Sequence record: PP920554.1
Source: Escherichia phage SM_S24
Length of the DNA stretch: 43,039 nucleotides
Strand: one strand, 5' to 3'
Below the pieces are notes generated by a model. That model ran no database searches, was not told the DNA's origin, and worked only from the letters and a program-made list of their open reading frames with translations. The translations under genes and the position numbers were made by a program. Each line of letters starts with the position of its first letter. Positions within the stretch are counted from its first letter, which is position 1. Below, piece by piece: positions 1 to 43,039 of the stretch.

Positions 1-22
1 ATGTTGCCGATGGTCGGCGCAT

Positions 23-595
23 ATGAACAAAAGGGCTTATATCATGGCAGAAATTAAAGTTAAGGGCCGTCGCGCCAAACTGGACGGACGAGTGGCAGTA
101 ACCCCGCGCCGTAAACCAGGCGAGCAAACCGAGCATACCAATCTCGGACCTGAGATCGAGTACGGCAAGCGCCGTAAAGGCGGCAAATGTGGACGCCCTA
201 CTGACTACCGATCTGTTTACTGCGACCAGCTTCGTCGCTATTTTGCCGATGCCGTAGCCTGGCAGGTCAATTACTCCGTTAAAGGCGCTGCGCAGGTAAT
301 CCCTCGCAACAAAATGCCAACCTTCGGCAGATTTGCCGCGGAAATCGGTGTGGGCGTCGCTTGCCTGTATCGCTGGGCGCGCGCACATGAGGAGTTCGCC
401 GAGGCTATGGCGGACGCAATGGAGTTGCAGAAAACTTTCCTGATGGAAGCTGGCGGCGTGACTATCGCGGCAGGCTTCGCGACCTTCCTGCTCAAAGCCA
501 ACCACGGCGTACGCGACGATATCCCACTGGATGACGACGAAGATGATAACGGCGACGTCGTTGTCGAACCTACCGGCAAAGGCCAGGGCGAATAA
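23..595 (+). CDS. terminase small subunit (putative)
   Basis: 190-aa ORF directly upstream of the large terminase with TAATG stop/start overlap at 593-597; in-frame ATG at 44 has a better RBS (AAAGGG) and may be the true start. Confidence 0.55.
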   Translation: MNKRAYIMAEIKVKGRRAKLDGRVAVTPRRKPGEQTEHTNLGPEIEYGKRRKGGKCGRPTDYRSVYCDQLRRYFADAVAWQVNYSVKGAAQVIPRNKMPTFGRFAAEIGVGVACLYRWARAHEEFAEAMADAMELQKTFLMEAGGVTIAAGFATFLLKANHGVRDDIPLDDDEDDNGDVVVEPTGKGQGE

Positions 596-1980
596 TGCGT
601 AACTATGCTGCAGAACACCGCGCACTGGAACGCGCGATCGCGAAGCGCAACCGACCACCGCGCCCGACACGCGTTGCGCAGGCGGTGCGGCTTTACCAGC
701 CTGATTGCCTACCGCACCAGGTCGAACTACTGCGGGACACGAAGACTAAAATCCTCGGCCTGTGTTCCGGCTTCGGCGGCGGCAAGTCATGGGTCGCAGC
801 CCGTAAGGTAATCCAGCTTTTAACCCTGAACCCGGGTCATGATGGCATCGTTACCGAACCGACTATTCCACTCCTGGTTAAAATCATGTATCCGGAATTG
901 GAAAAGGCTTTCGACGAGGCTGGCTTCCGGTGGAAGTTCAACAAGCAGGACAAGATCTATAGCGTTCTGGTGAAAGGCAAATGGACCCGCGTGATCTGTG
1001 AATCAATGGAGAACTATACCCGCCTGATCGGGGTCAACGCCGCGTGGATTGTTGCCGACGAGTTCGACACCACGAAACAAGACGTCGCGCTGGCGGCATA
1101 TCACAAATTGCTAGGTCGTCTGCGTGCGGGCTTCGTCCGCCAGTTCGTCATCGTATCCACGCCTGAAGGCTACCGGGCGATGTATCAAATTTTCGAGGTG
1201 GAGAAGGATAGCCAAAAGCGCCTGATCCGGGCGAAGACCACCGACAACCACCATTTACCGGCAGACTTTATCGACACGCTGCGCAGTCAGTACCCGGCTA
1301 ACCTGATTGATGCGTACCTGAACGGCCTGTTTGTTAACCTTACGTCGGGCGCGGTGTACAAGATGTTCAACCGAGAGGAGAACGCCAGCACCGAAGAAGT
1401 GCAGCCGGACGACACGCTGATTATCGGTATGGACTTTAACGTCACTAAGATGGCGGCGGTTGTGTACGTCAGACGGCAGCGAGTCACCGAGAACAAGGAG
1501 TTCCGCGACGAGATTCACGCGGTGGATGAATTTGTGGACCTGTTTGATACCCCGGCTATGATTGAGGCGATCGAGGAGCGCTACCCCGAACATTGTGCCG
1601 CCGGTCGTGTTGTCGTCTACCCGGATAGCAGCGGCAAATCCCGCAAAACGGTCAACGCGTCGTCGTCCGATATCGCGCAACTGGAAGATGCTGGCTTCGA
1701 GGTGGAGTACGACAGCGTTAACCCACCTGTGAAAGACCGATTGATCGCGATGAATACGATGATGTGCAACTCGAAGGGCGTGCGCCAGTATTTTGTCAAC
1801 CTGGATAAATGCCCTACACTAGCGAAATGTCTGGAACAGCAGGTTTACGACCTGAAGAAAGGCGAGCCGGATAAAACCGCCGGGGTGGACCACATGAACG
1901 ATGCCGCGGGCTATCCAATTGCGCACCTGTTCCCAGTGATTCGCCCAATCGCCGTTGTTCCAACTGTAGACTTCTACTAA
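595..1980 (+). CDS. terL: terminase large subunit
   Basis: 461 aa; Walker A-like GLCSGFGGGKS and Walker B-like WIVADEFD in the N-terminal ATPase region, C-terminal nuclease-like region; precedes portal. Confidence 0.9.
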   Translation: MRNYAAEHRALERAIAKRNRPPRPTRVAQAVRLYQPDCLPHQVELLRDTKTKILGLCSGFGGGKSWVAARKVIQLLTLNPGHDGIVTEPTIPLLVKIMYPELEKAFDEAGFRWKFNKQDKIYSVLVKGKWTRVICESMENYTRLIGVNAAWIVADEFDTTKQDVALAAYHKLLGRLRAGFVRQFVIVSTPEGYRAMYQIFEVEKDSQKRLIRAKTTDNHHLPADFIDTLRSQYPANLIDAYLNGLFVNLTSGAVYKMFNREENASTEEVQPDDTLIIGMDFNVTKMAAVVYVRRQRVTENKEFRDEIHAVDEFVDLFDTPAMIEAIEERYPEHCAAGRVVVYPDSSGKSRKTVNASSSDIAQLEDAGFEVEYDSVNPPVKDRLIAMNTMMCNSKGVRQYFVNLDKCPTLAKCLEQQVYDLKKGEPDKTAGVDHMNDAAGYPIAHLFPVIRPIAVVPTVDFY

Positions 1981-1990
1981 GGAAACGACC

Positions 1991-3511
1991 ATGACCGTTA
2001 ACGTTGATAACCAGCACCCACTTTATGCGCGCATCGCGCCAGAGTGGAAGATGATCCGCGATTGTGTAGCAGGGGAGCGCGCCGTGAAGGCGTGCGGCCC
2101 CTTGTACCTGCCTCATCCCGCCAGTGGCGACAATACGGACCCGAAAGCACGGGCGCGGTATAAGGCGTACAAGCAACGCGCTGTATTCCTGAACGCCACC
2201 GCCCGCACACTTAACGCGCTGTTAGGCGTTGCCTTTGCTAAACCGGTAAGTCTGGACCTTTCCGGGGCGATGGCGGACCTGATTGACGACGTAGACGGTA
2301 GCGGTATGCCGCTACCGCAACTCCTGCGCGGTGCTATGTCTGAAGTTCTGCAATCAGGCCGTGCGGGCTTTATGGTCGACTACGACCGCCAGGCGCATTT
2401 TGATGAACTTGGTAATGTAGTGCCGCAGACAGCCGCCGAGATGGCGTCACACCGCCCGCTTATCCGCCTGTACACGGCAGAACAGATCATCAACTGGCGG
2501 CAGACCCACGGCGTCGATACGCTGATTGTGCTGAAGGAAACGGACGAAATCAGCACCGAAGACCCGGACGATTTCGCAAACCACGAAGTAACAATCTGGA
2601 CCGAGCTTCGCATGATTAACGGTGCGGCACACGCCCGCCGCTGGTTTTACAACGCTGACACGTCCGAAGTGCAAATGGACTTGCCGCGTGGATTCACCCG
2701 CACCGACCTTGTTCCGCTGGTGGATGCTGCCGGTCGTGCGCTTACTCAACTTCCGTTTTGCTGGTGTGGCGCGGTGGACAACAACGCAACGCCTGACGCC
2801 GCTCCGCTGGCGGATATCGCATCCATCAACATTAAGCACTACAACGCCGAAGCGGACGTCGCCGAGATTGCGCACATTGTGGGCCAGCCGACCCTTGTTG
2901 CTACGGGCCTGACTCAATCATGGGCAGACAAAAACCTGAAGGGTGGCATTGCTCTCGGCGCGACTAAGGGCGTTATCCTGGGCCAGAACATGGACGCTAA
3001 ACTTATTCAGGCCGAGGAGCGCAACTTGTCTGTCGCTCTTTGTGAGCGCCGCGAATTGCAAATGGCTAAACTGGGCGCGGCCCTGGTCGAGAAGGGGACC
3101 GCACCTAAGACGGCAACCGAGGCGGCCTATGATGCACAGACTGATAACAGTATCCTGTCACTGATTGCCGGTAACGTCGAGAAGGCTTTCAACCGTGCGC
3201 TGCAAATCGTCAAGCTGTTCACGGGCGACACCGCAGATCAACGCGTAACGCTGAATAAGTTCTACACCGAAATCTCGGTTGACGCACAGCTTATGACCGC
3301 AATGATGGCGGGTGTGCAGACCGGTACGGTCCGTCTGGCGGACTTTATCAAGTGGATGATGGCCCAGGGCGTTATTGATGACTCGCAAACCGTCGAGCAG
3401 GTGGAAGACGAACTGCGAAATCAGAACCCATTGCCTCAAATGTCCCCGGATGCGGTAGAATCTACCGAAGAAGACCAGGGCAAGGTAGCGGACGATGGCG
3501 AGAACAATTAA
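1991..3511 (+). CDS. portal protein
   Basis: 506 aa ORF immediately after terL, RBS AAGGAAA 5 nt before the ATG; assignment by size and synteny. Confidence 0.7.
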   Translation: MTVNVDNQHPLYARIAPEWKMIRDCVAGERAVKACGPLYLPHPASGDNTDPKARARYKAYKQRAVFLNATARTLNALLGVAFAKPVSLDLSGAMADLIDDVDGSGMPLPQLLRGAMSEVLQSGRAGFMVDYDRQAHFDELGNVVPQTAAEMASHRPLIRLYTAEQIINWRQTHGVDTLIVLKETDEISTEDPDDFANHEVTIWTELRMINGAAHARRWFYNADTSEVQMDLPRGFTRTDLVPLVDAAGRALTQLPFCWCGAVDNNATPDAAPLADIASINIKHYNAEADVAEIAHIVGQPTLVATGLTQSWADKNLKGGIALGATKGVILGQNMDAKLIQAEERNLSVALCERRELQMAKLGAALVEKGTAPKTATEAAYDAQTDNSILSLIAGNVEKAFNRALQIVKLFTGDTADQRVTLNKFYTEISVDAQLMTAMMAGVQTGTVRLADFIKWMMAQGVIDDSQTVEQVEDELRNQNPLPQMSPDAVESTEEDQGKVADDGENN

Positions 3512-4598
3512 TCAATATATGGCGGATCGCATGATCCGCCGTCACATCTTCACCCAGCGCCTGAGCAATGACCAGGCGCGGAGGGTGCTGGCTATGTGGG
3601 AGAAGTTCCGGCCCACGTTACTGGGTAAGCTGACCGAGTTACTTGATGGCAAAAAGTCCATGAATAACAAAGCACTTACCACACTGTTAACGCAACTCGA
3701 CAAGACCGTCAAAACGGAACTGCGCACCGAGTTTAAGGCGTTGGCTGAAAGCCTTCAGGAGTTCGCCGACACCGAGGCTGATTATCTCGCCGACACATTA
3801 ACGGCAGCGATCCAGCCGGTGGTCGCCGTACCTGCGGTCGAGGTGGTTGGTGTAGTGACCGGTGCGCAGATCGCAGCGACGGCTATGAAAAACCCGTTCC
3901 AAGGTAATACTATGATGCAATGGCCTGACTCACTTTCTGAGTGGACCAGGACGCAGATCGGTAACCAGGTGCGAGCGGGATTCATCCAGGGCAAGCCAAC
4001 GATGGAAATTATCGCGGACGTGAGGCGCGCGCTAGGCGGTCGTAGTGCGCAAGCTATCTCGAGCGTTGTTAAGTCCGCAGTCAACCACTATGCGGCGACA
4101 GCCCGCGAATTAATGGTAAAAGCTAATGACGATATTCTCGAAGGTCGCCAATGGTTATCTACATTGGACACGCATACTTCTCCCATGTGCCAGCTACGCG
4201 ATCGCCTGTTTTATCCGGTTGATGTTACTCCCGACACCAAAGGAAAGCGCGGCGGGAAAGTGGTGGCTGGGTCACAATATGGCGCTGGTCCGGGCAAGCT
4301 GCATTATTGCTGCCGGTCGACGGAGACGTGGAAAGTTAAGGGCATGGAAGATTGGCCCAGTGGTAAGCGTCCGGCACTGAAGGCTGACGCGGGTAGATTG
4401 CTGAGTGAGCAGGTAGACGCGCAGACTGATTTCTTCTCATGGGTGCAGCGCCAGCCGCGCCATATCCTGGAAGAACTATACGGAGTGCAACGCGCCGACC
4501 AGATTATGCGCGGCGTGAAAGTGCCGAAGATGTTCACCGATTCAGGTGAACTGATGACTATCGCACAGCTTAAAAACCGGGGGTTATGGCGTGATTAA
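3495..4598 (+). CDS. head morphogenesis / minor capsid protein (SPP1 gp7 / Mu F-like position)
   Basis: 367 aa ORF overlapping the portal 3' end; synteny terL-portal-morphogenesis; alternative ATG at 3519. Confidence 0.5.
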   Translation: MARTINQYMADRMIRRHIFTQRLSNDQARRVLAMWEKFRPTLLGKLTELLDGKKSMNNKALTTLLTQLDKTVKTELRTEFKALAESLQEFADTEADYLADTLTAAIQPVVAVPAVEVVGVVTGAQIAATAMKNPFQGNTMMQWPDSLSEWTRTQIGNQVRAGFIQGKPTMEIIADVRRALGGRSAQAISSVVKSAVNHYAATARELMVKANDDILEGRQWLSTLDTHTSPMCQLRDRLFYPVDVTPDTKGKRGGKVVAGSQYGAGPGKLHYCCRSTETWKVKGMEDWPSGKRPALKADAGRLLSEQVDAQTDFFSWVQRQPRHILEELYGVQRADQIMRGVKVPKMFTDSGELMTIAQLKNRGLWRD

Positions 4599-4920
4599 AT
4601 ATGCATCGATTGGACTGGTTATCGGTCTGGCGGTAGGATTCTGGCTAGGTGACTCCTATCGCGCTGGCGTAGTGGCGGAGGCGGCGCAAGAAGCGCAAGC
4701 CAAAGCCCAACGGCAGCAAACTAAAGTTGTGGAGCGCTCCGTGCAGGCCGAACAGGCCCGCGACGTGGAATACCGGACTATCACGAAAGAGGTTGTTAAA
4801 TATGTTACGCGCCCTAACCGCCCTGATTGTAGTTTTGATGCTGAGCGCGTGCGGATCAAGCAACGCGCCGTTGATGCCGCTAACGGAGTCGGCACTGCGA
4901 CCGCCGTGCAAGTTCGATAG
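4591..4920 (+). CDS. i-spanin (Rz-like)
   Basis: 109 aa, GTG start with GGGGG RBS; N-terminal TM helix SIGLVIGLAVGFWLG then Ala/Gln-rich helical region; contains the embedded lipoprotein gene in the +1 frame. Confidence 0.6.
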   Translation: MIKYASIGLVIGLAVGFWLGDSYRAGVVAEAAQEAQAKAQRQQTKVVERSVQAEQARDVEYRTITKEVVKYVTRPNRPDCSFDAERVRIKQRAVDAANGVGTATAVQVR

Positions 4921-5032
4921 CCCGTCCGCAGACCCCGACGAGGATTTGATGATTGACGTGAAAAATATGGAATGCGGGGCGAAGCTAAGGGCGCAGGTGC
5001 TGGAGTTGCAGCAAATAATTAAGGGGCCGTAA
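4802..5032 (+). CDS. o-spanin (Rz1-like) outer-membrane lipoprotein
   Basis: 76 aa from ATG 4802 (RBS AAGAGG); signal peptide MLRALTALIVVLMLSAC with lipobox LSAC, Pro-rich mature part; starts inside Rz in another frame and runs past its stop (overlapped architecture). Confidence 0.65.
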   Translation: MLRALTALIVVLMLSACGSSNAPLMPLTESALRPPCKFDSPSADPDEDLMIDVKNMECGAKLRAQVLELQQIIKGP

Positions 5033-5573
5033 TGGCCCCTTTTTCGTTAGCGCGGAATACCGCACGGCAGCGTGGCTTATAGATCGGCAGCGATTTTCCG
5101 TCCTCGTCCACTTCACACACTGAAGCCAACATAACTGTCTCGAACCCCGGAACGATATCGCCGAGATCAGGCGAGAGCTTATTCATATATTTCTCTTCCC
5201 AGTATCCGCGATGTACGCGGTATTGGCGACCGTCACCGCTCAAGGACAAGATGCGAACATTGCCGCCTGCGTTGATTTCAAAGGTGGCGTCGTAAACGCT
5301 GCCGATACCCTTCGGGCGATCTGTGTCATAGCGATATGTTGCCTTGTTGGTGTATACGCTGACGCTGTACATCTGCGACTGGTCGTCGCGGATTGCCTTG
5401 ATATGCTCGCGGAGCGCTGCGAACGTGCGAATGCCTTCCGGCATACAGTCAAGCGTGATTGCGTACGCCAGATCGCGTGAGTCCATCATGATTTGTTTGG
5501 CTTCGGTTGCGATTTCGTGGTCGCGCAGGATGTTAGCCAGAATCTGATTTTTAATGACTTTAGTAAGTCTCAT
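5019..5573 (-). CDS. hypothetical protein (reverse-strand moron in head module)
   Basis: 184 aa from ATG at 5573 (RBS GAGGA, 7-nt spacer); the longer track ORF 5019..6020 is an N-terminal extension antisense to the scaffold gene; own promoter-like boxes upstream and terminator hairpin at its 3' end. Confidence 0.55.
   Translation of the reverse strand: MRLTKVIKNQILANILRDHEIATEAKQIMMDSRDLAYAITLDCMPEGIRTFAALREHIKAIRDDQSQMYSVSVYTNKATYRYDTDRPKGIGSVYDATFEINAGGNVRILSLSGDGRQYRVHRGYWEEKYMNKLSPDLGDIVPGFETVMLASVCEVDEDGKSLPIYKPRCRAVFRANEKGAITAP
5023..5044. terminator. bidirectional intrinsic terminator between Rz1 and the reverse-strand moron
   Basis: GGGGCC-GTAAT-GGCCCC followed by TTTTT; overlaps the last codons of both convergent genes. 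Confidence 0.6.
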
Positions 5574-5602
5574 TTTTGTGTCCTCGTTGTTGGTGTGCAA
5601 CC

Positions 5603-5631
5603 AATATATGCAACCAATACACGGATTGCAA
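5603..5631 (-). promoter_or_regulatory. sigma70-like promoter for the head-module moron, overlapping TGCAACCAAT boxes
   Basis: minus strand reads TTGCAA-17 nt-TATATT; spacer holds ATTGGTTGCA and a second copy lies just downstream. Confidence 0.45.
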
Positions 5632-5721
5632 GCTAATTTTGCGATTATTTTTATCGCTGATAATATTAGAAGCGTGAAGTCGAGCGGGTGGCCTGCTCTG
5701 CCACAATCCCAGGGGGATAGC

Positions 5722-6426
5722 ATGAAACTTACTAAAGCAGAATATGACGCGTTGCCGGAAGGTATGAAGGCGCTTTTTGTTGCCGATGGCGACGGGTATA
5801 AATCAACATTCATGACCGCCGAAGAAGTACAGGCGGAGATCAAGGGTCTGAAAGACAACAACGCTAAGCTGGTTAGCGAGAAGAAAGCAGAAGCTGAACG
5901 CCGCGCCGAAGCCGAGCGCCTTGCGAAAGAGAAAGAGGAAGCCGCCGCGCGCAAAAATGGCGACCTCGAAGCGATCGATAAGTCCTGGAAAGATAAGTTT
6001 GCAAAACACGAAGCAGACACATCGGGAAAAATCGAAGCCTACCGCAAGCAGATCCACGATCTCACCATCGGCAGCGCTGCCAAAGACCTGGCATCGAAGC
6101 TGTTCGGTAAGAATGCGGGCATCATGCAACGTCACGTTATGGACCGCCTGACGCTGGAAGACGGCGAAGACGGCAGCTTGAAAGTGCGTGTATTGCAGGA
6201 TGGCAAACCGTCCGCGCTGACTATGGAAGAGCTTGAAAAAGAGTTCCGTAATAACGCCGATTTTGCATCCGTCCTGGCTGGCACGCCAGCCGGTGGCGCA
6301 CCTAGCAAACCGACGCAGGTTGTCGAAGATGTGAAGTCGAAAATCACTATGGGCCACAGCTTCGGTATCACTGACCTTACGAAACAGGCAGGTGAAATCA
6401 TCGCTAAGATGGGCGACGACGAGTAA
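5722..6426 (+). CDS. scaffolding protein
   Basis: 234 aa from ATG 5722 (RBS AGGGGG); charged Ala/Glu/Lys-rich helical sequence (EKKAEAERRAEAERLAKEKEEAAARK); directly upstream of the major capsid gene. Confidence 0.6.
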   Translation: MKLTKAEYDALPEGMKALFVADGDGYKSTFMTAEEVQAEIKGLKDNNAKLVSEKKAEAERRAEAERLAKEKEEAAARKNGDLEAIDKSWKDKFAKHEADTSGKIEAYRKQIHDLTIGSAAKDLASKLFGKNAGIMQRHVMDRLTLEDGEDGSLKVRVLQDGKPSALTMEELEKEFRNNADFASVLAGTPAGGAPSKPTQVVEDVKSKITMGHSFGITDLTKQAGEIIAKMGDDE

Positions 6427-6523
6427 GCAGATTGCCCGCGAAAGCGGGCAATTTTGCGAGCGCGTAAATCTAAGGTAACATTAACGTCACTGGGCGAATG
6501 CTCACAACTCAAAGGATTTCGAT

Positions 6524-7618
6524 ATGTCTTTAACAGTGTTCCAGCGTAAACTCGTTACCGCGGTTACGCAAATGATCCCCGACAACCTGAACGTGTTCAA
6601 CGCCGCCGCCAATGGCGCTGTTGTTCTCGGTACTGGTGAAGTGCTGAAGGATGTTATTGAGAAAATGTCCGTAGGCTTGATCGCCAACCTCGTTACCGAC
6701 CGTAACGCCTACGCCCCTGTCGGCACTCCGGCAACCGCGAAAGTTCTGGCGCGTATGCTGACCAACTCGGTTAACCTTTCCGCAAAAGTGGGTCCGGTAG
6801 CAATCACTAAGGCTATGATGGCTAAGATCGAAACCAACGTTAACAGCGTTGCGGCTGAGATTGCGGCACAGGCTACTCAAGCGATTATGCTGCACTACCT
6901 GAAAGCTGGTATCGGCGCAAGTAAAGCGGCGATCGAAAGCAACGCAGCGGCAAAATACACCCAACCGGCGCGCGTTGACGGCGTTGGCGGTCGTACCTTC
7001 CCGACCCTGGCAGACTTCCCGCTGGCGGCTTCTAAGTTCGGCGATCAGGCGTCTTTGATTAAGTCCTGGTTTATGGACGGCGTTACCTGGGCAAACTTCA
7101 TTGCGTACCAGGCACTCCCTTCCGCTGAACAGGTATTCGCAATTGGCGATCTACAGGTAATGGGTGATGGCCTGGGCCGTCGATTCATTATCTCCGATGC
7201 CGCTGCCGATGCTATGGGTGCTGGTAACATGCTGGGTCTGGTTCCTGGCGCGGTTGCAGTTACCACCAACGGCCTCGATATGCTGGCGCAGGAGAAAGGC
7301 GGTAACGAGAACATCGAACGCTGGTGGCAGGGCGAGTTCGACTTCAACGTGGCCGTTAAAGGCTACCGTCTGAAGGCGTCCGCTCGTACCCCGATCGAAG
7401 GTGTGCGCTCGTTCAAACTGGACGATATTACCACTTCCGCTAACTGGGAACTGGACCAAGGCCAGGTAGACAACGCACCGGCAACCGTGCAGGACGTTGG
7501 TGGTGATAGCGACACTAAAGGCCGCCGCCGTACACAGACCGCGCAGGCAGTGCCGACCCGTCACATCAAGGAAACGGCTGGCGTACTGGTTACGCTGACT
7601 GCGACTACCGCGTCTTAA
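6524..7618 (+). CDS. major capsid protein
   Basis: 364 aa, RBS AAAGGA; follows scaffold and is followed by a strong intrinsic terminator, the usual arrangement for the most highly expressed head gene. Confidence 0.8.
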   Translation: MSLTVFQRKLVTAVTQMIPDNLNVFNAAANGAVVLGTGEVLKDVIEKMSVGLIANLVTDRNAYAPVGTPATAKVLARMLTNSVNLSAKVGPVAITKAMMAKIETNVNSVAAEIAAQATQAIMLHYLKAGIGASKAAIESNAAAKYTQPARVDGVGGRTFPTLADFPLAASKFGDQASLIKSWFMDGVTWANFIAYQALPSAEQVFAIGDLQVMGDGLGRRFIISDAAADAMGAGNMLGLVPGAVAVTTNGLDMLAQEKGGNENIERWWQGEFDFNVAVKGYRLKASARTPIEGVRSFKLDDITTSANWELDQGQVDNAPATVQDVGGDSDTKGRRRTQTAQAVPTRHIKETAGVLVTLTATTAS

Positions 7619-7634
7619 CGGGCGCAAATCCCAA

Positions 7635-7661
7635 AGGGGCGGGCTTATGCCCGCCTTTTTT
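7635..7661 (+). terminator. intrinsic terminator after the major capsid gene
   Basis: AGGGGCGGGC-TTAT-GCCCGCC followed by TTTTTT. Confidence 0.7.
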
Positions 7662-7676
7662 ATAGGAGTGAATGAA

Positions 7677-8177
7677 ATGTATGGCGACCCGCAAACATTT
7701 GTCGATTATGCCGCGGCGCGAGGCGTTGAAGTCACGCTGAGCGATGCAACGCGACACCTCACCGTCGTTAATGACTTCCTGAACGGCATCAACTGGATCG
7801 GCGAACCCGCAGACCAGACAGGCATCGACGCATGGCCCCGCATCAATTACCCATCGGACGGTAAACCGGTGCGCGACACGCTCACTGAAGTTGTGTCGGT
7901 AGTTCCTGCGTGGCAGATCGTAGACTTTGCGTCAATCCCCGTTGCCGTTGAACAAGCTGTTTACCGGCTGGCGCTGTTGGTGTCTGACGAGGTCGATATT
8001 TCTCCTGTCGGCAGTGGTAAGGAGACTATCCGTGAGACTGTTGGCCCGATCACGATGGAATATGACCCTGCGACGATTGGTAGCGGTGTCTCGTTCCCGT
8101 GGTGGGATGGCTTGCTGGGCCACTGGATTGACTCCGACGGCAACGCAGCGGGTAATTTTGACGTATTCCGGGGGTGA
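7677..8177 (+). CDS. head-tail connector / adaptor protein (putative)
   Basis: 166 aa from ATG 7677 (RBS AGGAG, 7-nt spacer); the track start at 7647 lies inside the terminator hairpin; position between capsid and tail genes. Confidence 0.4.
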   Translation: MYGDPQTFVDYAAARGVEVTLSDATRHLTVVNDFLNGINWIGEPADQTGIDAWPRINYPSDGKPVRDTLTEVVSVVPAWQIVDFASIPVAVEQAVYRLALLVSDEVDISPVGSGKETIRETVGPITMEYDPATIGSGVSFPWWDGLLGHWIDSDGNAAGNFDVFRG

Positions 8178-8178
8178 T

Positions 8179-8295
8179 ATGAATCCTGCATTACTGGCGG
8201 CTATTATCGCCGCAAATACTAAACGCCAACCAGAACCGGAGCCAGCACCAGAACCAGAACCACCGGTACAGGAGGATGATAATGGCGGGCTTTAA
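8179..8295 (+). CDS. small Pro/Glu-rich hypothetical protein
   Basis: 38 aa (MNPALLAAIIAANTKRQPEPEPAPEPEPPVQEDDNGGL), ATG 1 nt after the upstream stop; may not be a real gene. Confidence 0.25.
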   Translation: MNPALLAAIIAANTKRQPEPEPAPEPEPPVQEDDNGGL

Positions 8296-8635
8296 TTACG
8301 CAGGATTAAAGCGGAAAGTCAATCCGCTGATTAAAAAGTTCGGCATGACGGCTACGGTGACGCGCCCAGGTACAGTCGATCGCGTAGACGGCAACGAAGT
8401 AGTAATCCCTCCGTCCTCGTTTGACGTCATCGGACTTCGCGAGGAGTACAAGCCAAGCGAGATCGACGGTACGCGTATCGTTGCCGGGGATGTGAAGTTT
8501 TTGTGCCAGGCCATCAAGCAGGTAAAGGTCGGCGATTTGGTTAGCCTGAACGGCACTGACTACCGGGTTATCAATCCAAACCCGCTGCAACCGGCTGGCG
8601 CGACCATGCTGTTTCAACTACAGCTAAGGGGGTAA
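8282..8635 (+). CDS. head-tail joining / neck protein (putative)
   Basis: 117 aa from ATG 8282 (RBS GGAGG, 6-nt spacer); position in the neck gene block. Confidence 0.4.
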   Translation: MAGFNYAGLKRKVNPLIKKFGMTATVTRPGTVDRVDGNEVVIPPSSFDVIGLREEYKPSEIDGTRIVAGDVKFLCQAIKQVKVGDLVSLNGTDYRVINPNPLQPAGATMLFQLQLRG

Positions 8636-8636
8636 C

Positions 8637-9230
8637 GTGGCTGAGGTCTACTCATTCGCCGCCACTATTGCTACGTGGGTGGATAAGACGAAGGAAAACA
8701 ACGATAAGGCGGTGCGGGCGTACGGGATGCAAATACTCGGACGCCTTATTGAGATCTCCCCGGTGGGCGACCCTCGCAGGTGGAAAATTAACAGGGCTTA
8801 CGCGCTGGCCCGCCAGCACGCGAACAAGGTGAACGCCGCGCAGCGTCGCAAGAATGGTGGCAAACTGAAGCGCGGGCAGAAAAAGCACGCCAGCGTCCTC
8901 GTCTCGTTCAAAACTAAAAACGGCAATGTGACATTCCGCCAGCGTGGCTGGGCCGCGAAGAATTACACCGGCGGGCGCTTCCGTGGTAACTGGCAGGTTA
9001 CGTTCGATCGCCCGGCTGTCGGCGCTATTGATCGCGTTGACAAGGCCGGAACGGCAACATTAGCCGCGGGGCGTGAAGTGCTGGCGCATTACGATTCGAG
9101 TGAATACGGGTCGATCTGGTTTACTAACAACGTGCCATACGCGCAGCGACTTGAGTATGGCTGGAGTAAACAAGCGCCCGCGGGGATTGTTCGCGTCGTA
9201 GCGGCAGAAATTAATTCGAAGGTGAAATAA
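8637..9230 (+). CDS. neck/tail component, HK97 gp10-like (putative)
   Basis: 197 aa, GTG start with RBS AAGGGGG; C-terminal YGSIWFTNNVPYAQRLEYG segment recalls HK97 gp10-type proteins; synteny. Confidence 0.45.
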   Translation: MAEVYSFAATIATWVDKTKENNDKAVRAYGMQILGRLIEISPVGDPRRWKINRAYALARQHANKVNAAQRRKNGGKLKRGQKKHASVLVSFKTKNGNVTFRQRGWAAKNYTGGRFRGNWQVTFDRPAVGAIDRVDKAGTATLAAGREVLAHYDSSEYGSIWFTNNVPYAQRLEYGWSKQAPAGIVRVVAAEINSKVK

Positions 9231-9652
9231 TGAGCAATACCGCAATCCGCAAAGCGCTTAACCGCGTGGTAGAAGAGTTATCGGTAAGCCTGAGCACTAG
9301 CCAGCGCCCGATCCAGGTTAACTGGGAGAACGTGAGCGGCGACCACGCAAAAGGCAGCGGTGTCTACCTGGAACCGTACCTGCTTCCGGCCCCTACCCAG
9401 TTTGTGGGCTTCCAGCAGAAGGGCCGTATCTATGCCGGTGTGTATCAGGTTGCCGTGGTGTTTCCTGCAGGCACTGGCACACAGTATGCGAGCGAACTGG
9501 CGGACGCCATCGCGACGTCTGACAAGTGGCAGGCCGTAAGGCTTACCGGCGCAGCGTTCCAGCTTCAGGACGCGCCATACACCAGTTCGGTGATTGAGGA
9601 TGTTGATCGCGCCCGCATCGTGGTTACAGTGCCCTATTCCTGTTGTGCCTGA
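9230..9652 (+). CDS. tail terminator / tail completion protein (putative)
   Basis: 140 aa, ATG overlaps the upstream stop; last gene before the major tail protein. Confidence 0.4.
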   Translation: MSNTAIRKALNRVVEELSVSLSTSQRPIQVNWENVSGDHAKGSGVYLEPYLLPAPTQFVGFQQKGRIYAGVYQVAVVFPAGTGTQYASELADAIATSDKWQAVRLTGAAFQLQDAPYTSSVIEDVDRARIVVTVPYSCCA

Positions 9653-9712
9653 TTTGGCGCAATTCTGCGCGTGCTGTATCATTAAACCGTATATCTAAAC
9701 AGGAGCTTTATT

Positions 9713-10438
9713 ATGGGTTATCAACTCCCCAACGGGTCCAGCGTCCAGATCGGGTCCGTATTAGGCAGCGGCATCGCTGTTACGGCAGCTACCAACGCCA
9801 CCGCATCAATCTCTGACCTTACGCAAGGTTGCGTAATTACCTGCGCGGCATCGCATGGCCTGGTTGTTGGCGACGTTGTTATGTTCACTAAAACCCCGTG
9901 GGTCCGAGCGCTTAACCGCGCATTCATCGTGGGTAAAGTAGCCGAGAACAACGTGACGCTGGCGCGCTTCGACTCCTCTGACGTCACAAAATACCCTACC
10001 GGCGCTTTCAGCGTAGGCACTCCGGGCGAAGTGGTGAAGGTGTCGGGCTTTATCGACTTCCCTTTCATTACTAACGTTGCCGTGTCGGGTGGCGACCAGC
10101 AGACTACTACCTTCCAGCCGTTGCAGGTGAACACCGCGATCAGTCTGAACACCACGAAAAACCCGTTGGTCCAGACTTACACCTTCACCCACGACGAAGA
10201 AGACCCGATCCGCCCAATCCTGGAAGACCTGGACGACACACAGAAAACCACTGTGATTAAGTTCACTAACCCGGCAGCGGCAAGCGGCAAAGGTGAGATC
10301 CGTATTTACCCGGCAAAGGTATCTTTCCAGAAGATTCCTTCCGCTGAAGTAAACAACGTGGAAACGGTACAGTCCACTCTGACCATGCAGTCTGATATGG
10401 TTATCTACCGTAAGGATCTGGTCGAGGCGTTGTCTTGA
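9713..10438 (+). CDS. major tail protein
   Basis: 241 aa, RBS AGGAG 7 nt upstream; followed by an intrinsic terminator; precedes the chaperone/tape-measure pair. Confidence 0.65.
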   Translation: MGYQLPNGSSVQIGSVLGSGIAVTAATNATASISDLTQGCVITCAASHGLVVGDVVMFTKTPWVRALNRAFIVGKVAENNVTLARFDSSDVTKYPTGAFSVGTPGEVVKVSGFIDFPFITNVAVSGGDQQTTTFQPLQVNTAISLNTTKNPLVQTYTFTHDEEDPIRPILEDLDDTQKTTVIKFTNPAAASGKGEIRIYPAKVSFQKIPSAEVNNVETVQSTLTMQSDMVIYRKDLVEALS

Positions 10439-10468
10439 TTTGGTCGCTTAAATAGCGAGTGTTAATAT

Positions 10469-10491
10469 GGGGCCAGCACGGCCCCTTTTTT
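10469..10491 (+). terminator. intrinsic terminator after the major tail protein gene
   Basis: GGGGCC-AGCAC-GGCCCC followed by TTTTTT. Confidence 0.7.
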
Positions 10492-10507
10492 ATTGGAGAA
10501 TACTACA

Positions 10508-10870
10508 ATGGCTAAAGCACCACTCTTCACACTTGACCCAAAGCCGACCTTTAAGCTGCCGATTGAGATCCCGCGCCCTGGTGAGAACGAACCTGGCAAG
10601 ATGACGTTTACCGTCCGCCACCGCCCTATCGACGAATTTTCGCAAACCATGCAGGACACAGAACGGAAGCTGTCGGAATATGACGACAATGACCCGGACG
10701 GCTTTAACGTTATGGTCGAGGCCATCATGCACGTCGCGGAAGGCTGGAATCTGCCAGACGAATTTAACGCGGAGAACGTCCGCCGCCTGGTGGTCAACTA
10801 TCCACGCGCGTTCGGGGTGTTCCATACGTCGTACTATCTCGAACTGATGGGATTGCGTGAAAAAAACTAA
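10508..10870 (+). CDS. tail assembly chaperone (G-like)
   Basis: 120 aa from ATG 10508 (RBS GGAGAA); acidic small protein immediately upstream of the tape measure gene; ends at slippery A_AAA_AAC. Confidence 0.6.
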   Translation: MAKAPLFTLDPKPTFKLPIEIPRPGENEPGKMTFTVRHRPIDEFSQTMQDTERKLSEYDDNDPDGFNVMVEAIMHVAEGWNLPDEFNAENVRRLVVNYPRAFGVFHTSYYLELMGLREKN

Positions 10871-11184
10871 TTGAGGCGGCGCGACGCTTTTATGGCCCGC
10901 CGCCACCCTCCGAAGATTTAGCCGCGAGTTTATGGGGTGCGGCCCCTGAAGATGTTTGTCCGCCTGTTGCGCTATGGCCTGACAACGCGAAGATAGTCGC
11001 AGTCTTCACAGATTGCTCCACGCAATGGCGCACCGGTTTTGGTGGCGCATACGGCATCGACTACGGCGTGCTGGAGTGGCTATTTAAGATGCACGGTATC
11101 GAAAACGAGCAGCGCGCGTTTAAAGATATCAAGCTAATGGAGCGAATCGCGCTTGATGAGATGGCGCAGCAGAACCCCGCATAA
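10508..11184 (+). CDS. tail assembly chaperone -1 frameshift product (GT-like)
   Basis: Slippery heptamer A_AAA_AAC at 10861-10867 three nt before the G stop; the -1 frame is open for 105 more codons to TAA 11182-11184 and has no start codon of its own near its 5' end. Confidence 0.5.
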
Positions 11185-11185
11185 T

Positions 11186-11447
11186 GAAGCGGGACAAGCG
11201 GGACGCCCCGTTTTGTCCCGCCCCTGTAAAACTGCATATCTAATCACTTTCATTGCATAAACTCAAAGCGGGACAGGCGGGACGTCCCGTTTTGTCCCAC
11301 CCCTGAAATGTGCATACCTATTCGAATTTCGTGCATAAAACAAACGGGACAGAAAGCGGGACAAATGCGGGGCGGGACAAAGCGGGACAGCACCCCATCC
11401 CCACCAGTGCTGCCGCGGTTTTCAGCCGATCGGGACAGGCGGGACAA
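11186..11447 (+). repeat. array A of GCGGGACA(R) octamers with interspersed TGCATA(A) boxes
   Basis: at least 10 same-strand octamer copies (about 11189, 11198, 11268, 11277, 11343, 11355, 11372, 11382, 11431, 11439) plus inverted GTCCCGC copies; non-coding gap between GT stop and tape measure start. Confidence 0.8.
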
Positions 11448-11448
11448 A

Positions 11449-11500
11449 CCCCAGTCTTTCAGACTAGACGGGGGTCAACGGCCCCCCTCGTCTGAGACTG
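11449..11500 (+). other. conserved imperfect hairpin element, copy 1
   Basis: CCCCAGTCTTTCAGACTAGACGGGGG-TCAACGG-CCCCCCTCGTCTGAGACTG; both arms identical to the copy at 38331-38383, loop differs. Confidence 0.75.
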
Positions 11501-11569
11501 AATAAGGTTTGTTTTAAAATCGCTGATACAATGTCAATCGGCAACTGCATAAAAAAAGGGGACTGCATA

Positions 11570-14212
11570 ATGGCAGATCAAGCGGCAGGCATCACGCTGA
11601 AGGCGGATGTCGCACAAATCAGAACGGCGAATACTGTGCTTGATTCATTCGCACAGAAATCCGAGAACACAGAAAACAAGGTTAAGAAATTAAACGACAC
11701 CCTCGGCAAATCCAAAAAGGTGACGAGTGACGCCGCGGGCGGAATGGAGAAGCTGGCGACTGAATCGCAGCGCGCTGCCGATGGCATGACGAAACAGGAG
11801 CGACTTGCCAACAGGTTAGGCATGTCGACCAAAAACCTGGGCTTTGCCTCGCGTAACGCCGCATTCCAGTTACAGGATATTGCGGTAACGCTTGAGATGG
11901 GTATGCCGGTGCACCGCGTTATGCTTCAGCAGTTACCACAGCTTACTGGGGCGTTCGGGGGATTTGGTAACACGCTGCGTTATGTCGCGGGCGTCCTCGG
12001 TCCGGTAGGGATCGGCATTGCAGCACTAACGGCAACTTTAGGCGTAGGGGTGGCAATTACGTCCCGCGCAGAGAACCAGGTCTCAGCGCTTAACAAGACG
12101 CTGGCGCTGTCAGGTAACATTTCCGGCCTAACGGCAAACCAGATCCTGGTGCTATCCGAGAACGCCGAGCGCATGGGCGGATCATTCCGCAAGACGCGTG
12201 ACACAATCCAGGCGCTGGCGGCGGCGGGTGTGAAAGCGGGGGCGGACTTCGGCGCGCTGGCGAAGGTTGTGAATGACTTCGCGAAGGCGTCTAATCAGCC
12301 GATCTCTGACGTGGTTGAATCCATCTCAAAATTGTCGAACGACCCAGTGGGCGGACTGCGTGCGCTGGCGGATAAGTATCATGTCGTTACCGAGGCGCAG
12401 ATCCAGCAGGTGCAATCGCTTGTAGATATGGGGCGTGAAACGGACGCGGTTGCTCTGGCTAACAAAACAGCCGCTGCGTCGTTCTCCAGCATGACCGATG
12501 AGGTAAAGTCCAACATGGGTACGCTTGAGCGGTCGATGAACGTAGTTACATCGGCAGCTAAATCTATGTGGGATGCCATCCTGGATGTGGGCCGCGCGCA
12601 GTCCTCGAATGAGTCCGAGATGAAAGCGCGTGAGTCCTTGCAGCGCATGACCACGGCGTACTATGCCGAGATGAGGGCGGTAAACGCTGCCGGTGGGGTG
12701 ATGACCGAAGCGCAGAAGGCGCGTATTAACATGCTTTACAGCGAACTGGTCGCCCAGGAAAAAGTGGTGGCGTCGCTCACCCTGCGTAACCGTGCTGAGC
12801 GAGACAACGCCCGCGCCGCAGACGAATCCGCAAAGGCGAACGAGGAGGCCAACCGCACTGCCCGTGACCGCGCCGCGTTCGAGAAGGAATACGCCACCAA
12901 CGCTAAGAAGCGCGCCGACGAGATCGCCCGCCTCAATTTGCTGAATAAGCGCGGCGTTATTGATGAGAAAGAACTAGCCGAGGCGGTGAAGCAGGTAAAC
13001 GAGCGGTACAAAGACCCAGCCCCGAAAAAGGCCGCGGCTGTTCGCGTGGATGCCGGTATGAAAATGCTGGAGGTCGCACGGAGCGAACTGGCACAGCTTC
13101 GAGAATCAGGCAAGCAGATCGAAGCCAACGCATCGACGCAGACCCGCACGCAACGCGCGCAAGCGGCCCTTAACAAGCTGATTGCCGACAACGAGCAGTT
13201 AATCGCTGCGAGCAAAGAAAGGGCGCTGACGGCAGCAGAGAAGCAGCAATTAGTCGAATTTGGACGCGTGAAGGAAGTCCGCGAGCAGATCGTCGAAGAA
13301 GCCAAATTGCTGGACGCGAAAGAGAAGCAGGTCAAGGCGCACGCGCAGATCGATGCCTTCGTTAAGAACCAGAACGCAGAGCTAAAAGCCACCGCCGCGG
13401 GCTATGCACTTTCCACTCGCGAAGCGGCTAACCTTCGCGAAGAATTGCAGCTAATTGACCGCCTTCGTCGTGTTGGCGCTAACGATACCGATATTGACCT
13501 GGCGGTGTCTAAGCTGCGCGAAGTGCAGGAAGCACAGACCGGGGCTAACGCCTCGCTATGGGATGGCTTCAGCCGCGGGCTTAAGGATAGCGTTGATGAA
13601 ATGGGTAACGGATATACGCAGATGACGACACTCACAAAATTCACGTTCGGCGCTATGCAGGACACGATGAACGAGTTTTTTGAGACTGGCAAGCTGAACG
13701 CAAAGGATATGGTTAAGTCCATCCTGAGCGAATTAATCAAGCTGGCTACCTCGCAGGCGTTCAAGTCCATCGTTAGCGCTTTCGGTGGTGACGGCGGCAA
13801 AAACGGATTGTTCGGCGCTATCTTCTCTGGCCTTACTAAGAATGCGGACGGCGGAGCGTACGCAGGAGGCAATCTCGCGGCCTATTCGGGGAAAGTGGTA
13901 AGCCAGCCTACCTTTTTCAGTTATGGCGTCCAGGCGTTCGCTAAGGGCGCTGGGTTGATGGGTGAGGCTGGACCCGAGGCCATCATGCCACTGAAGCGCG
14001 GGCCGGACGGGAAACTGGGCGTTGCCGCGTCTGGAGCAGGCGGTGGTATGGTCGTGACGACTAACGTTTACACGGGGACCGGTAAGACGGATACCAGTGT
14101 TGGCGGGCCGGACCCACGTACCGCGCAGGCGTTCGGCAAGCAAATCACCGAGGCGGTGAAGGCCGAGATCGTGAAGGCGACGAAACCGGGTGGTGTACTT
14201 TACAAACGATGA
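11570..14212 (+). CDS. tail tape measure protein
   Basis: 880 aa from ATG 11570 (RBS AAGGGG); long Ala/Gln/Glu-rich helical protein with hydrophobic segments and Gly-rich C-terminal region; position after G/GT. Confidence 0.85.
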   Translation: MADQAAGITLKADVAQIRTANTVLDSFAQKSENTENKVKKLNDTLGKSKKVTSDAAGGMEKLATESQRAADGMTKQERLANRLGMSTKNLGFASRNAAFQLQDIAVTLEMGMPVHRVMLQQLPQLTGAFGGFGNTLRYVAGVLGPVGIGIAALTATLGVGVAITSRAENQVSALNKTLALSGNISGLTANQILVLSENAERMGGSFRKTRDTIQALAAAGVKAGADFGALAKVVNDFAKASNQPISDVVESISKLSNDPVGGLRALADKYHVVTEAQIQQVQSLVDMGRETDAVALANKTAAASFSSMTDEVKSNMGTLERSMNVVTSAAKSMWDAILDVGRAQSSNESEMKARESLQRMTTAYYAEMRAVNAAGGVMTEAQKARINMLYSELVAQEKVVASLTLRNRAERDNARAADESAKANEEANRTARDRAAFEKEYATNAKKRADEIARLNLLNKRGVIDEKELAEAVKQVNERYKDPAPKKAAAVRVDAGMKMLEVARSELAQLRESGKQIEANASTQTRTQRAQAALNKLIADNEQLIAASKERALTAAEKQQLVEFGRVKEVREQIVEEAKLLDAKEKQVKAHAQIDAFVKNQNAELKATAAGYALSTREAANLREELQLIDRLRRVGANDTDIDLAVSKLREVQEAQTGANASLWDGFSRGLKDSVDEMGNGYTQMTTLTKFTFGAMQDTMNEFFETGKLNAKDMVKSILSELIKLATSQAFKSIVSAFGGDGGKNGLFGAIFSGLTKNADGGAYAGGNLAAYSGKVVSQPTFFSYGVQAFAKGAGLMGEAGPEAIMPLKRGPDGKLGVAASGAGGGMVVTTNVYTGTGKTDTSVGGPDPRTAQAFGKQITEAVKAEIVKATKPGGVLYKR

Positions 14213-14246
14213 TAAAATGGCCCTCACTACAACGTGGGGGCTTTTT

Positions 14247-14846
14247 ATGTCACAAGGTACAATCACACTAACGAAAGGAAGTAAGACCGTCACGGGCGCG
14301 GGAACGGCGTTCCTTAGCGAGATCGGTAAGGTACTCGTATTCGCCCGCATCGACGGCAACGACTACACCGGCAAAATTGCTGCATTCAACTCGAACACGG
14401 TCATTACTCTGAAAGATAACTGGGCTGGGCCAACGAAATCCGGTGCGGCATATGAGCTAATCGAAGCACACGACCCGCGATCAAACGAATGGCCCTATTA
14501 CTGGCACATGCAATTGCAGGGCGGTGGCGACGTGCAGTTAGCTTTCCGGTCCGAGGAATTGCAATTCGGTAATGGCTACGGACAGAACATCGCGGACGGC
14601 CCGAACGCCGAAACGAAACAGTTCCCCGTGCAATTCGTCGGGCTGACTACGGACAAGTGGTGCAACCCTAAACTGGTTTACAACTTCCTTCGCGGGCACT
14701 TCGTCAAGCCGTTTGTCGTCACCGCGCCGGATGGCGAAACAGGTTTATTCGTGGTCGAGCGTTCGAGCTTGTCGTACACGGACAACGGACACCTCACGGC
14801 AACCGTATCCGCCACCCTTAAGACTGCTATTGGATTCGTAAGATGA
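14247..14846 (+). CDS. distal/minor tail protein (lambda M position)
   Basis: 199 aa from ATG 14247; N-terminal GTITLTKGSKTVTGAGTAF fiber-like motif; first gene after tape measure. Confidence 0.5.
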   Translation: MSQGTITLTKGSKTVTGAGTAFLSEIGKVLVFARIDGNDYTGKIAAFNSNTVITLKDNWAGPTKSGAAYELIEAHDPRSNEWPYYWHMQLQGGGDVQLAFRSEELQFGNGYGQNIADGPNAETKQFPVQFVGLTTDKWCNPKLVYNFLRGHFVKPFVVTAPDGETGLFVVERSSLSYTDNGHLTATVSATLKTAIGFVR

Positions 14847-15631
14847 ATAAACTTTATCGCGAGGCGACGCGCTTTGACCCATCGGGTCGCGTTCGCCTGA
14901 TTCACATTGACGCGCAGGACGTGGAACCAGGTGACGGTGCGATCGGCGCGGGCCATCACTATTTCCACTACTGCTTTATTCCGCACACTGCCGAGGATAT
15001 TGCTGCCGCCGGTGGTGACGAGGATAAGCTAAAACCTAAATCAATCTTCTTCGGCGGGCAGGAGTTCGAATTTTGGCCCTTCGATTTGTCCGGCCTTAAC
15101 TTCTCCACATCGACGGCGGCAGAACCGCAACTAACAATCGTCGATATTGGCGGCATAATAACCCGGCTGTCGCTGAACCACGACCAGCTACTTGGCGCGA
15201 AGGTTGAGATCATTGATACGTTCGCGAAGTTCCTGGATAACGGGACAGATCCAGACCCGACGCAAAAACGTGTCCAGGAGTATTACATCGACTCACAGGT
15301 CGGGCGCAATCCTGGCAAGCAAATAACCTTCGCATTATCCTCACCCGCGGATATGGAGGGGCAAGTAGTTCCACGCCGCCAGATCATGAACATGTGCGAA
15401 TGGGCGTTAAATGGGAAGTACGCCAGCGGGGATGGCTGCACGTGGAACCTTGCGAAGCCCGGTATCAAATATTACGACGAGCGCGGAAACGAAGTCATCG
15501 CAATGAATATGGACCGCTGCGGCGGATGCTTGTCGGACTGTTATCTTCGATTTGGGCAAGGGCTTGCGGACCCTAAAGCGGCGGTGCTGGACTTCGGCGG
15601 CTTTCCGGGGTCCAGATTAATTAAGGGGTAG
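14843..15631 (+). CDS. minor tail protein L-like
   Basis: 262 aa, ATGA overlap with upstream gene; C-terminal Cys cluster (CEW..C..CGGCLSDC) like the Fe-S site of lambda gpL; synteny. Confidence 0.65.
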   Translation: MNKLYREATRFDPSGRVRLIHIDAQDVEPGDGAIGAGHHYFHYCFIPHTAEDIAAAGGDEDKLKPKSIFFGGQEFEFWPFDLSGLNFSTSTAAEPQLTIVDIGGIITRLSLNHDQLLGAKVEIIDTFAKFLDNGTDPDPTQKRVQEYYIDSQVGRNPGKQITFALSSPADMEGQVVPRRQIMNMCEWALNGKYASGDGCTWNLAKPGIKYYDERGNEVIAMNMDRCGGCLSDCYLRFGQGLADPKAAVLDFGGFPGSRLIKG

Positions 15632-15633
15632 TT

Positions 15634-16374
15634 ATGTTAACGAAAAAGGTTAAAAGCGATATCGCCGCACACGTCGCGGCGTGTCTGCCGGAAGAAGCCT
15701 GTGGCCTGGTTGTCATGGTGGGTCGTAAGCAAGTGTTCGTCCCATGTCTGAACGTATTCGAAGACCCGACCGGCGTGCGATCCCGCAAAGACGCTTTTAC
15801 GATTAGTGATATGGCCTGGATGGATGCCGAGGATATGGGAGACGTCGTGCGCGTAGTCCACTCACACCCGGGTCAGCGCGAGTTAACCCCCTCACTGGGC
15901 GACGTTAACGGATGCAACGGCAGCGGCGTAGTGTGGACCATCACTAACGAATATGGCGACTTTATTGAGATTGACCCGGAAGACCCGCCGCTGGTAGGCC
16001 GCCGATTTGTTCTCGGAATTACGGATTGTTACGGCCTCGTCATGGACTGGCACAAAAAGCAGGGAGTAAATTTGCCAGACTTCCGCGTGCCGTATAACTG
16101 GTGGGAGACAGGCGAAAATCTGTATATGGATAACTGGTACGGCGCTGGATTCAGGGAATGCGAGGAGAATACGCCGGGGGCGATGGTCATCATGCAGATT
16201 AGCGCGCCAGTGCCTAACCACGCCGGGATATTCCTTCCGGGCAACCAACTACTACACCATATCTACGGCAGCCTGTCGAGCGTCGTTCCCTTCCGGGCGG
16301 GATTTTTCCGGGACAATGTGGTTAAATGGGTACGTCATAAAGACCTACCGGGGAATATCACAGAATGGCAATGA
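15634..16374 (+). CDS. tail tip protein K-like (JAB/MPN metalloprotease motif)
   Basis: 246 aa, RBS AAGGGG; HSHPG JAMM-type motif (VVRVVHSHPG) as in lambda gpK; synteny L-K-I-J. Confidence 0.7.
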   Translation: MLTKKVKSDIAAHVAACLPEEACGLVVMVGRKQVFVPCLNVFEDPTGVRSRKDAFTISDMAWMDAEDMGDVVRVVHSHPGQRELTPSLGDVNGCNGSGVVWTITNEYGDFIEIDPEDPPLVGRRFVLGITDCYGLVMDWHKKQGVNLPDFRVPYNWWETGENLYMDNWYGAGFRECEENTPGAMVIMQISAPVPNHAGIFLPGNQLLHHIYGSLSSVVPFRAGFFRDNVVKWVRHKDLPGNITEWQ

Positions 16375-16982
16375 CCACATTTAAATTGTACGGCGTCTTA
16401 GGACGTCGTTTTGGTAAAGTGCATAAGCTGGACTGTTTCACACCAGGCGAAGGCATCACCGGCCTGTGCGTGAAGTTACCCGGCTTACAGGAATTTCTAA
16501 TGTCGGCCCACCTGGACAACATGATGTTCAAAGTGCGCAAGGGCAATCACACAATGACCGGCTACGATGAGCTGGGCGAGTCCCACGGCAACCGCGTAGT
16601 AACAATCGCGCCGGTTATGACTGGGGCAAAAAGCGGACTGGGCCAATTGCTGGCGGGTGTAGCAATCGTGGTGGCGTCGTTCTATACCGGCGGGCTTGCG
16701 ACTGCCGCTTTTGGAGCTTCCGCGGCGACCGCGGCCTCTATCGGCGCAGCGACGTTTTCGTTCGGGATGTCGATGGCGCTGGGGGGCGTTATGCAATTGC
16801 TATCGCCGCAACCGAAAGGATTGCAGACACGGCAGGACGTGGATAACAAAGCGTCGTATGCGTTCGGCGGCCCGGTAAACACGACCGCGCAAGGTACGGC
16901 GCTTGGTGTATTATGGGGCGAGCGTGAGATCGGCGGCGCTATTATTTCAGCCGGAATCGTAACCGAGGACTTGAACGAATGA
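16365..16982 (+). CDS. tail assembly protein I-like
   Basis: 205 aa; Gly/Ala-rich hydrophobic middle (GAKSGLGQLLAGVAIVVASFYTGG) resembling lambda gpI; overlaps K and J. Confidence 0.7.
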   Translation: MAMTTFKLYGVLGRRFGKVHKLDCFTPGEGITGLCVKLPGLQEFLMSAHLDNMMFKVRKGNHTMTGYDELGESHGNRVVTIAPVMTGAKSGLGQLLAGVAIVVASFYTGGLATAAFGASAATAASIGAATFSFGMSMALGGVMQLLSPQPKGLQTRQDVDNKASYAFGGPVNTTAQGTALGVLWGEREIGGAIISAGIVTEDLNE

Positions 16983-19900
16983 CGATTATCTACGACGTCA
17001 CTGGGCATAAAGGCGGCGGCGGCAAACAGCACACCCCGCAGGAAACGCCGGATAGCCTGCATTCCCTGGCTAAAATTCGCATCTTGCTTGCGCTAGGGGA
17101 AGGGGAATTCGAAAGTATTACCAGCGACAGCGAATTACGGCAGCGTGTATATCTGGACGGCACTCCGATCCAGAACGCCGACCTGTCGGAAAACTTCCCC
17201 GGCGCGCGTGTGGAGTTCCGCCCTGGCACACAGCACCAGGATGTGATCCACGGATTTTCAGCGGTTGAAAGTGAGCAATCTGTCGGCGTAAAACTGGAAA
17301 ACGGCACGCCGTGGGTACGCCAGATTAACGATACCAGTCTGGACGCCGTTCGCATTCGCATCGGAATTCCGGCCCTGTACACTAACGAAGATAATGGCGA
17401 CCTGGTTGGCGGGCGCATCGACTATAAGATAGTTGTGTATACGGATAACGCCGACCCGCGTGAGTTCAGATTCGCCGCCGTTGGTAAAACAATGTCGCTA
17501 TATGAGCGCGACCACCGCATCGAATTACCTCCGAACGTTAACACCGGCTGGCGCGTGGAGGTGCACCGCATAACGGCAGACTCCACATCGGCGAAAGTGG
17601 TTAATGATATCCGGGTGCAGTCCATCACTGAGATTATTGACGCCCGCCTGCGTTACCCGCTAACCGCGCTGTTGTTTGTGGAGTTCGACGCCAAAGCGTT
17701 CCAGAACATCCCGCGCGTGTCCATCAAGTGCAAAGGACGTAAAGTGCTGGTGCCGAACAACTATGACCCGATTAATCATACCTATTCGGGAAACTGGGAT
17801 GGCACGTTTAAACGCGCATGGACGGATAACCCTGCGTGGCACTGGTATGATATTTGCATTACGGAGCGCTTCGGCCTCGGGCGTAGGATCAAGCCGCAAA
17901 TGCTGAACCGGTACGCGCTATACCAGATTGCGCAGCGCTGCGACCAGATGGTCAGTGACGGCAACGGCGGGCAAGAAATCCGCTTTAAGAATGATATGTA
18001 CATTCAGTCGCAGACAGACGCCTGGACCGTGCTTAAGGATTTAGCAGCTATCTTTGCCGGTATGACCTGGTGGGGCAACCAGATGTTGAATATCGTAAGT
18101 GACCAGCCGGTCGCAGCGGTATCGCACACTATCACCAACGCCTCGGTTATTGATGGCAGATTCGACTACGCGTCAGGGAGCCAGAAAACTCGCTATTCCA
18201 CGTTCGCGGTAGCATACGGCAACCCTAAGAACCACTACGAAGACGCCATCGCAACGGGACAGCGTGTCGAACTGGTGCGCCGCCATAAAATAAATCGCCT
18301 TGATATTACGGCGATCGGCTGTACGCGTGAATCGGAAGCGCAACGCCGCGGTCACTGGGCGCTAATCTCCAACCAGCTTGACCAGCAAGTTAGCTTTAAG
18401 GTTGGCATGGAAGGACTATTCTTTATTCCGGGTAGCGTAGTCGCTATCGCCGATACAAACATTTCTGGCGGCTTCGAGACACGCGGCGGTCGTCTGTTGT
18501 CAGATCCTGGCACGCGGACGGTGCTGAACACAGACAGCGAAATCACGTTCCGCCCCGGCGATAAATTCCTGGTACGCACCGATAGCGGTAATGTGGAGAC
18601 TCGCGAGATCGCCAGCGTCAACGGCAACAAGGTTACGCTAAAAACCGCACTGGACGCCGACCCGATTCCAGACCAGCCGTTTTGCGTTGATGGCGACGAT
18701 ATCCAGTTGCAAAAATTCCGCATCACCGACCTGGAATATGACGACTCTACTAGCACTTTCTCGGTGCGCGGGATTGAATACAACGATAGCAAATATGATG
18801 CCGTTGATAATGGCGCGCGCCTTGACCCAGGCATCTTTACGCAAGTGCCTGACGGGGTAATGAAGGGGCCGGAATCCGTGACCATCACCCCGTCGCAGAT
18901 TTCATCGCAAGGGCAGCTAATCACCAACGTGGATATTGTATTCCCTCCGGTGAAGGATGCCGTGGTGTATGAAATCCAGTGGAGGCGTACCAGCCTTCAG
19001 AATATGGAAATCCAGTGGGGTAACGACTGGGTGAATATCCCACGCACGGCGTCGAATGGGGCGCACATCCCTAACGTGTTCTCCGGTAACTACCAGGCAC
19101 GCGTCCGCGCGATCGGTATGGGCGAGATTTCATCTCCGTGGGTGTCGTCCGCCATCACGCCGGTGGAAGGTCGTCTCGGTGGGCTTAACGCACCAATCAT
19201 CACCAACGCTATTTCGGGCCTTCACCAGATCTTGTGGAAGTGGAACCACAACAACGCCGCTACTGATATCTCGTACACCGAGCTTGAAGTGCGCAAGACC
19301 GGTGAGACTGAATGGAAATTCCTTACCAACGTCCCATATCCGGGGGCGGAGTATGCGCAAACGTCGCTGGAGTTCGGCATATACCAGCAGTTGCGCGCCC
19401 GCGTAGCGGATAAAATCGGCAACCTGTCGGACTGGTCCGCCCCGTTTGAAGGCCAGGTGAGTGACAAAGTTGACGAGTATATGAAGGGGCTTGATGACGA
19501 GTTCTTGACTTCCGAGGATGGTAAACGCTTCCAGGAAGCAATCAACACGATCCCGCAAGGCATTTATGAGTCAATGCTCACCGACGCCCAGCAGCTATTC
19601 AACGCCCGCGCCGAGTACAAAGGGATTTATGCGGAAATCAAGGTAGCGTATAACGTGGCGGCGGATGCCCACCAGGCGGTGGCGCAACTGGAAACGTTGA
19701 TCGGCACTCGTCTTGACGATGCTGAAGCGGCAATCCATACGTTGCAGACAGCGCAGAGTACGCAGGAACAAGCGTTCGCCCAGTACCAGCAAACTGTCGC
19801 CGCTAAGTTTTCGGAACAGGAAGCCGCCATCCAGTCAGTGCAAACGGCAACGGCTGACGTAGCTGGCGCGCTGGCGGAGTACAAGACCCAGGTCGCGGCA

Positions 19901-20398
19901 CAGTTCGGGCAGCAGTCCGCCGCAATCGAGCAGAAGATGACGTCCACGTTTAACCACTCCGGTGGTAGCGCCACATACAGCCTTAAAGCTGGCGTGACGT
20001 ATAACGGGACTTACTACGACGCCGGTATGCAGCTTTCCGTTGTGACGTCTGGCAGCGCGGTTAAATCCCGCATCGCGTTCAAGGCGGACCAGTTCTACAT
20101 CATGCATCCGTCCAATGGGACGCTGTCGTCTGCGTTTATTGTGGACGGTGGCGCGGTGTATATCGACACGGCACGCATCAAGAACGCGTCCATCAACTTC
20201 GCGCAGATCACAGACACGCTGCAATCGAATAACTACGACGGCAGCACGCGCGGATGGCGCTTAGGGAAAGATGGAACGTTTATCAACCTGGGCACCGGTA
20301 GCGGCGGCGGGATGAAACAGACGAACACAAGAATCAGCGTGAAGGACGGAAACGGCGTTCTCCGCGTGCAGATTGGTGAGCTTACTGGTAGCTGGTAG
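16979..20398 (+). CDS. central tail fiber / host specificity protein J-like
   Basis: 1139 aa; N-terminus HKGGGGKQHTPQE and the NYDP..YSGNWDGTFK..AWHWYD..RYALYQIAQRCDQ block align by eye with lambda gpJ; C-terminal ~250 aa differ and contain internal repeats. Confidence 0.9.
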   Translation: MTIIYDVTGHKGGGGKQHTPQETPDSLHSLAKIRILLALGEGEFESITSDSELRQRVYLDGTPIQNADLSENFPGARVEFRPGTQHQDVIHGFSAVESEQSVGVKLENGTPWVRQINDTSLDAVRIRIGIPALYTNEDNGDLVGGRIDYKIVVYTDNADPREFRFAAVGKTMSLYERDHRIELPPNVNTGWRVEVHRITADSTSAKVVNDIRVQSITEIIDARLRYPLTALLFVEFDAKAFQNIPRVSIKCKGRKVLVPNNYDPINHTYSGNWDGTFKRAWTDNPAWHWYDICITERFGLGRRIKPQMLNRYALYQIAQRCDQMVSDGNGGQEIRFKNDMYIQSQTDAWTVLKDLAAIFAGMTWWGNQMLNIVSDQPVAAVSHTITNASVIDGRFDYASGSQKTRYSTFAVAYGNPKNHYEDAIATGQRVELVRRHKINRLDITAIGCTRESEAQRRGHWALISNQLDQQVSFKVGMEGLFFIPGSVVAIADTNISGGFETRGGRLLSDPGTRTVLNTDSEITFRPGDKFLVRTDSGNVETREIASVNGNKVTLKTALDADPIPDQPFCVDGDDIQLQKFRITDLEYDDSTSTFSVRGIEYNDSKYDAVDNGARLDPGIFTQVPDGVMKGPESVTITPSQISSQGQLITNVDIVFPPVKDAVVYEIQWRRTSLQNMEIQWGNDWVNIPRTASNGAHIPNVFSGNYQARVRAIGMGEISSPWVSSAITPVEGRLGGLNAPIITNAISGLHQILWKWNHNNAATDISYTELEVRKTGETEWKFLTNVPYPGAEYAQTSLEFGIYQQLRARVADKIGNLSDWSAPFEGQVSDKVDEYMKGLDDEFLTSEDGKRFQEAINTIPQGIYESMLTDAQQLFNARAEYKGIYAEIKVAYNVAADAHQAVAQLETLIGTRLDDAEAAIHTLQTAQSTQEQAFAQYQQTVAAKFSEQEAAIQSVQTATADVAGALAEYKTQVAAQFGQQSAAIEQKMTSTFNHSGGSATYSLKAGVTYNGTYYDAGMQLSVVTSGSAVKSRIAFKADQFYIMHPSNGTLSSAFIVDGGAVYIDTARIKNASINFAQITDTLQSNNYDGSTRGWRLGKDGTFINLGTGSGGGMKQTNTRISVKDGNGVLRVQIGELTGSW

Positions 20399-20402
20399 TA
20401 TA

Positions 20403-20421
20403 GGGGCTTCGGCCCCTTTTT
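20403..20421 (+). terminator. intrinsic terminator after the J-like gene
   Basis: GGGGC-TTCG-GCCCC followed by TTTTT. Confidence 0.65.
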
Positions 20422-20434
20422 AACGAGGTTATTT

Positions 20435-20737
20435 ATGGCATTCGGTATCGCAACGTGGGACGCGCAAGGACGCCCAAACAACTACGGCATTAAACCGGTA
20501 AGCGTGATCGGAAGGATTCATCTTGCGGAAGGACAAAAATCAGGCGCATGGTCATTCCCTGTACCGGCGGGGATGAAGGTCGGATACGTGGTCGCACTGG
20601 ATAAAGGCGCGGTCGGGCCAGGCCGCAGAATAACCGCCAGCGGGAACACTATCACGGTTTCCGCGGCAAGTGCGGTAGGTGGCGGGGTTTACTCCGCATC
20701 TGAATGTGACGTTATTGTTTTTGTGGAGCGAGCATAA
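20435..20737 (+). CDS. hypothetical tail-associated protein
   Basis: 100 aa, RBS ACGAGG after the J terminator; position only. Confidence 0.35.
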   Translation: MAFGIATWDAQGRPNNYGIKPVSVIGRIHLAEGQKSGAWSFPVPAGMKVGYVVALDKGAVGPGRRITASGNTITVSAASAVGGGVYSASECDVIVFVERA

Positions 20738-21411
20738 TGGCTAATTACGGCGCGTTGATTGACTTACCAAACGGCAACCCGTTTATCACGCCAGAATCGA
20801 CGCCGTTTTGTCTATTCCGCCGTGTGGTTGTTGGGTCTTCGGCTAACGGCACTGCGCAGTCGGCGGCTGCCGATATTAATTTGGGCGGTGACTACCCCGC
20901 AATAGCGTTTGTGAAAACTACGCACACCGCCCAGCCGACCGTCGTAGGGTCTTCTCGCGTTGGTAATGTGGTGAAGGTGAGCGCCAGCAATCCATTCGGG
21001 AAGGGCTTCACGATGACGGCTTACATCTTTGCTATATTCCCACAGTCCCTTCCGCGGTGGGGCTTCGCTATTTGGGATAAGACGGGGAAGCTAGTGCTTA
21101 CTAATGAGAGTCGCGTACTAAGTGATTTAGTTACCGTCGGATCGCCAGGCGCTAACGGGGGGATTAACATTGACCAGACGCTAAACGGCAGCTACGCCGT
21201 CGCTCCGGGCATATTGGGGTCTACGCTGATCCGGTTTTTTGTGCAGGGCCAGCCGCAAGTAATATCGGTAACGGCGTACACGGGGGCCAGATTTGATGGG
21301 TCGCGAACGCGTATATCGGCAGCGTCGTCGGGGAACGCCACGGGGGATGTGGTGGGGTATACTAACAACGGCAACGCGATTATGGCGATTAACACCGCCA
21401 ATTATGATTGA
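20737..21411 (+). CDS. hypothetical tail fiber-associated protein
   Basis: 224 aa, Gly/Ser/Thr/Asn-rich; followed by a bidirectional terminator. Confidence 0.35.
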   Translation: MANYGALIDLPNGNPFITPESTPFCLFRRVVVGSSANGTAQSAAADINLGGDYPAIAFVKTTHTAQPTVVGSSRVGNVVKVSASNPFGKGFTMTAYIFAIFPQSLPRWGFAIWDKTGKLVLTNESRVLSDLVTVGSPGANGGINIDQTLNGSYAVAPGILGSTLIRFFVQGQPQVISVTAYTGARFDGSRTRISAASSGNATGDVVGYTNNGNAIMAINTANYD

Positions 21412-21413
21412 AG

Positions 21414-21437
21414 AAAGCCCCGAAAGGGGCTTATTTG
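21414..21437. terminator. hairpin at the convergent junction of tail gene and lipoprotein gene
   Basis: AGCCCC-GAAA-GGGGCT followed by TATTT on the plus strand; T-rich on the minus strand too. Confidence 0.5.
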
Positions 21438-21649
21438 CAGGTTGTGCTTTTGAAGTGGTCGACCGACACATACTGGAAGTTGAATGGGTATCCCGCCCGT
21501 AACATTTTATGACCGCTAACGTCTGCAACCCCAAACACAGGGACGGAATACTCCACGCCACTATTCATGTATGTCGCGTCGCAGACTTTAGTCGGCATGT
21601 TGGCACAACCCGACAAAAGAACCCCACAAATCATAATTAAAGTTTTCAT
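21431..21649 (-). CDS. small lipoprotein, candidate superinfection-exclusion protein (Llp/Cor-like)
   Basis: 72 aa from ATG 21649 (RBS AGGAG, 8-nt spacer); signal peptide MKTLIMICGVLLSGC with lipobox LSGC; reverse orientation between tail fiber genes. Confidence 0.5.
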   Translation of the reverse strand: MKTLIMICGVLLSGCANMPTKVCDATYMNSGVEYSVPVFGVADVSGHKMLRAGYPFNFQYVSVDHFKSTTCK

Positions 21650-21729
21650 GGTATCATCTCCTATATTTGGTCGAGTTTTAGTATCGCACCGCTCGACCAG
21701 GATTGCAACCAATTTAAGAGGATTCAGCT

Positions 21730-22728
21730 ATGGCAGCGGGTACACTATCCGTAACGAATAACAGCAAGGCGGTTGTCGGGGTCGGCACAACGTTTACGGC
21801 GTTTAAAGCGGGCGACTTCTTAACGCTGGTGGTGGGTCAAGTCCCCTACACCGTAGCGATCGCGTCCATTGAAAGCGAAACCGCGCTTACGCTGGTGTTA
21901 CCGTTCGACGGCCCAACGGCAACCGGCCTAGCGTGGGATGGCGTTAAGCGCGATACCATGTCACTGGCAACGATGGGCGTTACCGTACAGGCACAAAAAG
22001 CATTGCGCTTGATGATTGCAGATGAAAACAACTGGCGTGCCATCTTCGGCGACGCTGAAGAAATCACCGTGACGTTGCCTAACGGGCAGGTAATGCAGGG
22101 TATGTCATGGGGCTACCTATCGCAGTTGATGAAACAGATCGACCCAGTGGAGATGCGCGACCTGCAACAACAAGCCGCCGCATCGGAAGCAGCCGCGCAG
22201 GGATACCGGAACGAGGCCGAACAATTCAAGAATGCGATCGACCCGGCGCTGATCACTGAATGGCGAGACTTTCTGGTTCGGGATTTAAACACAACAGTTG
22301 ATAGTAACGGTTTTATTAAAATTGCGTCCCCTATTGTAAAAATCAAAGGTGACGGAAGCGCCGAGCTAAACGATGAATCCGAAGGGTGCACGGTCACACG
22401 TGTTGAAAAGGGTGTTTACCTTATTTCAGGGTGTCTAGGACTTAACTCTGACGCATCGTGGGGCGGTATTGACGGTGGTTTCGAGATACCCGTGGACATC
22501 AACAAGCAGCCGCTGATATGGATCGATTATAAAGTTTTGTCTGACGGTTCCATTGAGCTGCGGACGTACCACCGCACTTACCAAGAATCGCCAGTTTTCG
22601 CAAGGAATATTATTGAGGGAATAAACGACGGCGACCCTATTGACATCCCACCGGGTACTTATGTTTCGGTGCGTGTTGAAATGCCATCGTCTGATACGCA
22701 AGCCACAGTCCCTCTATACGGCGCGTAG
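21730..22728 (+). CDS. tail fiber / receptor-binding protein (putative)
   Basis: 332 aa, RBS AAGAGG; N-terminal GTLSVTNNSKAVVGVGTTFTAF fiber-type motif; last rightward structural gene, followed by a bidirectional terminator. Confidence 0.5.
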   Translation: MAAGTLSVTNNSKAVVGVGTTFTAFKAGDFLTLVVGQVPYTVAIASIESETALTLVLPFDGPTATGLAWDGVKRDTMSLATMGVTVQAQKALRLMIADENNWRAIFGDAEEITVTLPNGQVMQGMSWGYLSQLMKQIDPVEMRDLQQQAAASEAAAQGYRNEAEQFKNAIDPALITEWRDFLVRDLNTTVDSNGFIKIASPIVKIKGDGSAELNDESEGCTVTRVEKGVYLISGCLGLNSDASWGGIDGGFEIPVDINKQPLIWIDYKVLSDGSIELRTYHRTYQESPVFARNIIEGINDGDPIDIPPGTYVSVRVEMPSSDTQATVPLYGA

Positions 22729-22738
22729 CAGAGGAGAC

Positions 22739-22760
22739 GGGGCCGTATGGCCCCTTTTTT
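22739..22760. terminator. bidirectional intrinsic terminator between structural and leftward modules
   Basis: GGGGCC-GTAT-GGCCCC followed by TTTTTT; convergent gene ends on both sides. Confidence 0.65.
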
Positions 22761-23334
22761 AGTTTGAGTTTTCCCAGTCCATTTTGCGCCGCACTAGCGG
22801 GCTTTCGTAATACTCCTTTCCCTCCACTTCCACCAGGGGCCAGTCGTTCACAATCACGTATGGTTCTGCGATATCCTCAATAACGCCATGCGCGCTGTGC
22901 TGACAGAACGTTACCCCCACCAGGATAACCCCGGCAACGCGACGAGTGAGATACTCGCGAGCGCAACGGGCCTCGACCAGTCCTCGACGTATGCCGCTGG
23001 TGGCCTTAACCTCGTAGGTCCAGACGGCATCGATCACATGTTCGCGGAAGTCGGGACCGGATTTTACCTTGCGCTTGCCGACCATGATAATATCGCCGCG
23101 GTCGATAGTGTTAGCGCTAAACAGGCCGGTACGCATGAGTAAGCCTTGCGGGATACAGCTACGCCCACCCGTCTGCCCTTCGAGGTACATGCCTGCAAAC
23201 ATTTCGCCCAGCACACCAACCAGTCGGCTTTGCTTGCACGCGTCAGACTTTAAGCGCCACTGATCAAACTCGATGCTTGCTATCATTGCCGCCAGGTGGA
23301 ATTGTTTACCAGATATTTCATATTCGCCGTACAT
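22759..23334 (-). CDS. hypothetical protein (possible PD-(D/E)XK-like nuclease fold)
   Basis: 191 aa, ATG with RBS GAGGA; D(IIMV)...E-V-K arrangement (RGDIIMVGKRK...AVWTYEVK) compatible with a PD-(D/E)XK core but weak. Confidence 0.4.
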   Translation of the reverse strand: MYGEYEISGKQFHLAAMIASIEFDQWRLKSDACKQSRLVGVLGEMFAGMYLEGQTGGRSCIPQGLLMRTGLFSANTIDRGDIIMVGKRKVKSGPDFREHVIDAVWTYEVKATSGIRRGLVEARCAREYLTRRVAGVILVGVTFCQHSAHGVIEDIAEPYVIVNDWPLVEVEGKEYYESPLVRRKMDWENSN

Positions 23335-23376
23335 CGTGTGGTCCTCATTGATGCGGGCCGAAGCCCGCGATTAGAA

Positions 23377-23898
23377 TTATTTAAGTGCGCCAGTCACCAG
23401 TGTTTTTTCCATGTTGCGGAAGTCTTCCGGCGTCATGAGGATTTTGGACCCGTCTTCGCCAGTTAGAACGACCATAGGCTGGACTTCTTGATCTGCAATG
23501 CCGAAATTGGCGGCTTTAACCATCTTGCCAGCCGATGCCGAAGGATGCCACGTACCTGCGGTGGCGATGGGCCAACCTTTAAGGCTGTCGTATTGCGCTG
23601 CCGTTGTATCGACCTGAATCTCGTCGTGAACGGTCATGTGGGATTCGCCCAGCAAGGCCGCATACGCTACCAGGTCGACGATATTGTCTTCCTGGTGCTT
23701 ACGGTGCTGGCGCACCAGCTTCAGGCAGATCAAGAAGGTCCAGGCTTCTTGCTCGGTAAGGTCACGACCGGTAAGCGCGTTAAACACGGCGGCAATTTGT
23801 TTCGCGCTGCGTTCCTCTTTCGCGTTGTCATAGCCGTTTTCTTTTCCGCGCTGTTCCATAGTGGTGGCGGCGTTTTTGCAGTATTCGTATGCTTTCAT
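23377..23898 (-). CDS. hypothetical protein
   Basis: 173 aa, RBS AGGA; promoter-like boxes and a 5' UTR hairpin upstream; no motif recognised. Confidence 0.45.
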   Translation of the reverse strand: MKAYEYCKNAATTMEQRGKENGYDNAKEERSAKQIAAVFNALTGRDLTEQEAWTFLICLKLVRQHRKHQEDNIVDLVAYAALLGESHMTVHDEIQVDTTAAQYDSLKGWPIATAGTWHPSASAGKMVKAANFGIADQEVQPMVVLTGEDGSKILMTPEDFRNMEKTLVTGALK

Positions 23899-23944
23899 GA
23901 TGTGGTCCTTTTTCGGGGAGGCCGTATTGCCTCCCGACGCGTTA

Positions 23945-23974
23945 ACTATAGTGCAACCAACCTATTGGTTGCAA
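23945..23974 (-). promoter_or_regulatory. sigma70-like promoter with inverted-repeat operator
   Basis: minus strand TTGCAA-18 nt-TATAGT; spacer holds palindrome TGCAACCAA-CCTA-TTGGTTGCA; a 5' UTR hairpin follows. Confidence 0.45.
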
Positions 23975-24432
23975 GTAAATTTTGCAACGTTTATTGCGTA
24001 AATTTTCGGGACCAAATCGCTGCACGCCCGACGAATTGCCGCGATGTTCTTCTCGCAGTCCTCAATGATGACCAGTTCAGACACGTCCGCGTAGCAGACC
24101 ATTTTGAACACGGCGCACGCCTTAAACTCTGGCGGCGGGGTGTCGTCCAGCATGTGGCGCATGAATAACCGGCCTACAGGGAAGACTTCCAGTTGTTTAG
24201 CGGTGGTGTCCCAACATTCTCGCTGCCGGTTGGTCAGATACGCGATCTCGAAGCCTTGCTCTTTATACATGCGCAGTAGCGGCAGCATATCCATGTTCAG
24301 GTCTTCGCGGACGTGCGCCTTGTGCCACTTCGCCCAAAAGGTGGATTTAGTTTTTATGCCAGGCACCAGATCGGCACGCGCATCGCTTGAGCCGTTAATA
24401 ACGCCATCCAAATCGCAAATCAGTAATTTCAT
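23962..24432 (-). CDS. HAD-superfamily phosphatase-like protein
   Basis: 156 aa; N-terminal LICDLDGVI matches HAD motif I (DxDG), downstream Thr (AYLTNR) plausible motif II. Confidence 0.5.
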   Translation of the reverse strand: MKLLICDLDGVINGSSDARADLVPGIKTKSTFWAKWHKAHVREDLNMDMLPLLRMYKEQGFEIAYLTNRQRECWDTTAKQLEVFPVGRLFMRHMLDDTPPPEFKACAVFKMVCYADVSELVIIEDCEKNIAAIRRACSDLVPKIYAINVAKFTCNQ

Positions 24433-24653
24433 TTTAAGCTCTCAATAAGTGTCTGTCGGGCGCTTCGCGCAGTAAAGGAGTTGCATACGAAATGGCAACG
24501 CCGAGTTATGACAAGCCAACCGGTGAGGTCAAGGCCCATGATGCGTCCGGGATGGGACGCGCGCACCACATGATTGCGGCGTGGGTCGATGCAGAAGTCT
24601 TTTTGCATTTGGTCTACTACCGCGGGGTCGCGGTCAACGATTAAGATATTCAT
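24429..24653 (-). CDS. hypothetical small protein
   Basis: about 74 aa from ATG 24653 (track ORF begins at a GTG); ATGA coupling to the downstream HAD gene. Confidence 0.3.
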   Translation of the reverse strand: MNILIVDRDPAVVDQMQKDFCIDPRRNHVVRASHPGRIMGLDLTGWLVITRRCHFVCNSFTARSARQTLIESLK

Positions 24654-25119
24654 GTAGCTCACTCTCGCTCATTATTTCAATTTGTGCGCTGCCGCATGGC
24701 GGCGCTTCGTCAAATATTATCAATTGCTGGCACTTGTTATTGCTCGGCCCGACTTCACCGGTTACAGCATGTATGAATCGGATCCGCCAGTCCAGAAGAA
24801 TTATCAGGTTTGCAGTCTTCCTGGCCAGCTTCGCCCACTTCGTCGACGTGTCCTGATTCAGTAGCATGACCGTCCGGCGTCCGTGCGCTGCGCACTCTAC
24901 CCACGGCAGCGGATCGGAATACGGCGGATTGCACCACTTCCACCCTTTCAACTCGGACCAGTCCACATCAAGCGCGCTGTGTTCCGCCGTGAAGTAACGT
25001 GGTAGCAGATGATTGGTGTCGCTTGCCGCCATATCGTAACGGAATCGGTATTTCTGACGAAGCGGTTTAAATAAAGCTGGCGGCGTGCGCCAGCTATCTT
25101 TTTGCTCATTCTCCGTCAT
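24634..25119 (-). CDS. DNA N6-adenine methyltransferase (phage Dam-like)
   Basis: 161 aa; WRTPP near the N-terminus, DMAASD and catalytic CNPPY motifs typical of small phage N6-adenine methyltransferases. Confidence 0.75.
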   Translation of the reverse strand: MTENEQKDSWRTPPALFKPLRQKYRFRYDMAASDTNHLLPRYFTAEHSALDVDWSELKGWKWCNPPYSDPLPWVECAAHGRRTVMLLNQDTSTKWAKLARKTANLIILLDWRIRFIHAVTGEVGPSNNKCQQLIIFDEAPPCGSAQIEIMSESELHEYLNR

Positions 25120-25564
25120 AGTCGGGATCTATCGCATACAGGGCGGTTTTCTTGCCACTGGATAGCACGCGTTGGACTCGGGATAGCTCCGCCCTACTGA
25201 GCGGTCGGCTATCGGAATAGTAGCTGCCGTTTGCACGCCACGCTATACGCACCAGTCCTTTCCGCGGGATCGAAGACTGGCTGCCCTTCGGACGGACGTA
25301 CTCCTCGGCCAGTTTGCAATGCTCGCGCAGACCTTCGGCAGTGATGCGGTTTAGCGCGACGGTGGTTGTGTACCCGGTGCGCTGCATAATACCCATCAAC
25401 TCATACAGCAGTTCGAAGCGCTCCTCTAACTCCTTGCGCATCTTTTCCTCGCCTTCATAGCTCGCCATGTAGGTATCCGCCAGCGCGTTCGCCCGTTCGA
25501 CCTGTTCGCGGGCTTCGAGGCATTGCGCGGCCCAGTAATTTTTCTCTTCTTGTAAAATTTTCAT
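25106..25564 (-). CDS. hypothetical protein
   Basis: 152 aa, RBS GGAGA; first gene of a leftward operon downstream of paired TGCAACCAAT boxes. Confidence 0.4.
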   Translation of the reverse strand: MKILQEEKNYWAAQCLEAREQVERANALADTYMASYEGEEKMRKELEERFELLYELMGIMQRTGYTTTVALNRITAEGLREHCKLAEEYVRPKGSQSSIPRKGLVRIAWRANGSYYSDSRPLSRAELSRVQRVLSSGKKTALYAIDPDYDGE

Positions 25565-25645
25565 CGTGTTGTCTCCAGGTATTAAAAAAGGCGTCCAAAC
25601 CGGACACCCTTAAGATAATGCAACCAATATGATTATGCAACCAAT

Positions 25646-25969
25646 TTACGAATAAAAATTTGGGTCGCGTGCAACGTCTACTAGATACAGGTTACTCATG
25701 CGATTGCCGTAGTGCCCCGGTGTGCGCTGGCGGCACACAACGGCGAAGCCTGGTGGAATTGTATTGCCCGTCTCGATAATCCACGCCACGCGTGCGCCAG
25801 ACAGCGTCTTGCCGTTGTATTCGATGCGCGTGCCACCATCGGCAGTGTTAAGGTTGCCAATCTTACATCCTGTGGACTTCAGGCGAATGACACCGGTCTT
25901 GCTGTCGTAGGAAAAAAGCTGATTGGTCATTGCCACTGAAAAGTCGATTGCGTCGAATGCAGTATTCAT
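25646..25969 (-). CDS. hypothetical protein
   Basis: 107 aa, ATGA coupling with the upstream gene; faint resemblance to HNH_3/NUMOD-type DNA-binding proteins but no catalytic His seen. Confidence 0.4.
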   Translation of the reverse strand: MNTAFDAIDFSVAMTNQLFSYDSKTGVIRLKSTGCKIGNLNTADGGTRIEYNGKTLSGARVAWIIETGNTIPPGFAVVCRQRTPGHYGNRMSNLYLVDVARDPNFYS

Positions 25970-26661
25970 TTTAAATTTTCCTCGTTAACCGCTATCGCGA
26001 AGCCGCGCGGGGTGAGTGAGCGGATTAATTTTGTACGAGCGGATTTACCACCGAGGCGACTATACTGCTTCGAGTACCCTTTTTCAACGAAAACAGGTTT
26101 CTTCTCTGGCATACGGAAGCCGTTTCCAGTCCATAAGCAGGTCAGCTTCGGATATGAATCGCGGGCGTTGATGTATTCAGGGAACAACGGATGTACGTCA
26201 TCCTCCGGCAGATATCCCCCATACTCCCACGGGTCGAACGAGTGATCAGGCTTGCGCCACTGGGTGGAAAGCACACTGCGCGGATTCTCAATCATATATG
26301 GCACTTCGAAGAAGTCACCCAGGTAAGCGGCGATCTTCGCGGTTCGCACCGCCTTAAGCTGAAAGGCGGGGTCTTTTGCACGCTTGCGCGGGAAAGCTGG
26401 CGCGCCGCTCACTGCCAGATCCGTACACGGAGGGAACGCATAGATTATATCCGGCGTACCGAAATCGCCATTCATCGCGCGGTCCACGAAGTCCAGGTCG
26501 ATAAACTCATTGCGATACCGTATTCCGCGACCATAAATCCGGTAGTCAAGGTACGACCCGTGATCGGCTTCGGAGTAGTTAAAACAGTAGCACTTATGCC
26601 CCATCTCGGCAGCACGCTCAATCATCAAGCCGCTGCCGTCAAACAATGACCAGATTATCAT
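25966..26661 (-). CDS. DNA cytosine-5 methyltransferase-like protein (short)
   Basis: 231 aa; SLFDGSG (motif I-like FxGxG), AFPPCTD (motif IV-like Pro-Cys), MIENP (motif VI-like ENV); unusually short for a complete C5 enzyme. Confidence 0.45.
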   Translation of the reverse strand: MIIWSLFDGSGLMIERAAEMGHKCYCFNYSEADHGSYLDYRIYGRGIRYRNEFIDLDFVDRAMNGDFGTPDIIYAFPPCTDLAVSGAPAFPRKRAKDPAFQLKAVRTAKIAAYLGDFFEVPYMIENPRSVLSTQWRKPDHSFDPWEYGGYLPEDDVHPLFPEYINARDSYPKLTCLWTGNGFRMPEKKPVFVEKGYSKQYSRLGGKSARTKLIRSLTPRGFAIAVNEENLK

Positions 26662-28082
26662 TTGCGCGCCTTCTTAGCTTTCATGTATTCCATCAAGTCG
26701 TCCTGAATGTCTCGCTTACTGTCGCGACGCTCGGCGACCAATTCGTCCAGTGTCCCGCGAGCCTGGATAATGTAGACGAATACTGGTCGAGGGTGTCCGG
26801 CTTGCATCTGGCGAACCGGCCCGATACGTTCAACGATCTGCGAAAAGTGTTCAAAGTTCCAGGTGTCGGAGAAGATTGCCAGGTGATGACCGCCGTCCTG
26901 CAAGTTAAGGCCGTGGCCCGCCGATGCCGGGTGTGCAAACATGATGGGGATCTCGCCCCTGTTCCATGCTTCCATATCCTTATTGCCCTGCTTACCTTTA
27001 CCCAACGCAACGCCGTGCGGGAATTTCTTCTTGAGACGTGCCAGATCATGCTTGTACTGGTAGGCAACGAGCAACGGTGCGCCGTTCAACTCCTCCACGA
27101 TACTTTCCAGCGCGTCCAGTTTAGCGTCGTGAATTTTCACCCATTCGTCGGTGCGCTCGCCGTCTTCGTCGACCTTATACACGGCCCCGGAAGCAAGCTG
27201 AAGGCACTTAATAGTCTTCGAAGCAGCGTTCGCCGCCTCCACCGTTCCGCTTTCCAGTTCGGCAAATAGCTCCGCTTCGAATTGGTCATAAATCTTGCGG
27301 GCTTTTTTCGGCAGGTCCACAACAACCGGCGTATAGATTGGCTTGTCACACCCGAAGTATTCAGCCGCATCAACGGTTAGCGACACGTCGGACAGTCGTT
27401 GTTGTATTTCTTTCTCGGAGTTCTTAAGCGGGGCGTGCTGCATCGTGAAGCTGCCAGGCTTAACAGGCTTGCTAATAAACCAGCGGTCCGTGAACGCCTT
27501 ATAGCTACTGCCGAGACGTTCGCCGCCGTCGACAAACCACGTCTGACCCCATAGGTCTTTCAGCCCGTTCGGTGCGGGTGTGCCAGTCAGGTTAATCCAG
27601 CGCTTGACGTGCTTATGTGCAATCGCTGCCAGCGCACGGGCGCGCTTACTTCCCTGCTTGCTTCTATAGCCTTTCAGCTTAGTGGATTCATCGGCAACAA
27701 CGACCGTAAAGGGCCACTCGTCGCCGCAATACTCTACAAGCCACTCAACCACATCATAGTTAACACAAACCACGTTAGCGTCGCTCTCAAGCGCAGCGAT
27801 GCGGTCCTTCTCTGGTCCGGTGCCGTCTACTACCAGCAGGGCAGGGAAGCGCCATTTTTCTTGCTCCGGAGGCCATGTACCGGACGCAACGCGCAGCGGG
27901 GCCAGCACCAGTACGCGGTCCTCCTGGTTGGATAGGATGCCGGTCTGGAACATTTTATTCAGCGCCCACATAGTCGCGCCGGTTTTACCCGACCCCATTG
28001 TCGCCCAAATATTGCAGCGCTTATGCTTGAGGATGAACGCGGTTATCAACTTCTGATATTCGCGACGTCGGAAACGTGCCAT
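26658..28082 (-). CDS. SNF2/DEAD-like helicase
   Basis: 474 aa from ATG 28082; REYQ Q-motif, Walker A ATMGSGKT, DExx box VVADEST; ATGA coupling to the downstream gene. Confidence 0.75.
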   Translation of the reverse strand: MARFRRREYQKLITAFILKHKRCNIWATMGSGKTGATMWALNKMFQTGILSNQEDRVLVLAPLRVASGTWPPEQEKWRFPALLVVDGTGPEKDRIAALESDANVVCVNYDVVEWLVEYCGDEWPFTVVVADESTKLKGYRSKQGSKRARALAAIAHKHVKRWINLTGTPAPNGLKDLWGQTWFVDGGERLGSSYKAFTDRWFISKPVKPGSFTMQHAPLKNSEKEIQQRLSDVSLTVDAAEYFGCDKPIYTPVVVDLPKKARKIYDQFEAELFAELESGTVEAANAASKTIKCLQLASGAVYKVDEDGERTDEWVKIHDAKLDALESIVEELNGAPLLVAYQYKHDLARLKKKFPHGVALGKGKQGNKDMEAWNRGEIPIMFAHPASAGHGLNLQDGGHHLAIFSDTWNFEHFSQIVERIGPVRQMQAGHPRPVFVYIIQARGTLDELVAERRDSKRDIQDDLMEYMKAKKARK

Positions 28083-28086
28083 ATCT

Positions 28087-28305
28087 TTATTCCGCCTTTT
28101 TCCAGACTTCGGTTTCACTGTTCCAGTTCCTTTTTGTAGCGTCGTAGTTGGTGGCGTGTCCGATGTGCACACCCGTCGCCCGGAAGCTCTTAAATTTTTG
28201 CCAGCATACCGTCAACGGCAGCGGGTCATTCATGCCCGCGATAAACCATACTCGATCGCCCGGTTTACATTCGCCCAGCTTGGTGAGTCGGTAATGATCT
28301 TTCAT
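28087..28305 (-). CDS. hypothetical small protein
   Basis: 72 aa from ATG 28305 (RBS GGGAGA, about 7-nt spacer); track ORF starts at TTG 28320. Confidence 0.3.
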   Translation of the reverse strand: MKDHYRLTKLGECKPGDRVWFIAGMNDPLPLTVCWQKFKSFRATGVHIGHATNYDATKRNWNSETEVWKKAE

Positions 28306-28317
28306 CGTCATGTCTCC

Positions 28318-28341
28318 CAAAAATGGCGGGACAAGCCCGCC
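28318..28341 (-). terminator. intra-operon terminator/attenuator (minus strand)
   Basis: GGCGGGCTTGTCCCGCC followed by ATTTTT on the minus strand, overlapping the RBS of the next gene. Confidence 0.45.
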
Positions 28342-28348
28342 GTATTAA

Positions 28349-28522
28349 TTATTTTTGCTCTGCGCGGTAGCGGCGCTGCCGTTCGCGCTCTTTTTTATTG
28401 CGGCACGATTTGCACTCGGCCCGATACCCGTCCGGGCTGCGTGCAGTCTTACCAGTGTATTTATGGAACTGGGATAGCGGTTTAATGCAGCCGCAATTAC
28501 TGCAACGTTTTTCTTCAATCAT
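28349..28522 (-). CDS. zinc-ribbon protein
   Basis: 57 aa from ATG 28522 (RBS GAGGG); two CxxC pairs (CSNCGC...CKSC) and basic C-terminus. Confidence 0.4.
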   Translation of the reverse strand: MIEEKRCSNCGCIKPLSQFHKYTGKTARSPDGYRAECKSCRNKKERERQRRYRAEQK

Positions 28523-28553
28523 CTCTAAAACCCTCGATATTGCTAACCGGCAC

Positions 28554-28582
28554 ACTATACCGCTATGCGACCAATTCAGCAA
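28554..28582 (-). promoter_or_regulatory. sigma70-like promoter for the zinc-ribbon operon
   Basis: minus strand TTGCTG-17 nt-TATAGT with ATTGGTTGC / ATTGGTCGC boxes at the -35 and in the spacer. Confidence 0.4.
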
Positions 28583-28841
28583 CCAATAAATCACAGTCGG
28601 CGATGTTGTCTATAACGCGAACGTCAGCGCCGCGGCGGGCCATCCGCTCATGTTCACGTACCTGGTGCGGCTTCGGTTTTCCTCCTGGGCGCTTCACTTC
28701 AACGAACACTATTTTGCCGTTGATGATGATAATCAGGTCGGGCGCACCTGCGCGCCCCTCCCAGGCCATTTTGCGGCAGAATCCGCCTACCTCTTTCACC
28801 CGTCGCATCAGGTGACTTTGAATCTTGCCTTCTGGTGTCAT
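28563..28841 (-). CDS. VRR-NUC domain nuclease
   Basis: 92 aa from ATG 28841 (TAATG overlap with the polymerase stop); GAPDLIIIINGKIVFVEVKRPGGKPKPHQ matches the VRR-NUC PD-(D/E)XK core. Confidence 0.7.
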   Translation of the reverse strand: MTPEGKIQSHLMRRVKEVGGFCRKMAWEGRAGAPDLIIIINGKIVFVEVKRPGGKPKPHQVREHERMARRGADVRVIDNIADCDLLVAELVA

Positions 28842-31132
28842 TACTTCCTGTACCTGTACATGATGTCGCCTTCGGCGGCAAGCGGGAAGCCTTTCGCCCA
28901 AACAGGCAGGTCGCACATCAGCGCGCATAGCTCCTCGGTCGTGTAGTCGTCAGTATCCGGAACCTCGGTGATCAGTTCATCGTGTACGGACAGTACGATC
29001 TCATACCCCGCGGCTTCAACGCCTGGCATGGACCATGCGAGAATATCGCGGCATAGCGCCTGTACGATGTTTTCCGTCAGTTTGCCGCCGTAGGTATACT
29101 GGAAGCCCCACTGGCGCGTCGTCTGATTCTCGCCCTGGTATTTGATGCGGGTGCTGGTGCGCTTCTTGCCGGTGTCTTCGTCGATCTCGGTCGTGACAGA
29201 CAGCGCGATGCCCGGGTAGCTCATGATGCGCCCTGACGGCAACTCAATTTTCAACCACCACCCTGCGGCGTTCGGGTCGTCGCGCTCCTCGTCGAAGGTT
29301 GGGTCATGCTTCGCCTTCGTGCGAACAATCTTAAGCGCTTTCCTGCCATCCGGGCGAACGTTCGCACCCGCCCAGTATGCTTTGCCCGGATTGCGGATCG
29401 CGCAGAGCACCGCGTCTTCCAGTTCAGCCCAAAATGCTACCGTCTTAGGGTGAGCCTCGCGCCACATACGTTTGATCGCGTCACACGTCAACCACACGTT
29501 TTTCGGCAGTATGTAAGTTGGGCGCTCGTCTTTCTTGCCAGGCTTCGGCGGGCGCTTGGCTTCGTTAATGCGGGCATACTCATAACCACGTTTCGCCGCG
29601 GCCCAAATATGATCGGGGAATGTGCCCTTCATGACGTCCGCCATCGCATACAGGTCGAGGCCCAGGTTTTTAGCAAACTGCAGGAACGCTGCAACACCGC
29701 CACCATAGCCCAACCCCAATTCGCACGCCTTACCAATCTGGCGCAAGTCTTTGCGGTTGGCTTTGATGTATTCCGGGTCGAGGCCAAACATCTTACCGGC
29801 AGTTTCACAATAGATATCGCGACCCGCCCTGAACACCATTAGCGCGGTTTTCTCCCCCGCGATCCAGGCGAGGCCACGCCCTTCCACGTTGGAGTAGTCA
29901 GCTACGACAAACTTCTTACCCTTCGCCGGAATAATGCACCCGCGAACAGTCGATGCCGTTAGCTTCGATATGTCATACGCCCAGTGCGCTGTCCCGCGTA
30001 ACAGGGAGTTGATGCCGTTGGTAAGCATGTGCGACCGCACCCAAAACGCGACGTCGCTCTCGCCTTCACGGCGCTTAATCTTCCCTTCGTGGTCGTCGCT
30101 ATACTCGCCGCGTGCCAGGTTTTGCGGCTGGAAGCCTTTGCCCGCCCAGCGTAGCGTGCGTTTCGCCCCACCATACTGGAGACACCCACGACGGCGACCA
30201 TCTGCAGATAAGCCATTAACGAGCGGATTGTACTTAGTCGATGCCGTTGATGATGCACCGAGGCGCATCTCGATAAGCACTTTGCCCTCGTCGGGGAAGT
30301 CCGGGTCTTCCAGCAGGTCGTTAAGCGTGGATTTCTGCGCGTTGTGTATTGTGAACGCAGGCGCGAGGTCGCGCAGCGCTGGCAGGAAGTCATTGCCGGT
30401 CAGCTTACCGCCAAAGCGCTCCCATGCTTCTTCCTTCAATTCTTCCTTATGCGCCTGTACCGCTTTGATCGCGGCGCGCGCCAGGTCAACGTCCACATAG
30501 AAGCCGCGGTCATTGATCAACTGGTCAATAAGCAGGATTTCGTCTTCCTTCGGCGTGTTACCCCAGTCCGGTATGCGCCAGTAGACTTCCCTCATCGCTA
30601 TAATATCCAGCGCGGCATAGCGCAGGAATTTAGCCCACTCCTCGTGGTGCGTCTCGCGCGTGTAGCGGCGGATTTTGTATGTCTTAGGGGTTGGCTTACA
30701 GAATCGTTTGATCAGCGCCTTGCCCGCCTTATCCTTCGCGTGCTCTGCGTCGACGCCCAACACCTGGCACTGCATATCGAGGCTACCCGGCAGCGCGTGT
30801 CGAAAGGCCATAATCATGGTGTCTTCGATCTGGCCTACCGGCAGGTCAATGCCCCACTTCTCGCGAATAACCAGGCGGTCAAACAGGAGGCCGTTAGCCA
30901 TCACGATTTTTGCTTTCTTGCGGGATACCTGGCGGAGAGCCTTGCGCAGTTCACGCGGCATTGTAGGGGACTCGGTGCAATCCCATGTCTGCACGCGCCC
31001 CTCGTCGATGGCGTAGGTGCAAATCATAATCTCGGTTGTCGGGTGCTCCGCGTAGGCGTATGCGCCAACTTTCTTCAGGTCCACCCCGCTAAATGTCTCG
31101 GTATCGAGAAAAAGGCGTTCGAAGTCTTTCAT
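28841..31132 (-). CDS. DNA polymerase I-like (family A) with 3'-5' exonuclease domain
   Basis: 763 aa; N-terminal exonuclease motif LFLDTETFSG, polymerase motif A-like VVADYSNVEGRGLAWIAGE; RBS GAGGA. Confidence 0.9.
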   Translation of the reverse strand: MKDFERLFLDTETFSGVDLKKVGAYAYAEHPTTEIMICTYAIDEGRVQTWDCTESPTMPRELRKALRQVSRKKAKIVMANGLLFDRLVIREKWGIDLPVGQIEDTMIMAFRHALPGSLDMQCQVLGVDAEHAKDKAGKALIKRFCKPTPKTYKIRRYTRETHHEEWAKFLRYAALDIIAMREVYWRIPDWGNTPKEDEILLIDQLINDRGFYVDVDLARAAIKAVQAHKEELKEEAWERFGGKLTGNDFLPALRDLAPAFTIHNAQKSTLNDLLEDPDFPDEGKVLIEMRLGASSTASTKYNPLVNGLSADGRRRGCLQYGGAKRTLRWAGKGFQPQNLARGEYSDDHEGKIKRREGESDVAFWVRSHMLTNGINSLLRGTAHWAYDISKLTASTVRGCIIPAKGKKFVVADYSNVEGRGLAWIAGEKTALMVFRAGRDIYCETAGKMFGLDPEYIKANRKDLRQIGKACELGLGYGGGVAAFLQFAKNLGLDLYAMADVMKGTFPDHIWAAAKRGYEYARINEAKRPPKPGKKDERPTYILPKNVWLTCDAIKRMWREAHPKTVAFWAELEDAVLCAIRNPGKAYWAGANVRPDGRKALKIVRTKAKHDPTFDEERDDPNAAGWWLKIELPSGRIMSYPGIALSVTTEIDEDTGKKRTSTRIKYQGENQTTRQWGFQYTYGGKLTENIVQALCRDILAWSMPGVEAAGYEIVLSVHDELITEVPDTDDYTTEELCALMCDLPVWAKGFPLAAEGDIMYRYRK

Positions 31133-31299
31133 TGCTTAATCCTCACTACGGCGTCAGCGCTGCCGATCATGGAGAAGATGCCGTCTGACAGGGTGATCTC
31201 TTCGCCGTTGTTGCGAATCTCGGCAACTGTGAAATACTCGCCCAGCAATTTGGACCATACCTGCATTCCGACTTTTACTTCGCTGGCTTTAATACGCAT
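31129..31299 (-). CDS. hypothetical small protein
   Basis: 56 aa (MRIKASEVKVGMQVWSKLLGEYFTVAEIRNNGEEITLSDGIFSMIGSADAVVRIKQ), RBS AGGA, ATGA coupling to the polymerase start; below the 60-aa track cutoff. Confidence 0.35.
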   Translation of the reverse strand: MRIKASEVKVGMQVWSKLLGEYFTVAEIRNNGEEITLSDGIFSMIGSADAVVRIKQ

Positions 31300-31315
31300 T
31301 TTTCATTGTCCTATT

Positions 31316-31339
31316 AAAAAGCCCGCATTAAGCGGGCTT
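31316..31339 (-). terminator. intrinsic terminator after the SSB gene (minus strand)
   Basis: AAGCCCGC-TTAAT-GCGGGCTT followed by TTTTTA on the minus strand. Confidence 0.55.
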
Positions 31340-31357
31340 GAATAGTGGGCTTTGCCC

Positions 31358-32134
31358 TTAACGGCGGCGACGTTTACGTGGCGCTTCGTCTTCGTCCTCA
31401 TCTTCGTCATCGCGTGGCTTACGACGTTTGCGAGGTTTCTCATCTTCGTCTTCGTCGTCGTCATCGCGGCGCTTGGATTTTTTGGACTTGCGCGGCTTGT
31501 CATCTTCATCATCGTCATCACGACGTTTTGACTTCTTAGCCTTGCGCGGTGCTTCGTCTTCGTCGTCGTTGTCCAGGTCTTCATCGGAGCAAGAAGACCC
31601 GCCACCGCCGAAGGCTTCACCGTCATCACGGAATCGCAGACCCAGCAAGCCAGCACCGAGTCCTTTACCGTTGGTATTGTTCCACGCCCAAATATCAAGG
31701 GACACGTTGCAATAACAACCAGAGTAGATCTCCTGGCCTTCAATCTCGTCGCCGTCGATGGTCAGACCTTGTTCAGTCTGCTTCTCGCCGAGTGACGTTT
31801 GAATGATCGGCTGTTTGAACGATTTGGCGTTGATGTACAACATGCCTTCGAATTCTTCGGTTACTTCGTCGCGCTCGTCACCGTCGCGAACTGCGCATTC
31901 CTTAGAATCCTGGGCGTAGTGGCGGTCCATCCACTTATCAGCATTCTTCTCGGATTTCAGCTTGTCGGTGAGCACTGCGCGCGCTGCCGCTTCCACTTTG
32001 TCCACCTGCGGATCTTCTTTATCAAGGAGAATCACTGCACGGTATGCCGGTTTTTGTCCATCCTGTTTAGGGGTATCACGTTCCCAAATTTTAAGGAAAC
32101 ATACGCGCACATTTTTCAGGTTGACTTTAGCCAT
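31358..32134 (-). CDS. T7 gp2.5-like ssDNA-binding protein (DUF2815-like) with alternating acidic/basic repeat tail
   Basis: 258 aa from ATG 32134 (RBS GAGGAA); N-terminus MAKVNLKNVRV typical of gp2.5/DUF2815-type SSBs; C-terminal about 80 aa are four blocks of [D/E]6-9 then [K/R]5-8. Confidence 0.55.
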   Translation of the reverse strand: MAKVNLKNVRVCFLKIWERDTPKQDGQKPAYRAVILLDKEDPQVDKVEAAARAVLTDKLKSEKNADKWMDRHYAQDSKECAVRDGDERDEVTEEFEGMLYINAKSFKQPIIQTSLGEKQTEQGLTIDGDEIEGQEIYSGCYCNVSLDIWAWNNTNGKGLGAGLLGLRFRDDGEAFGGGGSSCSDEDLDNDDEDEAPRKAKKSKRRDDDDEDDKPRKSKKSKRRDDDDEDEDEKPRKRRKPRDDEDEDEDEAPRKRRRR

Positions 32135-32199
32135 TTTCCAATTCCTCATTTTCACATGTATCGGGGTTATTATGAGCCACCCCGTTCGGCTTGGTTGCT

Positions 32200-32228
32200 A
32201 ATCTACTTGGTTGCGCCTAAGCGGTCAA
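32200..32228 (-). promoter_or_regulatory. sigma70-like promoter for the SSB operon
   Basis: minus strand TTGACC-17 nt-TAGATT; GCAACCAAG in the spacer and again just downstream of the -10. Confidence 0.45.
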
Positions 32229-32467
32229 GCATTTTCATTAAAAAGATTTCTGGTAACGTAGTCGGTAGCGTTCTCGATCCAGCTTAATGGCGGGCGGTCG
32301 ATATTCTTCGCCACCCAATCGGCGGCAGCTTCGCTATAACCGTCATCCAGCCAGCGGGTCGGATGGCGAATCATCCACGCCACCATTAACACGCCTTGCA
32401 CGCAATGCAGGATAAAGCCCAGCGCTCCGAGCAAAAACATCAATAAGATTGCGAATACTTTATTCAT
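32225..32467 (-). CDS. small membrane protein (hypothetical)
   Basis: 80 aa with one hydrophobic helix (FAILLMFLLGALGFIL). Confidence 0.35.
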   Translation of the reverse strand: MNKVFAILLMFLLGALGFILHCVQGVLMVAWMIRHPTRWLDDGYSEAAADWVAKNIDRPPLSWIENATDYVTRNLFNENA

Positions 32468-33890
32468 TGCTTAAGTCCTCGTCAGTAGCTTCCGACCACG
32501 CAGGGCGCGGGTCGTCGATTGGTGCTAACACCGGTTTGGCAGGTGCGCGCGTTATTTTATCACACAACTTTGCCCACACTTTCGGCTTCTCGTCCTTCAG
32601 TACCTTCTCGGCATCAGTAGGGCTGAGTAATGTTTCTTTGTACATAACATCGCGCTTGATCCGGGCCTTCGTGAAGATTTCAATAACTTCGCTCTCGTCC
32701 GCCCACTTACGGATCCCTTCCTTACCGGCAACCATCTTGAGGCCCAGCGATTCACCATCACCCGCCATTACAGCCTTAAATACCGCGGACTCGATCGCTT
32801 TGATGTGCTGGCGCATTGCGTCCAGACCTTCATAAGCCTTGCGCAGTTCCGCAGCGCTCATAGCGCCTGGGGCCGCTTCTTTCTTACCGCGCTTCGCACG
32901 TCGTGCCGCCTTCCTGGCTTCGCGGGCCATATTGCGGTCGTGATTGGCGCATTCTTCCTCGGTCGCCACGCTCACGTCGTCGCCCAGGTCTTCGTCGGTT
33001 GCCGTTGGAGGTGTCATCGTGTCGATTGCGGCCTTAGCGCGGGCACTACACTGATCCGCAAATCGACACCACTGGCACGCATCAACGCTGGGCCGGAAGT
33101 CTGCGCGGGTGAGTCCCTTCTTGCCTCGGGAATACGCCTCCAGTGCGGCAATAGCGCGCTTGGATGCAAACTTCGCGAATATCTCCAGGGCTTCTACCGA
33201 AATATCCCACTCCGACGCCCCGCCGCAATACGGCTGGAAGATAACCAGTCGCACGGTTGTAATGTCGTACATAGTTTGCAGCTTGCGCAGCAGTCCGAGC
33301 GCGTACAACATAAGCTGTTTGTTCTCTTTCGCCTCGACCTTATGCCGCCCGGTCTTCAGGTCGCCAACAATCAGCATGTACGTTCCATCGGTCTTTTTCA
33401 TTACCATGACCATATCGGCAGTACCGAACGTTTTAATCCTGTTGCCGTCGATCTCGTAGCCTGAGTGAAGGACGCGGGTCAGATCGGCGCGCATCTCAAG
33501 CTGGACAAACTCCGCCACTTCGAGGAGCGGTCGCCAGTGGTCGATGTACGCGTCGCACTGTTTCACCATGTCGTCGTTGACCAGTACGCCGCCTTTCGGT
33601 GCTTTAGGGTGTGCCTTTACTGGCCCCTTGCCTTCGTTCTCGACGTAGCACCCTTTATACGTCTTCGCGGTTATCAGCTTTTCCCCAGCAATGATGCGGT
33701 TTAGCACGACCTCTGATACAGTGTGCATACTTGTACCGTTAATCGCAGCTTGCCCGGATTCGTTCGGGATATCTTTTTCGACCACCAGGGCGGCAGGGCA
33801 ACCCATCCATTTTTTAGCACCGGACGGTCCGAGTAATGAGTGTTCCGTATTGCTACCGGATTGCGTTTTACGTTTTGGTTTAATCGCCAT
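32460..33890 (-). CDS. Cas4/RecB-like PD-(D/E)XK exonuclease (DUF2800-like)
   Basis: 476 aa; N-terminal HSLLGPSGAKKWMGCP motif and Cys cluster CQWCRFADQC (one N-terminal plus three C-terminal Cys) typical of Cas4-like nucleases; co-located with gp2.5-like SSB and PolA. Confidence 0.7.
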   Translation of the reverse strand: MAIKPKRKTQSGSNTEHSLLGPSGAKKWMGCPAALVVEKDIPNESGQAAINGTSMHTVSEVVLNRIIAGEKLITAKTYKGCYVENEGKGPVKAHPKAPKGGVLVNDDMVKQCDAYIDHWRPLLEVAEFVQLEMRADLTRVLHSGYEIDGNRIKTFGTADMVMVMKKTDGTYMLIVGDLKTGRHKVEAKENKQLMLYALGLLRKLQTMYDITTVRLVIFQPYCGGASEWDISVEALEIFAKFASKRAIAALEAYSRGKKGLTRADFRPSVDACQWCRFADQCSARAKAAIDTMTPPTATDEDLGDDVSVATEEECANHDRNMAREARKAARRAKRGKKEAAPGAMSAAELRKAYEGLDAMRQHIKAIESAVFKAVMAGDGESLGLKMVAGKEGIRKWADESEVIEIFTKARIKRDVMYKETLLSPTDAEKVLKDEKPKVWAKLCDKITRAPAKPVLAPIDDPRPAWSEATDEDLSNE

Positions 33891-34078
33891 TATTCCACCC
33901 TTGAAAACTGAGCAATGTAATAATCATGTTCAACATTGGCCCGCTTAGCGGCATTGTTCATGGTAGCCGCCAGTCCTCGGGCTTGCATCCAGCAGCAATT
34001 CCAGTTTTGATTCATAACAATTTCCGGTTGCTCGTCGCCGGTAATACGGCAACGAAATAAAACAAAGAAGATAGCCAT
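33890..34078 (-). CDS. hypothetical small protein
   Basis: 62-aa track ORF overlapping the start of the nuclease gene; start uncertain. Confidence 0.25.
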   Translation of the reverse strand: MAIFFVLFRCRITGDEQPEIVMNQNWNCCWMQARGLAATMNNAAKRANVEHDYYIAQFSRVE

Positions 34079-34330
34079 TTATTTTGTCTCCCAGCGGTCA
34101 ATTGTTCTTGCTTCGGATGCAACTGCGAAGCGAACATATTCCAGATTGGAATCCGCCCAAATATAAAAATCGGGGTTAGTAAAGGTGGTGCGCTTAATTT
34201 GCGCGGGGGTGTTGCGGCGTTTATCTATTACGGCAACTCGCGACTGAAAGCTGCCGATGCGTTCGAACAGCCAATAGTACGGGCGCTGGTCGCGGGAGTC
34301 CACCGCCTCGATTAGCGTGAAGCGTGCCAT
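34079..34330 (-). CDS. hypothetical protein
   Basis: 83 aa, ATG with RBS GAGGA directly after an intrinsic terminator. Confidence 0.4.
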   Translation of the reverse strand: MARFTLIEAVDSRDQRPYYWLFERIGSFQSRVAVIDKRRNTPAQIKRTTFTNPDFYIWADSNLEYVRFAVASEARTIDRWETK

Positions 34331-34342
34331 TGTCTCGTCCTC

Positions 34343-34370
34343 TAAAAAGAGGCCCGCTAATCTGCGGGCC
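34343..34370 (-). terminator. intrinsic terminator after the acidic repeat protein gene (minus strand)
   Basis: GGCCCGC-AGATTA-GCGGGCC followed by TCTTTTTAG on the minus strand. Confidence 0.6.
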
Positions 34371-34378
34371 GGAATATA

Positions 34379-34894
34379 CTAATCTTCCAGTTCGAAATAG
34401 GTTTCGACGATTTCTTTTAGCTCTTTGTGGAAGTCTTCGACGTCGTCATCTTCCAGCTTGGCGATTGATTTGATCTCGAACGATTCCAGCAGGTCGTCGA
34501 ATTCGTCGATCGCATCGTCGTCATCGCCACCGGCGATAATCGCGGCATACTGTTTGATTTCGTCGCGCATCTCTGCCAGCGGGTCGGCATCTTTCTTACC
34601 TTTGCCTTTCGCCGGTGCTTTCTTAGACTTAGCCGGTTTTTCGTCTTCGGCATCGTCGTCGTCATCTTCTACGACTTCTTTTTTAGCCTTACCTTTCGCC
34701 GGTGCTTTTTTAGATTTAGCCGGTTTTTCGTCTTCAGCTTCATCGTCGTCATCTTCGACAACTTCTTTTTTCGCCTTAGATGGCTTTTTATCTTCCTGCT
34801 TACCAACGGCAGCGCCAACGGTTTCATAATGTTTAGCGATTGTTTCCAGTGCTACTACGCCGCGAGTAATCAGGTTTACGATTTGTTCGAACAT
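34379..34894 (-). CDS. acidic mixed-charge repeat protein (first leftward early gene)
   Basis: 171 aa from ATG 34894 (RBS GGAG); two tandem KPAKSKKAPAKGKAKKEVVEDDDDDAEDE repeats and a strongly acidic C-terminus; own sigma70-like promoter upstream and intrinsic terminator downstream. Confidence 0.5.
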   Translation of the reverse strand: MFEQIVNLITRGVVALETIAKHYETVGAAVGKQEDKKPSKAKKEVVEDDDDEAEDEKPAKSKKAPAKGKAKKEVVEDDDDDAEDEKPAKSKKAPAKGKGKKDADPLAEMRDEIKQYAAIIAGGDDDDAIDEFDDLLESFEIKSIAKLEDDDVEDFHKELKEIVETYFELED

Positions 34895-35090
34895 GGTATA
34901 TCTCCGATTGGTTAAGTTTAGGTGTCGGCAGTTAACTTCGTCGGTGGCCTTAACATATTGCCCGGTTGCGCGTTCTCCCGTTCGGGTAGTGGACCGGGTT
35001 ATATAATCACGGTTGGGAATCCTGACACTTCGATCCGGCCCCTGCGTTGCCCCTCTCCAGTTTGCGTCCTGCATCCTGTCGACGGAGTGA

Positions 35091-35120
35091 ATGATAGATT
35101 GGTTGCAGGATGGGTGTCAA
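35091..35120 (-). promoter_or_regulatory. leftward early promoter (sigma70-like)
   Basis: minus strand TTGACA-18 nt-TATCAT; TGCAACCAAT box inside the spacer. Confidence 0.55.
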
Positions 35121-35131
35121 CAACTAATTTC

Positions 35132-35165
35132 AAAAAAAAAGCGCCGAGGCAAAATGCACCGGCGC
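35132..35165 (-). terminator. intrinsic terminator upstream of the leftward early promoter (minus strand)
   Basis: GCGCCGGTGCATTTTGCCTCGGCGC followed by nine T on the minus strand. Confidence 0.6.
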
Positions 35166-35195
35166 TAACCAATAAGAGACAATGAGACGGGAATT

Positions 35196-35224
35196 ATTAT
35201 TACACGCGTGCGCGCCCGTTTCAA
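35196..35224 (-). promoter_or_regulatory. second leftward promoter-like element upstream of the terminator
   Basis: minus strand TTGAAA-17 nt-AATAAT; predicted start about 58 nt upstream of the 35132-35165 terminator end. Confidence 0.35.
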
Positions 35225-35236
35225 TATCCAAAGGAT

Positions 35237-35265
35237 TTGACACCTTGTGGTTTTAGGTGTAGTTT
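35237..35265 (+). promoter_or_regulatory. rightward early promoter for the HTH regulator gene
   Basis: TTGACA-17 nt-TAGTTT, back-to-back with the leftward promoter elements. Confidence 0.5.
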
Positions 35266-35296
35266 CATTGGTCATTAGCCAACAGGAGACTGAATT

Positions 35297-35626
35297 ATGA
35301 ATATCAAAGAAGCAATTGAAGTGTTATCTAATGCAATCCGCGGCGAAGCGGGTAAATCCTGGTATTACACAAATGCGGTGGATACTCTGTTATTTGAAGT
35401 GTCCAGATTATCGCGTGCTGAGAAGGAGCTTACCGCGAAGCTGGAATTACTCAACGGTACGGCAGCAAGCAAGCTGCAAAAGCACAATGAAGAAATGGAA
35501 GAATACAAAAAACAGGTTATCCGTCTACGTGAGGAAGGTAAATCCTGGGCGATGATTGCCGAGTTGACCGGAATTAATCAGAGCACAGTGCGCTCCTGGG
35601 TACGCAATAATAAAACTTCTAAGTAA
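35297..35626 (+). CDS. HTH DNA-binding protein (putative transcriptional regulator)
   Basis: 109 aa, RBS AGGAG; C-terminal helix-turn-helix-like segment WAMIAELTGINQSTVRSWV; first rightward gene at the divergent promoter region. Confidence 0.55.
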   Translation: MNIKEAIEVLSNAIRGEAGKSWYYTNAVDTLLFEVSRLSRAEKELTAKLELLNGTAASKLQKHNEEMEEYKKQVIRLREEGKSWAMIAELTGINQSTVRSWVRNNKTSK

Positions 35627-35636
35627 GGCCACGGCA

Positions 35637-37901
35637 ATGAGCTTAATTAAATTCGCTGTAACAAGACCCGCTAAAAAAGGCGAAAAAGCCAGGGCGGAAA
35701 ACTTCCAGATGACTACCGAAGAGTTTTTCGAATTTATCAATGATGCGAAAGAAATCTCCTCGGTGCATATCAACAAAACGGAAGATAAAGCCGAGTATGC
35801 ACGCCGCAAGCGTAAGGCCGACGGCATCGTGGCGTATACCAGTGACGGATTGCGTCGCAAGACCAGTGCGGTGGACCGCTCGATCCTGTTCTTCGATATT
35901 GACCGTACTGACACCCGCACCCTACGCCGCTGCCGTAAGGCGTTCATCGACGCGGGACTGGAGCACGTCTTCCACACCACAACCGGCGACCGTCACCCAC
36001 TGAAAGGTGGAACGCGTTGCGCTCGCTTCCTGGTGTTGACCGACAAGCCTGTACCGGCTGAAGACCTGGGCCGTGTCCAGTATGCGCTATTACACCAACT
36101 GGGCCTGTCAGATGTGGACTTCGACGACTGCACGAAAGACACAAACCGCCTTATGTACCTACCACACCAGCAGTCTGTTATTAAGTGCCACTATGGCAAG
36201 CGCGCCCGCGTCCGTCGTCTGCTTCGCCTGGCTGACAAGCTGGGAGTTGAGAAAGAGGAAGTCCGCCGCGAACTGACCCAGGGCGACGACGCAGTGGCAG
36301 ACGGCATTCTGGACTGGTGCTTCCAGGCAGGATTCGAGGAGTTATCTTCCGGTCGGGGTTATGAAGTGCCGTGCCCGAACGAACATCTGCACAGCGGCGA
36401 AGGGTCGACGGCTATCATGGTCAAGGATGGCGAGATCCGTTTCAAGTGTATGCACACAGGCAACGAGTGTTGCTCGGAACTGAATAGGCACCAGCACCTG
36501 GCGCTACGTCTTATCGGGATCCCGGACCACCTGAACGTCGAGCCACACAATATGTCCCGTAAGCAAATCGCCGCCATCCTTCCGGGGCTGGACGACGAAG
36601 AAGTCGAATCCTTATATGAACATATTGTTGATGCAGTTGGCGACGGCGAAGAATACGGCGTGTGCACCGATGCAGATCTGGATAACGAGCCGGTTGCGCT
36701 GTTCAGTAAGCACGACCCGATTATCGAGGGGTTGATTAACTTTAAATCGACCTGGTACATGGCGGGTGAGTCGAATATCGGTAAGTCTTTCTACGTGCTG
36801 GGCCAGATGGGTGCGGTTGCCGCGGGGATTCCGTTCGGCGGTGCGAAGGTCGTCCAGTCTCATTGCTTCTATTTCGACGCGGAAGGTGGTGAAGCCTCCA
36901 ACCAGCGTAAGGAAGCACTGCAGATCAAATATGAGCACGACCTGGATAAGCTGCACATTATAGACCTGCAGTCACGCGGCTGGGATATCACCAGCAAATC
37001 AGGCTTGCGCGAAGTTATCAGCTTTATCAACCGCACCGCTAACGGCGAACCGGTTGGCCTGGTGGCGTTCGACTCTCTCAACCAGACTGTTGCGCTGCGG
37101 TCCGCCGATGCTAAACCGTTCGACGAGAACAACGCCAGCGATATGGGCGAAGTGGTAAAAGCGCTGAAAGCCATCGCGGAAAATACCGGCGGCAGTGCTG
37201 GCGTCATCCACCACCCGGCGAAGGGTGCAAACGGCAGCAGATCCCCCCGCGGGTCCGGCGCGCTGCATGGTGCTGTTGATTCTGCGTTCTTCCTTGAGCA
37301 ACCGGACGACAACCAGCCAGGCCAATTGAACCTGTATCACGAAAAGGCACGTAACGGCATCAAGCAAGCGCCGCGTGGCTTCGTCCTGCTCAAGTGCAAG
37401 GTGAAGGTAGATCTCCGCAAGTCAGAAGCGTTCGCGTCGCACCAGTCCACCAGCACCGGTCCGGACTTCGGCGACGTGGTTGCCGGATGGGACGTCAAGC
37501 CGATTGCCTCCACGCCACGCGACGAGACTCTCTACCTCGTACCGGTTGCCCTGGCACCGTTCGCTATTGAACAGGCGAAGGCCGCGGGCAAAGCAGCAGT
37601 TAAAGAAGAGAACACCGCCGGACCGCGCAACGAAAAAGAGAAAGTGCTCTATGCGGCACTGGAAAAACTGATGGAAGATAACCCGGACCATACTGGATTC
37701 AGTAAATCGGCAATTGTCCGCCAGGCTGGGCTGGCAAAAGGTGGCACTTCGACGAAGGCAATCGACGATATGGTGGAGCGAGGAGTGATAGGTTTTTACA
37801 CCGATCCGCACACCGGGGCCATCTATGGGTCGTCTAATTTGGTCATCAAATCGGATATACCCATCACGCTTTCAGCGACCGATGACGATTTAAAAGATTA
37901 A
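35637..37901 (+). CDS. primase-helicase (AEP-type primase, zinc-binding region, P-loop NTPase)
   Basis: 754 aa; N-terminal DxD-type motif ILFFDIDRTD, Cys/His cluster CPNEHLHSGE...CMHTGNEC, Walker A GESNIGKS and Walker B-like LVAFDSL; iteron array begins at its stop codon. Confidence 0.7.
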   Translation: MSLIKFAVTRPAKKGEKARAENFQMTTEEFFEFINDAKEISSVHINKTEDKAEYARRKRKADGIVAYTSDGLRRKTSAVDRSILFFDIDRTDTRTLRRCRKAFIDAGLEHVFHTTTGDRHPLKGGTRCARFLVLTDKPVPAEDLGRVQYALLHQLGLSDVDFDDCTKDTNRLMYLPHQQSVIKCHYGKRARVRRLLRLADKLGVEKEEVRRELTQGDDAVADGILDWCFQAGFEELSSGRGYEVPCPNEHLHSGEGSTAIMVKDGEIRFKCMHTGNECCSELNRHQHLALRLIGIPDHLNVEPHNMSRKQIAAILPGLDDEEVESLYEHIVDAVGDGEEYGVCTDADLDNEPVALFSKHDPIIEGLINFKSTWYMAGESNIGKSFYVLGQMGAVAAGIPFGGAKVVQSHCFYFDAEGGEASNQRKEALQIKYEHDLDKLHIIDLQSRGWDITSKSGLREVISFINRTANGEPVGLVAFDSLNQTVALRSADAKPFDENNASDMGEVVKALKAIAENTGGSAGVIHHPAKGANGSRSPRGSGALHGAVDSAFFLEQPDDNQPGQLNLYHEKARNGIKQAPRGFVLLKCKVKVDLRKSEAFASHQSTSTGPDFGDVVAGWDVKPIASTPRDETLYLVPVALAPFAIEQAKAAGKAAVKEENTAGPRNEKEKVLYAALEKLMEDNPDHTGFSKSAIVRQAGLAKGGTSTKAIDDMVERGVIGFYTDPHTGAIYGSSNLVIKSDIPITLSATDDDLKD

Positions 37902-38167
37902 ATTTTGCGCGCATTGGTCGCCGTTATGGGAATCCCCATATCGGTAAAAGATTAAATTTTGCGCGCATTGGTCGCCGTTATGGGAATCCCCATATCGGTA
38001 AAAGATTAAATTTTGCGCGCATTGGTTGCCATTTTGCGTGCTTTTAGCCGGTCGTTAAAAGATTAAATTTTGCGCGCATTGGTCGCCGTTATGGGAATCC
38101 CCATATCGGTAAAAGATTAAATTTTGCGCGCATTGGTTGCCATTTTGCGTGCTTTTAGCCGGTCGTA
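37892..38167. repeat. iteron array, candidate origin of replication
   Basis: five tandem 54-57 bp units (A-A-B-A-B) sharing core AAAAGATTAAATTTTGCGCGCATTGGT(C/T)GCC with the 8-bp palindrome TGCGCGCA; begins at the primase-helicase stop codon. Confidence 0.6.
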
Positions 38168-38194
38168 TTGGTTGCCGTGTAGTGTAAATATAAT
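38168..38194 (+). promoter_or_regulatory. promoter-like element upstream of GGGACA array B
   Basis: perfect TATAAT at about 38189-38194 with weak -35 (TTGGTT, 15-nt spacer) inside an ATTGGTTGCC box. Confidence 0.35.
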
Positions 38195-38224
38195 GAATAG
38201 TTATGCAGTTTTATTGCATAAAGT

Positions 38225-38330
38225 AAGCGGGACAAAAAGCGGGACAGACCAGGGGCGGGACAAAGCGGGACAGCACCCTGTCCCGCCCCGGATGACGCGG
38301 CCTGGCGAGGAGCGGGACAGCGGGACAGCA
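38225..38330 (+). repeat. array B of GCGGGACA(R) octamers
   Basis: copies at about 38227, 38239, 38255, 38265, 38312, 38321 plus inverted TGTCCCGC at 38279; preceded by a TTATGCA/TGCATAA inverted pair and a TATAAT box. Confidence 0.8.
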
Positions 38331-38383
38331 CCCCAGTCTTTCAGACTAGACGGGGGGTCTGGCACCCCCCTCGTCTGAGACTG
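38331..38383 (+). other. conserved imperfect hairpin element, copy 2
   Basis: CCCCAGTCTTTCAGACTAGACGGGGGG-TCTGGCA-CCCCCCTCGTCTGAGACTG; arms identical to copy 1. Confidence 0.75.
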
Positions 38384-38542
38384 CATAAAATCCGGGATTG
38401 CATAACGCACGGCAACAAGATGCGAATTGCGGTCGTCGATGAACTAGGCAACCAATGCGCGTTGCAGAATGGTGGGCGAAAAATGCAGTTTGCAGTTGCA
38501 GCAGATAGCGATCAACTTTTTCATGCGCGTGATTAATATTGG

Positions 38543-38571
38543 TTGCATTCACCCTGGCACCCTGCTATTTT
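38543..38571 (+). promoter_or_regulatory. promoter-like element upstream of the 38600 operon
   Basis: TTGCAT-17 nt-TATTTT; -35 inside ATTGGTTGCAT, second TTGGTTGCA just downstream; region nearly identical to the moron 5' region. Confidence 0.45.
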
Positions 38572-38599
38572 GGTTGCACACCAACAAGAGGACTGAACG

Positions 38600-38926
38600 A
38601 TGAGAGCGATTATCTGGAATTACGCAATGGCTATGGCGGCGGCACAAGAAGCGGCGGAGTTCGCCGGTGAAGGAGCGGAAGCGGTCGAAAGACTATCGGC
38701 AGCGTGGTCCGTTGTTCGCGTTACGCAGCAGGCCATCGCCTGTATGCTGGAGCGCCGCTTCGACACTATGGCAGAGATTCAGCCACTGGCGAACGCTATC
38801 CAGGATTACGCGCTTGCCTTTGCCCGTGAGCGCCTGGCGTATCGCTTCGGGATCGGCGAGACGGCAGTGACTAACGTCGCCCGGATTAAAGCCCAGCGTG
38901 AGCTATTCTCCCAGCTTGCGAAATAA
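38600..38926 (+). CDS. hypothetical protein
   Basis: 108 aa, RBS AAGAGGA 7 nt upstream; first gene after the second GGGACA array. Confidence 0.45.
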   Translation: MRAIIWNYAMAMAAAQEAAEFAGEGAEAVERLSAAWSVVRVTQQAIACMLERRFDTMAEIQPLANAIQDYALAFARERLAYRFGIGETAVTNVARIKAQRELFSQLAK

Positions 38927-38935
38927 GAGGCCAAA

Positions 38936-39205
38936 ATGACCCGTAGACGCGCAAAACAGCTTTCGTGGCATATTCCCCTGCATTGCATACGAATATGGGC
39001 TAAGAATGCGAATGCGGGGGATTCTGTATTCTGGTGTTATCGCGACGACGTTAAGCCGTTGACGCAGACTCGCTACTTGCACCAGTTCGCAGCACAACAC
39101 GATTTCAGGGTGCGGACTTCCTTGCAACCAACGGGAATACGTATTACATTACGCCGGAAGCCCGCCGTTGAGCGGGTAGGCAAACACTGGAGACTGAGCA
39201 AATGA
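38936..39205 (+). CDS. hypothetical basic protein
   Basis: 89 aa, RBS AAGAGG; Arg/Lys-rich. Confidence 0.45.
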   Translation: MTRRRAKQLSWHIPLHCIRIWAKNANAGDSVFWCYRDDVKPLTQTRYLHQFAAQHDFRVRTSLQPTGIRITLRRKPAVERVGKHWRLSK

Positions 39206-39354
39206 CACCAATGCAAATAACGCTAATGGCAGGGTATTCGCAGCAATTCGTAGACCTGTTATCTTGCATTGCGGACTATGAGATGGACGGCATCGCTACG
39301 GTGTGCGATGGCGACACGAAGACTGTCGACGAGATTGAGGAGACTGAGCAATGA
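39202..39354 (+). CDS. hypothetical small protein
   Basis: 50 aa, ATG 39202 with GGAG upstream, ATGA coupling to the next gene; below the track size cutoff. Confidence 0.3.
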   Translation: MTPMQITLMAGYSQQFVDLLSCIADYEMDGIATVCDGDTKTVDEIEETEQ

Positions 39355-39923
39355 AATTACTATTCCGCCGTAAAGCAGATGGCTACCTAATGCGGCCGAT
39401 CCAGGCCCTTGCTACATGCGTGCGCTTGCGCCATGTACACAGCGGACTTGAGTGCCTGGCAGATACGGTTCACCTACCGGCAAACTTTGACGTACTCACA
39501 CATGATATTGAGCGCGGCGATGTTCTGCGTGACATTCGCGACGGGCAGCTATGGATCGTGGAACGCACCTACCGGAACGGCCTGCGTATGCAGACCCGCA
39601 AGGGCGGCGTAGTGGGTAACGTTCAGAGGGGTATGACTTACTTCGGCCTTGTCAACTACGAACGAGTGGGCCGCAAATACTGCCTACGCAACCGCCAGCC
39701 TCATGACCGCGTTGAGTTCCGCAAGTCGCAGCCCGCCTATGCCACCTACGACGCCCACCAGGTGCAGGCGAGGATGAAACGCACCGCGCACGAAATCGTC
39801 AATCGCTTTGATGCCGTGACAAACGCACAGCGCCGTGCGCAGGAATACGGCGTTGGATTCATCCGGGTGGAACGAGACGGCAGCATGAAGGCCATCGACC
39901 CGCGCTCGGTGATTCTGAAATGA
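39351..39923 (+). CDS. hypothetical protein
   Basis: 190 aa, RBS GAGGAG; no motif recognised. Confidence 0.45.
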   Translation: MKLLFRRKADGYLMRPIQALATCVRLRHVHSGLECLADTVHLPANFDVLTHDIERGDVLRDIRDGQLWIVERTYRNGLRMQTRKGGVVGNVQRGMTYFGLVNYERVGRKYCLRNRQPHDRVEFRKSQPAYATYDAHQVQARMKRTAHEIVNRFDAVTNAQRRAQEYGVGFIRVERDGSMKAIDPRSVILK

Positions 39924-40060
39924 GTGCGACGATCCGCGATATGCTTCAGCATAACCGCTTTGAGATAGGCGGTCGGGTATTTCGCAATTACTTCGTGGCG
40001 CGGGCATGGGCGCGCCATATTGGCAAACCAGAGGGGGCAATACGATGCTACACGATTTGA
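39920..40060 (+). CDS. hypothetical small protein
   Basis: 46 aa, ATGA coupling with the upstream gene; hand-translated, below the track cutoff. Confidence 0.25.
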   Translation: MSATIRDMLQHNRFEIGGRVFRNYFVARAWARHIGKPEGAIRCYTI

Positions 40061-40332
40061 TATATTGGTTTGGATTGGGGTGCGCGACACTCTTTGCCAC
40101 GGTGCTGGCGCTGTTGGTATGGGTGTTCCTGATTTGGCCCGCGGTGGAGGCAGCCAGCATTACCCGCATGACGTTCCAGATATACAAGCGCCGTGGCATC
40201 ACTGAGCACCCTACCAGGTTGCGCATGTGGTGGCTATGGTATCGGGATATGATAGGGGGCCGGATGTTCGAGGCCGTCCGATCGGAAGGGTGGGAGTGGA
40301 AAGGCGTCGGCAAGTGGTCCATTTTCGATTAA
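40045..40332 (+). CDS. small membrane protein (hypothetical)
   Basis: 95 aa from ATG 40045 (RBS GAGGGGG); hydrophobic helix LGCATLFATVLALLVWVFLIW. Confidence 0.35.
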   Translation: MLHDLIYWFGLGCATLFATVLALLVWVFLIWPAVEAASITRMTFQIYKRRGITEHPTRLRMWWLWYRDMIGGRMFEAVRSEGWEWKGVGKWSIFD

Positions 40333-40343
40333 TTATGCAAGCG

Positions 40344-40352
40344 TGATATAGT
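40344..40352 (+). promoter_or_regulatory. extended -10-like element (TGaTATAGT) inside the 5' arm of the pre-holin hairpin
   Basis: TG, one nt, TATAGT; a transcript started here would begin within the hairpin stem. Confidence 0.3.
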
Positions 40353-40384
40353 CCCAGTGAGCTAAAACTTACTGGGACTTTTTT
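40350..40384 (+). terminator. intrinsic terminator hairpin immediately upstream of the holin start codon
   Basis: AGTCCCAGTGAG-CTAAAA-CTTACTGGGACT followed by TTTTTT; the T-run ends at the holin ATG. Confidence 0.6.
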
Positions 40385-40675
40385 ATGGATAAGCTAAACG
40401 AGTGGTTATTTGCCCTCGCATGTCTGGCTGGCGGCTTCGTAGGCGCACGCATTCATGGCGAGGCTACGAAAGGGCCGCTAAACTTCGTTTTATATATCGT
40501 AGTTGGCTTCCTGTGTGCCATATTTGGTGCGCCAGCTATCGCCGAGTGGGCGGGCTTATCTGGCGAGCGCACTGTCGCCGGTTTGGGCTTCGTAACTGCA
40601 ATCTTCTGGATGCCAATAGCCGCCCGGATCAGGGGGACTATTGAGTCGTTCCGACTTCCGGGGGGCGCAAAATGA
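40385..40675 (+). CDS. holin (putative)
   Basis: 96 aa with two to three hydrophobic segments; immediately upstream of the endolysin gene and preceded by a terminator hairpin. Confidence 0.5.
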   Translation: MDKLNEWLFALACLAGGFVGARIHGEATKGPLNFVLYIVVGFLCAIFGAPAIAEWAGLSGERTVAGLGFVTAIFWMPIAARIRGTIESFRLPGGAK

Positions 40676-40917
40676 GTATCACCGTCCTTTTGTTTGTTAT
40701 CATCGGGGCTTCGTCCCTGTTTAACGTGTATGCGCCGTCCGTTCAGGATGGCTTCTTCGGTCGGGTGTTATATCTGCTTACGGCGATGGTCTGCATTATC
40801 GGACTGTTGCAAACCGGAGACGTATCTGACGCCACCTGGACCGCGTTAATCTGGTTGTTTGCATTGCGCACGCTGCGTAATGCTGTTCTAAATGGGGTAA
40901 AACATGCGATTCAGTGA
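40672..40917 (+). CDS. holin/antiholin-like small membrane protein
   Basis: 81 aa with two hydrophobic helices; overlaps both the upstream holin and the endolysin start. Confidence 0.4.
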   Translation: MSITVLLFVIIGASSLFNVYAPSVQDGFFGRVLYLLTAMVCIIGLLQTGDVSDATWTALIWLFALRTLRNAVLNGVKHAIQ

Positions 40918-41395
40918 CAACGGTCTAAGATTTACGGCAGCATGGGAGCAATTCAGCCCAGTGCCGTATTTTGCGACTAAGAAAGAGCAGGCACGCGGCC
41001 TGTACACCTGGGGCTATGGGCACACCGGCACTAATCCGCCGCGGAGCATTACCCGTGCGGAAGCACTGGAGCTACTCAAGCGCGACGTGGCGTATGCCGA
41101 AAACTGGGTGAACAAGTACGCACACCCGAGCATCAATCAGGCGCAATTCGACGCGCTGGTGGACCTGGTTATCAATGCCGGTCCAGGTCCGATCATGCCG
41201 GACAACATCGCCAACGACTTTGACGACGCGGTGCGCCTGGGTGACTGGGCGAAGGTCCGTGCGACTCTGCCGCAGTTCCGCAAGCAAGGCGGGGAAGTGC
41301 TGAAAGGGCTGGTCCGTCGAGCAATCGGCAGGCAGGCGCTATTCGATGGTAAGCAGTGGGACGTTGCCGAGAAAATCGGTCGTAACGCAGCATAA
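40904..41395 (+). CDS. endolysin, lysozyme-like (GH24-type)
   Basis: 163 aa; TAAWEQF...GLYTWGYGHTG signature resembling T4/lambda-type lysozymes; lysis-cassette position. Confidence 0.8.
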   Translation: MRFSDNGLRFTAAWEQFSPVPYFATKKEQARGLYTWGYGHTGTNPPRSITRAEALELLKRDVAYAENWVNKYAHPSINQAQFDALVDLVINAGPGPIMPDNIANDFDDAVRLGDWAKVRATLPQFRKQGGEVLKGLVRRAIGRQALFDGKQWDVAEKIGRNAA

Positions 41396-41411
41396 TACGA
41401 GGTAACACAGT

Positions 41412-41573
41412 ATGCTAAAAAGTATTCTTGATCATAATGCCGACGCGCTCGCCGCGCTGGCTAAAACCGAAGACCCAGGCGCACGCGCCATTATCGCGGA
41501 CACTATCAGTCACGCTGGCGTCTTTGACGCGAAGCTGCCGAGTCCGCCACCGCCCGCAGAGCCAGAAGAGTAA
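41412..41573 (+). CDS. hypothetical small protein
   Basis: 53 aa (MLKSILDHNADALAALAKTEDPGARAIIADTISHAGVFDAKLPSPPPPAEPEE), followed by an intrinsic terminator. Confidence 0.3.
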   Translation: MLKSILDHNADALAALAKTEDPGARAIIADTISHAGVFDAKLPSPPPPAEPEE

Positions 41574-41578
41574 ACCAC

Positions 41579-41604
41579 AAGCCCGGTTAATTCCGGGCTT
41601 TTTA
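41579..41604 (+). terminator. intrinsic terminator after the lysis cassette
   Basis: AGCCCGG-TTAATT-CCGGGCT followed by TTTTAT. Confidence 0.6.
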
Positions 41605-41608
41605 TTGC

Positions 41609-41638
41609 TTGACTTGCAACCAATTAATAGCTCATACT
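41609..41638 (+). promoter_or_regulatory. promoter-like element upstream of the leader-like peptide and HTH-phosphoesterase gene
   Basis: TTGACT then TGCAACCAAT in the spacer, -10-like CATACT, second TGCGACCAAT downstream. Confidence 0.4.
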
Positions 41639-41668
41639 GCGACCAATCAACGAGAGGAGTAATACACT

Positions 41669-41749
41669 ATGGCACGTAATGATATTTGGGTATTGGCAAT
41701 CTGGTCAGCCGCGGGATTTATCGGTATGGTTATTTGCGAATTGATATAG
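41669..41749 (+). CDS. hydrophobic mini-ORF (leader-like peptide)
   Basis: 26 aa (MARNDIWVLAIWSAAGFIGMVICELI) with RBS AGGAG 9 nt upstream, followed by a perfect 9-bp hairpin; may be regulatory rather than a stable protein. Confidence 0.2.
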   Translation: MARNDIWVLAIWSAAGFIGMVICELI

Positions 41750-41810
41750 CCCGCCGCCATACGGACCGTGGTATATTGTCCACGGTCCACTAATCAGGAA
41801 TTAATTAAAT

Positions 41811-42953
41811 ATGCACCCGCAAACTAAAATTACCGATGAGCAATTGATCGCAGAAATTCAGGCAGGGACTACGGTTAAAGATATTGCGAAGAAATACGGG
41901 ATTGCCCTACGCAATGTTTATATGCGGAAAGCCCGCCTGTCGAAAAAAGGCATTGGACACGGCAACGATGCCGTAATACGCAAGCGCGTTGCCGATGGGT
42001 TTGGGGTTAAGCGCGTATCGGCCCTGGTGCGCGGCAATGGCGAAGAGGTCATGTCGTGGGTCATCACTGAGCAGGACAAAGAGCGCCAACTCGAAGCCAT
42101 GCGCGCTGTTGTCGAGGGTATGAACAGCGAAATCACACCGGCAGCGCCAGTAAAAGCCCCGCCAGTACCGATCCAGGCGCTAGACTTGCTCAACCTGTAC
42201 ACCGTGTCAGACTTCCACCTGGGCATGTTGGCATGGGGCGAGGAGACTGGCGAAGACTGGGATATGGCGATCGCCGAAGACCTGTTCTACCGCTGGTTTG
42301 TCGAAGCCTTCGCACGCGCCCCGGACGCAGGCACTGCCGTGATCAATATCCTCGGCGATATGGCGCACTTTGATAGCCTTGATGCCGTCACACCGGCAAG
42401 CGGTCACGTATTGGACGCCGACACCCGATACCAGAAGTTAGTCCGCTACATGATCCGCATGGTGCGCAACGTGGTAGACCTAGCGCTGCAAAAACACCAC
42501 AAAGTCAAACTGCTAATCGTCCAGGGTAATCATGACGAGTCAGGCATGATTTGGCTTGCTGAGATGTTCAACACGCTGTACGAGAACGAGCCGCGCGTCG
42601 ATGTGGATACGTCCCCGGACGTCTACAAAATGGTGCAGCACGGTAAGACCACGCTATTCTTCCACCACGGGCACAAAGCGCGCTTCGATGCTATCGAAAC
42701 CGTCATGATTTCTAAATTCAGACAGGCGTTCGGGTCGAGCGAATACAGCTACGCGCATGTCGGTCACTTGCACCACCAGAAGATTGTTGAATCCCGCAAC
42801 ATGATTGTTGAACAGCACCGGACCCTCGCAGCGAAAGACGCATATGCCAGCCGTGGTGGTTGGATGTCCGGTCGCAGTGCCAACGTAATCACCTATAGCG
42901 CCAACTACGGCGAAGTGGCGCGCTTAACCATTAGCCCGGAAATGTTGAAGTAA
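41811..42953 (+). CDS. HTH domain + calcineurin-like metallophosphoesterase (SbcD/Mre11-like motif set)
   Basis: 380 aa; N-terminal HTH-like TVKDIAKKYGIALRNVYMRK; motifs SDFHLG, GDMAHFD, QGNHDE, FHHGH, GHLHHQ in the canonical metallophosphoesterase order. Confidence 0.55.
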   Translation: MHPQTKITDEQLIAEIQAGTTVKDIAKKYGIALRNVYMRKARLSKKGIGHGNDAVIRKRVADGFGVKRVSALVRGNGEEVMSWVITEQDKERQLEAMRAVVEGMNSEITPAAPVKAPPVPIQALDLLNLYTVSDFHLGMLAWGEETGEDWDMAIAEDLFYRWFVEAFARAPDAGTAVINILGDMAHFDSLDAVTPASGHVLDADTRYQKLVRYMIRMVRNVVDLALQKHHKVKLLIVQGNHDESGMIWLAEMFNTLYENEPRVDVDTSPDVYKMVQHGKTTLFFHHGHKARFDAIETVMISKFRQAFGSSEYSYAHVGHLHHQKIVESRNMIVEQHRTLAAKDAYASRGGWMSGRSANVITYSANYGEVARLTISPEMLK

Positions 42954-43039
42954 CGGCAACCCATAAGCCTCCCAGCCTGCCGATTTGGTGGGCTTTTTTG
43001 TGCCTGTTATAATCCCCTTAGATGGCAGGGCCGTCTCCT

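Follow-up and report, generated by a model that had tools for sequence, protein, structure and literature searches.

Protein X, the 171-aa acidic product of a leftward gene at 34894–34379 (− strand) of the window, is in our best reading a non-enzymatic scaffold or adaptor, accessory to the phage DNA replication and recombination module; we give this reading a probability of roughly 0.4. The window is the whole stretch of DNA analysed, 43,039 nucleotides, which make up a nearly complete Dhillonvirus genome (a siphophage of E. coli). The scaffold or adaptor reading is drawn from the synteny of X with replication genes, from the likeness of its charge blocks to those of the SSB of the same phage, and from proteomics of phage EE09, which bear on the orthologues of X and SSB. 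The gene is preceded by a leader of about 160 nt, a structured RNA that forms a module of its own and is horizontally mobile.

The gene exists, and its expression is strong. An earlier, sequence-only reading had called a leftward gene of 171 codons, and the coding sequence (ATG at 34894, stop at 34379) bears this out, its product matching the PHROG family phrog_3127, a family without functional annotation, along its entire length (E=6.8e-54, residues 1–171 against profile positions 1–178 of 178). As also proposed, the product is a strongly charged small acidic protein (pI 4.47), with 52 Asp/Glu against 30 Lys/Arg; the acidic count had been given correctly, the basic one as 31. The sigma70-type promoter noted previously (TTGACA-18-TATCAT, 35120–35091, − strand) is present and agrees with consensus at 11 of 12 positions. 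Taken by itself, the match to consensus lacks significance, since two sites were found and 2.2 are expected from shuffled sequence; the promoter is kept across Dhillonvirus loci (alignment A2), with a −35 hexamer that is invariant throughout the genus and a −10 hexamer that is only TATCAT, TAATAT or TATTAT. Transcription would start near 35084, about 190 nt before the ATG, and this interval is occupied by structured RNA rather than by a simple leader, followed by an A/C-rich, G-poor spacer (34923–34895, − strand) that holds the Shine-Dalgarno sequence GGAG (34905–34902), 7 nt 5′ of the start codon.

At the other end of the unit, the expected intrinsic terminator is found at 34370–34342 (− strand), where a stem-loop (GGCCCGC-AGATTA-GCGGGCC, 34370–34351) with seven G-C pairs is followed by the U tract UCUUUUU. 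It is kept in all relatives, including those that lack the leader RNA, and in the divergent relative L018 a stem of other sequence (GGGCGGC/GCCGCCC) lies at the same position. The next gene encodes 83 aa (ATG 34330), its ribosome-binding site directly 3′ of the terminator. The description of the gene as a promoter-to-terminator unit thus stands, but its designation as the first leftward unit is debatable, because a further pair of promoter and terminator lies upstream on the same strand, at 35224–35132, and would give an RNA of roughly 58 nt (35189–35132). No tRNA or tmRNA genes were found within the window. High expression, likewise proposed, agrees with proteomics of EE09-infected cells, in which only four phage proteins were detected: CDS29, CDS40, CDS56 and CDS61 (PMC10673088). 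With the CDS numbers of that paper equated with GenBank locus tags, EE09_56 is the X orthologue, and EE09_61 is at the position of the SSB orthologue.

The leader RNA occupies 35083–34924 (− strand) and was overlooked in the sequence-only reading. It is defined by an alignment of 36 distinct copies (A3) and by a covariance model (R1) with 39 matches at 148–185 bits. At the 5′ end of the transcript, the element is closed by helix P1 (35083–35076 paired with 34931–34924). P2 forms a hairpin whose loop reads AGGA. Within P3 and P4 lies a three-way junction from which two long arms extend, P5/P6 and Pc/Pa/Pb, the second of them capped by a GNRA-type loop. The internal loops contain the invariant blocks GGAGAGG, CAACGC, AGUGUCAGGAUUCC, CACU, AGAACGC and CCGACGAAG. 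In the alignment, 92.3% of cells are paired, as against 30–44% when the partners are slid, 19 base pairs are changed on both sides, and the covariation score is 0.369, compared with at most 0.059. The structure was derived by hand and with the covariance model; RNAalifold on a MAFFT alignment recovered it in part only, and single-sequence folding did no better than shuffles (z=0.91). A search of Rfam 15 (E up to 5) gave no match overlapping 34924–35083, and none reached the Rfam gathering thresholds in six loci of other phage families.

Many GenBank records begin the X gene at ATG 35074, giving a 231-aa ORF that we reject as an artefact of the leader RNA. The PHROG profile begins at Met61 of this ORF, and its upstream ATG falls inside the RNA element, itself missing from some relatives. 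The ATG within P2 is in another frame in Arya-type copies, and in the Drexlerviridae copies every forward frame is interrupted by stops. The 60-codon N-terminal extension in these records is therefore false, and is in fact leader RNA.

Protein X consists of two conserved ends joined by a disordered linker. The N-terminal region (codons 1–31, 34894–34802) is an amphipathic helix, predicted by AlphaFold2 at residues 2–26 with a pLDDT of about 62, and R11, V13, A15, E17 and A20 are invariant in the wider family (alignment A6). The polyampholyte linker (codons 32–104, 34801–34583; pLDDT <50) has 24 acidic and 22 basic residues, and the conserved C-terminal domain (codons 105–171, 34582–34382) is an acidic three-helix bundle with 25 acidic and six basic residues, modelled at pLDDT 90–95. 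A tandem repeat in the linker had been noticed from the sequence and is real, but the period of about 78 bp assigned to it is wrong, since TRF gives 87 bp (2.2 copies, 88% matches, 34590–34778), corresponding to 29-aa units in the protein; two units (34789–34703 and 34702–34616) and a partial one reaching 34583 amount to some 2.3–2.4 units, with KPAKSKKAPAKGK at residues 57 and 86. Close homologues number 106 and are 115–179 aa long, differing mainly in linker and repeat content. One homologue, from Salmonella phage MB78, goes by the name of '13.88 kDa late protein' in UniProt.

Profile searches and structure prediction, the checks that had been suggested for X, placed it in a known family and defined its fold layout, but yielded no functional homology. 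No functional annotation came from scans of Pfam, NCBIfam and PHROGs or from a sequence profile search of the PDB: with Pfam at E up to 1, only DUF6669 and DUF913 appeared, both below threshold, and with the PDB at E up to 10, nothing relevant did. A fold search found no match to Ocr, ArdA or Gam, and is uninformative because three-helix bundles are generic. For the C-terminal domain, a word-indexed search with its alignment was saturated by low-complexity candidates and returned four trivial matches, so that an exhaustive profile search was needed. The latter found 43 clusters, nearly all of them small proteins of about 115–212 aa with the domain at the C-terminus and the same helix-linker-domain layout; in three clusters the domain is duplicated. 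The distant metagenomic homologue P0136 had no match among isolated phages by tblastn. Two known Dhillonvirus factors were considered as possible identities of X and rejected: Ksap1 has 74 aa and is encoded between methyltransferase and phosphatase genes, and the anti-Tmn protein is ORF35, with a C-terminal domain of beta-sheet.

The gene neighbourhood of X is conserved far beyond the genus. In all of 36 viral contigs from outside Dhillonvirus, with X homologues of 27–59% identity over the best matched segment, the homologue adjoins the same set of replication genes; a DUF2800 exonuclease is encoded 0.5–1.8 kb downstream of X on the same strand in 35. Exonuclease and SSB are found together in 34 and are joined by PolA in 33, and contigs that lack one or more of these genes beside X are loci cut off by contig ends. 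A primase-helicase gene lies upstream in 35 of the 36. In the Guernseyvirinae phages phiEap-2 and K1G the order is helicase-primase, X, small ORFs, exonuclease, SSB and PolA, and the gene for P0136 immediately precedes DUF2800, Enc34_ssDNA-bd, DNA_pol_A and SNF2 genes.

X and the SSB also resemble each other in charge pattern. The C-terminal tail of the gp2.5/Enc34-type SSB, encoded in the X operon (31621–31361, − strand), has four acid/basic units (for example, DDDDEDD-KPRKSKKSKRR) and an 18-aa (54-bp) tandem repeat, of variable copy number, and among the proteins of the window only X and the SSB have such alternating blocks. The lengths of the X linker and of the SSB tail covary weakly (Spearman 0.44, n=25, p=0.03, uncorrected for phylogeny), a correlation confounded by relatedness. 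Shared descent of the two regions at the DNA level was rejected, as only low-complexity runs of GAT/GAC/GAA match.

Taken as a scaffold or adaptor, X would be produced early and in large amounts and would serve a module composed of the primase-helicase, the DUF2800/PD-(D/E)XK exonuclease, the gp2.5/Enc34-type SSB and PolA. Its working parts would be the two conserved ends, the N-terminal amphipathic helix and the acidic C-terminal three-helix bundle, while the so-called histone-like repeat would be a flexible tether, built of acidic blocks that alternate with basic ones and varying in length from phage to phage. The basic blocks may bind the SSB tail, DNA or both, through electrostatic and multivalent contacts, and the acidic blocks and C-terminal domain may bind the basic DNA-binding surfaces of module proteins; the outcome would be that replication and recombination proteins are concentrated or organised on phage DNA. 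Several points weigh against this. The AlphaFold2 confidence is only moderate for the N-terminal helix, and the predictions cover X alone rather than complexes; synteny speaks for association with the module, not for mechanism; the correlation with SSB tail length is weak and confounded; and the name of the MB78 homologue does not fit an exclusively early role.

The strongest competitor is an inhibitor directed at the host, which could also sit inside a recombination module. Such inhibitors are encoded within these modules by lambda (gam), T7 (5.9) and P22 (abc), where gam, gene 5.9 and abc2 adjoin the recombination genes of their phages; in HK022, abc2 adjoins erf. The placement of X matches theirs: in every lineage examined it lies directly upstream of the exonuclease and SSB/annealing genes, with exonuclease and then SSB following on the same strand in all loci with enough flanking sequence. 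X might then be a DNA-mimic decoy like Gam, gp5.9 or Abc, blocking host RecBCD or another end-dependent nuclease and shielding phage DNA in its linear and rolling-circle forms while the exonuclease and annealing protein of the phage do their work; the acidic C-terminal bundle would be the mimic, possibly dimerised via the N-terminal helix. The marked excess of Asp/Glu over Lys/Arg in that domain (25 against 6), the sigma70-type promoter and the abundance of the orthologue all suit a decoy, and no other credible RecBCD inhibitor is recognisable in the window, a neighbouring gene named 'nuclease inhibitor gamma' in some records encoding a 109-aa HTH protein. Like Gam, gp5.9 and Abc2, X is small, helical and acidic, and its gene adjoins exonuclease and annealing genes; unlike them, it has a long polyampholyte linker whose lysine-rich blocks are atypical of DNA mimics, and it shares neither sequence nor fold with these or any other DNA mimic. 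X remains a core member of the module among phages whose X proteins are only about 30% identical, which is more in keeping with an intrinsic function than with a host-specific inhibitor; on balance we consider the decoy unlikely.

The same blocks are similar in composition to H1-like bacterial DNA-binding tails, being rich in lysine, proline and alanine. This composition, together with the abundance of the orthologue, would favour a DNA- or nucleoid-binding takeover protein that reorganises host or phage DNA, its KPAK/KKAPAKGK blocks binding DNA in the manner of histone H1, AlgP or the HupB tail. However, every basic block has an acidic block of equal strength beside it, which leaves the linker neutral overall (24 acidic, 22 basic), and within X the basic blocks show the least conservation, being almost absent from the natural variants P0083 (122 aa) and P0098 (115 aa); conservation lies in the N-terminal helix and the acidic domain. 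X thus has no net-basic K/A/P tract conserved as a functional part, of the kind seen in AlgP, Hc1 and the HupB tail, and nucleoid binding is improbable. Less probable still is an anti-restriction DNA mimic of the Ocr/ArdA type, acting on type I restriction-modification or BREX, although X resembles T7 Ocr and ArdA in its low pI (4.47) and in being the first coding sequence behind a strong host-type promoter, and its orthologue is abundant. The Ocr/ArdA-like profile formerly ascribed to X found no counterpart in Pfam families, solved PDB chains or folds; its acidity is confined to the 67-aa three-helix bundle, in place of the elongated, helical, B-DNA-like acidic fold of Ocr and ArdA, and its gene is conserved within a replication module. 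Dhillonvirus phages are described as comparatively sensitive to type I and II restriction-modification in the BASEL study (PMC8594841), which is indirect evidence on this point.

The distribution of the leader RNA is independent of X. Some Dhillonviruses lack it, and it is absent from loci L005, L010, L016 (a natural hairpin-only variant) and L018; in Drexlerviridae, Jilinvirus and Murrayvirus it follows promoter-like sequences. In every copy read in other families, the promoter-like sequence is 5′ of the element at the same distance, which puts the first nucleotide of the element at about +1 to +3. The distance from its end to the downstream start codon is mostly 26–33 nt by the measure applied, with a few outliers of 16–52. 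The downstream genes are all unrelated, and a common downstream gene is rejected, as is, outside Dhillonvirus, a link with X. In every collection searched the element was confined to phage-like sequence. Its probable role is to influence, in cis, what happens to the transcript. Presence of a terminator is uninformative, or negative, as a test of antitermination, the terminator after X being equally kept in phages without the leader, which also retain the operon. A broader reading, which we hold to be possible but doubtful, combines the leader as a new class of phage-specific regulatory RNA (a ligand-sensing riboswitch, or a binder of host machinery such as RNA polymerase, the 30S subunit or CsrA) on a mobile promoter-like cassette with a condensate scaffold formed by X and the SSB tail. 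Such a cassette may move between unrelated virulent enterobacterial siphophages, control whichever early gene lies behind it and have landed before X in Dhillonvirus; X, with an SSB tail of like charge pattern, may act as the scaffold of a condensate for replication and recombination.

The replication module of DUF2800 exonuclease, Enc34/gp2.5-type SSB, PolA and primase-helicase is shared by Dhillonvirus, Guernseyvirinae and related siphophage contigs, and X is an unrecognised, apparently abundant, non-enzymatic core component of it, whose function would complete the parts list. As two disordered proteins with charge blocks, X and the SSB tail offer a testable lead on how replication might be organised in small phages. 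For a new cis-regulatory mechanism the leader RNA makes a clean candidate, since it has 19 covarying pairs and no Rfam family, is confined to phage-like sequence in the collections searched, varies in presence within the genus and crosses families, and natural phages with and without it are a ready-made experiment. None of six conserved sequence strings searched for turned up in a paper, and a keyword search gave nothing relevant among the top matches.

Among known RNAs, putL and putR of HK022 are comparable in that a structured leader starts within a few nucleotides of the start of an early sigma70-type promoter and heads a long operon with an intrinsic terminator (here 34370–34351), the identity of the downstream gene being irrelevant. 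However, put RNA is about 70 nt long with two stem-loops (PMC9378689), in contrast to the 160 nt and three-way junction of the leader, and homology was ruled out, R1 scoring at most 6.3 bits across HK022 22000–33000 with filters off. Riboswitch aptamers and other Rfam leaders are of similar size, are likewise located in the 5′ UTR and have in common with it GNRA-type loops, a P1 helix that closes the element, a junction of several helices and internal loops with invariant nucleotides. The junction, invariant loops and covarying helices of the leader are aptamer-like; it differs in that its downstream genes are unrelated to each other and that it has no evident terminator/antiterminator or Shine-Dalgarno-sequestering platform. 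For X itself, a close parallel is the acidic C-terminal tail of T7 gp2.5 and Enc34-type SSBs, through which proteins contact one another in the replisome. Like that tail, X is non-enzymatic and highly charged, is encoded in a module with SSB, PolA and primase-helicase, and has acidic segments suited to basic DNA-binding surfaces, and its acid/basic repeat pattern matches that of the SSB of this phage. Unlike a gp2.5-type tail, X is a protein in its own right; both of its ends are structured and conserved, it has no OB fold, and its charged region alternates acidic with basic blocks rather than being acidic throughout.

Protein X, the 171-aa minus-strand product that the sequence-only reading had likened to an anti-restriction DNA mimic or a nucleoid-interacting protein, makes better sense as an accessory protein, conserved and abundant, of a phage replication/recombination module. 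The window covers nearly all of the genome of a Dhillonvirus (a virulent siphophage of E. coli, HK578/SSL-2009a-like), and 175 phage records, nearly all of them Escherichia or Shigella Dhillonvirus, match the 1.4 kb around X at 80–96% identity. The X unit sits at a divergent control region. To its right are encoded a helix-turn-helix protein of 109 aa and a primase-helicase of 754 aa. To the left, X is followed by ORFs of 83 and 62 aa, the DUF2800/PD-(D/E)XK exonuclease, another small ORF, and the genes for a gp2.5-like SSB and for DNA polymerase of family A (PolA). GenBank labels for the 109-aa protein (35297–35626, plus strand) vary between “DNA recombination nuclease inhibitor gamma”, “transposase” and “resolvase”. 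Pfam finds only a C-terminal helix-turn-helix in it (HTH_23, Sigma70_r4_2), and it is most likely a transcription regulator of the divergent promoters, not a Gam protein.

The unit itself is as originally described, with a coding sequence running from an ATG at 34894 to a stop at 34379 (GGAG 7 nt 5' of the ATG), a promoter, TTGACA-18-TATCAT, at 35120–35091 and an intrinsic terminator at 34370–34351, all on the minus strand. The two signals were identified by consensus scans, which by themselves are not significant against shuffles, together with their conservation: both are kept across the genus, and the terminator position is kept even in a relative with a wholly different stem sequence. Among close relatives the terminator loop reads AGATTA or its reverse complement TAATCT on an unaltered palindromic stem (window 34351–34370 against about 3530–3550 in genomes L003, L005 and L013), so that, judging by sequence, the entire hairpin appears to have been inverted.

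In many GenBank records X is annotated as 227–232 aa, from an ATG equivalent to 35074 (for example, within L002 3380–4063 and L068 2880–3578). This extension, window 34895–35074, is an artefact, its ATG lying inside a structured leader RNA. The start falls in a stretch of about 150 nt that is absent from the Dhillonvirus genomes L005, L010, L016 and L018; the PHROG profile phrog_3127 begins at Met61 of the long form and its alignment spans exactly the 171-aa product, end to end; and the upstream stretch shows base-pair compensation, not codon constraint. In phage jat the gene is instead split between the ORFs jat_19 and jat_20; a frameshift or an error in sequencing is the probable cause.

The leader RNA (35083–34924, minus strand, 160 nt) lies between the inferred transcription start, at about 35084, and the Shine-Dalgarno sequence. 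It is the most novel element of the X unit: it matches none of the Rfam 15 families, and six of its conserved sequence strings had no match in the literature searched. We built its structure and a covariance model, R1, from 36 distinct copies. A closing helix, P1, takes in the transcript 5' end; P2 is a short hairpin with an invariant AGGA loop; and inside P3 and P4 is a three-way junction from which two long arms extend, P5/P6 and Pc/Pa/Pb, the latter mostly ending in GNRA-type loops. The internal loops do not vary in sequence, and variation within Dhillonvirus is compensatory (ACCCGG...CCGGGC, ACCAGG...CCTGGC, ACCTGG...CCAGGC). In an alignment fitted to the model, and thus biased towards the structure, standard pairs fill 92.3% of cells against 30–44% when partners are slid by 1–3 columns, 19 of the 42 pairs vary at both positions, and covariation scores 0.369, compared with no more than 0.059. 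The raw sequences themselves show at least four different complementary sequence pairs for each of Pa, Pb, Pc and P1. R1 recovers every copy at 148–185 bits and found nothing in element-less Dhillonviruses. The element does not code for protein: the Drexlerviridae copies have stops in all forward frames, and the sole ATG differs in frame between lineages.

By blastn the leader RNA is found in 171 phage records, almost always as a single copy per genome (173 places), with about 137 full-length copies that are essentially all from Dhillonvirus. It also occurs in the Drexlerviridae PHB17, slyngel, JK16, ityhuna, tunus, KMI8 and Motto, in Jilinvirus Arya and Murrayvirus Lumpael, and in the taxonomically unassigned phages Serratia MQ-4, Alux-21 and BUCT618. 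Copies at the loci examined lie between genes or nearly so, are sense to the flanking genes and have a sigma70-like promoter sequence about 10 nt upstream. The 5,426 complete genomes of E. coli searched lack the element; one copy turned up in a set of 185,579 species-representative genomes of bacteria and archaea, in a metagenome-assembled genome on a contig of phage size (42.8 kb), and it is present on 14 metagenomic contigs, mostly of 39–52 kb. Outside Dhillonvirus it is unlinked to X, and is therefore an independent module that merely happens to occupy the X unit. In other phages it precedes moron-like early genes (L037, about 5700–5835, minus strand; L049). One product, of 105 aa, carries a lipoprotein signal (MKRITAIAITLAAVLGCS); another has a zinc ribbon, and its C-terminal half is hydrophobic and membrane-like. 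Both genes could act in superinfection exclusion.

The genes behind the leader RNA are mutually unrelated, and its distance to the start codon is mostly narrow (26–33 nt on the measure used, with a few outliers of 16–52 nt and an A/C-rich spacer), which suggests that it acts on whatever lies behind it. We tentatively rank first a cis-acting leader that would protect the 5' end and load ribosomes. Its unpaired GGAGAGG resembles a Shine-Dalgarno sequence. Where P1 would lie, element-less Dhillonviruses have either a 12-nt filler, GCATACCGCCCG (L005 and L010, about 2960–2985), or a plain hairpin such as GTCG-AAA-CGAC (L016, about 2940–2975; the L018 site is at about 2935–2975), and it looks as if the leader RNA had been inserted into a hairpin that stabilises the 5' end. 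These phages offer natural “deleted” and “P1-only” controls. A riboswitch-like sensor, for which an expression platform was sought and none was visible, seems unlikely. We hold an antiterminator that modifies RNA polymerase to be just as doubtful: a put-like role is weakened by the conservation of the X terminator with or without the leader RNA and by the lack of similarity to HK022 put. Ranked last, and improbable, is a sponge or target for a protein such as CsrA; the P2 loop fits the CsrA binding-site consensus, in which GGA sits in the loop of a hairpin.

Directly before the X promoter comes a second site that resembles a promoter, the TG-extended TTGAAA-17-AATAAT (35224–35196, minus strand), followed about 30 nt on by a strong intrinsic terminator, GCGCCG...CGGCGC with T9 (35165–35132, minus strand). 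As predicted from sequence, the pair would yield a small RNA of roughly 58 nt with an unstructured 5' part (UCCCGUCUCAUUGUCUCUUAUUGGUUA). The region (35132–35224) is almost invariant across Dhillonvirus, and some records annotate a small ORF of 36–52 aa there. The spacer of the second promoter holds the palindrome-rich GCGCGCACGCGT, which could be an operator.

As to the protein, X has the 52 Asp/Glu residues first counted, with 30 rather than 31 Lys/Arg (pI 4.47), and it has the tandem repeat, with a period of 87 bp (29 aa) instead of about 78 bp (TRF; 2.2 copies, 88% identity; two full units and one partial in the protein). AlphaFold2 gave the same picture from alignments of 18 and 29 sequences: an N-terminal helix (residues 2–26, pLDDT about 62), a disordered region (about 27–104, pLDDT below 50) and a confident three-helix bundle (105–167, pLDDT 90–95). 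Charge in the linker is balanced (24 acidic, 22 basic, in alternating blocks) and the C-terminal domain is strongly acidic (25 against 6). The 106 close homologues, of 115–179 aa once false N-terminal extensions are set aside, differ mainly in the linker and its repeat number while both ends are nearly invariant, so the “histone-like” repeat is the least constrained part of X.

Neither profile nor fold searches connected X with a known relative. Pfam gave sub-threshold noise only (DUF6669, E=0.01–0.03), NCBIfam no match and a PDB sequence profile search nothing below E=0.1; Foldseek against viral models found uncharacterised phage proteins only, including Edwardsiella phage eiAU Gp46 and the “13.88 kDa late protein” of Salmonella phage MB78. 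Two Dhillonvirus proteins that have been characterised by experiment were rejected as candidates: Ksap1, the KpAvs2 trigger, has 74 aa and is encoded elsewhere in the genome, and anti-Tmn is ORF35, with a beta-sheet C-terminal domain. An exhaustive profile search with the C-terminal domain against 1.84 billion representative proteins found 43 clusters, nearly all of small proteins (about 115–212 aa) with the domain C-terminal behind a variable K/P/A and D/E linker. Most share the N-terminal helix M-[LF]-[ED]-K-[FL]-L-A-L-L-E-R-F-V-V-A-H-E-L-I-A, whereas the N terminus is different in a few distant members (P0106, P0136, P0140 and P0144); three (P0111, P0112, P0116) carry the acidic domain in tandem duplicate, which fits the idea of a modular binding unit.

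A tblastn search located relatives of X in 251 phage records, the majority from Guernseyvirinae (Jerseyvirus and Kagunavirus, for example). The homologue in phiEap-2 and K1G lies between the helicase-primase and the exonuclease-SSB-PolA genes, and a distant metagenomic one lies directly 5' of DUF2800, Enc34_ssDNA-bd, DNA_pol_A and SNF2 helicase genes. Across 36 non-Dhillonvirus viral contigs with a homologue (27–59% identity over the best matched segment), the primase-helicase lies upstream of it at all loci with sufficient flanks, while 0.5–1.8 kb downstream, on the strand of the homologue, comes the exonuclease, followed by SSB and then PolA; this order is complete in 33 contigs and cut by contig ends in the other three. 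This synteny shows that X is associated with the module, as a core, fast-evolving member rather than a lineage-specific early “arms-race” gene.

When E. coli was infected with the Dhillonvirus EE09 (25 min, MOI 5), CDS29, CDS40, CDS56 and CDS61 were the only phage proteins detected (PMC10673088). By its GenBank record EE09_56 is the X orthologue, and EE09_61 occupies the position of the gene labelled gp2.5-like SSB in phage Bas84; taking the paper's CDS numbers as equal to locus tags, X and SSB are the two most readily detected non-structural EE09 proteins. The best-supported reading, with a probability of about 0.4, is that X serves the replication/recombination machinery as a scaffold or adaptor and not as an enzyme, although what it binds and how it works are inferred. 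The chief rival, a Gam/gp5.9/Abc-like decoy for RecBCD, would accord with the acidic domain and with a gene 5' of exonuclease and annealing genes, and we consider it unlikely. A histone-like DNA-binding role is less probable again, since natural variants dispense with the basic blocks. Least credible is an Ocr/ArdA-like anti-restriction protein: X has no such homology or matching fold, its repeat is charge-neutral, its synteny is that of a core gene, and type I and II restriction are comparatively effective on Dhillonvirus phages in the BASEL study (PMC8594841).

Alternating acidic and basic blocks are found in only one other protein of the window, the gp2.5/Enc34-type SSB of the X operon. Its C-terminal tail (31361–31621, minus strand) reads ...DDEDEAPRKAKKSKRR DDDDEDDKPRKSKKSKRR DDDDEDEDEKPRKRRKPR DDEDEDEDEAPRKRRRR, four units in which D/E7–9 leads into [KA]P[RA]K and a block rich in K/R; a 54-bp tandem repeat underlies them. 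Related phages have one to four units, and the repeat number of X is likewise variable. The length of the X linker shows a weak correlation with that of the SSB tail (Spearman 0.44, p=0.03, n=25; 0.59 within Dhillonvirus alone), a relation that is only suggestive because neither statistic corrects for relatedness. Their DNA shares only low-complexity acidic codon runs, so the likeness reflects convergence or shared constraint, not recent copying. In the scaffold reading, both conserved ends of X would be binding modules and the polyampholyte linker a flexible tether of variable length, which may interact electrostatically with the like-patterned SSB tail, DNA and basic DNA-binding surfaces. 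The DUF2800 exonuclease (32460–33890, minus strand) has an insertion at residues about 295–345, an acidic then a basic stretch (TDEDLGDDVSVATEEE...AREARKAARRAKRGKKEA), that is a fainter echo of these blocks, below the block-scan threshold. In a distant relative, L065, the SSB tail is purely acidic and resembles that of T7 gp2.5.

Follow-up and report, generated by a model that had tools for sequence, protein, structure and literature searches.

A conserved small transcription unit, predicted from sequence, in the divergent control region of Dhillonvirus phages

The divergent control region and its minus-strand unit

The window, by which we mean the whole 43,039-nucleotide stretch analysed here (Escherichia phage SM_S24, PP920554.1), belongs to Dhillonvirus, the HK578-like siphophages of E. 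coli. Up to about 22.7 kb its genes point rightward, between 34.9 and 22.8 kb they point leftward, and from 35.3 kb the rightward direction resumes; this map of gene directions places the unit described below in the main divergent control region. A query of 1 kb from the locus retrieved 175 phage records at 80-99% identity, while the 241-bp intergenic core retrieved 154. On the leftward side the first gene encodes an acidic protein, on the rightward side a protein with an HTH resembling region 4 of sigma-70, the gene of a primase-helicase coming next after it. The minus strand of the intergenic region carries, from 35224 to 35091, a promoter, a short RNA body, a terminator and then the main promoter of the leftward genes. 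The features are listed in order of position; the hairpin was folded with RNAfold.

34379..34894, minus strand: first leftward gene, 171-aa acidic protein (phrog_3127), ATG at 34894; putative target
34899..34914, minus strand: proposed target site 1, UAACCAAUCGGAGAUA, which takes in the Shine-Dalgarno sequence (GGAG) of the first leftward gene (inverted repeat I1)
35091..35120, minus strand: main leftward promoter PL, TTGACA-18-TATCAT, 11/12 match, with GCAACCAAT in its spacer
between the T9 tract and the -35 of PL, minus strand: GAAATTAGTTG
35132..35140, minus strand: T9 tract (U-tail of the RNA), overlapping the last hairpin base and lying at about -47 to -55 of PL
35140..35166, minus strand: terminator hairpin of 27 nt, RNA AGCGCCGG.UGC...GCA.CCGGCGCU, DNA AGCGCCGGTGCATTTTGCCTCGGCGCT
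35167..35188, minus strand: unstructured RNA body of 22 nt, RNA GUCUCAUUGUCUCUUAUUGGUU, DNA GTCTCATTGTCTCTTATTGGTT; proposed pairing region
35189..35195, minus strand: discriminator AATTCCC, 7 nt, from the -10 to the inferred start; free to vary
35196..35201, minus strand: -10 hexamer AATAAT, with TGT just before it (extended -10)
35202..35218, minus strand: GC-rich spacer of 17 nt, CGGGCGCGCACGCGTGT, whose 3' end is the TGn of the extended -10
35219..35224, minus strand: -35 hexamer TTGAAA of P_sRNA, the small-RNA promoter
35237..35265, plus strand: candidate rightward promoter PR, TTGACA-17-TAGTTT, read from the sequence; it stands back to back with P_sRNA
35275..35292, plus strand: proposed target site 2, UUAGCCAACAGGAGACUG, in the HTH gene's Shine-Dalgarno region; p = 0.002 for a duplex of -18.7 kcal/mol
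35297..35626, plus strand: first rightward gene, 109-aa protein with the sigma-70 region-4-like HTH, ATG at 35297; putative second target

The original prediction, made from the letters alone, had described a TTGAAA-17-AATAAT pair followed some 58 nt later by a strong terminator with nine U, and the main leftward promoter immediately beyond. This layout is what we find. The promoter-like pair is there, with a TG extension in addition; the inferred RNA start is G35188, 8 nt past the -10, and 57 nt separate it from the end of the T-run; PL, which matches the consensus at 11 of 12 positions, has its -35 at a distance of 11 nt from the T9 tract. The hairpin had been given as 25 nt and measures 27, the first T of the T9 tract being able to close its stem. 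It folds at -16.9 kcal/mol (z = -2.6 against shuffles), leaving the 22-nt body unpaired, and the T9 tract is the sole run of at least 8 T on either strand of the window.

Promoter-like pairs matching at 10 or more of 12 positions show no overall enrichment in the window, with 3 sites against 3.9 +/- 2.0 expected from first-order Markov simulations. Two of these three, however, share a strand and are separated by 105 nt in the sole divergent intergenic region, and the two best promoter-like sites of the window both lie in the region of the unit. The candidate PR scores below the threshold of the promoter scan; among relatives its hexamers are kept and its spacer is variable.

The absence of any ORF, also claimed at the outset, has to be qualified. 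Mechanical ORF calling yields two candidates of 36-37 aa that overlap with the unit (35130..35243 and 35165..35275). Both begin upstream of P_sRNA and their frames are broken by indels of 1-3 nt in close relatives, so that we reject a coding reading, and comparison of the diverged loci found no ORF common to the clades. As for existing records, the hairpin is annotated as a terminator in two of them, on the correct strand in WF5505 and on the opposite strand in CS16, and an RNA gene is annotated in none. What is found elsewhere is either nothing or small hypothetical proteins.

The cumulative GC skew reaches its minimum at about 35 kb, in this same intergenic region. A reading of the unit as a replication primer or origin was discarded, because the minimum fits divergent transcription equally well and an iteron array at 37.9-38.6 kb is a far better candidate for the origin.

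Conservation of the layout among diverged lineages

Diverged metagenomic relatives were collected via homologues of the HTH protein and read in the same orientation. They were sorted into the canonical clade A, to which the window belongs, and clades B, C (L061, with the related L073 kept separate), D, E and F. One layout is common to six or seven diverged lineages. The -35 begins with TTG in every one of them (TTGCGC, TTGTGC, TTGTAC and TTGCGT besides TTGAAA), the GC-rich spacer of 17-18 nt has a GCGCGC core throughout, and the -10 takes the form TAnnAT in the other lineages (TATTAT, TAAGAT, TATAAT). Exactly 7 nt then separate the -10 from an RNA 5' motif, G(U/C)(C)UCAUUG, in all clades, the (G)UCUCAUUG of the body being retained in clades other than that of the window. 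A body of 20-45 nt is followed by a hairpin and by a run of U8 to U13, then by A/T-rich DNA, in all clades, and finally by PL, which is kept in all lineages as TTGAC(A/G)...GCAACCAAT...TAnnAT.

The hairpins all fold at -16 to -22 kcal/mol, with stems that are unrelated between clades (AGCGCCG, AUCCCCAG, CCCUGCC, CCCGCAAAA, GCCUGGCC and UCCCC): five unrelated stems occupy the equivalent position in the other clades, and automatic alignment still records pairs retained through changes on both sides. Within clade A, the Ioannina/L005 stem has passed from AGCGCCG/CGGCGCU to AUCCCCG/CGGGGAU, that is, through two compensatory double changes.

The unit is absent, together with any terminator, from the 158-bp divergent region of Salmonella phage GRNsp27, a member of the Guernseyvirinae whose primase is 44% identical and which was the closest outgroup examined. 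A search of IMG/VR with the pattern TTGTTGAC-N9-GCAACCAAT returned mostly chance matches, a blastn query with the L017 intergenic region found no match in the phage collection, and no copy of the unit turned up in 5,426 E. coli genomes.

Inside clade A the region is nearly invariant in 21 canonical relatives. Invariant columns were counted among 22 distinct canonical sequences, with the following outcome.

RNA body: 21/22
P_sRNA, -35 to -10: 24/29
stretch from terminator to PL: 10/10
discriminator: 0/7
PR: 48%
leftward coding sequence: 47%
HTH coding sequence: 20%

By these counts constraint on the locus is strongest in the body and its promoter. It ends sharply at the discriminator, both neighbouring segments of which are nearly invariant. 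The HTH proteins of the canonical phages, for comparison, are only 76-100% identical. On these comparisons the RNA body is under selection, and the unit as a whole is genuine: a small, terminated transcription unit that Dhillonvirus phages have conserved and that had not been described before.

It might be asked whether the terminator is not the functional element in all this. The unit would then be an insulator coupled to an UP element, the T-tract included, and the short RNA, without a role of its own, a side product of the divergent or competing promoter near PR. The geometry lends itself to this view: the terminator ends 11 nt before the -35 of PL, T9 and AAATTAG fall at about -40 to -55 of PL, the DNA between terminator and PL is A/T-rich in every clade, and in clades B-D P_sRNA and PR interleave and would therefore compete. 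Against it, the sole transcription that could be blocked comes from the unit's own promoter, which is itself kept in all clades, and insulation needs nothing more than a terminator, leaving unexplained an invariant body (21/22) beside a freely varying discriminator. The original prediction had offered an insulator as one of its possibilities. Part of it may hold, in that the terminator and T-tract could serve in this way, a plausible role that is compatible with a small RNA made from the unit; insulation alone does not account for the invariance of the body, and as a complete explanation we consider it unlikely.

Complementarity of the RNA body to the flanking start regions

The top inverted repeat of the intergenic region joins the body, UCUCUUAUUGGUUA (35179-35166), to UAACCAAUCGGAGA (34914-34901), in the stretch that holds the Shine-Dalgarno sequence for the first leftward gene. 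The match extends over 13 of 14 positions, one G-U included, with two further pairs, making overall 14-16 nt with one mismatch. The duplex at site 1 is worth -18.0 kcal/mol (seed-shuffle p = 0.006), and in a cofold it brings a ddG of -12.4 kcal/mol with the terminator intact. The hypothesis was then fixed, as the body against positions -45..+20 of the first leftward gene, and tried in the other clades with 1000 dinucleotide-preserving shuffles of the body as the control. The site in the window had thus been found post hoc, while the four other clade tests used a site set beforehand.

In clades A-E the cognate duplex beats the shuffles, with p between 0.002 and 0.02, as follows.

clade A: p = 0.006-0.02
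clade B: p = 0.004-0.013
clade C: p = 0.002
clade D: p = 0.002
clade E: p = 0.006
Ioannina lineage, within clade A: p = 0.12, weaker

The sequences that pair differ from clade to clade. In clades B and C ACUCCUGAA pairs with UUUAGGAGU, and clade C has in addition a perfect 13-mer, GCCGUGUUGGCGA with UCGCCAACACGGC, located in the 5'UTR. Clade D combines UCUCAUUG with CAAUGAGG and UUUGCCG..UUGGC with GCCAA..CGGCAAA, while clade E matches UAUCUCC with GGAGAUA. When bodies and start regions were crossed between clades, the cognate pairs were mostly the best or near-best of the matrix, the long body of clade C excepted. Cofolds of the full RNAs gave a net gain of -11 to -21 kcal/mol, the terminator staying intact. 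L073 shows one uncompensated mismatch in its pairing, and the 5'UTR insertion folds no better than shuffles.

On the rightward side, site 2 in the Shine-Dalgarno region of the HTH gene has a cofold ddG of -7.2 kcal/mol, and the same kind of comparison with shuffles gives a less uniform picture.

clade A: p = 0.002, 13/14 positions
clade E: p = 0.01, 17 nt, from the Shine-Dalgarno sequence to the AUG
clade F: p = 0.012
L073: p = 0.017, the conserved 5' end, GUCUCAUUG, matching CAAUGAGAC perfectly over 9 nt
clade B: p = 0.07, weak
clade D: p = 0.25, weak
clade C: p = 0.66, absent

The start region of gene 38600 carries the same extended motif in the window. As a third target this start was set aside, since clade B lacks a homologue of the gene and, at the corresponding start, is complementary over no more than 5 bp.

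Scanned over whole loci and the whole window, the complementarity to the flanking starts is not exceptional, as the figures given further down show, and a CU-rich RNA tends to match any Shine-Dalgarno sequence.

The repeat may also be looked at as DNA. In that case the body and the repeats that flank it would bind a phage protein, either the HTH protein or one that binds the origin, with control of PL, PR or replication as the outcome and complementarity as a side effect. Several motifs speak for this view. GCAACCAA occurs in 20 copies in the window against about 1.3 expected, often in pairs, within promoter-like spacers that include that of PL, and again downstream of the primase gene, in a complex iteron-like array that occupies 37.9-38.6 kb; because of this excess of copies, their pairing and their positions in promoter spacers and in the repeat array, it clearly reads as a protein-binding DNA motif. 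The body of the window contains ATTGGTT, and part of the complementary arm, AACCAAT, resembles GCAACCAAT, a likeness that makes an origin of the repeat at the DNA level possible; GCGCGC, moreover, is common to the spacer of P_sRNA and to the iterons. Yet the body and the leftward start carry a variant, TAACCAAT, and account for two of only three AACCAAT copies that have no preceding C. The bodies of the other clades are devoid of the motif and are nonetheless complementary to their own start regions, by different sequences. Finally, the DNA-binding half of the HTH protein (its C-terminal 60 residues) is invariant across clades while the arms differ, and since GCAACCAAT is invariant too, clade-specific arms fit RNA pairing better than recognition by a protein. 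We regard an element acting purely as DNA as quite improbable.

Another way to keep the RNA while giving up its neighbours as targets is to suppose that it acts elsewhere, with mRNAs of the host as targets or through titration of Hfq or some other RNA-binding protein, its match to the phage start regions being an incidental consequence of anti-Shine-Dalgarno composition. The architecture is indeed of the Hfq type, with a free 5' region that gives way to an A/U-rich stretch, then to a hairpin and a long U-tail, and phage small RNAs with host targets exist, lambda PreS/LPR1 among them (10.1101/2024.10.31.621285). Many windows of the phage also pair equally well by energy: 1.8% of those in the 43 kb, ranked by duplex energy, do as well as the flanking start regions or better, and in the 3-kb loci of the other clades the share is 2-12% of 65-nt windows, GC-rich coding windows dominating the lists of best pairs. 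A genome-wide ranking of targets by duplex energy, in which the flanking starts reach only the top 1-2% in the window and up to 12% in other clades, was abandoned for this reason and lends no support to them. A single conserved host target is hard to reconcile with a body that differs strongly between clades presumably infecting similar hosts, and 5,426 E. coli genomes hold no sequence similar to the unit. An action exclusively away from the locus seems to us improbable, to an extent much like that of the DNA element.

Two further readings concern the terminator as a switch. The unit could be an antitermination cassette in the manner of lambda pR'-tR', where a phage factor overrides the terminator and read-through feeds the leftward operon at a later time; in its favour, a terminator stands close behind a promoter and both precede an operon, whereas the stronger promoter (11/12) past the terminator makes the operon independent of read-through, no conserved RNA structure precedes the terminator, and Pfam and PHROG scans of 12 neighbouring proteins found neither a Q-like nor any other antiterminator family, so that this would be very surprising indeed. 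An attenuator of the leftward operon, which had also been put forward at the start, and likewise a riboswitch, we reject: past the terminator the operon has an 11/12 promoter of its own, predictions leave the body unpaired, and there is neither a conserved alternative antiterminator helix nor a leader peptide or leader family, two leader covariance models staying well below their gathering scores (L20_leader, 21.4 bits against 58.7; Trp_leader, 19.6 bits against 41).

The proposed small RNA and its relatives

There remains, among the first suggestions, a short non-coding RNA, and it is this one that the comparison of lineages upholds, with promoter, start spacing, body and terminator kept among them and the body as the most conserved stretch. 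That a short RNA is made from the unit appears to us very probable. More specifically, we propose a base-pairing small RNA of about 57 nt, the 5' body of which would pair with the start of the gene that opens the leftward operon and also, in several lineages, with that of the HTH gene; to this reading we give a probability of roughly 0.45. RNA production, the position of the 5' end, pairing in vivo and a repressive effect are what we infer from the sequence.

In outline, the sigma-70 RNA polymerase of the host would start at about G35188 from the extended -10 promoter, and transcription would end at the strong intrinsic terminator just before PL. The product would consist of an accessible, pyrimidine-rich 5' body, the terminator hairpin and a long U-tail. 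Its body, with a candidate seed that includes UCUCUUAUUGG, would pair with the Shine-Dalgarno region of the first leftward early cistron, joined in several lineages by that of the rightward HTH gene, and pairing would lower or time translation once the RNA has accumulated. The terminator may at the same time shield PL from the upstream promoter, and the T-tract is probably a UP-like element for PL. A bolder version, in which one anti-Shine-Dalgarno RNA co-evolves with the first cistrons of both early units and gates them jointly, perhaps together with gene 38600 in the lineage of the window, we advance with much hesitation, as an unlikely extension of the pairing evidence.

The unit has no counterpart that we could recognise by sequence. 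An Rfam cmscan of positions 33000-38000 (E up to 5) and of five diverged loci (E up to 1) produced nothing at the gathering score, the matches below threshold being driven by the terminator, and in the literature searched we found no Dhillonvirus transcriptome, promoter map or description of small RNAs. It is therefore in mode of action and in architecture that relatives are to be sought.

The c4 antisense RNA of P1 and P7, which belongs to the immI region and has its own Rfam family (C4), is the closest analogue in mode of action. It too is a phage small RNA located just upstream of its target operon in the same orientation, and it matches the first cistron's ribosome-binding region through short blocks that are not contiguous, such pairing being in our case a prediction. 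By contrast, c4 is cut from the transcript of its own target and has a defined two-loop structure, while the Dhillonvirus unit, with a promoter and a terminator of its own, precedes the promoter of its putative target and is found in a virulent rather than a temperate phage. Lambda OOP and P22 sar resemble it in size (about 60-80 nt), in their constitutive sigma-70 promoter and in their intrinsic terminator, and they down-regulate an early regulatory gene by pairing, as is proposed here. They are, however, true cis-antisense RNAs that overlap their targets, whereas nothing is encoded opposite the present unit and its complementary sites are 60-290 nt away. The unit thus belongs to none of c4, OOP and sar: it has its own promoter and terminator, is upstream of the target promoter, has no gene opposite and resides in a virulent phage.

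Among Hfq-dependent RNAs, RybB, MicC and DicF (from prophage Qin) likewise begin with a free 5' region for pairing, continue with an A/U-rich stretch and end in a Rho-independent terminator with a long U-tail, and they pair over the Shine-Dalgarno sequence or the start codon; the unit is likened to them by its sequence architecture. It differs from them in showing no likeness to Rfam, by sequence or covariance model, in being carried by a virulent siphophage and in its absence from E. coli genomes. The 6S RNA of lambda pR'-tR', a substrate of Q, shares the arrangement of a promoter, a strong terminator within tens of nt and an operon further on; here, on the other hand, a near-consensus promoter of the operon stands past the terminator, and no Q-like protein was seen among the neighbours scanned. 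As for lambda PreS/LPR1, it is a base-pairing small RNA of lytic growth, recognised not long ago, that targets host dnaN and was found by RIL-seq (10.1101/2024.10.31.621285). The Dhillonvirus RNA is unlike it in being known by prediction, with the phage's own genes as the best candidate targets.

The natural variation described above is also of practical value, for the clade-specific variants constitute ready-made compensatory controls for a 57-nt RNA and two candidate start regions. Annotators have a more immediate use for the unit, the locus being at present unannotated or mis-annotated in the records. Dhillonviruses are common phages of E. coli, with more than 150 genomes; several phages of the BASEL collection are members of the genus, as is SECphi18, used in work on defence systems. 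To our knowledge, regulatory RNAs are well known in temperate phages and have rarely been characterised in virulent ones. A conserved small RNA at the divergent early region would offer an easily testable entry into early gene control in Dhillonvirus and the way these phages time or limit the synthesis of their early proteins. If the bolder version, with joint gating of both early units, is true, the unit would amount to an RNA-based timer or brake on early expression in a virulent siphophage that relies entirely on the RNA polymerase of its host.

Promoters and the protein encoded to the right

The promoters between the divergent operons are not placed alike in all lineages. In the diverged clades B-D (as at about 1330-1375 of locus L017), TTGCAC-17-TATATT, the candidate promoter for rightward transcription, and TTGCGC-17-TATTAT, the promoter of the small RNA, lie interleaved on opposite strands, the -35 element of each sitting within the spacer of the other, and RNA polymerase could therefore occupy just one of them at once. 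In the window the same two promoters stand back to back, with no overlap. Elsewhere in the window, TTGAAA-17-TATAGT at 26059-26087 (-), which scores 10/12 and ranks third among its sigma-70-like sites, falls within a leftward ORF and may drive transcription from inside the leftward operon.

The first rightward gene (35297-35626, +) encodes a protein of 109 aa with a helix-turn-helix resembling sigma-70 region 4. Its last ~60 residues, at the C terminus, are invariant in all clades, and its N-terminal half is strongly diverged. Its names differ between public records (transposase, resolvase, 'DNA recombination nuclease inhibitor gamma'), and none of them seems well founded.

Start-region motif and annotation of the small-RNA locus

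An extended start-region motif, (A/G)CCAA(C/T)N(A/G)GAG(A/G), with a start codon after it, is common to three genes of the window. A fourth copy, which has no ORF, lies at the small-RNA locus, on its plus strand:

34912 (-), first leftward gene
35278 (+), helix-turn-helix gene
38580 (+), gene at 38600
35168 (+), small-RNA locus

The pattern is as though the small-RNA gene had derived from an inverted copy of a start region.

Public annotation of this locus has its problems. In CHD5UKE2, a 47-aa CDS (gp39) is annotated across the small-RNA unit (L020 1543-1686); in Ioannina, the first leftward CDS is annotated too long and spans the entire intergenic region (L018 962-1696). Small plus-strand CDSs, Bas85_0052 and Bas85_0053, are also placed over the locus (L021 1513-1707), and the terminator of the unit is annotated on the wrong strand in CS16 (L001 1933-1966).

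A 5'UTR segment of the leftward operon

The 5'UTR of the leftward operon carries a segment of about 148 nt (34927-35075, -). The window has it, as do some canonical relatives, and diverged clade E (L063) carries it in almost identical form; in other close relatives it is cleanly missing. Three Watson-Crick variants (A-U, U-A, C-G) occur at one stem position, in ACCNGG...CCN'GG. The predicted fold of the segment is not better than that of shuffles, and an Rfam search returned no match to it. Seen only at this locus position, in Dhillonvirus-like contigs, the segment may represent a UTR module that is mobile or recombines.

Repeat array and a genome-wide motif

Starting right at the stop codon of the primase-helicase gene, a complex repeat array occupies 37887-38600 (+), with these parts one after the other:

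five or six tandem units of ~54 nt, AAAAGATTAAATTTTGCGCGCATTGGT(C/T)GCC...
six AGCGGGACA repeats and one inverted copy
GGCAACCAATGCGCG, inverted
two copies of ATTGGTTGCA, immediately 5' of the gene at 38600

Clade B (L059) has these motifs too, in a shorter array. The array resembles a replication origin of the iteron type or a regulatory region.

Another motif, GCAACCAA(T), occurs 20 times in the window against about 1.3 expected (for example at 5597/5610, 23953/23965, 25620/25637, 32191/32207, 35099, 38022-38570 and 41616), with copies frequently paired. It often lies within promoter-like spacers, just 5' of the -10 element, as in the main leftward promoter and in TTGACT-18-CATACT at 41609. 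Kept in every diverged clade, GCAACCAA(T) probably marks either the place where a phage DNA-binding protein binds or a class of phage promoters.

Follow-up and report, generated by a model that had tools for sequence, protein, structure and literature searches.

The primase-helicase gene and the array at its stop codon

The window analyzed here, a stretch of 43,039 nucleotides from Escherichia phage SM_S24 (PP920554.1), belongs to Dhillonvirus (HK578-like coliphages) and shares 98% identity with Shigella phage StarDew. Phages of this genus, among them HK578, several BASEL phages and SO-1, serve widely in phage-host and defense research; a literature search found neither a published origin mapping in the genus nor a discussion of the repeats described here. 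The locus contains an operon in which the gene of a small gp45-like helix-turn-helix protein is the first and which also includes the gene of a primase-helicase. The latter ends in ...D-L-K-D-TAA, and its stop codon (37899-37901) lies inside the first unit of a tandem array that starts within its final codons (Table 1). In HK578, escape from the OLD defense was traced to mutations in gp46 and in the gp45-46 promoter, and gp45-46 are treated as replication-initiation genes by the authors of that study, which would gain from a mapped origin (preprint 10.64898/2026.07.10.737580).

Table 1. Features of the primase-helicase locus and of the related module near 11.3 kb (window coordinates).
Feature	Position	Strand	Remarks
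Region A, second octamer-plus-hairpin module	11187-11570	+	between tail chaperone genes and tape-measure gene
gp45-like small helix-turn-helix protein	35297-35626	+	Pfam HTH_23, Sigma70_r4_2, E ~1e-6
Primase-helicase, 754 aa	35637-37901	+	Pfam AAA_25, PHROG 3228
Five-unit tandem array A-A-B-A-B	37891-38166	+	54/54/57/54/57 bp
Unit 1 (A)	37891-37944		read directly from sequence
Unit 2 (A)	37945-37998		read directly from sequence
Unit 3 (B)	37999-38055		read directly from sequence
Unit 4 (A)	38056-38109		read directly from sequence
Unit 5 (B)	38110-38166		read directly from sequence
Sixth direct box ATTGGTTGCC	38167-38176	+	invariant in 17 Dhillonviruses
Candidate DNA-unwinding element	38177-38227		contains conserved TGAATAGTTATGCA and quasi-palindrome ATGCAGTTTTATTGCAT (38203-38219)
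-10-like TATAAT 3' of sixth box	38189-38194	+	TAnnnT kept in most of 17 Dhillonviruses
Seven GCGGGACA octamers, six direct and one inverted	38225-38327	+	proposed initiator iterons
Imperfect 18-bp hairpin, conserved	38334-38383	+	invariant stem, hypervariable loop
Inverted box GGCAACCAATGCGCG	38447-38461	-	faces array across unwinding element, octamers and hairpin
Downstream operon promoter	38538-38599	+	TTGCAT (38543-38548), 17 bp, TATTTT (38566-38571)

The N-terminal part of the primase-helicase is primase-like and contains a conserved Cys/His cluster in which C246, H252, C271, H273 and C279 are invariant. The core is that of an RSF1010 RepA-like hexameric helicase, and the AlphaFold2 model (pLDDT 80) matched 1g8y in Foldseek with a target-normalized TM-score of 0.69. 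No SF3 (D5/P4-type) helicase was found in this protein, the family being AAA_25 and the closest structure RSF1010 RepA. The winged-helix-like C-terminal domain (~660-740) is variable and was modeled as helix-helix-helix-strand-strand; its fold matches were all winged-helix proteins, at weak E values of 0.2-0.9, and the P4 alpha domain was not among the top matches.

Tandem Repeats Finder, applied to the window, called 37891-38166 at a period of 54 (4.6 copies, score 384) and the same span at a period of 111 (2.5 copies, 91% matches, score 447). Together with direct reading of the sequence, this confirmed the five-unit A-A-B-A-B array that the initial annotation had placed at the primase-helicase stop. 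Each unit is made up of an AT tract, the palindrome TGCGCGCA, the box ATTGGTYGCC and one of two tails, of which tail A is a near-palindrome; all A copies are mutually identical (100%), as are both B copies. The shared core, palindrome and tails proposed at the time were also recovered: the core TAAAAGATTAAATTTTGCGCGCATTGGT(C/T)GCC occurs exactly five times in the window (0 expected), TGCGCGCA is found five times in the array and once elsewhere in the window, and the A-tail palindrome is confined to the array. The boxes are spaced by 54/54/57/54/35 bp, without helical phasing. A consensus scan detected no promoter or terminator in the array and zero promoter-like sites in 37700-38700, and a sigma-70 promoter array, with -35/-10 hexamers at 16-18 bp in each unit, was not found. 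The A-tail hairpin was ruled out as a canonical terminator since no T run follows 3' of it. Folding of the array as a single strand gave z = -4.2, a value owed to the palindromes that does not help to choose between the readings considered below.

Unit number ranges from 0 to 6 among Dhillonviruses that are ~90% identical. EP23, a phage isolate whose complete genome is deposited, has 0 units and lacks the unit core entirely; HK578 and SO-1 have one unit (B only), StarDew and most relatives two (A-B), PNS1 three (A-A-B), and Teewinot, in a separate expansion, six with A/B hybrids. The B-to-A junction of the window array was found in no other record. As in variable-number tandem repeats, copy number differs between close relatives and the copies within a genome are identical, while the repeat number, spacing and sequence that would be conserved in an iteron origin are not conserved here, and box orientation and spacing vary. 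Relatives with a primase-helicase of 67-70% identity lack the AT tract, the palindrome TGCGCGCA and tails A and B, and the 10-bp box ATTGGTYGCC is the sole part of the unit that persists.

Judged by these comparisons, the window array arose recently, by a strain-specific tandem expansion of a short module carried in 0-6 copies; ancestrally, one to three ATTGGTTGCC boxes lay around the stop codon of the primase-helicase gene. An additional A unit and an additional A-B unit have brought the window from three direct boxes to six. This gain may have proceeded by unequal recombination between 32-bp cores and one microhomology (TA) duplication. Striking as it is, the five-unit array represents a polymorphism, not the core element.

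Conserved elements and boxes of the non-coding region

The ~700-bp non-coding region 37902-38599 is conserved as strongly as the flanking genes and, by this measure, is under purifying selection. Within it, at 38177-38227, duplex stability falls to the lowest value of the 43-kb window at both the 30-bp and the 50-bp scale (~4 SD from the mean), and this segment sits between the boxes and the octamers; GAATAGTTATGCAG of this candidate unwinding element is kept in Cornellvirus FSL SP-031, L033, L034 and L037. The octamer GCGGGACA occurs 18 times in the window against 2 expected, and 14 of the 18 copies fall into two clusters of seven each, at ~38225-38327 and 11189-11446. Octamers are invariant within the genus. 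Other lineages carry GTGTGGCA (the type of the L033/L034 lineage), GTGTGCCA, GGTGCCA or GGGGGAGA in place of GCGGGACA, and these five types track helix 2 of the primase-helicase C-terminal domain, in lineages that are few and phylogenetically nested. The octamers, the likeliest initiator sites, lie ~60 bp beyond the array.

In the hairpin, three pairs show double changes, each in a single sequence only. The hairpin recurs at 11452-11501 in region A, which is 80% identical to 38213-38395 over ~180 bp; the annotation of Sodalis phage SO-1 calls it repeat region A. The octamer-plus-hairpin module at 38.2 kb has a possible promoter upstream and long operons downstream; upstream of region A, no comparable promoter was seen. 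Two TTGGTTGCA boxes bracket the downstream operon promoter (38543-38571), and the ribosome-binding site of gene 38600-38926 comes next. Rfam searches with the whole window and with the region gave nothing above threshold, only chance microRNA matches, and no tRNAs were found in the window. Likewise, no DnaA boxes (TTWTNCACA) or IHF site and no GATC enrichment were detected in 37880-38600; the lack of DnaA and IHF sites fits phage-encoded initiation. GC skew displayed no shift at 38 kb, with a cumulative minimum at ~35 kb, and is uninformative for the origin because it follows the direction of transcription.

The initial annotation had recognized a promoter-box variant within the units, and the counts agree with it: ATTGGTYGC occurs 20 times in the window (1.1 expected) and its variant ATTGGTYGCC eight times (0.22 expected). 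Seven of these eight lie in the intergenic region 3' of the primase-helicase gene, six direct at 37913-38176 and one inverted at 38447-38456. Related TTGGTTGCA boxes are found at about a dozen promoters genome-wide, and at many promoters TTGGTYGC boxes, frequently paired, overlap the sigma-70-like -35, spacer and -10 positions. As the box is shared with promoters, a link between the control of transcription and of replication is plausible. The sixth direct box, the inverted copy and all elements downstream were missed in the initial annotation. The sixth is the only box of the array region with a TATAAT, at a poor spacing of 15 bp, and the consensus scan calls no promoter there. In the region of the inverted box, GGCAACCAAT shows no variation within the genus.

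Clusters of boxes also lie across the stop codon of the primase-helicase gene in L029, L033-L037, eiAU-183, FSL SP-031, L030 and L031, with a sequence that drifts slowly across these lineages (TTGGTTGC, TTGGCTGC, TTGGCAGC, TTGGCCGC). Copies in opposite orientation lie 250-600 bp downstream of the stop-codon cluster in several genera, and opposite-orientation box sets also occur in L030, L031, eiAU-183 and Ioannina. Three 25-bp repeats, at spacings of 32 and 35 bp, are present in Ioannina and LM40P1. Across lineages the box is unchanged while the C-terminal domain of the primase-helicase diverges.

A candidate binder of the TTGGTTGC box in Dhillon-like phages, to judge from its sequence, is gp45, whose helix-turn-helix segment is invariant in all Dhillon-like lineages regardless of octamer type. 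Phage eiAU-183 has the same box and no gp45 homolog, which favors the primase-helicase or another protein as the box binder; the former would bring the boxes nearer to true iterons. The small helix-turn-helix proteins encoded upstream of the primase-helicase in Dhillonvirus and eiAU-183 belong to two unrelated families, and a search for a conserved sequence-specific regulator, shared by these phages, that could bind the common box gave only nuclease, ssDNA-binding and unknown-function proteins.

A candidate replication origin and alternative readings

The conserved non-coding region appears to be the best candidate for the Dhillonvirus replication origin, and what counted for it were purifying selection, the least stable duplex, the repeated boxes, the second repeat family and the hairpin. 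An origin had been suggested here before; what stands is a conserved 700-bp region beside the primase-helicase with repeats, a meltable segment and a hairpin, but not the array as its defining element. We hold with about even confidence that the expanded array lies at the upstream edge of a conserved cis-acting region that would be a P4 ori/crr-like origin, with the octamers as initiator sites and the array as an accessory or regulatory part. For the octamers as initiator sites counted the tracking of the domain, the invariance of the gp45 helix-turn-helix, the predicted winged-helix fold and the two clusters. The HK578 escape mutants and the pRN1 operon (below) lend further support to the reading as a whole.

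With 37902-38599 as the putative origin, the primase-helicase would recognize the GCGGGACA octamers via its C-terminal winged-helix domain, open the AT-rich 38177-38227 and load there. The hairpin and the 11.3-kb octamer module would be accessory cis elements, as crr is for P4. The boxes might bind a separate conserved factor, for which gp45 is the best candidate in Dhillon-like phages, and this factor could couple or insulate origin transcription, either by activation from the sixth box and TATAAT or as a roadblock to read-through from the primase-helicase gene. Extra array units would add binding sites without being required, and the array would be a set of copy-number-variable accessory or regulatory boxes whose expanded form is dispensable. 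More speculatively, and in our view doubtful, the origin of Dhillon-like phages and their relatives could be two-part (38.2 kb and 11.3 kb), with a RepA-fold primase-helicase reading lineage-specific octamers by a swappable winged-helix domain, a separate genome-wide promoter-box factor gating firing and the array acting as an evolvable copy-number dial that couples early transcription to replication timing.

An alternative origin at 35075-35296, the site of lowest stability at the 100-bp scale, was rejected; it has no repeats, and the gp45-46 promoter (TTGACA-17-TAGTTT) and a hairpin resembling a terminator are all that it contains. A pac site was set aside, the region being 4.5 kb from the terminase genes.

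The 54-57-bp units had been taken as an iteron array that defines the origin, in which the five units themselves would be bound by the primase-helicase, for instance through its zinc-binding region. They do form direct repeats from the stop codon of the initiator gene, beside the most AT-rich segment of the genome, and the box cluster is kept at this place across genera that share only the primase-helicase as a neighbor, including eiAU-183 without gp45; the 25-bp repeats of Ioannina and LM40P1 are more iteron-like still. However, near-identical phages carry anything from 0 to 6 units, EP23 lacks the core, all of the unit but the 10-bp box is lineage-specific, the box also stands at about a dozen promoters, and the spacing shows no helical phasing. 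Moreover, the box stays constant while the variable DNA-binding-like domain of the primase-helicase changes, and it is the octamer, not the unit, that co-varies with this domain. The units are therefore not supported as the defining element, and we regard their role as initiator-binding iterons as unlikely. A purely transcriptional region, in which a phage transcription factor binds the boxes as operators to control the downstream operon, the array being a set of duplicated operators and the origin lying elsewhere, also seems rather unlikely. The overlap of TTGGTYGC boxes, often paired, with sigma-70-like promoter positions, the box before the conserved TATAAT-like hexamer (38189-38194), the two boxes around the promoter at 38543-38571 and the sigma-region-4/HTH_23-like nature of gp45 all agree with such a region, but the consensus scan found no promoter in the array. 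It would also leave unexplained the covariation of octamer and domain, the duplication inside the tail gene block and the placement of the least stable duplex of the genome, while the alternative site at 35075-35296 offers a promoter and a terminator-like hairpin and no repeats.

We consider it improbable that the octamer-plus-hairpin module (38.2 and 11.3 kb) acts as RNA, be it an antiterminator of the HK022 put type or a small RNA, with the array as upstream promoter or operator DNA. Each of the two similar modules precedes a long rightward operon, the stem is invariant and the loop hypervariable, three pairs have double changes, and the 38.2-kb module (region B) is preceded by a -10-like hexamer. 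On the other hand, no Rfam family matched, the covariation is thin, with each double change in one sequence, a comparable promoter was not seen upstream of region A, and octamers that run in both directions and change along with a protein domain resemble protein-binding DNA. It is very improbable that the array, including its boxes, is a functionless product of neutral slippage or an assembly artefact. Its identical copies, polymorphic number, private arrangement and dispensability in relatives would suit such an origin of the repeat, but the box is invariant in the genus and kept at this position across genera, and the independent expansions in PNS1 and Teewinot show that arrays of this sort do occur in finished genomes. 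The P4-like origin that we prefer is also compatible with neutral extra copies.

The analysis confines the search for the origin to a defined stretch of 500 bp and distinguishes three sequence elements, each with a testable binder. The natural octamer/domain pairs in five lineages provide ready material for specificity swaps, and the natural 0- to 6-unit series provides ready material on box function.

Comparison with known replication systems

The alpha protein of P4 is reportedly a primase-helicase with a C-terminal winged-helix DNA-binding domain, and the octamers of P4 ori/crr are said to lie in two clusters kilobases apart, one of which adjoins the gene and includes a tandem duplication. 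The window resembles P4 in its single multifunctional primase-helicase and in its octamer repeats in two cis regions, one of them next to the gene, with seven copies each and a shared 180-bp module; the C-terminal domain, with its weak winged-helix matches, may be a further likeness. Unlike P4 alpha (SF3), the helicase core here has the RSF1010 RepA/RecA fold (AAA_25); the clusters are 27 kb apart, the octamers are putative sites, and the TTGGTTGC box, shared with promoters, is without a P4 counterpart.

In RSF1010/IncQ oriV, the RepA helicase and RepB' primase act with a separate initiator, RepC, that binds 20-bp iterons. The helicase fold (its closest solved structure) and the order of direct repeats, AT-rich segment and hairpin-type single-strand initiation signals are similar here, whereas a single protein joins primase and helicase, a search for a RepC-like protein gave none, and both hairpins are on one strand. 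The iterons of lambda ori and of plasmid iteron origins are 17-22 bp long, phased, fixed in number and initiator-specific. The present locus shares with them direct repeats beside an AT-rich unwinding element near the initiator gene, but its units are 54-57 bp long, unphased and present in 0-6 copies, with a conserved core also found at promoters. In T4 MotA-dependent and T7 primary origins, a promoter element for a phage factor lies upstream of the unwinding element, and transcription can prime or activate replication. The sixth box, TATAAT and AT-rich segment would form a comparable arrangement, and unlike those origins the locus additionally has octamer repeats.

In plasmid pRN1, orf56 and orf904 form an operon of a repressor and a primase-helicase, with the origin directly downstream of the gene (PMC4234260). 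This archaeal plasmid differs in its prim-pol and SF3 helicase and in a single stem-loop region instead of repeat arrays; the likeness lies in gene order, with a small DNA-binding repressor encoded ahead of a multifunctional primase-helicase and, in the minimal replicon of pRN1, the essential cis region directly 3' of the latter gene.

Repeat units at the primase-helicase stop codon

A BLAST search of 50,697 phage records with positions 37600-38600 matched 158 records, nearly all Escherichia/Shigella phages of the genus Dhillonvirus, including HK578, SO-1 and EP23, with Shigella phage StarDew as the top match (98%). The initial annotation had described five tandem 54-57 bp units (A-A-B-A-B), with a shared core, the palindrome TGCGCGCA and one of two tails, and had read them as iterons of a candidate replication origin. 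This anatomy was borne out by Tandem Repeats Finder (period 54, score 384; period 111, score 447) and by reading of the units: the order is A(54) A(54) B(57) A(54) B(57), the A copies are mutually identical, as are the B copies, and core, palindrome and tails match the description. Because the stop codon TAA falls within unit 1, the gene's final codons (...K-D-stop) recur in every unit. The acidic tail ...DDLKD of the primase-helicase, kept across genera (DLED or DLEN in other genera), is encoded by codons that are part of the repeated unit.

To compile the unit series, 19 related loci were read. Most phages carry A-B (StarDew and Gluttony A-B only), HK578, SO-1, SSL-2009a, YD-2008.s and EK99P-1 carry B only, PNS1 carries A-A-B, and Teewinot has six units, some of them A/B hybrids and one of them truncated; EP23, without any core, still has the last box and the B tail. 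Matched-span lengths of ~780, 835, 889 and 1017 nt in a spread sample (60 of the 158 records) sort into the same classes. The B-to-A junction of the window was found in no other record of the phage collection and IMG/VR, and on these comparisons the array is a private expansion. The unit pattern fits unequal recombination between 32-bp cores and one microhomology (TA) duplication of A-B, which would have generated the array. In the Ioannina/LM40P1 lineage, three 25-bp repeats with spacings of 32 and 35 bp occupy the corresponding place. Relatives that go without show that the phage can dispense with the additional units and indeed with the entire unit core. The expansion doubled the direct boxes from three to six. 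The repeat seen in the initial annotation is confirmed, and its reading as a candidate origin is supported in part. The conspicuous array is ordinary copy-number polymorphism of binding-site DNA; interest lies rather in the conserved region alongside.

Conservation of the box and of the adjoining non-coding region

The sequence ATTGGTYGC is over-represented in the window (20 copies vs 1.1 expected), and seven of the eight copies of the GCC-ending box ATTGGTYGCC lie at the array locus, six direct and one inverted. In the related phage contigs L029 and L033-L037 (primase-helicase 67-70% identical), AT tract, palindrome and both tails are absent and the box GAATTGGTTGCCA is kept, with one copy within the gene end and one to three past the stop, some inverted. 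At 44-48% identity, a slightly altered box (TTGGTTGC in eiAU-183, TTGGCTGC in FSL SP-031, TTGGCAGC in contig L030, TTGGCCGC in contig L031) straddles the stop codon and recurs inverted 250-600 bp downstream. The related box TTGGTTGCA at other places in the window is intergenic, often paired, and overlaps sigma-70-like promoters at the -35, the spacer or the -10, so that it behaves as a transcription-factor site would. The minus-strand boxes, hairpin and T run at 41600-41700 may mark a short transcription unit for an antisense or small RNA.

Features of the window by position
Feature	Position	Strand	Remarks
Region A	11187-11570		380 bp non-coding; seven GCGGGACA octamers, TGCATAA motifs, hairpin of the 38334-38383 type
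Octamer-plus-hairpin copy	11332-11510		~180 bp, 80% identity; between tail chaperone genes and tape-measure gene
Double box	23950-23975		perfect palindrome GCAACCAA-tagg-TTGGTTGC over TTGCAA-18-TATAGT promoter; divergent intergenic region
Tandem repeat	31449-31569	-	54 bp x 2.2, in ORF
Tandem repeat	34590-34778	-	87 bp x 2.2, in ORF
Helix-turn-helix protein (gp45)	35297-35626	+	109 aa; HTH_23 / Sigma70_r4_2; upstream of primase-helicase, one operon
Primase-helicase (gp46), genus 'replicative helicase-primase'	35637-37901	+	PHROG 3228, Pfam AAA_25
Unit array	37891-38166
Stop codon TAA	37899-37901	+	inside unit 1
Callable ORF	38124-38378		probably not a gene
Least stable duplex	38177-38227		30-bp and 50-bp minima of whole window
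Quasi-palindrome	38203-38219		ATGCA-GTTTTAT-TGCAT
Seven GCGGGACA octamers	38227-38327		invariant block
Imperfect hairpin, 18 bp	38334-38383		invariant block
Inverted box	38447-38456		invariant block
Two TTGGTYGC boxes	41616-41647	-	within 41600-41700; followed by GC hairpin and T run (AAAAAGCCCGGAATTAACCGGGCTT), between plus-strand genes

Among 17 Dhillonviruses, the 700-bp stretch before the next gene (38600) is conserved to the same degree as the coding sequence on either side. Invariant within this stretch are not only the octamers, hairpin and inverted box but also the sixth box, TGAATAGTTATGCA and the promoter of the downstream operon. The least stable duplex, identified by nearest-neighbour energies, has the last box directly on one side and the octamers on the other. 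A search of the non-coding region (37880-38600) for DnaA and IHF sites found none. The hairpin has an invariant stem and a hypervariable loop, with few pairing-preserving double changes. The quasi-palindrome sits within the least stable duplex. Dhillonviruses differ in which way round its 7-bp centre lies: the window, StarDew, Gluttony and HK578 read GTTTTAT, and SO-1, Teewinot, YD-2008.s and EK99P-1 read ATAAAAC, a pattern that looks like hairpin-templated inversion.

ORFs annotated or callable within the region (also StarDew, L001, gp50 and gp51, 3360-3840) vary in strand and extent by record, run across the octamer repeats and are unlikely to be genes. Several GenBank/metagenome records (including contigs L033 and L036) stop within it, for example at window ~38388, ~38495 or 110-210 bp past the stop codon, which would fit assemblies that broke at the region A/B repeat or the tandem units. 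Both places of the octamer-plus-hairpin module are annotated in the SO-1 record, as repeat regions A and B. The tail chaperone/tape-measure interval is an odd site for such non-coding DNA; eiAU-183 has TTGGTTGC boxes there instead. The tandem repeats in minus-strand ORFs encode low-complexity protein segments, acidic or lysine-rich.

Candidate binders of octamers and box

In the AlphaFold2 model of the primase-helicase (pLDDT 80), the core is closest to the hexameric helicase RSF1010 RepA, and the C-terminal ~90 residues are arranged as helix-helix-helix-strand-strand. When this domain was modelled alone, the top fold matches were all winged-helix domains, with weak scores. It is the most divergent section of the protein, and its second helix and the octamer change together across lineages.

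Octamer and second helix of the C-terminal domain
Octamer	Helix 2	Phages or contigs
GCGGGACA	FSKSAI..QAG	window, L029, L037
GTGTGGCA	FSRRAIL..AG	L033, L034
GTGTGCCA	FSARQIMLNAG	L035
GGTGCCA	FSKAAIMRASG	L036
GGGGGAGA	FAPADVIKIVG	FSL SP-031

The gp45 helix-turn-helix is invariant across all Dhillon-like lineages, as is the box, which makes gp45 a reasonable candidate box binder; eiAU-183 has the same box, but an unrelated Cro-like helix-turn-helix protein in place of gp45. Taken together, this constancy and the octamer covariation are suggestive of who binds what, not proof, because the lineages are few and nested.

Origin reading and comparison with known systems

In the best-supported reading, the conserved region, whose replication function we infer, serves as an origin of the same kind as P4 ori/crr. 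The multifunctional primase-helicase would use its winged-helix domain to read octamer sites that adjoin an unwinding element and have a second module elsewhere in the genome, and the flanking set of promoter-type boxes would link or insulate transcription. As less likely alternatives, the units may be true iterons for the primase-helicase, the region, with its boxes and downstream promoter, may serve transcriptional control alone, or the duplicated octamer-plus-hairpin module may act at the RNA level. Neutrality of the extra copies is compatible with the origin reading.

Our literature search found no paper mapping the origin. One preprint (10.64898/2026.07.10.737580) assigns the mutations by which HK578 escapes OLD defence to two places, gp46 and the gp45-46 promoter. 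The acidic tail of the primase-helicase recalls the one in T7 gp4 that binds polymerase. A precedent for such an origin position is the pRN1 replicon, whose origin lies just downstream of a repressor and primase-helicase operon (PMC4234260); shared with the window are the operon of a small DNA-binding protein gene and a primase-helicase gene and, directly downstream, the origin, a candidate one in the phage.

Follow-up and report, generated by a model that had tools for sequence, protein, structure and literature searches.

The oriV of IncQ plasmids contains 20-bp iterons together with separate ssiA and ssiB sites. In phage P4 the origin repeats are eight nucleotides long, occur both directly and inverted, and recur at crr, kilobases away, and in PICIs the iteron sequence and the specificity of Rep vary together from island to island. 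The proteins that act at such sites have been described for several replicons. On RSF1010 the iterons are bound by RepC, RepA acts as the unwinding protein, and RepB′ synthesizes primers on ssiA and ssiB once these stem-loops are exposed (PMC4234260). P4 alpha is a multifunctional primase-helicase whose C-terminal winged helix binds the origin repeats, and ORF904 of pRN1 unites an AEP primase-polymerase, a helicase and a C-terminal winged helix in one protein, as is also the case in phage BIP-1; the pRN1 origin is a stem-loop of ~100 nt that lies immediately 3′ of the gene for this protein, its structure being conserved and its sequence variable (PMC4234260). In PICIs and SaPIs, pri-rep is followed by an origin with two sets of short iterons (PMC6092414).

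Here we analyze a locus in Escherichia phage SM_S24, a Dhillonvirus. The window, i.e. the whole stretch of 43,039 nt that was analyzed (PP920554.1), encodes a helicase-primase, downstream of which lies a non-coding module named region B; a second copy, region A, precedes the tape-measure gene. We consider it probable that region B is a replication origin with A as its second copy, and that the GCGGGACA octamers (words) of both are iterons bound by the winged helix of the helicase-primase. The gene and region B comprise the following features:

35637–37901, plus strand: helicase-primase (754 aa), composed of a predicted N-terminal AEP primase-polymerase domain that bears a Cys/His cluster, a RecA-fold helicase of RepA-like type, the C-terminal winged helix and, at the very end, an acidic tail.
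37632–37847, plus strand: coding region of the C-terminal winged helix (aa ~666–737), the proposed word reader.
37891–38166, plus strand: tandem repeat of 54/111 bp (TRF) with one ATTGGT(T/C)GCC per unit.
38185–38420: region B, whole module, with six direct GCGGGACA words, a seventh in inverted orientation and an imperfect palindrome of 50 nt.
38185–38226, plus strand: AT-rich segment (81% A+T), candidate unwinding or host-factor site.
38194–38207, plus strand: palindromic box TGAATAGTTATGCA, conserved from Dhillonvirus to Guernseyvirinae.
38215–38221, plus strand: degenerate second box around TGCATAA, inside the AT-rich segment.
38227–38286, plus strand: putative iteron set 1, with four direct GCGGGACA words at 38227, 38239, 38255 and 38265.
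38279–38286: inverted word of set 1, forming a 9-bp palindrome with word 4.
38287–38311, plus strand: GC-rich spacer (76% G+C) between the sets.
38312–38327, plus strand: putative iteron set 2, two abutting direct GCGGGACA words (38312 and 38320).
38334–38383, either strand: 50-nt imperfect palindrome that folds on both strands, proposed melting and priming stem-loop analogous to ssi sites.
38382–38417, plus strand: segment with two direct TGCATAA half-boxes (38382 and 38399).
38408–38417, plus strand: conserved CACGGCAACA box.
38543–38571, plus strand: promoter of the 38600 operon, which precedes the ATG at 38600: TTGCAT (38543–38548), 17 nt, TATTTT (38566–38571), identified by eye and lying within two TTGGTTGC motifs.

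The six direct words and the inverted word are packed into 101 nt of non-coding DNA. Exact copies of GCGGGACA occur 18 times in the window compared to 2.03 ± 1.5 times in shuffled sequences (none of 100 shuffles reached 18), and 13 of the 18 fall in the two patches. Folded as single-stranded DNA, the hairpin yields −15.1 kcal/mol on the plus strand (z = −3.7) and −15.7 kcal/mol on the minus strand (z = −3.2). A sequence-only reading of the same DNA had already pointed to most of these elements, and we found them in their claimed places: six direct octamers plus an inverted copy, TTATGCA (38201–38207) facing TGCATAA (38215–38221), a TATAAT box after the tandem array (38189–38194) and the hairpin, which had been placed at 38331–38383. 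The promoter-like region described ahead of the 38600 operon was likewise recovered by eye, as TTGCAT-17-TATTTT below the threshold of our scan. The same reading called the neighboring repeats an iteron array, a label that we reassign: those repeats are the 54/111-bp tandem repeat, and the octamers are the likely iterons.

The tandem repeat overlaps the end of the helicase-primase ORF, beginning within its last 11 nt. Its copy number varies among Dhillonviruses, as the distance from the stop codon to the box is 58, 74, 128 or 293 nt, and it is absent in Guernseyvirinae, the more distant relatives compared. Sister lineages carry two to three short ATTGGTTGCC copies at this place.

Region A and the promoter behind it are composed as follows:

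11186–11343, plus strand: A1 and A2, two direct half-modules of ~79 bp.
11344–11446, plus strand: putative iterons of A3, words at 11344, 11356, 11372, 11382, 11430 and 11439.
11452–11500, no strand assigned: copy of the palindrome, aligned to that of B.
11524–11532, plus strand: extended −10 TGaTACAAT, identified by eye; the tape-measure ATG (11570) follows 38 nt further on.

In A1 and A2 alike, two direct words are accompanied by a single inverted one and by a TGCATA-N15-TGCATAA pair. Region A contains at least 12 words plus a full copy of the module. A3 (11332–11502) aligns collinearly with B (38215–38385); compared octamer by octamer, the word positions of the two arrays agree, with a common spacing of 12, 16, 10, 47/48 and 8/9 nt. 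The palindrome arms of A are those of B minus one G in the 5′ G-run, and the loop reads TCAACGG in A and TCTGGCA in B. The copies are separated by 27 kb, or by about 16 kb via the terminase end of the permuted genome. Region A was found in every Dhillonvirus genome where it could be checked and was absent from two complete Guernseyvirinae genomes that were scanned. It belongs to a 385-nt non-coding insert (11186–11569) between the genes for the tail assembly chaperone (Phage_TAC_4, 10493–10870, with a frameshift extension ending near 11185) and the tape measure, which are contiguous in Guernseyvirinae. Concerted evolution of the copies is weak, with an A/B identity of 81.7% within a genome versus 79.9% between genomes. 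Among 16 genomes, A found its best match in its own B in five; the same loop variants and both the 8-nt and the 9-nt spacing of the last word pair appear in A and B of different genomes, a weak sign of exchange between the copies.

On the condition that the upstream TATAAT is active, the sequence-only reading set array and hairpin in a long 5′ leader. We could not uphold this part: at the position of 38189 other Dhillonviruses have TATAGT, AATAAG or AAGAAG, Guernseyvirinae lack the box altogether, and conserved promoters lie downstream of each module, not upstream. Ahead of the 38600 operon phage Ioannina has TTGCAT-17-TATATT, TGaTACAAT is invariant in 17 region-A sequences, and the promoters downstream of the module in the distant relatives are near-consensus sigma-70 promoters (TTGACA-17-TATTGT). 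When both regions were scanned for sigma-70 promoters and terminators, neither array had a promoter upstream of it, and the plus strand showed no terminator. Because no terminator separates region B from the helicase-primase gene, read-through transcription from that gene probably crosses the region. This would suit an array and hairpin that work at the RNA level, within a long leader or 3′ UTR at the heads of two rightward units, e.g. as a put/nut-like antitermination element, a sponge for an RNA-binding protein or a stability element, and so would the presence of both copies on the same strand and the covariation of the stems between subfamilies. We nevertheless regard an RNA element as very unlikely: besides the lack of conservation of the proposed TATAAT and the downstream position of the conserved promoters, the fold is equally good on both strands and no U-tract follows the hairpin. 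Neither the whole window searched against Rfam nor 37850–38650 searched with higher sensitivity gave a match, whether judged by the gathering threshold or by E ≤ 1, two chance miRNA matches aside. What stands of the proposed shared regulatory device is a single selected cis-acting device rather than a chance duplication, without the leader-RNA mode of action; the copies do sit at the heads of rightward units, with a rightward promoter and gene block following closely on each.

The TTGGTTGC motif at the 38600 promoter occurs 20 times in the window compared to 1.9 expected, mostly between genes and often in pairs (38539–38577, 5597–5617 (−), 25620–25644 (−), 32191–32214, 23953–23972, 28579 (−), 21705 (−), 35099 and others), and its TTGCA(T/A/C) part is found 17 nt upstream of −10-like hexamers. 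It looks like a promoter class of the phage's own or an operator, and a 109-aa Sigma70_r4/HTH_23 protein (35297–35626) may read it. Near-identical copies of promoter plus 5′ UTR (taTTGGTTGCAt...TTGGTTGCAcaccaacaa(c/g)gaggac...ATGAGA) at 38539–38602 (+) and 5560–5617 (−) head genes on opposite strands; in each, a small hairpin (TTGGT/ACCAA) immediately precedes the ribosome-binding site. A sigma-54 promoter with TGGCAC near 38555 was considered and rejected, as the −12 element is missing.

Unrelated sequence at this place in related phages had been named beforehand as what would speak against a device here. Instead, the module is present in 158 phage records with 75–99% identity, all of them Dhillonvirus-like; the matching lytic siphophages infect E. 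coli, Shigella or Sodalis. We aligned 33 distinct modules, copies of A and B drawn from 18 genomes; 32 of them contain six CGGGAC words, no more and no fewer, each at a constant offset from the hairpin. Across the alignment the arms of the hairpin are near-invariant with rare one-base changes only, the apical loop occurs in 11 variants and the spacers drift. Fixed words next to drifting spacers and loops point to sequence-specific recognition of the word and to a constrained stem. The annotated relative KarlBarth has structural genes on the plus strand and replication genes on the minus strand, then an HTH gene and the helicase-primase gene on the plus strand, followed on that strand by region B, small genes, holins and endolysin. 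In the GenBank record of SO-1, repeat_region notes mark a ‘region A’ before the tape-measure gene and a similar ‘region B’ after the helicase-primase gene. This is the only prior notice that we found: our search of the Dhillonvirus literature yielded no discussion of these repeats, and no published description of a replication origin was found for Dhillonvirus or Guernseyvirinae.

The N-terminus of the helicase-primase models as a RepB′-like AEP primase, and its middle part matches Pfam AAA_25 (2.3e-19), a RepA-type hexameric helicase. For the C-terminal ~75 aa the structure model is a winged helix, the closest folds being the winged helices of ORC1, Cdc6 and ORC4 and MarR-type domains; at the level of fold only, the C-terminus models as a DNA-binding domain. 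In a PDB sequence search the helicase-primase reached RSF1010 RepA (1g8y) marginally (E = 0.45) and did not match P4 alpha. Homologues were collected with the full-length protein as query; the C-terminal 154 aa alone retrieved a single fragment. Every homologue ends in an acidic D-x-D-L-x-D tail regardless of its winged-helix class (37880–37898 in the window), an ending reminiscent of docking tails for polymerase or SSB, for example in T7 gp4.

More distant helicase-primases, 37–49% identical to that of the window, come from Guernseyvirinae (IMG/VR contigs and GenBank phages, for example Pantoea phage AH01, Hafnia phage TS33 and Salmonella phage FSL SP-031). Directly 3′ of the stop codon these relatives carry a box GTGAATAGTTATGCA, usually twice, then three to four direct words and one to two inverted ones; the second half of the module runs in the order GC-rich spacer, two direct words, stem-loop set, CACGGCA(A/G)CA and promoter. 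Their words are CGGACAA, TCCGACA, AGGGATA, GGGGATG and GGGGGA; GTGGCAA is found in one contig (L048) that ends inside its array, and ACTCGCA forms an array of different layout (L067 group). About nine word classes were found. The outer hairpin stem covaries between relatives (AGTCT/AGACT, ATCATC/GATGAT, ATCCTC/GAGGAT); these distant hairpins were folded sequence by sequence, as the MAFFT alignment for RNAalifold aligned poorly.

The word changes together with the C-terminus of the protein. Contig L023 and phage AH01 are about 90% identical in DNA from the HTH gene through residue ~663 of the helicase-primase, and the protein cores are 96–97% identical, whereas the last ~96–100 aa share about 47–50%. 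The word is TCCGACA in L023 and CGGACAA in AH01 and the hairpin stem changes too, yet box and promoter are still 88–99% identical. The word is swapped in the same way between L085 and L087 (core 98%, C-terminus 48%), L090 and L050 (97% and 46%) and L090 and L049 (90% and 55%), and a shared C-terminal class brings the same word even on different backbones. We examined 45 loci, 38 of which have the array directly after the stop codon: in all 38 each C-terminal cluster goes with one word, with no discordant case, CGGACAA being common to three related clusters and GCGGGACA to two. Predicting the word from the C-terminal class of the protein alone succeeded in two of two cases (P0082, TCCGACA; P0118, CGGACAA). 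Overall identity of the C-termini does not separate the classes cleanly, since the same word is found down to 48% and different words up to 67% identity; class-specific residues lie at the start of predicted helix 3 (RRRP, NxRRR, (N/G)RRP, (G/D)RY). Six loci (L074 group) have terminators 3′ of the gene and no array there. In one clade (L019, L020 and L026) terminators directly follow the gene, and hairpin, CACGGCA box and promoter form a block away from it. As another candidate reader of the word we considered the upstream 109-aa HTH protein and rejected it: its gene belongs to the block that is kept when the word changes (L023/AH01 pair), and its family differs, XRE in Guernseyvirinae and another one in Dhillonvirus.

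Co-variation of the word with the adjacent winged-helix domain argues for DNA iterons that are bound by protein, i.e. for an origin, and makes the octamers likely iterons. However, the array lies 60–300 bp from the sequence coding for the domain, so block transfer by linkage could yield co-variation without coupling. Mosaic exchange is common in these phages, and the adjacent C-terminal region and repeats might have been exchanged as a block in which the repeats have little or no function. We find linkage alone hardly credible. On at least three backbones the left breakpoint coincides with the domain boundary; the box between gene and array should permit crossovers that break the pairing; the words are near-invariant while the spacers drift; and region A, about 16 kb or 27 kb away, preserves the same word in a second copy of the module. 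Breakpoint, box and distant copy argue for functional coupling rather than mere linkage.

The CACGGCA(A/G)CA box is found in the gap between hairpin and promoter in both subfamilies (38408–38417 in the window, 5386 in L023, 6503 in L025, 6487 in L028 and 7937 in L026), and six tandem TGGCAGCA units follow it in L026. It could be a priming or loading site. Clusters of CGGGACA pairs also occur, among the matches listed, in unrelated viral contigs from IMG/VR (L146, 8553–8623; L196, 2144–2274; L138, 3286–3347).

Plasmid Rep proteins commonly double as repressors, and the arrays could act as transcriptional operators or enhancers through which the winged helix or another factor switches the 38600 and tape-measure promoters, alongside or instead of origin function. 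Since both modules abut promoters, a transcriptional role is possible and may coexist with an origin. Conserved promoters directly downstream of both modules fit such a role, as does the L019/L026 clade, in which the block of hairpin and CACGGCA travels with the promoter and not with the helicase-primase gene; the same clade counts against an origin tied to that gene. However, the distance from hairpin to promoter is about 30–40 nt in A, 160 nt in B and 50–110 nt in the relatives, a variation that is unusual for activator sites, and the relatives' near-consensus promoters should need no activation. A sequence reader on a primase-helicase is moreover the signature of an initiator, and we judge an operator or enhancer function to be unlikely.

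A further reading combines both roles: A and B would form a pair bridged by the helicase-primase, comparable to ori and crr of P4, that couples replication initiation to the adjacent promoters, with host ArgR as architectural cofactor bound at the conserved pair of palindromes that resemble ARG boxes. We hold it to be rather improbable; if true, a small lytic siphophage would possess a replication-coupled enhancer of late transcription acting on lysis/structural and tail genes. The TGAATAGTTATGCA box fits the core of the E. coli ARG box (G4, A6, T7, A12 and T13; window 38194–38221), and Guernseyvirinae have two boxes 7 nt apart (L030, 45185–45219; L025, 6310–6343). A canonical ArgR operator consists of two 18-bp boxes with a 3-bp gap (PMC6640053). 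The 7-nt separation corresponds to two 18-bp boxes with this gap, which makes ArgR a possible host cofactor; a relaxed ARG-box pattern is not enriched in the window (2 matches versus 1.1 expected), and ArgR is kept as a lead only. DnaA boxes were also considered for TTATGCA (compared to TTATNCACA) and rejected, as positions 8–9 lack conservation.

Short repeated words also occur in some pac sites (P1, SPP1), and the modules might serve another DNA transaction, as a headful pac site, a recombination hotspot or a pause site of ejection. Dhillonviruses package their DNA by the headful mechanism, with a pac site that is not known (PMC9022532). We consider such functions highly improbable: the word co-varies with the helicase-primase and not with the terminase, the module of Guernseyvirinae adjoins the replication gene far from the terminase genes, and two pac sites per genome would be unusual.

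The best-supported reading of the sequences is that the modules are real and functional and would serve replication initiation rather than leader-RNA control. DNA binding and origin firing at the modules are what we infer from this comparison. In the origin model, several helicase-primase subunits would bind the six direct words and the inverted word via their winged helices, and binding would nucleate assembly of the hexameric RepA-like helicase beside the 50-nt palindrome. Melting at the palindrome would expose a stem-loop on each strand, on which the RepB′-like AEP domain of the same protein would prime, and the phage's own Pol I would extend the primers. Melting may be aided by the flanking box segment with 81% A+T and by negative supercoiling behind the promoter, which fires away from the module. 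Overall this would be the IncQ scheme of RepC, RepA, RepB′ and oriV, with the three protein functions fused in one polypeptide. In this model, region A would be a second origin or a partner site resembling crr of P4. The GC-rich spacer between the putative iteron sets counts against the origin model, as this position is AT-rich in PICI origins. The GC skew of the window follows gene orientation only and gives no sign of an origin at either B or A.

Among coliphages and Salmonella phages, Dhillonviruses and Guernseyvirinae are isolated very often, and they find use in therapy and biocontrol work. If the origin model is true, it provides origin and reader domain for the whole phage group, an example of three IncQ replication functions fused in one protein, and about nine naturally swapped pairs of winged helix and iteron word for studying or engineering replication specificity and incompatibility during co-infection. 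Two features are unusual, the proposed fusion of the three IncQ functions in one protein and the duplication of the module inside the tail gene block, between tail chaperone and tape-measure genes; the latter makes a P4-like two-site mechanism directly testable.

Compared to known systems, the locus combines features of several. Two similar hairpin copies near the starts of two transcription units recall put of HK022 and nut of lambda. However, put and nut act as RNA downstream of promoters, whereas conserved promoters lie downstream of the phage element and its repeat word tracks a DNA-binding domain. RSF1010 and R1162 of the IncQ group employ three separate proteins in place of one fused polypeptide of 754 aa, with RepC as separate iteron binder where the phage protein has a C-terminal winged helix. 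The putative phage iterons measure 7–8 bp compared to 20 bp in IncQ, one long imperfect palindrome takes the place of ssiA and ssiB, and the replicon is that of a lytic phage with its own Pol I and two modules per genome. The pRN1 protein differs in its SF3 helicase and the pRN1 origin in having no iterons, whereas the phage element has a putative iteron array plus stem-loop. As in PICIs, the putative origin lies directly downstream of primase/helicase-initiator genes and comprises two iteron sets. In PICIs these sets flank an AT-rich region, whereas here the spacer has 24% A+T and the stretch with 81% A+T lies upstream of set 1; the large palindrome is a further difference. P4 alpha consists of a Toprim primase and an SF3 helicase, in contrast to the AEP primase and AAA_25 helicase of the phage protein, and the PDB sequence search revealed no homology between the two. 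The likeness to P4 lies in a primase-helicase with a C-terminal winged helix and in the second cis site with the same words, region A paralleling crr.

Follow-up and report, generated by a model that had tools for sequence, protein, structure and literature searches.

A proposed composite boundary element before the holin gene of a Dhillonvirus: intrinsic terminator, occluded ribosome site and candidate extended -10 promoter

How can a lysis gene be expressed when the DNA adjoining its start codon reads as a transcription terminator? The question is raised by the holin-family gene of Escherichia phage SM_S24, a Dhillonvirus (HK578-like virulent coliphage) from which a stretch of 43,039 nucleotides (sequence record PP920554.1), called the window below, was analyzed. 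All genes from 35297 to 40332 lie on the + strand and run into a hairpin whose T-run directly adjoins the ATG of the holin-family gene (40385). The last gene of this rightward unit, whose start was taken as annotated in homologues of PTXU06 and PaulFeyerabend, ends 17 nt before the hairpin. A gap of 52 nt separates it from the holin gene, and within this gap lies a composite element of 41 nt (40344-40384). Pfam gave no match for the holin open reading frame (40385-40675), which is assigned through PHROGs and the annotation of relatives (Table 1). ATG 40385 is the only plausible start of the gene, and relatives show changes of 1-2 nt in T-run length directly before it. There is no space for another promoter between the terminator and this ATG. 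The reading favored here, to which a probability of roughly 0.55 is given, is that the gap forms a composite module made of a terminator, an occluded ribosome site and a local extended -10 promoter; comparison of related phage sequences supports this model.

Table 1. Positions of the composite element, the surrounding genes and related sites in the window
Feature	Coordinates	Strand	Remarks
Extended -10 element TGATATAGT (TGaTATAGT)	40344-40352	+	TG 40344-40345, hexamer TATAGT 40347-40352; proposed lysis promoter
Predicted transcription start window	40358-40361	+	6-9 nt past the -10 hexamer, the usual sigma-70 spacing; G40359 or A40360 likeliest
Hairpin 5' arm AGTCCCAGTGAG	40350-40361	+	also the discriminator (-10 hexamer to predicted start) of the proposed promoter
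Hairpin loop CTAAAA	40362-40367	+	6 nt
Hairpin 3' arm CTTACTGGGACT	40368-40379	+	holds the sole SD-like bases, GGGA 40374-40377
T-run, six T	40379-40384	+	first T is the last stem base; length 6-8 across relatives
Upstream gene, 95 aa, predicted membrane protein	40045-40332	+	PHROG 2531 (unknown function); stop TAA 40330-40332
Holin-family gene, 96 aa, first of lysis cassette	40385-40675	+	PHROG 2359 'holin', E = 2.8e-31; holin in relatives' annotation
Second holin-like gene	40672-40917	+	lysis cassette
Endolysin	40904-41395	+	lysis cassette
Small ORF	41412-41573	+	lysis cassette
Intrinsic terminator closing the lysis cassette	41579-41605	+	
-35/-10 promoter-like site	41609-41638		after terminator 41579-41605
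Contrast in usual order: terminator and T-run, then extended -10 TGTTATAAT	42974-42994 (terminator), 43005-43013 (extended -10)	+	ahead of the terminase genes
Sister module after major tail protein gene	10460-10491	+	TGTTAATAT, GGGGCC-agcac-GGCCCC, T6; SD downstream of the T-run
Sister module after tape-measure gene	14210-14249	+	TGATAAAAT, GGCCCTCAC-tacaac-GTGGGGGCT, T-run, ATG (14247)
Sister module after J-like tail-tip gene	20393-20421	+	TGGTAGTAT, aGGGGC-ttcg-GCCCCt, T-run

Direct reading of the + strand gives a 12-bp hairpin at 40350-40379, with six G-C pairs, one G.U pair (40359/40370) and a perfect part of 9 bp, followed by the T-run to 40384. In a pattern scan this hairpin is the longest-stemmed terminator-like site within 38000-43039 (12 pairs, 6 G-C). 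RNAfold assigns -24.8 kcal/mol to positions 40322-40400 (z = -4.89), a stability reached by none of 200 shuffles, and -19.3 kcal/mol to the hairpin alone, which makes it more stable than the five other + strand terminator hairpins that were folded; the helix can be extended by CGUGA/UUAUG. Stem and loop, a U-tract directly 3' and a position at the 3' end of a co-directional unit, just past the stop of the ORF at 40045-40332, are all found here, and the GenBank record of the relative PTXU06 already carries the same hairpin as a terminator predicted by ARNold. On the minus strand the hairpin is followed by ATATCACG, which makes the terminator one-directional. A bidirectional terminator was rejected, as the minus strand has no T-run and the G.U pair becomes a C.A mismatch there. 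These features support a canonical, strong and unidirectional intrinsic terminator, as judged from sequence. An Rfam match to the cyanobacterial sRNA NsiR1 over the element (29.3 bits, below the gathering score of 39; E = 0.008) was set aside and is read as a generic likeness to a terminator hairpin; Rfam gave nothing else over the element.

The ribosome site of the holin gene is part of the same structure. GGGA (40374-40377), 7 nt 5' of the ATG, is the sole purine run near enough to act as an SD, and a weak one (anti-SD duplex -3.9 kcal/mol). Folding of read-through RNA that contains both arms leaves GGGA unpaired with a probability of 0.00 and the AUG with one of 0.03. The same probabilities rise to 0.58 and 0.73 in an RNA starting at 40359, 7 nt past TATAGT, which keeps just 3 nt of the hairpin 5' arm; this start-dependent folding covered RNAs starting at 40357-40361. 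Initiation near 40359 is thus predicted to remove the 5' arm and free the ribosome site. RNA from the predicted local start is probably translatable, and RNA derived from upstream is probably stopped and not translatable. Translational coupling to the upstream ORF was also considered and rejected, as its stop is 17 nt away from the stem and 52 nt away from the ATG.

An earlier note on this DNA, made from the letters alone, had described a terminator stem of 9-12 bp with six T ending at the holin ATG and the only RBS-like stretch in its 3' arm, and direct reading and folding agree with it on both points. It had also placed an extended -10 element in the 5' arm. The element does exist, at the position given in Table 1, and it has to be moved for the most part out of the hairpin: just its last three bases (AGT) fall within the 5' arm, the TG and TAT lying immediately upstream of the stem.

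TG-a-TATAGT matches TATAAT at five of six positions and has the TG at -15/-14, A-11 and T-7. The best -35 match for TGATATAGT is 3/6, no better than random (mean 2.37), and the -35 matches of the other nine intergenic extended -10 sites are likewise no better than random, as would be compatible with promoters of the extended -10 class. The motif TGNTATANT occurs five times in the window against 2.7 expected, and five occurrences were reached in 16 of 100 shuffles; by itself, the extended -10 motif is within chance in the window. What gives the element weight is its position, recurrence and conservation and not the motif alone. A repeated phage-specific promoter word was also sought: the window contains TTATGCAAGCGTGATATAGT at one site, allowing 3 mismatches adds none, and no long repeated motif was found. 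PHROG and Pfam scans of neighbouring proteins turned up no alternative sigma factor and none that resembles gp55. The predicted start window coincides with the final bases of the hairpin 5' arm, and the discriminator, from the -10 hexamer to the predicted start, is C-rich (CCCAGT). Through its contacts with sigma region 1.2, a C-rich discriminator predicts a short-lived open complex, so the local promoter may be weak. The literature searched gave nothing specific on transcript 5' or 3' ends, reporters or in vitro transcription for Dhillonvirus or Kagunavirus, nor on promoters abutting terminator hairpins.

Comparison among relatives shows the element to be nearly invariant across 23 Dhillonvirus sequences (the window included), with variable flanking genes. 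TGATATAGT is identical in all 23, among them five further divergent records beyond the 17 that were aligned. In these 17 aligned sequences, to which the variability figures refer, 3 of the 52 positions of the gap vary (two in the loop, one in the spacer), against 18.8% of sites in the holin gene and 43.8% in upstream ORFs. The hairpin 5' arm has no variable site, and within 40344-40384 only the loop differs among close relatives (40362 C/A, 40364 A/G). PaulFeyerabend shares both hairpin and extended -10 and has one T more in its T-run.

A more distant version of the element is found in Kagunavirus, where the homologous segment reads cgTGcTATCCTCCAG-(22 nt)-CTGGAGGAT-tcatc-TTG. Since the MAFFT two-genus alignment put the Kagunavirus 5' arm one base off, stem pairs were compared through the shared CCAG/CTGG core. 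Four outer pairs are swapped with compensation (C-G to T-A, T-A to C-G, G-C to C-G, A-T to T-A). An A-to-G change in one lineage gives a G.U pair, and in another lineage the stem is lengthened to 13 bp. Between the two genera T-15, G-14, T-12, A-11, T-10 and T-7 are invariant and -13, -9 and -8 vary, so that conservation tracks the information content of a sigma-70 extended -10 element (TG-n-TAT-nn-T). With its 22-nt loop and no U-tract, the Kagunavirus hairpin is not a terminator, and it still keeps TG-n-TAT-nn-T. It sequesters a strong SD (GGAGGA), whose predicted probability of being unpaired is 0.01 in read-through RNA against 0.60 from the predicted start. Pantoea phage MED16, which has a more distant holin homologue, carries TGCTATCGT after its terminator, and the promoter motif thus appears to travel with the holin gene wherever the hairpin sits.

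The layout is not confined to the holin gene. With a module taken as a motif that ends at -3 to +2 nt relative to the start of the hairpin, an extended -10 abuts the hairpin at four of the eight strong + strand terminators in the window (holin, 10460, 14210 and 20393). Such a count was reached in none of 200,000 random relocations (conservative P = 1.6e-5), an estimate somewhat relaxed by the overlap of the motif with a stop codon in two of the four modules (TGA at 14210, TAG at 20396). Each of the four has its predicted start in the loop or at the end of its 5' arm (10475, 14225-14226 and 20408 in the sister modules). In the 14210 module, as at the holin gene, an ATG follows the T-run directly and the SD is formed by the G-run in the 3' arm; the probability that this SD is unpaired is 0.00 for read-through RNA and 0.41-0.45 for RNA that begins at the predicted start. 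In relatives of the 10460 module, the n of TGn is variable and the hairpin changes with compensation. Phage Ioannina offers what may be a natural control for a promoter role of the -10 motif: in its module after the J-like gene, where the downstream genes are on the other strand, the hairpin is kept and the -10 motif is lost.

Recurrence is also seen in PaulFeyerabend, where 13 of 67 TGnTAnnnT sites lie in the intergenic 6.1% of the genome; nine of the 13 are co-directional and upstream of the next gene start, at 29-73 nt for the eight whose distance was computed. In K1G no predicted terminator has a TGnTAnnnT beside it; all that it has is the holin hairpin and, 3 nt ahead of the hairpin after its capsid gene, a perfect TATAAT. 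The strict motif is thus not universal. In T1, some terminator hairpins are immediately preceded by a -10 hexamer (10545, 16107 and 28568).

Under the composite reading, the 52-nt gap would hold three overlapping signals in one boundary module. The terminator would end the rightward unit 35297-40332, which may be fed by a -35/-10 promoter-like site near 35238 and probably also by an extended -10 site at 38563. As the holin ribosome site is built into the 3' arm and U-tract, read-through RNA would be translationally silent for the holin. The -35-less extended -10 sigma-70 promoter TGATATAGT would start RNA at about 40359, at the top of the 5' arm, and this local RNA, being without the 5' arm, would be neither terminated nor occluded and would carry a 26-nt unstructured A/U-rich leader. 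Holin synthesis would then be uncoupled from upstream transcription and dependent on a weak local promoter, with the rate of holin accumulation setting the time of lysis.

The analysis shows the features of the sequence, how they are conserved and covary, that the layout recurs, and how accessible the ribosome site is predicted to be; termination, promoter firing, the start position and any temporal regulation are what we infer from the sequences. The earlier note had proposed that read-through is stopped or occluded and that an internal start escapes both, which the folding probabilities and the comparison of relatives favor, as a prediction. It had seen no Q-like antiterminator, and here too none appears among the ORFs of 38600-40332, where Pfam gave no match and the PHROG families are of unknown function; with the predicted start inside the hairpin, none is needed. 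Its suggestion that the element could set lysis timing is a step that we infer and no firmer, since nothing shows late specificity of the promoter. It also counts against the model that no reason is seen for a sigma-70 promoter to be silent early in infection.

The conserved flank could belong to the terminator alone. The hairpin would then close the upstream unit and shield its 3' end, TGATATAGT would be an A/T-rich flank and no working promoter, the lysis genes would be expressed from read-through and the hairpin would damp holin translation. Terminators often have an A/T-rich 'A-tract' just upstream of the hairpin that could by itself enrich TAnnnT hexamers, and T1, K1G and Ioannina show a general enrichment of -10-like hexamers, most of them lacking TG, just ahead of terminator hairpins. 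This account, which is rather unlikely, draws further on the textbook form of a hairpin that ARNold annotates in PTXU06, on a motif that alone is within chance and on the lengthening of the helix by CGUGA/UUAUG. However, a helix that is the most stable of six folded, with six U and a fully paired ribosome site, should leave almost no holin to be made from read-through. All four modules in the window have the TG, n varying while TG and TA..T are constant; the Kagunavirus hairpin retains the motif where there is no terminator to flank; MED16 has it after the terminator; and Ioannina lost it exactly where no downstream co-directional gene is left. The likeness to an ordinary A-tract terminator is in the GC-rich stem, the 6-nt loop, the U-tract and the A/T-rich 5' flank; this flank is, however, no A-tract but TG-n-TATAGT, whose conservation at each position is that of a promoter element.

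It has also to be asked whether the upstream bases work in RNA or as a binding site in DNA. As an RNA switch without an internal promoter, the 5' arm would be opened or removed by an endonuclease, a phage RNA-binding protein or a helicase, and the conserved upstream bases would have their role in RNA. RNA structures at holin starts are known, the stem-loop of lambda S sdi for instance, and pairing is kept here through compensatory changes and G.U pairs, which indicates + strand RNA structure; the Kagunavirus version is a pure SD-sequestering hairpin. A switch of this kind seems quite unlikely for Dhillonvirus, where hairpin and U-tract would end most transcripts before the gene and leave little substrate, and it explains neither why unpaired bases follow a sigma-70 extended -10 information profile nor why generic GC hairpins at three further gene boundaries have the motif ahead of them. 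A DNA operator, with the inverted repeat binding a dimeric phage regulator over -10 to +20 to repress the lysis promoter until late, is a highly improbable reading. The repeat does overlap the proposed promoter, a similar arrangement exists at 41769 and the first early gene encodes a helix-turn-helix protein, but the stem contains a G.T pair, and relatives gain G.U-compatible changes that break DNA symmetry. Moreover, arm sequences are exchanged with compensation between genera, the T-run and geometry are those of a terminator, and the GC-clamp hairpins of the three sister modules are unrelated, leaving no common operator sequence.

For the composite module, T4 gene e provides the closest precedent. 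In T4, the genes e (lysozyme), soc, 49 and I-TevI have late promoters placed in the 5' strand of an RBS-sequestering hairpin (McPheeters et al. 1986, reviewed PMC3014915), and the ribosome site is hidden in their earlier, longer transcripts (PMC3014915). In both phages earlier co-directional transcription runs toward a lysis gene from upstream, with SD and AUG locked in a helix in the long RNA; in both (here by prediction) a -35-less promoter in or beside the DNA of the 5' strand makes an RNA that escapes the helix and is translated. The element here differs in that its helix is also a full intrinsic terminator with a U-tract adjoining the ATG, and in that the layout is reused at three structural-gene boundaries, at two of them without involvement of the ribosome site. 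The two share no sequence homology, the likeness being one of mechanism only. Folding places the ribosome site in a helix in RNA started upstream, as in T4, whereas the promoter is a host sigma-70 extended -10-like element and not the late-specific TATAAATA of T4, which depends on gp55 (with gp33). The holin element is therefore best described as a putative mechanistic analogue of T4 gene e control and not as a member of it.

Lambdoid phages offer a looser comparison. Their pR'-tR'-Q arrangement likewise has a strong intrinsic terminator that separates the holin gene from upstream transcription. In lambda, pR' lies about 190 nt upstream of tR', so that RNA from this promoter is terminated except where Q has modified RNA polymerase. 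In contrast, the predicted start here is inside the hairpin, no Q-like protein was found and the phage is virulent; there is neither a Q-family match among the ORFs of 38600-40332 nor, by prediction, a promoter whose own RNA is terminated. With lambda S sdi the locus shares an RNA stem-loop immediately 5' of the holin start that affects access to the ribosome site, the hairpin here being much stronger and followed by a U-tract. A lambda-type dual start, with two in-frame starts and a basic residue between them, was rejected, since the N-terminus MDKLNEWLF has a single Met near the start. In T1, promoters were proposed to be placed within the modules (2004, as cited in PMC11447400), and many terminators between co-directional structural genes are each paired with a promoter, as here. 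Overlap of a -10 with a hairpin, with the start inside and the ribosome site fused to it, was not found in the available text of that account.

A further possibility is that the four modules are terminate-and-restart devices, in which polymerase slides back about 25-35 bp after termination, rebinds sigma and restarts at the overlapping promoter. That E. coli polymerase stays on DNA after RNA release is known from single-molecule work (PMC6978380, PMC10372574). The idea is unlikely to hold; if it did, long operons would be cut into mRNAs without RNases and with polymerase flux kept, each mRNA being protected by a hairpin at its 3' end and beginning with a clean 5' end that can be translated. 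The element would offer a concrete test, occurring in nature, of whether RNA polymerase is recycled once it has terminated.

Should the composite model be correct, a single 41-nt element (40344-40384) would control the first lysis gene of Dhillonviruses, stopping upstream transcription, silencing translation of leak-through and starting its own translatable mRNA, and Kagunaviruses would do likewise in a terminator-free form. Both are common coliphages, present in phage collections and therapy work. The principle of T4 gene e would be extended to sigma-70 promoters and intrinsic terminators. Reuse at tail genes here, together with the T1 hexamers before hairpins, suggests a general, compact segmentation of operons in siphophages, which annotation pipelines miss because promoters are sought after terminators and not before them. 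The combination of terminator, promoter and ribosome site could also serve as a ready-made insulator part for synthetic biology.

A few observations concern promoter-like sites elsewhere in the window. At 41769 an extended -10 is embedded in an inverted repeat of 9 bp without mismatch. The helix-turn-helix of the protein encoded by the first early gene (35297-35626) resembles sigma-70 region 4. Consensus TTGACA is present at the early promoter-like sites 35120 (-) and 35238 (+), and all later sites are of the extended -10 type. With TTGACA at early sites and later extended -10 sites that are independent of region 4, an AsiA-like block of sigma region 4 could conceivably act as a temporal switch, an idea linked to that of terminate-and-restart and, like it, unlikely.

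A 2.2-kb stretch around the holin element is matched by 156 phage records at 80–95% identity, nearly all Escherichia phages of the genus Dhillonvirus, and this similarity assigns the window to the same genus of HK578-like virulent siphophages. PHROG comparison places the ORF at 40385 in a holin family (E = 2.8e-31); a second holin-like gene and an endolysin gene come after it. Homology with PaulFeyerabend gp05 and gp06 puts the spanin genes within the head-gene region (about 4590-5030). On the circular map this position is ~8 kb downstream from the cassette of holin and endolysin genes, and the lysis functions are thus divided between two transcription units. Gene 35297-35626, which opens the rightward early unit, encodes 109 aa with a C-terminal helix-turn-helix that exceeds the Pfam cut-off for Sigma70_r4_2 (29.1 bits vs 25.7) and also for HTH_23; its product is a candidate for regulating the switch from early to late expression.

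Features of the window and their coordinates
Feature	Position	Strand	Composition or setting	Source
Structural genes	about 23 to 22.7 kb	+		gene map
Module 10460	10460	+	TGTTAATAT, then GGGGCC...GGCCCC, then T6	
Module 14210	14210	+	TGATAAAAT, then GGCCCTCAC...GTGGGGGCT, then T-run, then ATG	
Module 20393	20393	+	TGGTAGTAT, then aGGGGC...GCCCCt, then T-run	
Replication genes	up to about 35.1 kb	-		gene map
Divergent control region	35120 (-); TTGACA at 35238 (+)		after replication genes; consensus -35 promoter-like sites	
Rightward unit	35297-40332	+		gene map
Holin hairpin, 5' arm	40350-40361	+		sequence reading, folding
Holin hairpin, loop	40362-40367	+		sequence reading, folding
Holin hairpin, 3' arm	40368-40379	+		sequence reading, folding
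Lysis cassette	40385-41573		after rightward unit	gene map
Exonuclease gene	41811-42953		after lysis cassette	gene map
Terminase genes	across window end		after exonuclease gene	gene map

The earlier note had described a 9-12 bp stem and six T ending at the holin ATG, and the stem indeed comprises 12 pairs, one of them G.U, with the T-run ending at 40384. With -19.3 kcal/mol when folded by itself, the hairpin is more stable than any of the other plus-strand terminator hairpins folded (six in all), and the surrounding 79-nt region scores z = -4.9 against shuffles. Its annotation as a terminator is already known from the GenBank record of the related phage PTXU06, which lists an ARNold-derived putative terminator at the homologous hairpin; taken alone, the hairpin is very probably an intrinsic terminator. 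The only SD-like sequence before the holin gene is GGGA (40374-40377), a weak one (-3.9 kcal/mol with the anti-SD), within the 3' arm, where the sole RBS-like purine stretch had been placed. The extended -10 element said to lie in the 5' arm is present as TGATATAGT at 40344-40352, but just three of its bases overlap the arm.

RNA from upstream would terminate at about 40384-40388. In folded read-through RNA the GGGA and AUG are paired (P(unpaired) 0.00 and 0.03), so that computed folding bears out the proposed occlusion of the ribosome site. A start at 40359-40360 would instead yield RNA with just three bases of the 5' arm, for which these values rise to 0.58 and 0.73. Folding gives the same kind of contrast for module 14210 and for the Kagunavirus element, whereas at modules 10460 and 20393 the SD lies outside the hairpin, and therefore escape from termination alone would be at stake. 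The C-rich stretch after the holin -10 hexamer suggests a weak promoter, which would suit a holin, as a protein that times lysis by its rate of accumulation. Comparative evidence largely supports the earlier note's interpretation, and we put the probability of the full arrangement (terminator, SD sequestration and a predicted sigma-70 extended -10 promoter with its start inside the hairpin) at roughly 0.55. That RNA polymerase restarts at the modules after termination, possibly together with a temporal switch independent of sigma region 4, is rather unlikely; two papers give a single-molecule basis for such restart (PMC6978380, PMC10372574).

On count alone the -10-like element is not beyond chance, TGNTATANT occurring five times in the window against 2.7 expected; its significance derives from conservation, between-genus comparison and recurrence. 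Among 17 Dhillonvirus sequences the 52-nt gap before the holin gene varies at three sites, of which the loop holds two and the spacer the third, compared with 18.8% variable sites in the holin gene and 43.8% in upstream ORFs. The five least similar GenBank matches sampled retain TGATATAGT and both arms, varying only in loop, spacer, T-run length and an additional A after the stem in Sodalis phage SO-1 (GGGACA). Another TGATATATT, at 40058-40066 within ORF 40045-40332, is absent from the PaulFeyerabend TGnTAnnnT matches and probably arose by chance.

Kagunavirus (K1G-like) holins show 47% identity, and homology can still be recognised in the region upstream of them: cgTGcTATCCTCCAG-(22 nt)-CTGGAGGAT-tcatc-TTG. 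The bases invariant across the two genera upstream of and at the stem start read C-G-T-G-n-T-A-T-n-n-T. T-15, G-14, T-12, A-11, T-10 and T-7 are fixed while -13, -9 and -8 vary, a pattern that matches the information profile of sigma-70 extended -10 elements. Four compensatory swaps of outer pairs preserve the stem; in one lineage A has changed to G, which gives G.U, and in another two changes lengthen the stem to 13 bp. Such G.U-compatible changes point to RNA structure on the plus strand rather than a DNA operator. With its long loop and absent U-tract, the Kagunavirus hairpin is no terminator; in folding, a strong SD, GGAGGA, is sequestered by it (P(unpaired) 0.01). In the more distant Pantoea phage MED16, TGCTATCGT stands between a terminator and the holin gene, so the -10 motif accompanies the holin gene regardless of hairpin position. 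A small palindrome, TAGGATAATTCCTA (or TAAGATAATTCCTA), is conserved directly upstream of the Kagunavirus -10 element, in the -35/spacer region (fBC-Eco01, locus L017, 1133-1146; also loci L037-L052), and the conserved block begins there even when the upstream gene differs (hypothetical protein or HslV-like protease).

Three more sites in the window share the holin-site layout (modules 10460, 14210 and 20393). The motif ends within -3 to +2 nt of the hairpin start at four of eight strong plus-strand terminators, a number reached in 0 of 200,000 random relocations; a conservative estimate restricted to intergenic DNA gives P = 1.6e-5. In all four, counting 7 nt from the hexamer puts the start in the loop or in the last part of the 5' arm. 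Relatives retain the modules, with compensated hairpin changes and a variable n in TGn. In the annotated relative PaulFeyerabend 13 of 67 TGnTAnnnT sites lie in intergenic DNA, which is 6.1% of the genome; nine of the 13 precede the next gene and share its direction (29-73 nt from its start in the eight computed). A -35 better than random was found at none of 10 intergenic extended -10 sites, and these make up a separate class from the sites with TTGACA in the divergent control region. Consensus TTGACA marks the -35/-10-type promoter-like sites flanking that region, and the other intergenic promoter-like sites examined are mostly -35-less extended -10. At the tape-measure/minor-tail homologue of 14210-14246 in two IMG/VR Dhillonviruses (L064, L065) the T-run is degraded (ATTTTCT, ATCTTCT) while extended -10, hairpin and G-run SD are all retained; there, constraint seems to act more strongly on hairpin and promoter than on termination as such.

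Part of the enrichment could be a general property of terminators, whose 5' flanks are frequently A/T-rich. T1 likewise has -10 hexamers directly before several terminator hairpins, and in a scan from -6 to +30 nt around hairpin starts in T1, K1G and Ioannina, 13 of 20 -10-like hexamers lay within 3 nt of the start. Most of these lack TG. The TG, the position-specific conservation and the MED16 arrangement argue against this as the whole account. So does Ioannina, where the genes following the J-like gene are on the opposite strand: the hairpin is kept but the motif is TGGTAAAAC, T-7 being lost, which serves as a natural control.

A promoter with its start inside the hairpin resembles the T4 genes e, soc, 49 and I-TevI, whose late promoters are embedded in the sequence encoding the 5' strand of a helix; in longer transcripts made earlier, this helix blocks translation (PMC3014915). 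Unlike in T4, the helix doubles as a terminator, the promoter would belong to the extended -10 class of host sigma-70 promoters, and structural-gene boundaries use the design again; by analogy, the holin element may combine T4 e-type control with an intrinsic terminator. A lambda-like pR'-tR'-Q scheme was rejected: as in the earlier note, no Q-like protein was identified, here by protein family comparison of the neighbouring ORFs, and a start within the terminator would make antitermination unnecessary. The literature searched yielded no transcript mapping for Dhillonvirus or Kagunavirus and, in the portions available, no description of the overlap proposed here, with a start inside the terminator and, in two modules, a hairpin fused to the ribosome site.

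Other promoter-like sites were also noted. Upstream of the exonuclease gene, the extended -10 TGGTATATT (41769-41777) is enclosed by a perfect 9-bp inverted repeat, GGACCGTGG / CCACGGTCC (41764-41788), with TG in the 5' arm, TATATT in the loop and the SD AGGA (41796-41799) outside. The repeat, imperfect in PaulFeyerabend and unrecognisable in Ioannina, both of which retain the -10 element, could be an operator or a further hairpin with a start inside. Directly 3' of the lysis-cassette terminator, a promoter-like site (41609-41638, TTGACT-18-CATACT) precedes a 26-codon ORF (MARNDIWVLAIWSAAGFIGMVICELI, 41670-41750) with a good SD, GAGGAG; the ORF resembles a single transmembrane helix and is unannotated in the relatives looked at. 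The sequence at 10441-10468, upstream of module 10460, is TTAAATAGCGAG-TGTTAATAT; it includes a short inverted repeat (TCGCT/AGCGA) and is similar to aaATAGCACnnnTTGnTAAAA, described as a 21-nt direct repeat at 21 places in phage TLS (PMC11447400). aaATAGCACnnnTTGnTAAAA also stands before hairpins in T1 (locus L059, 38973 and 41980) and may be the same kind of -35-less promoter.
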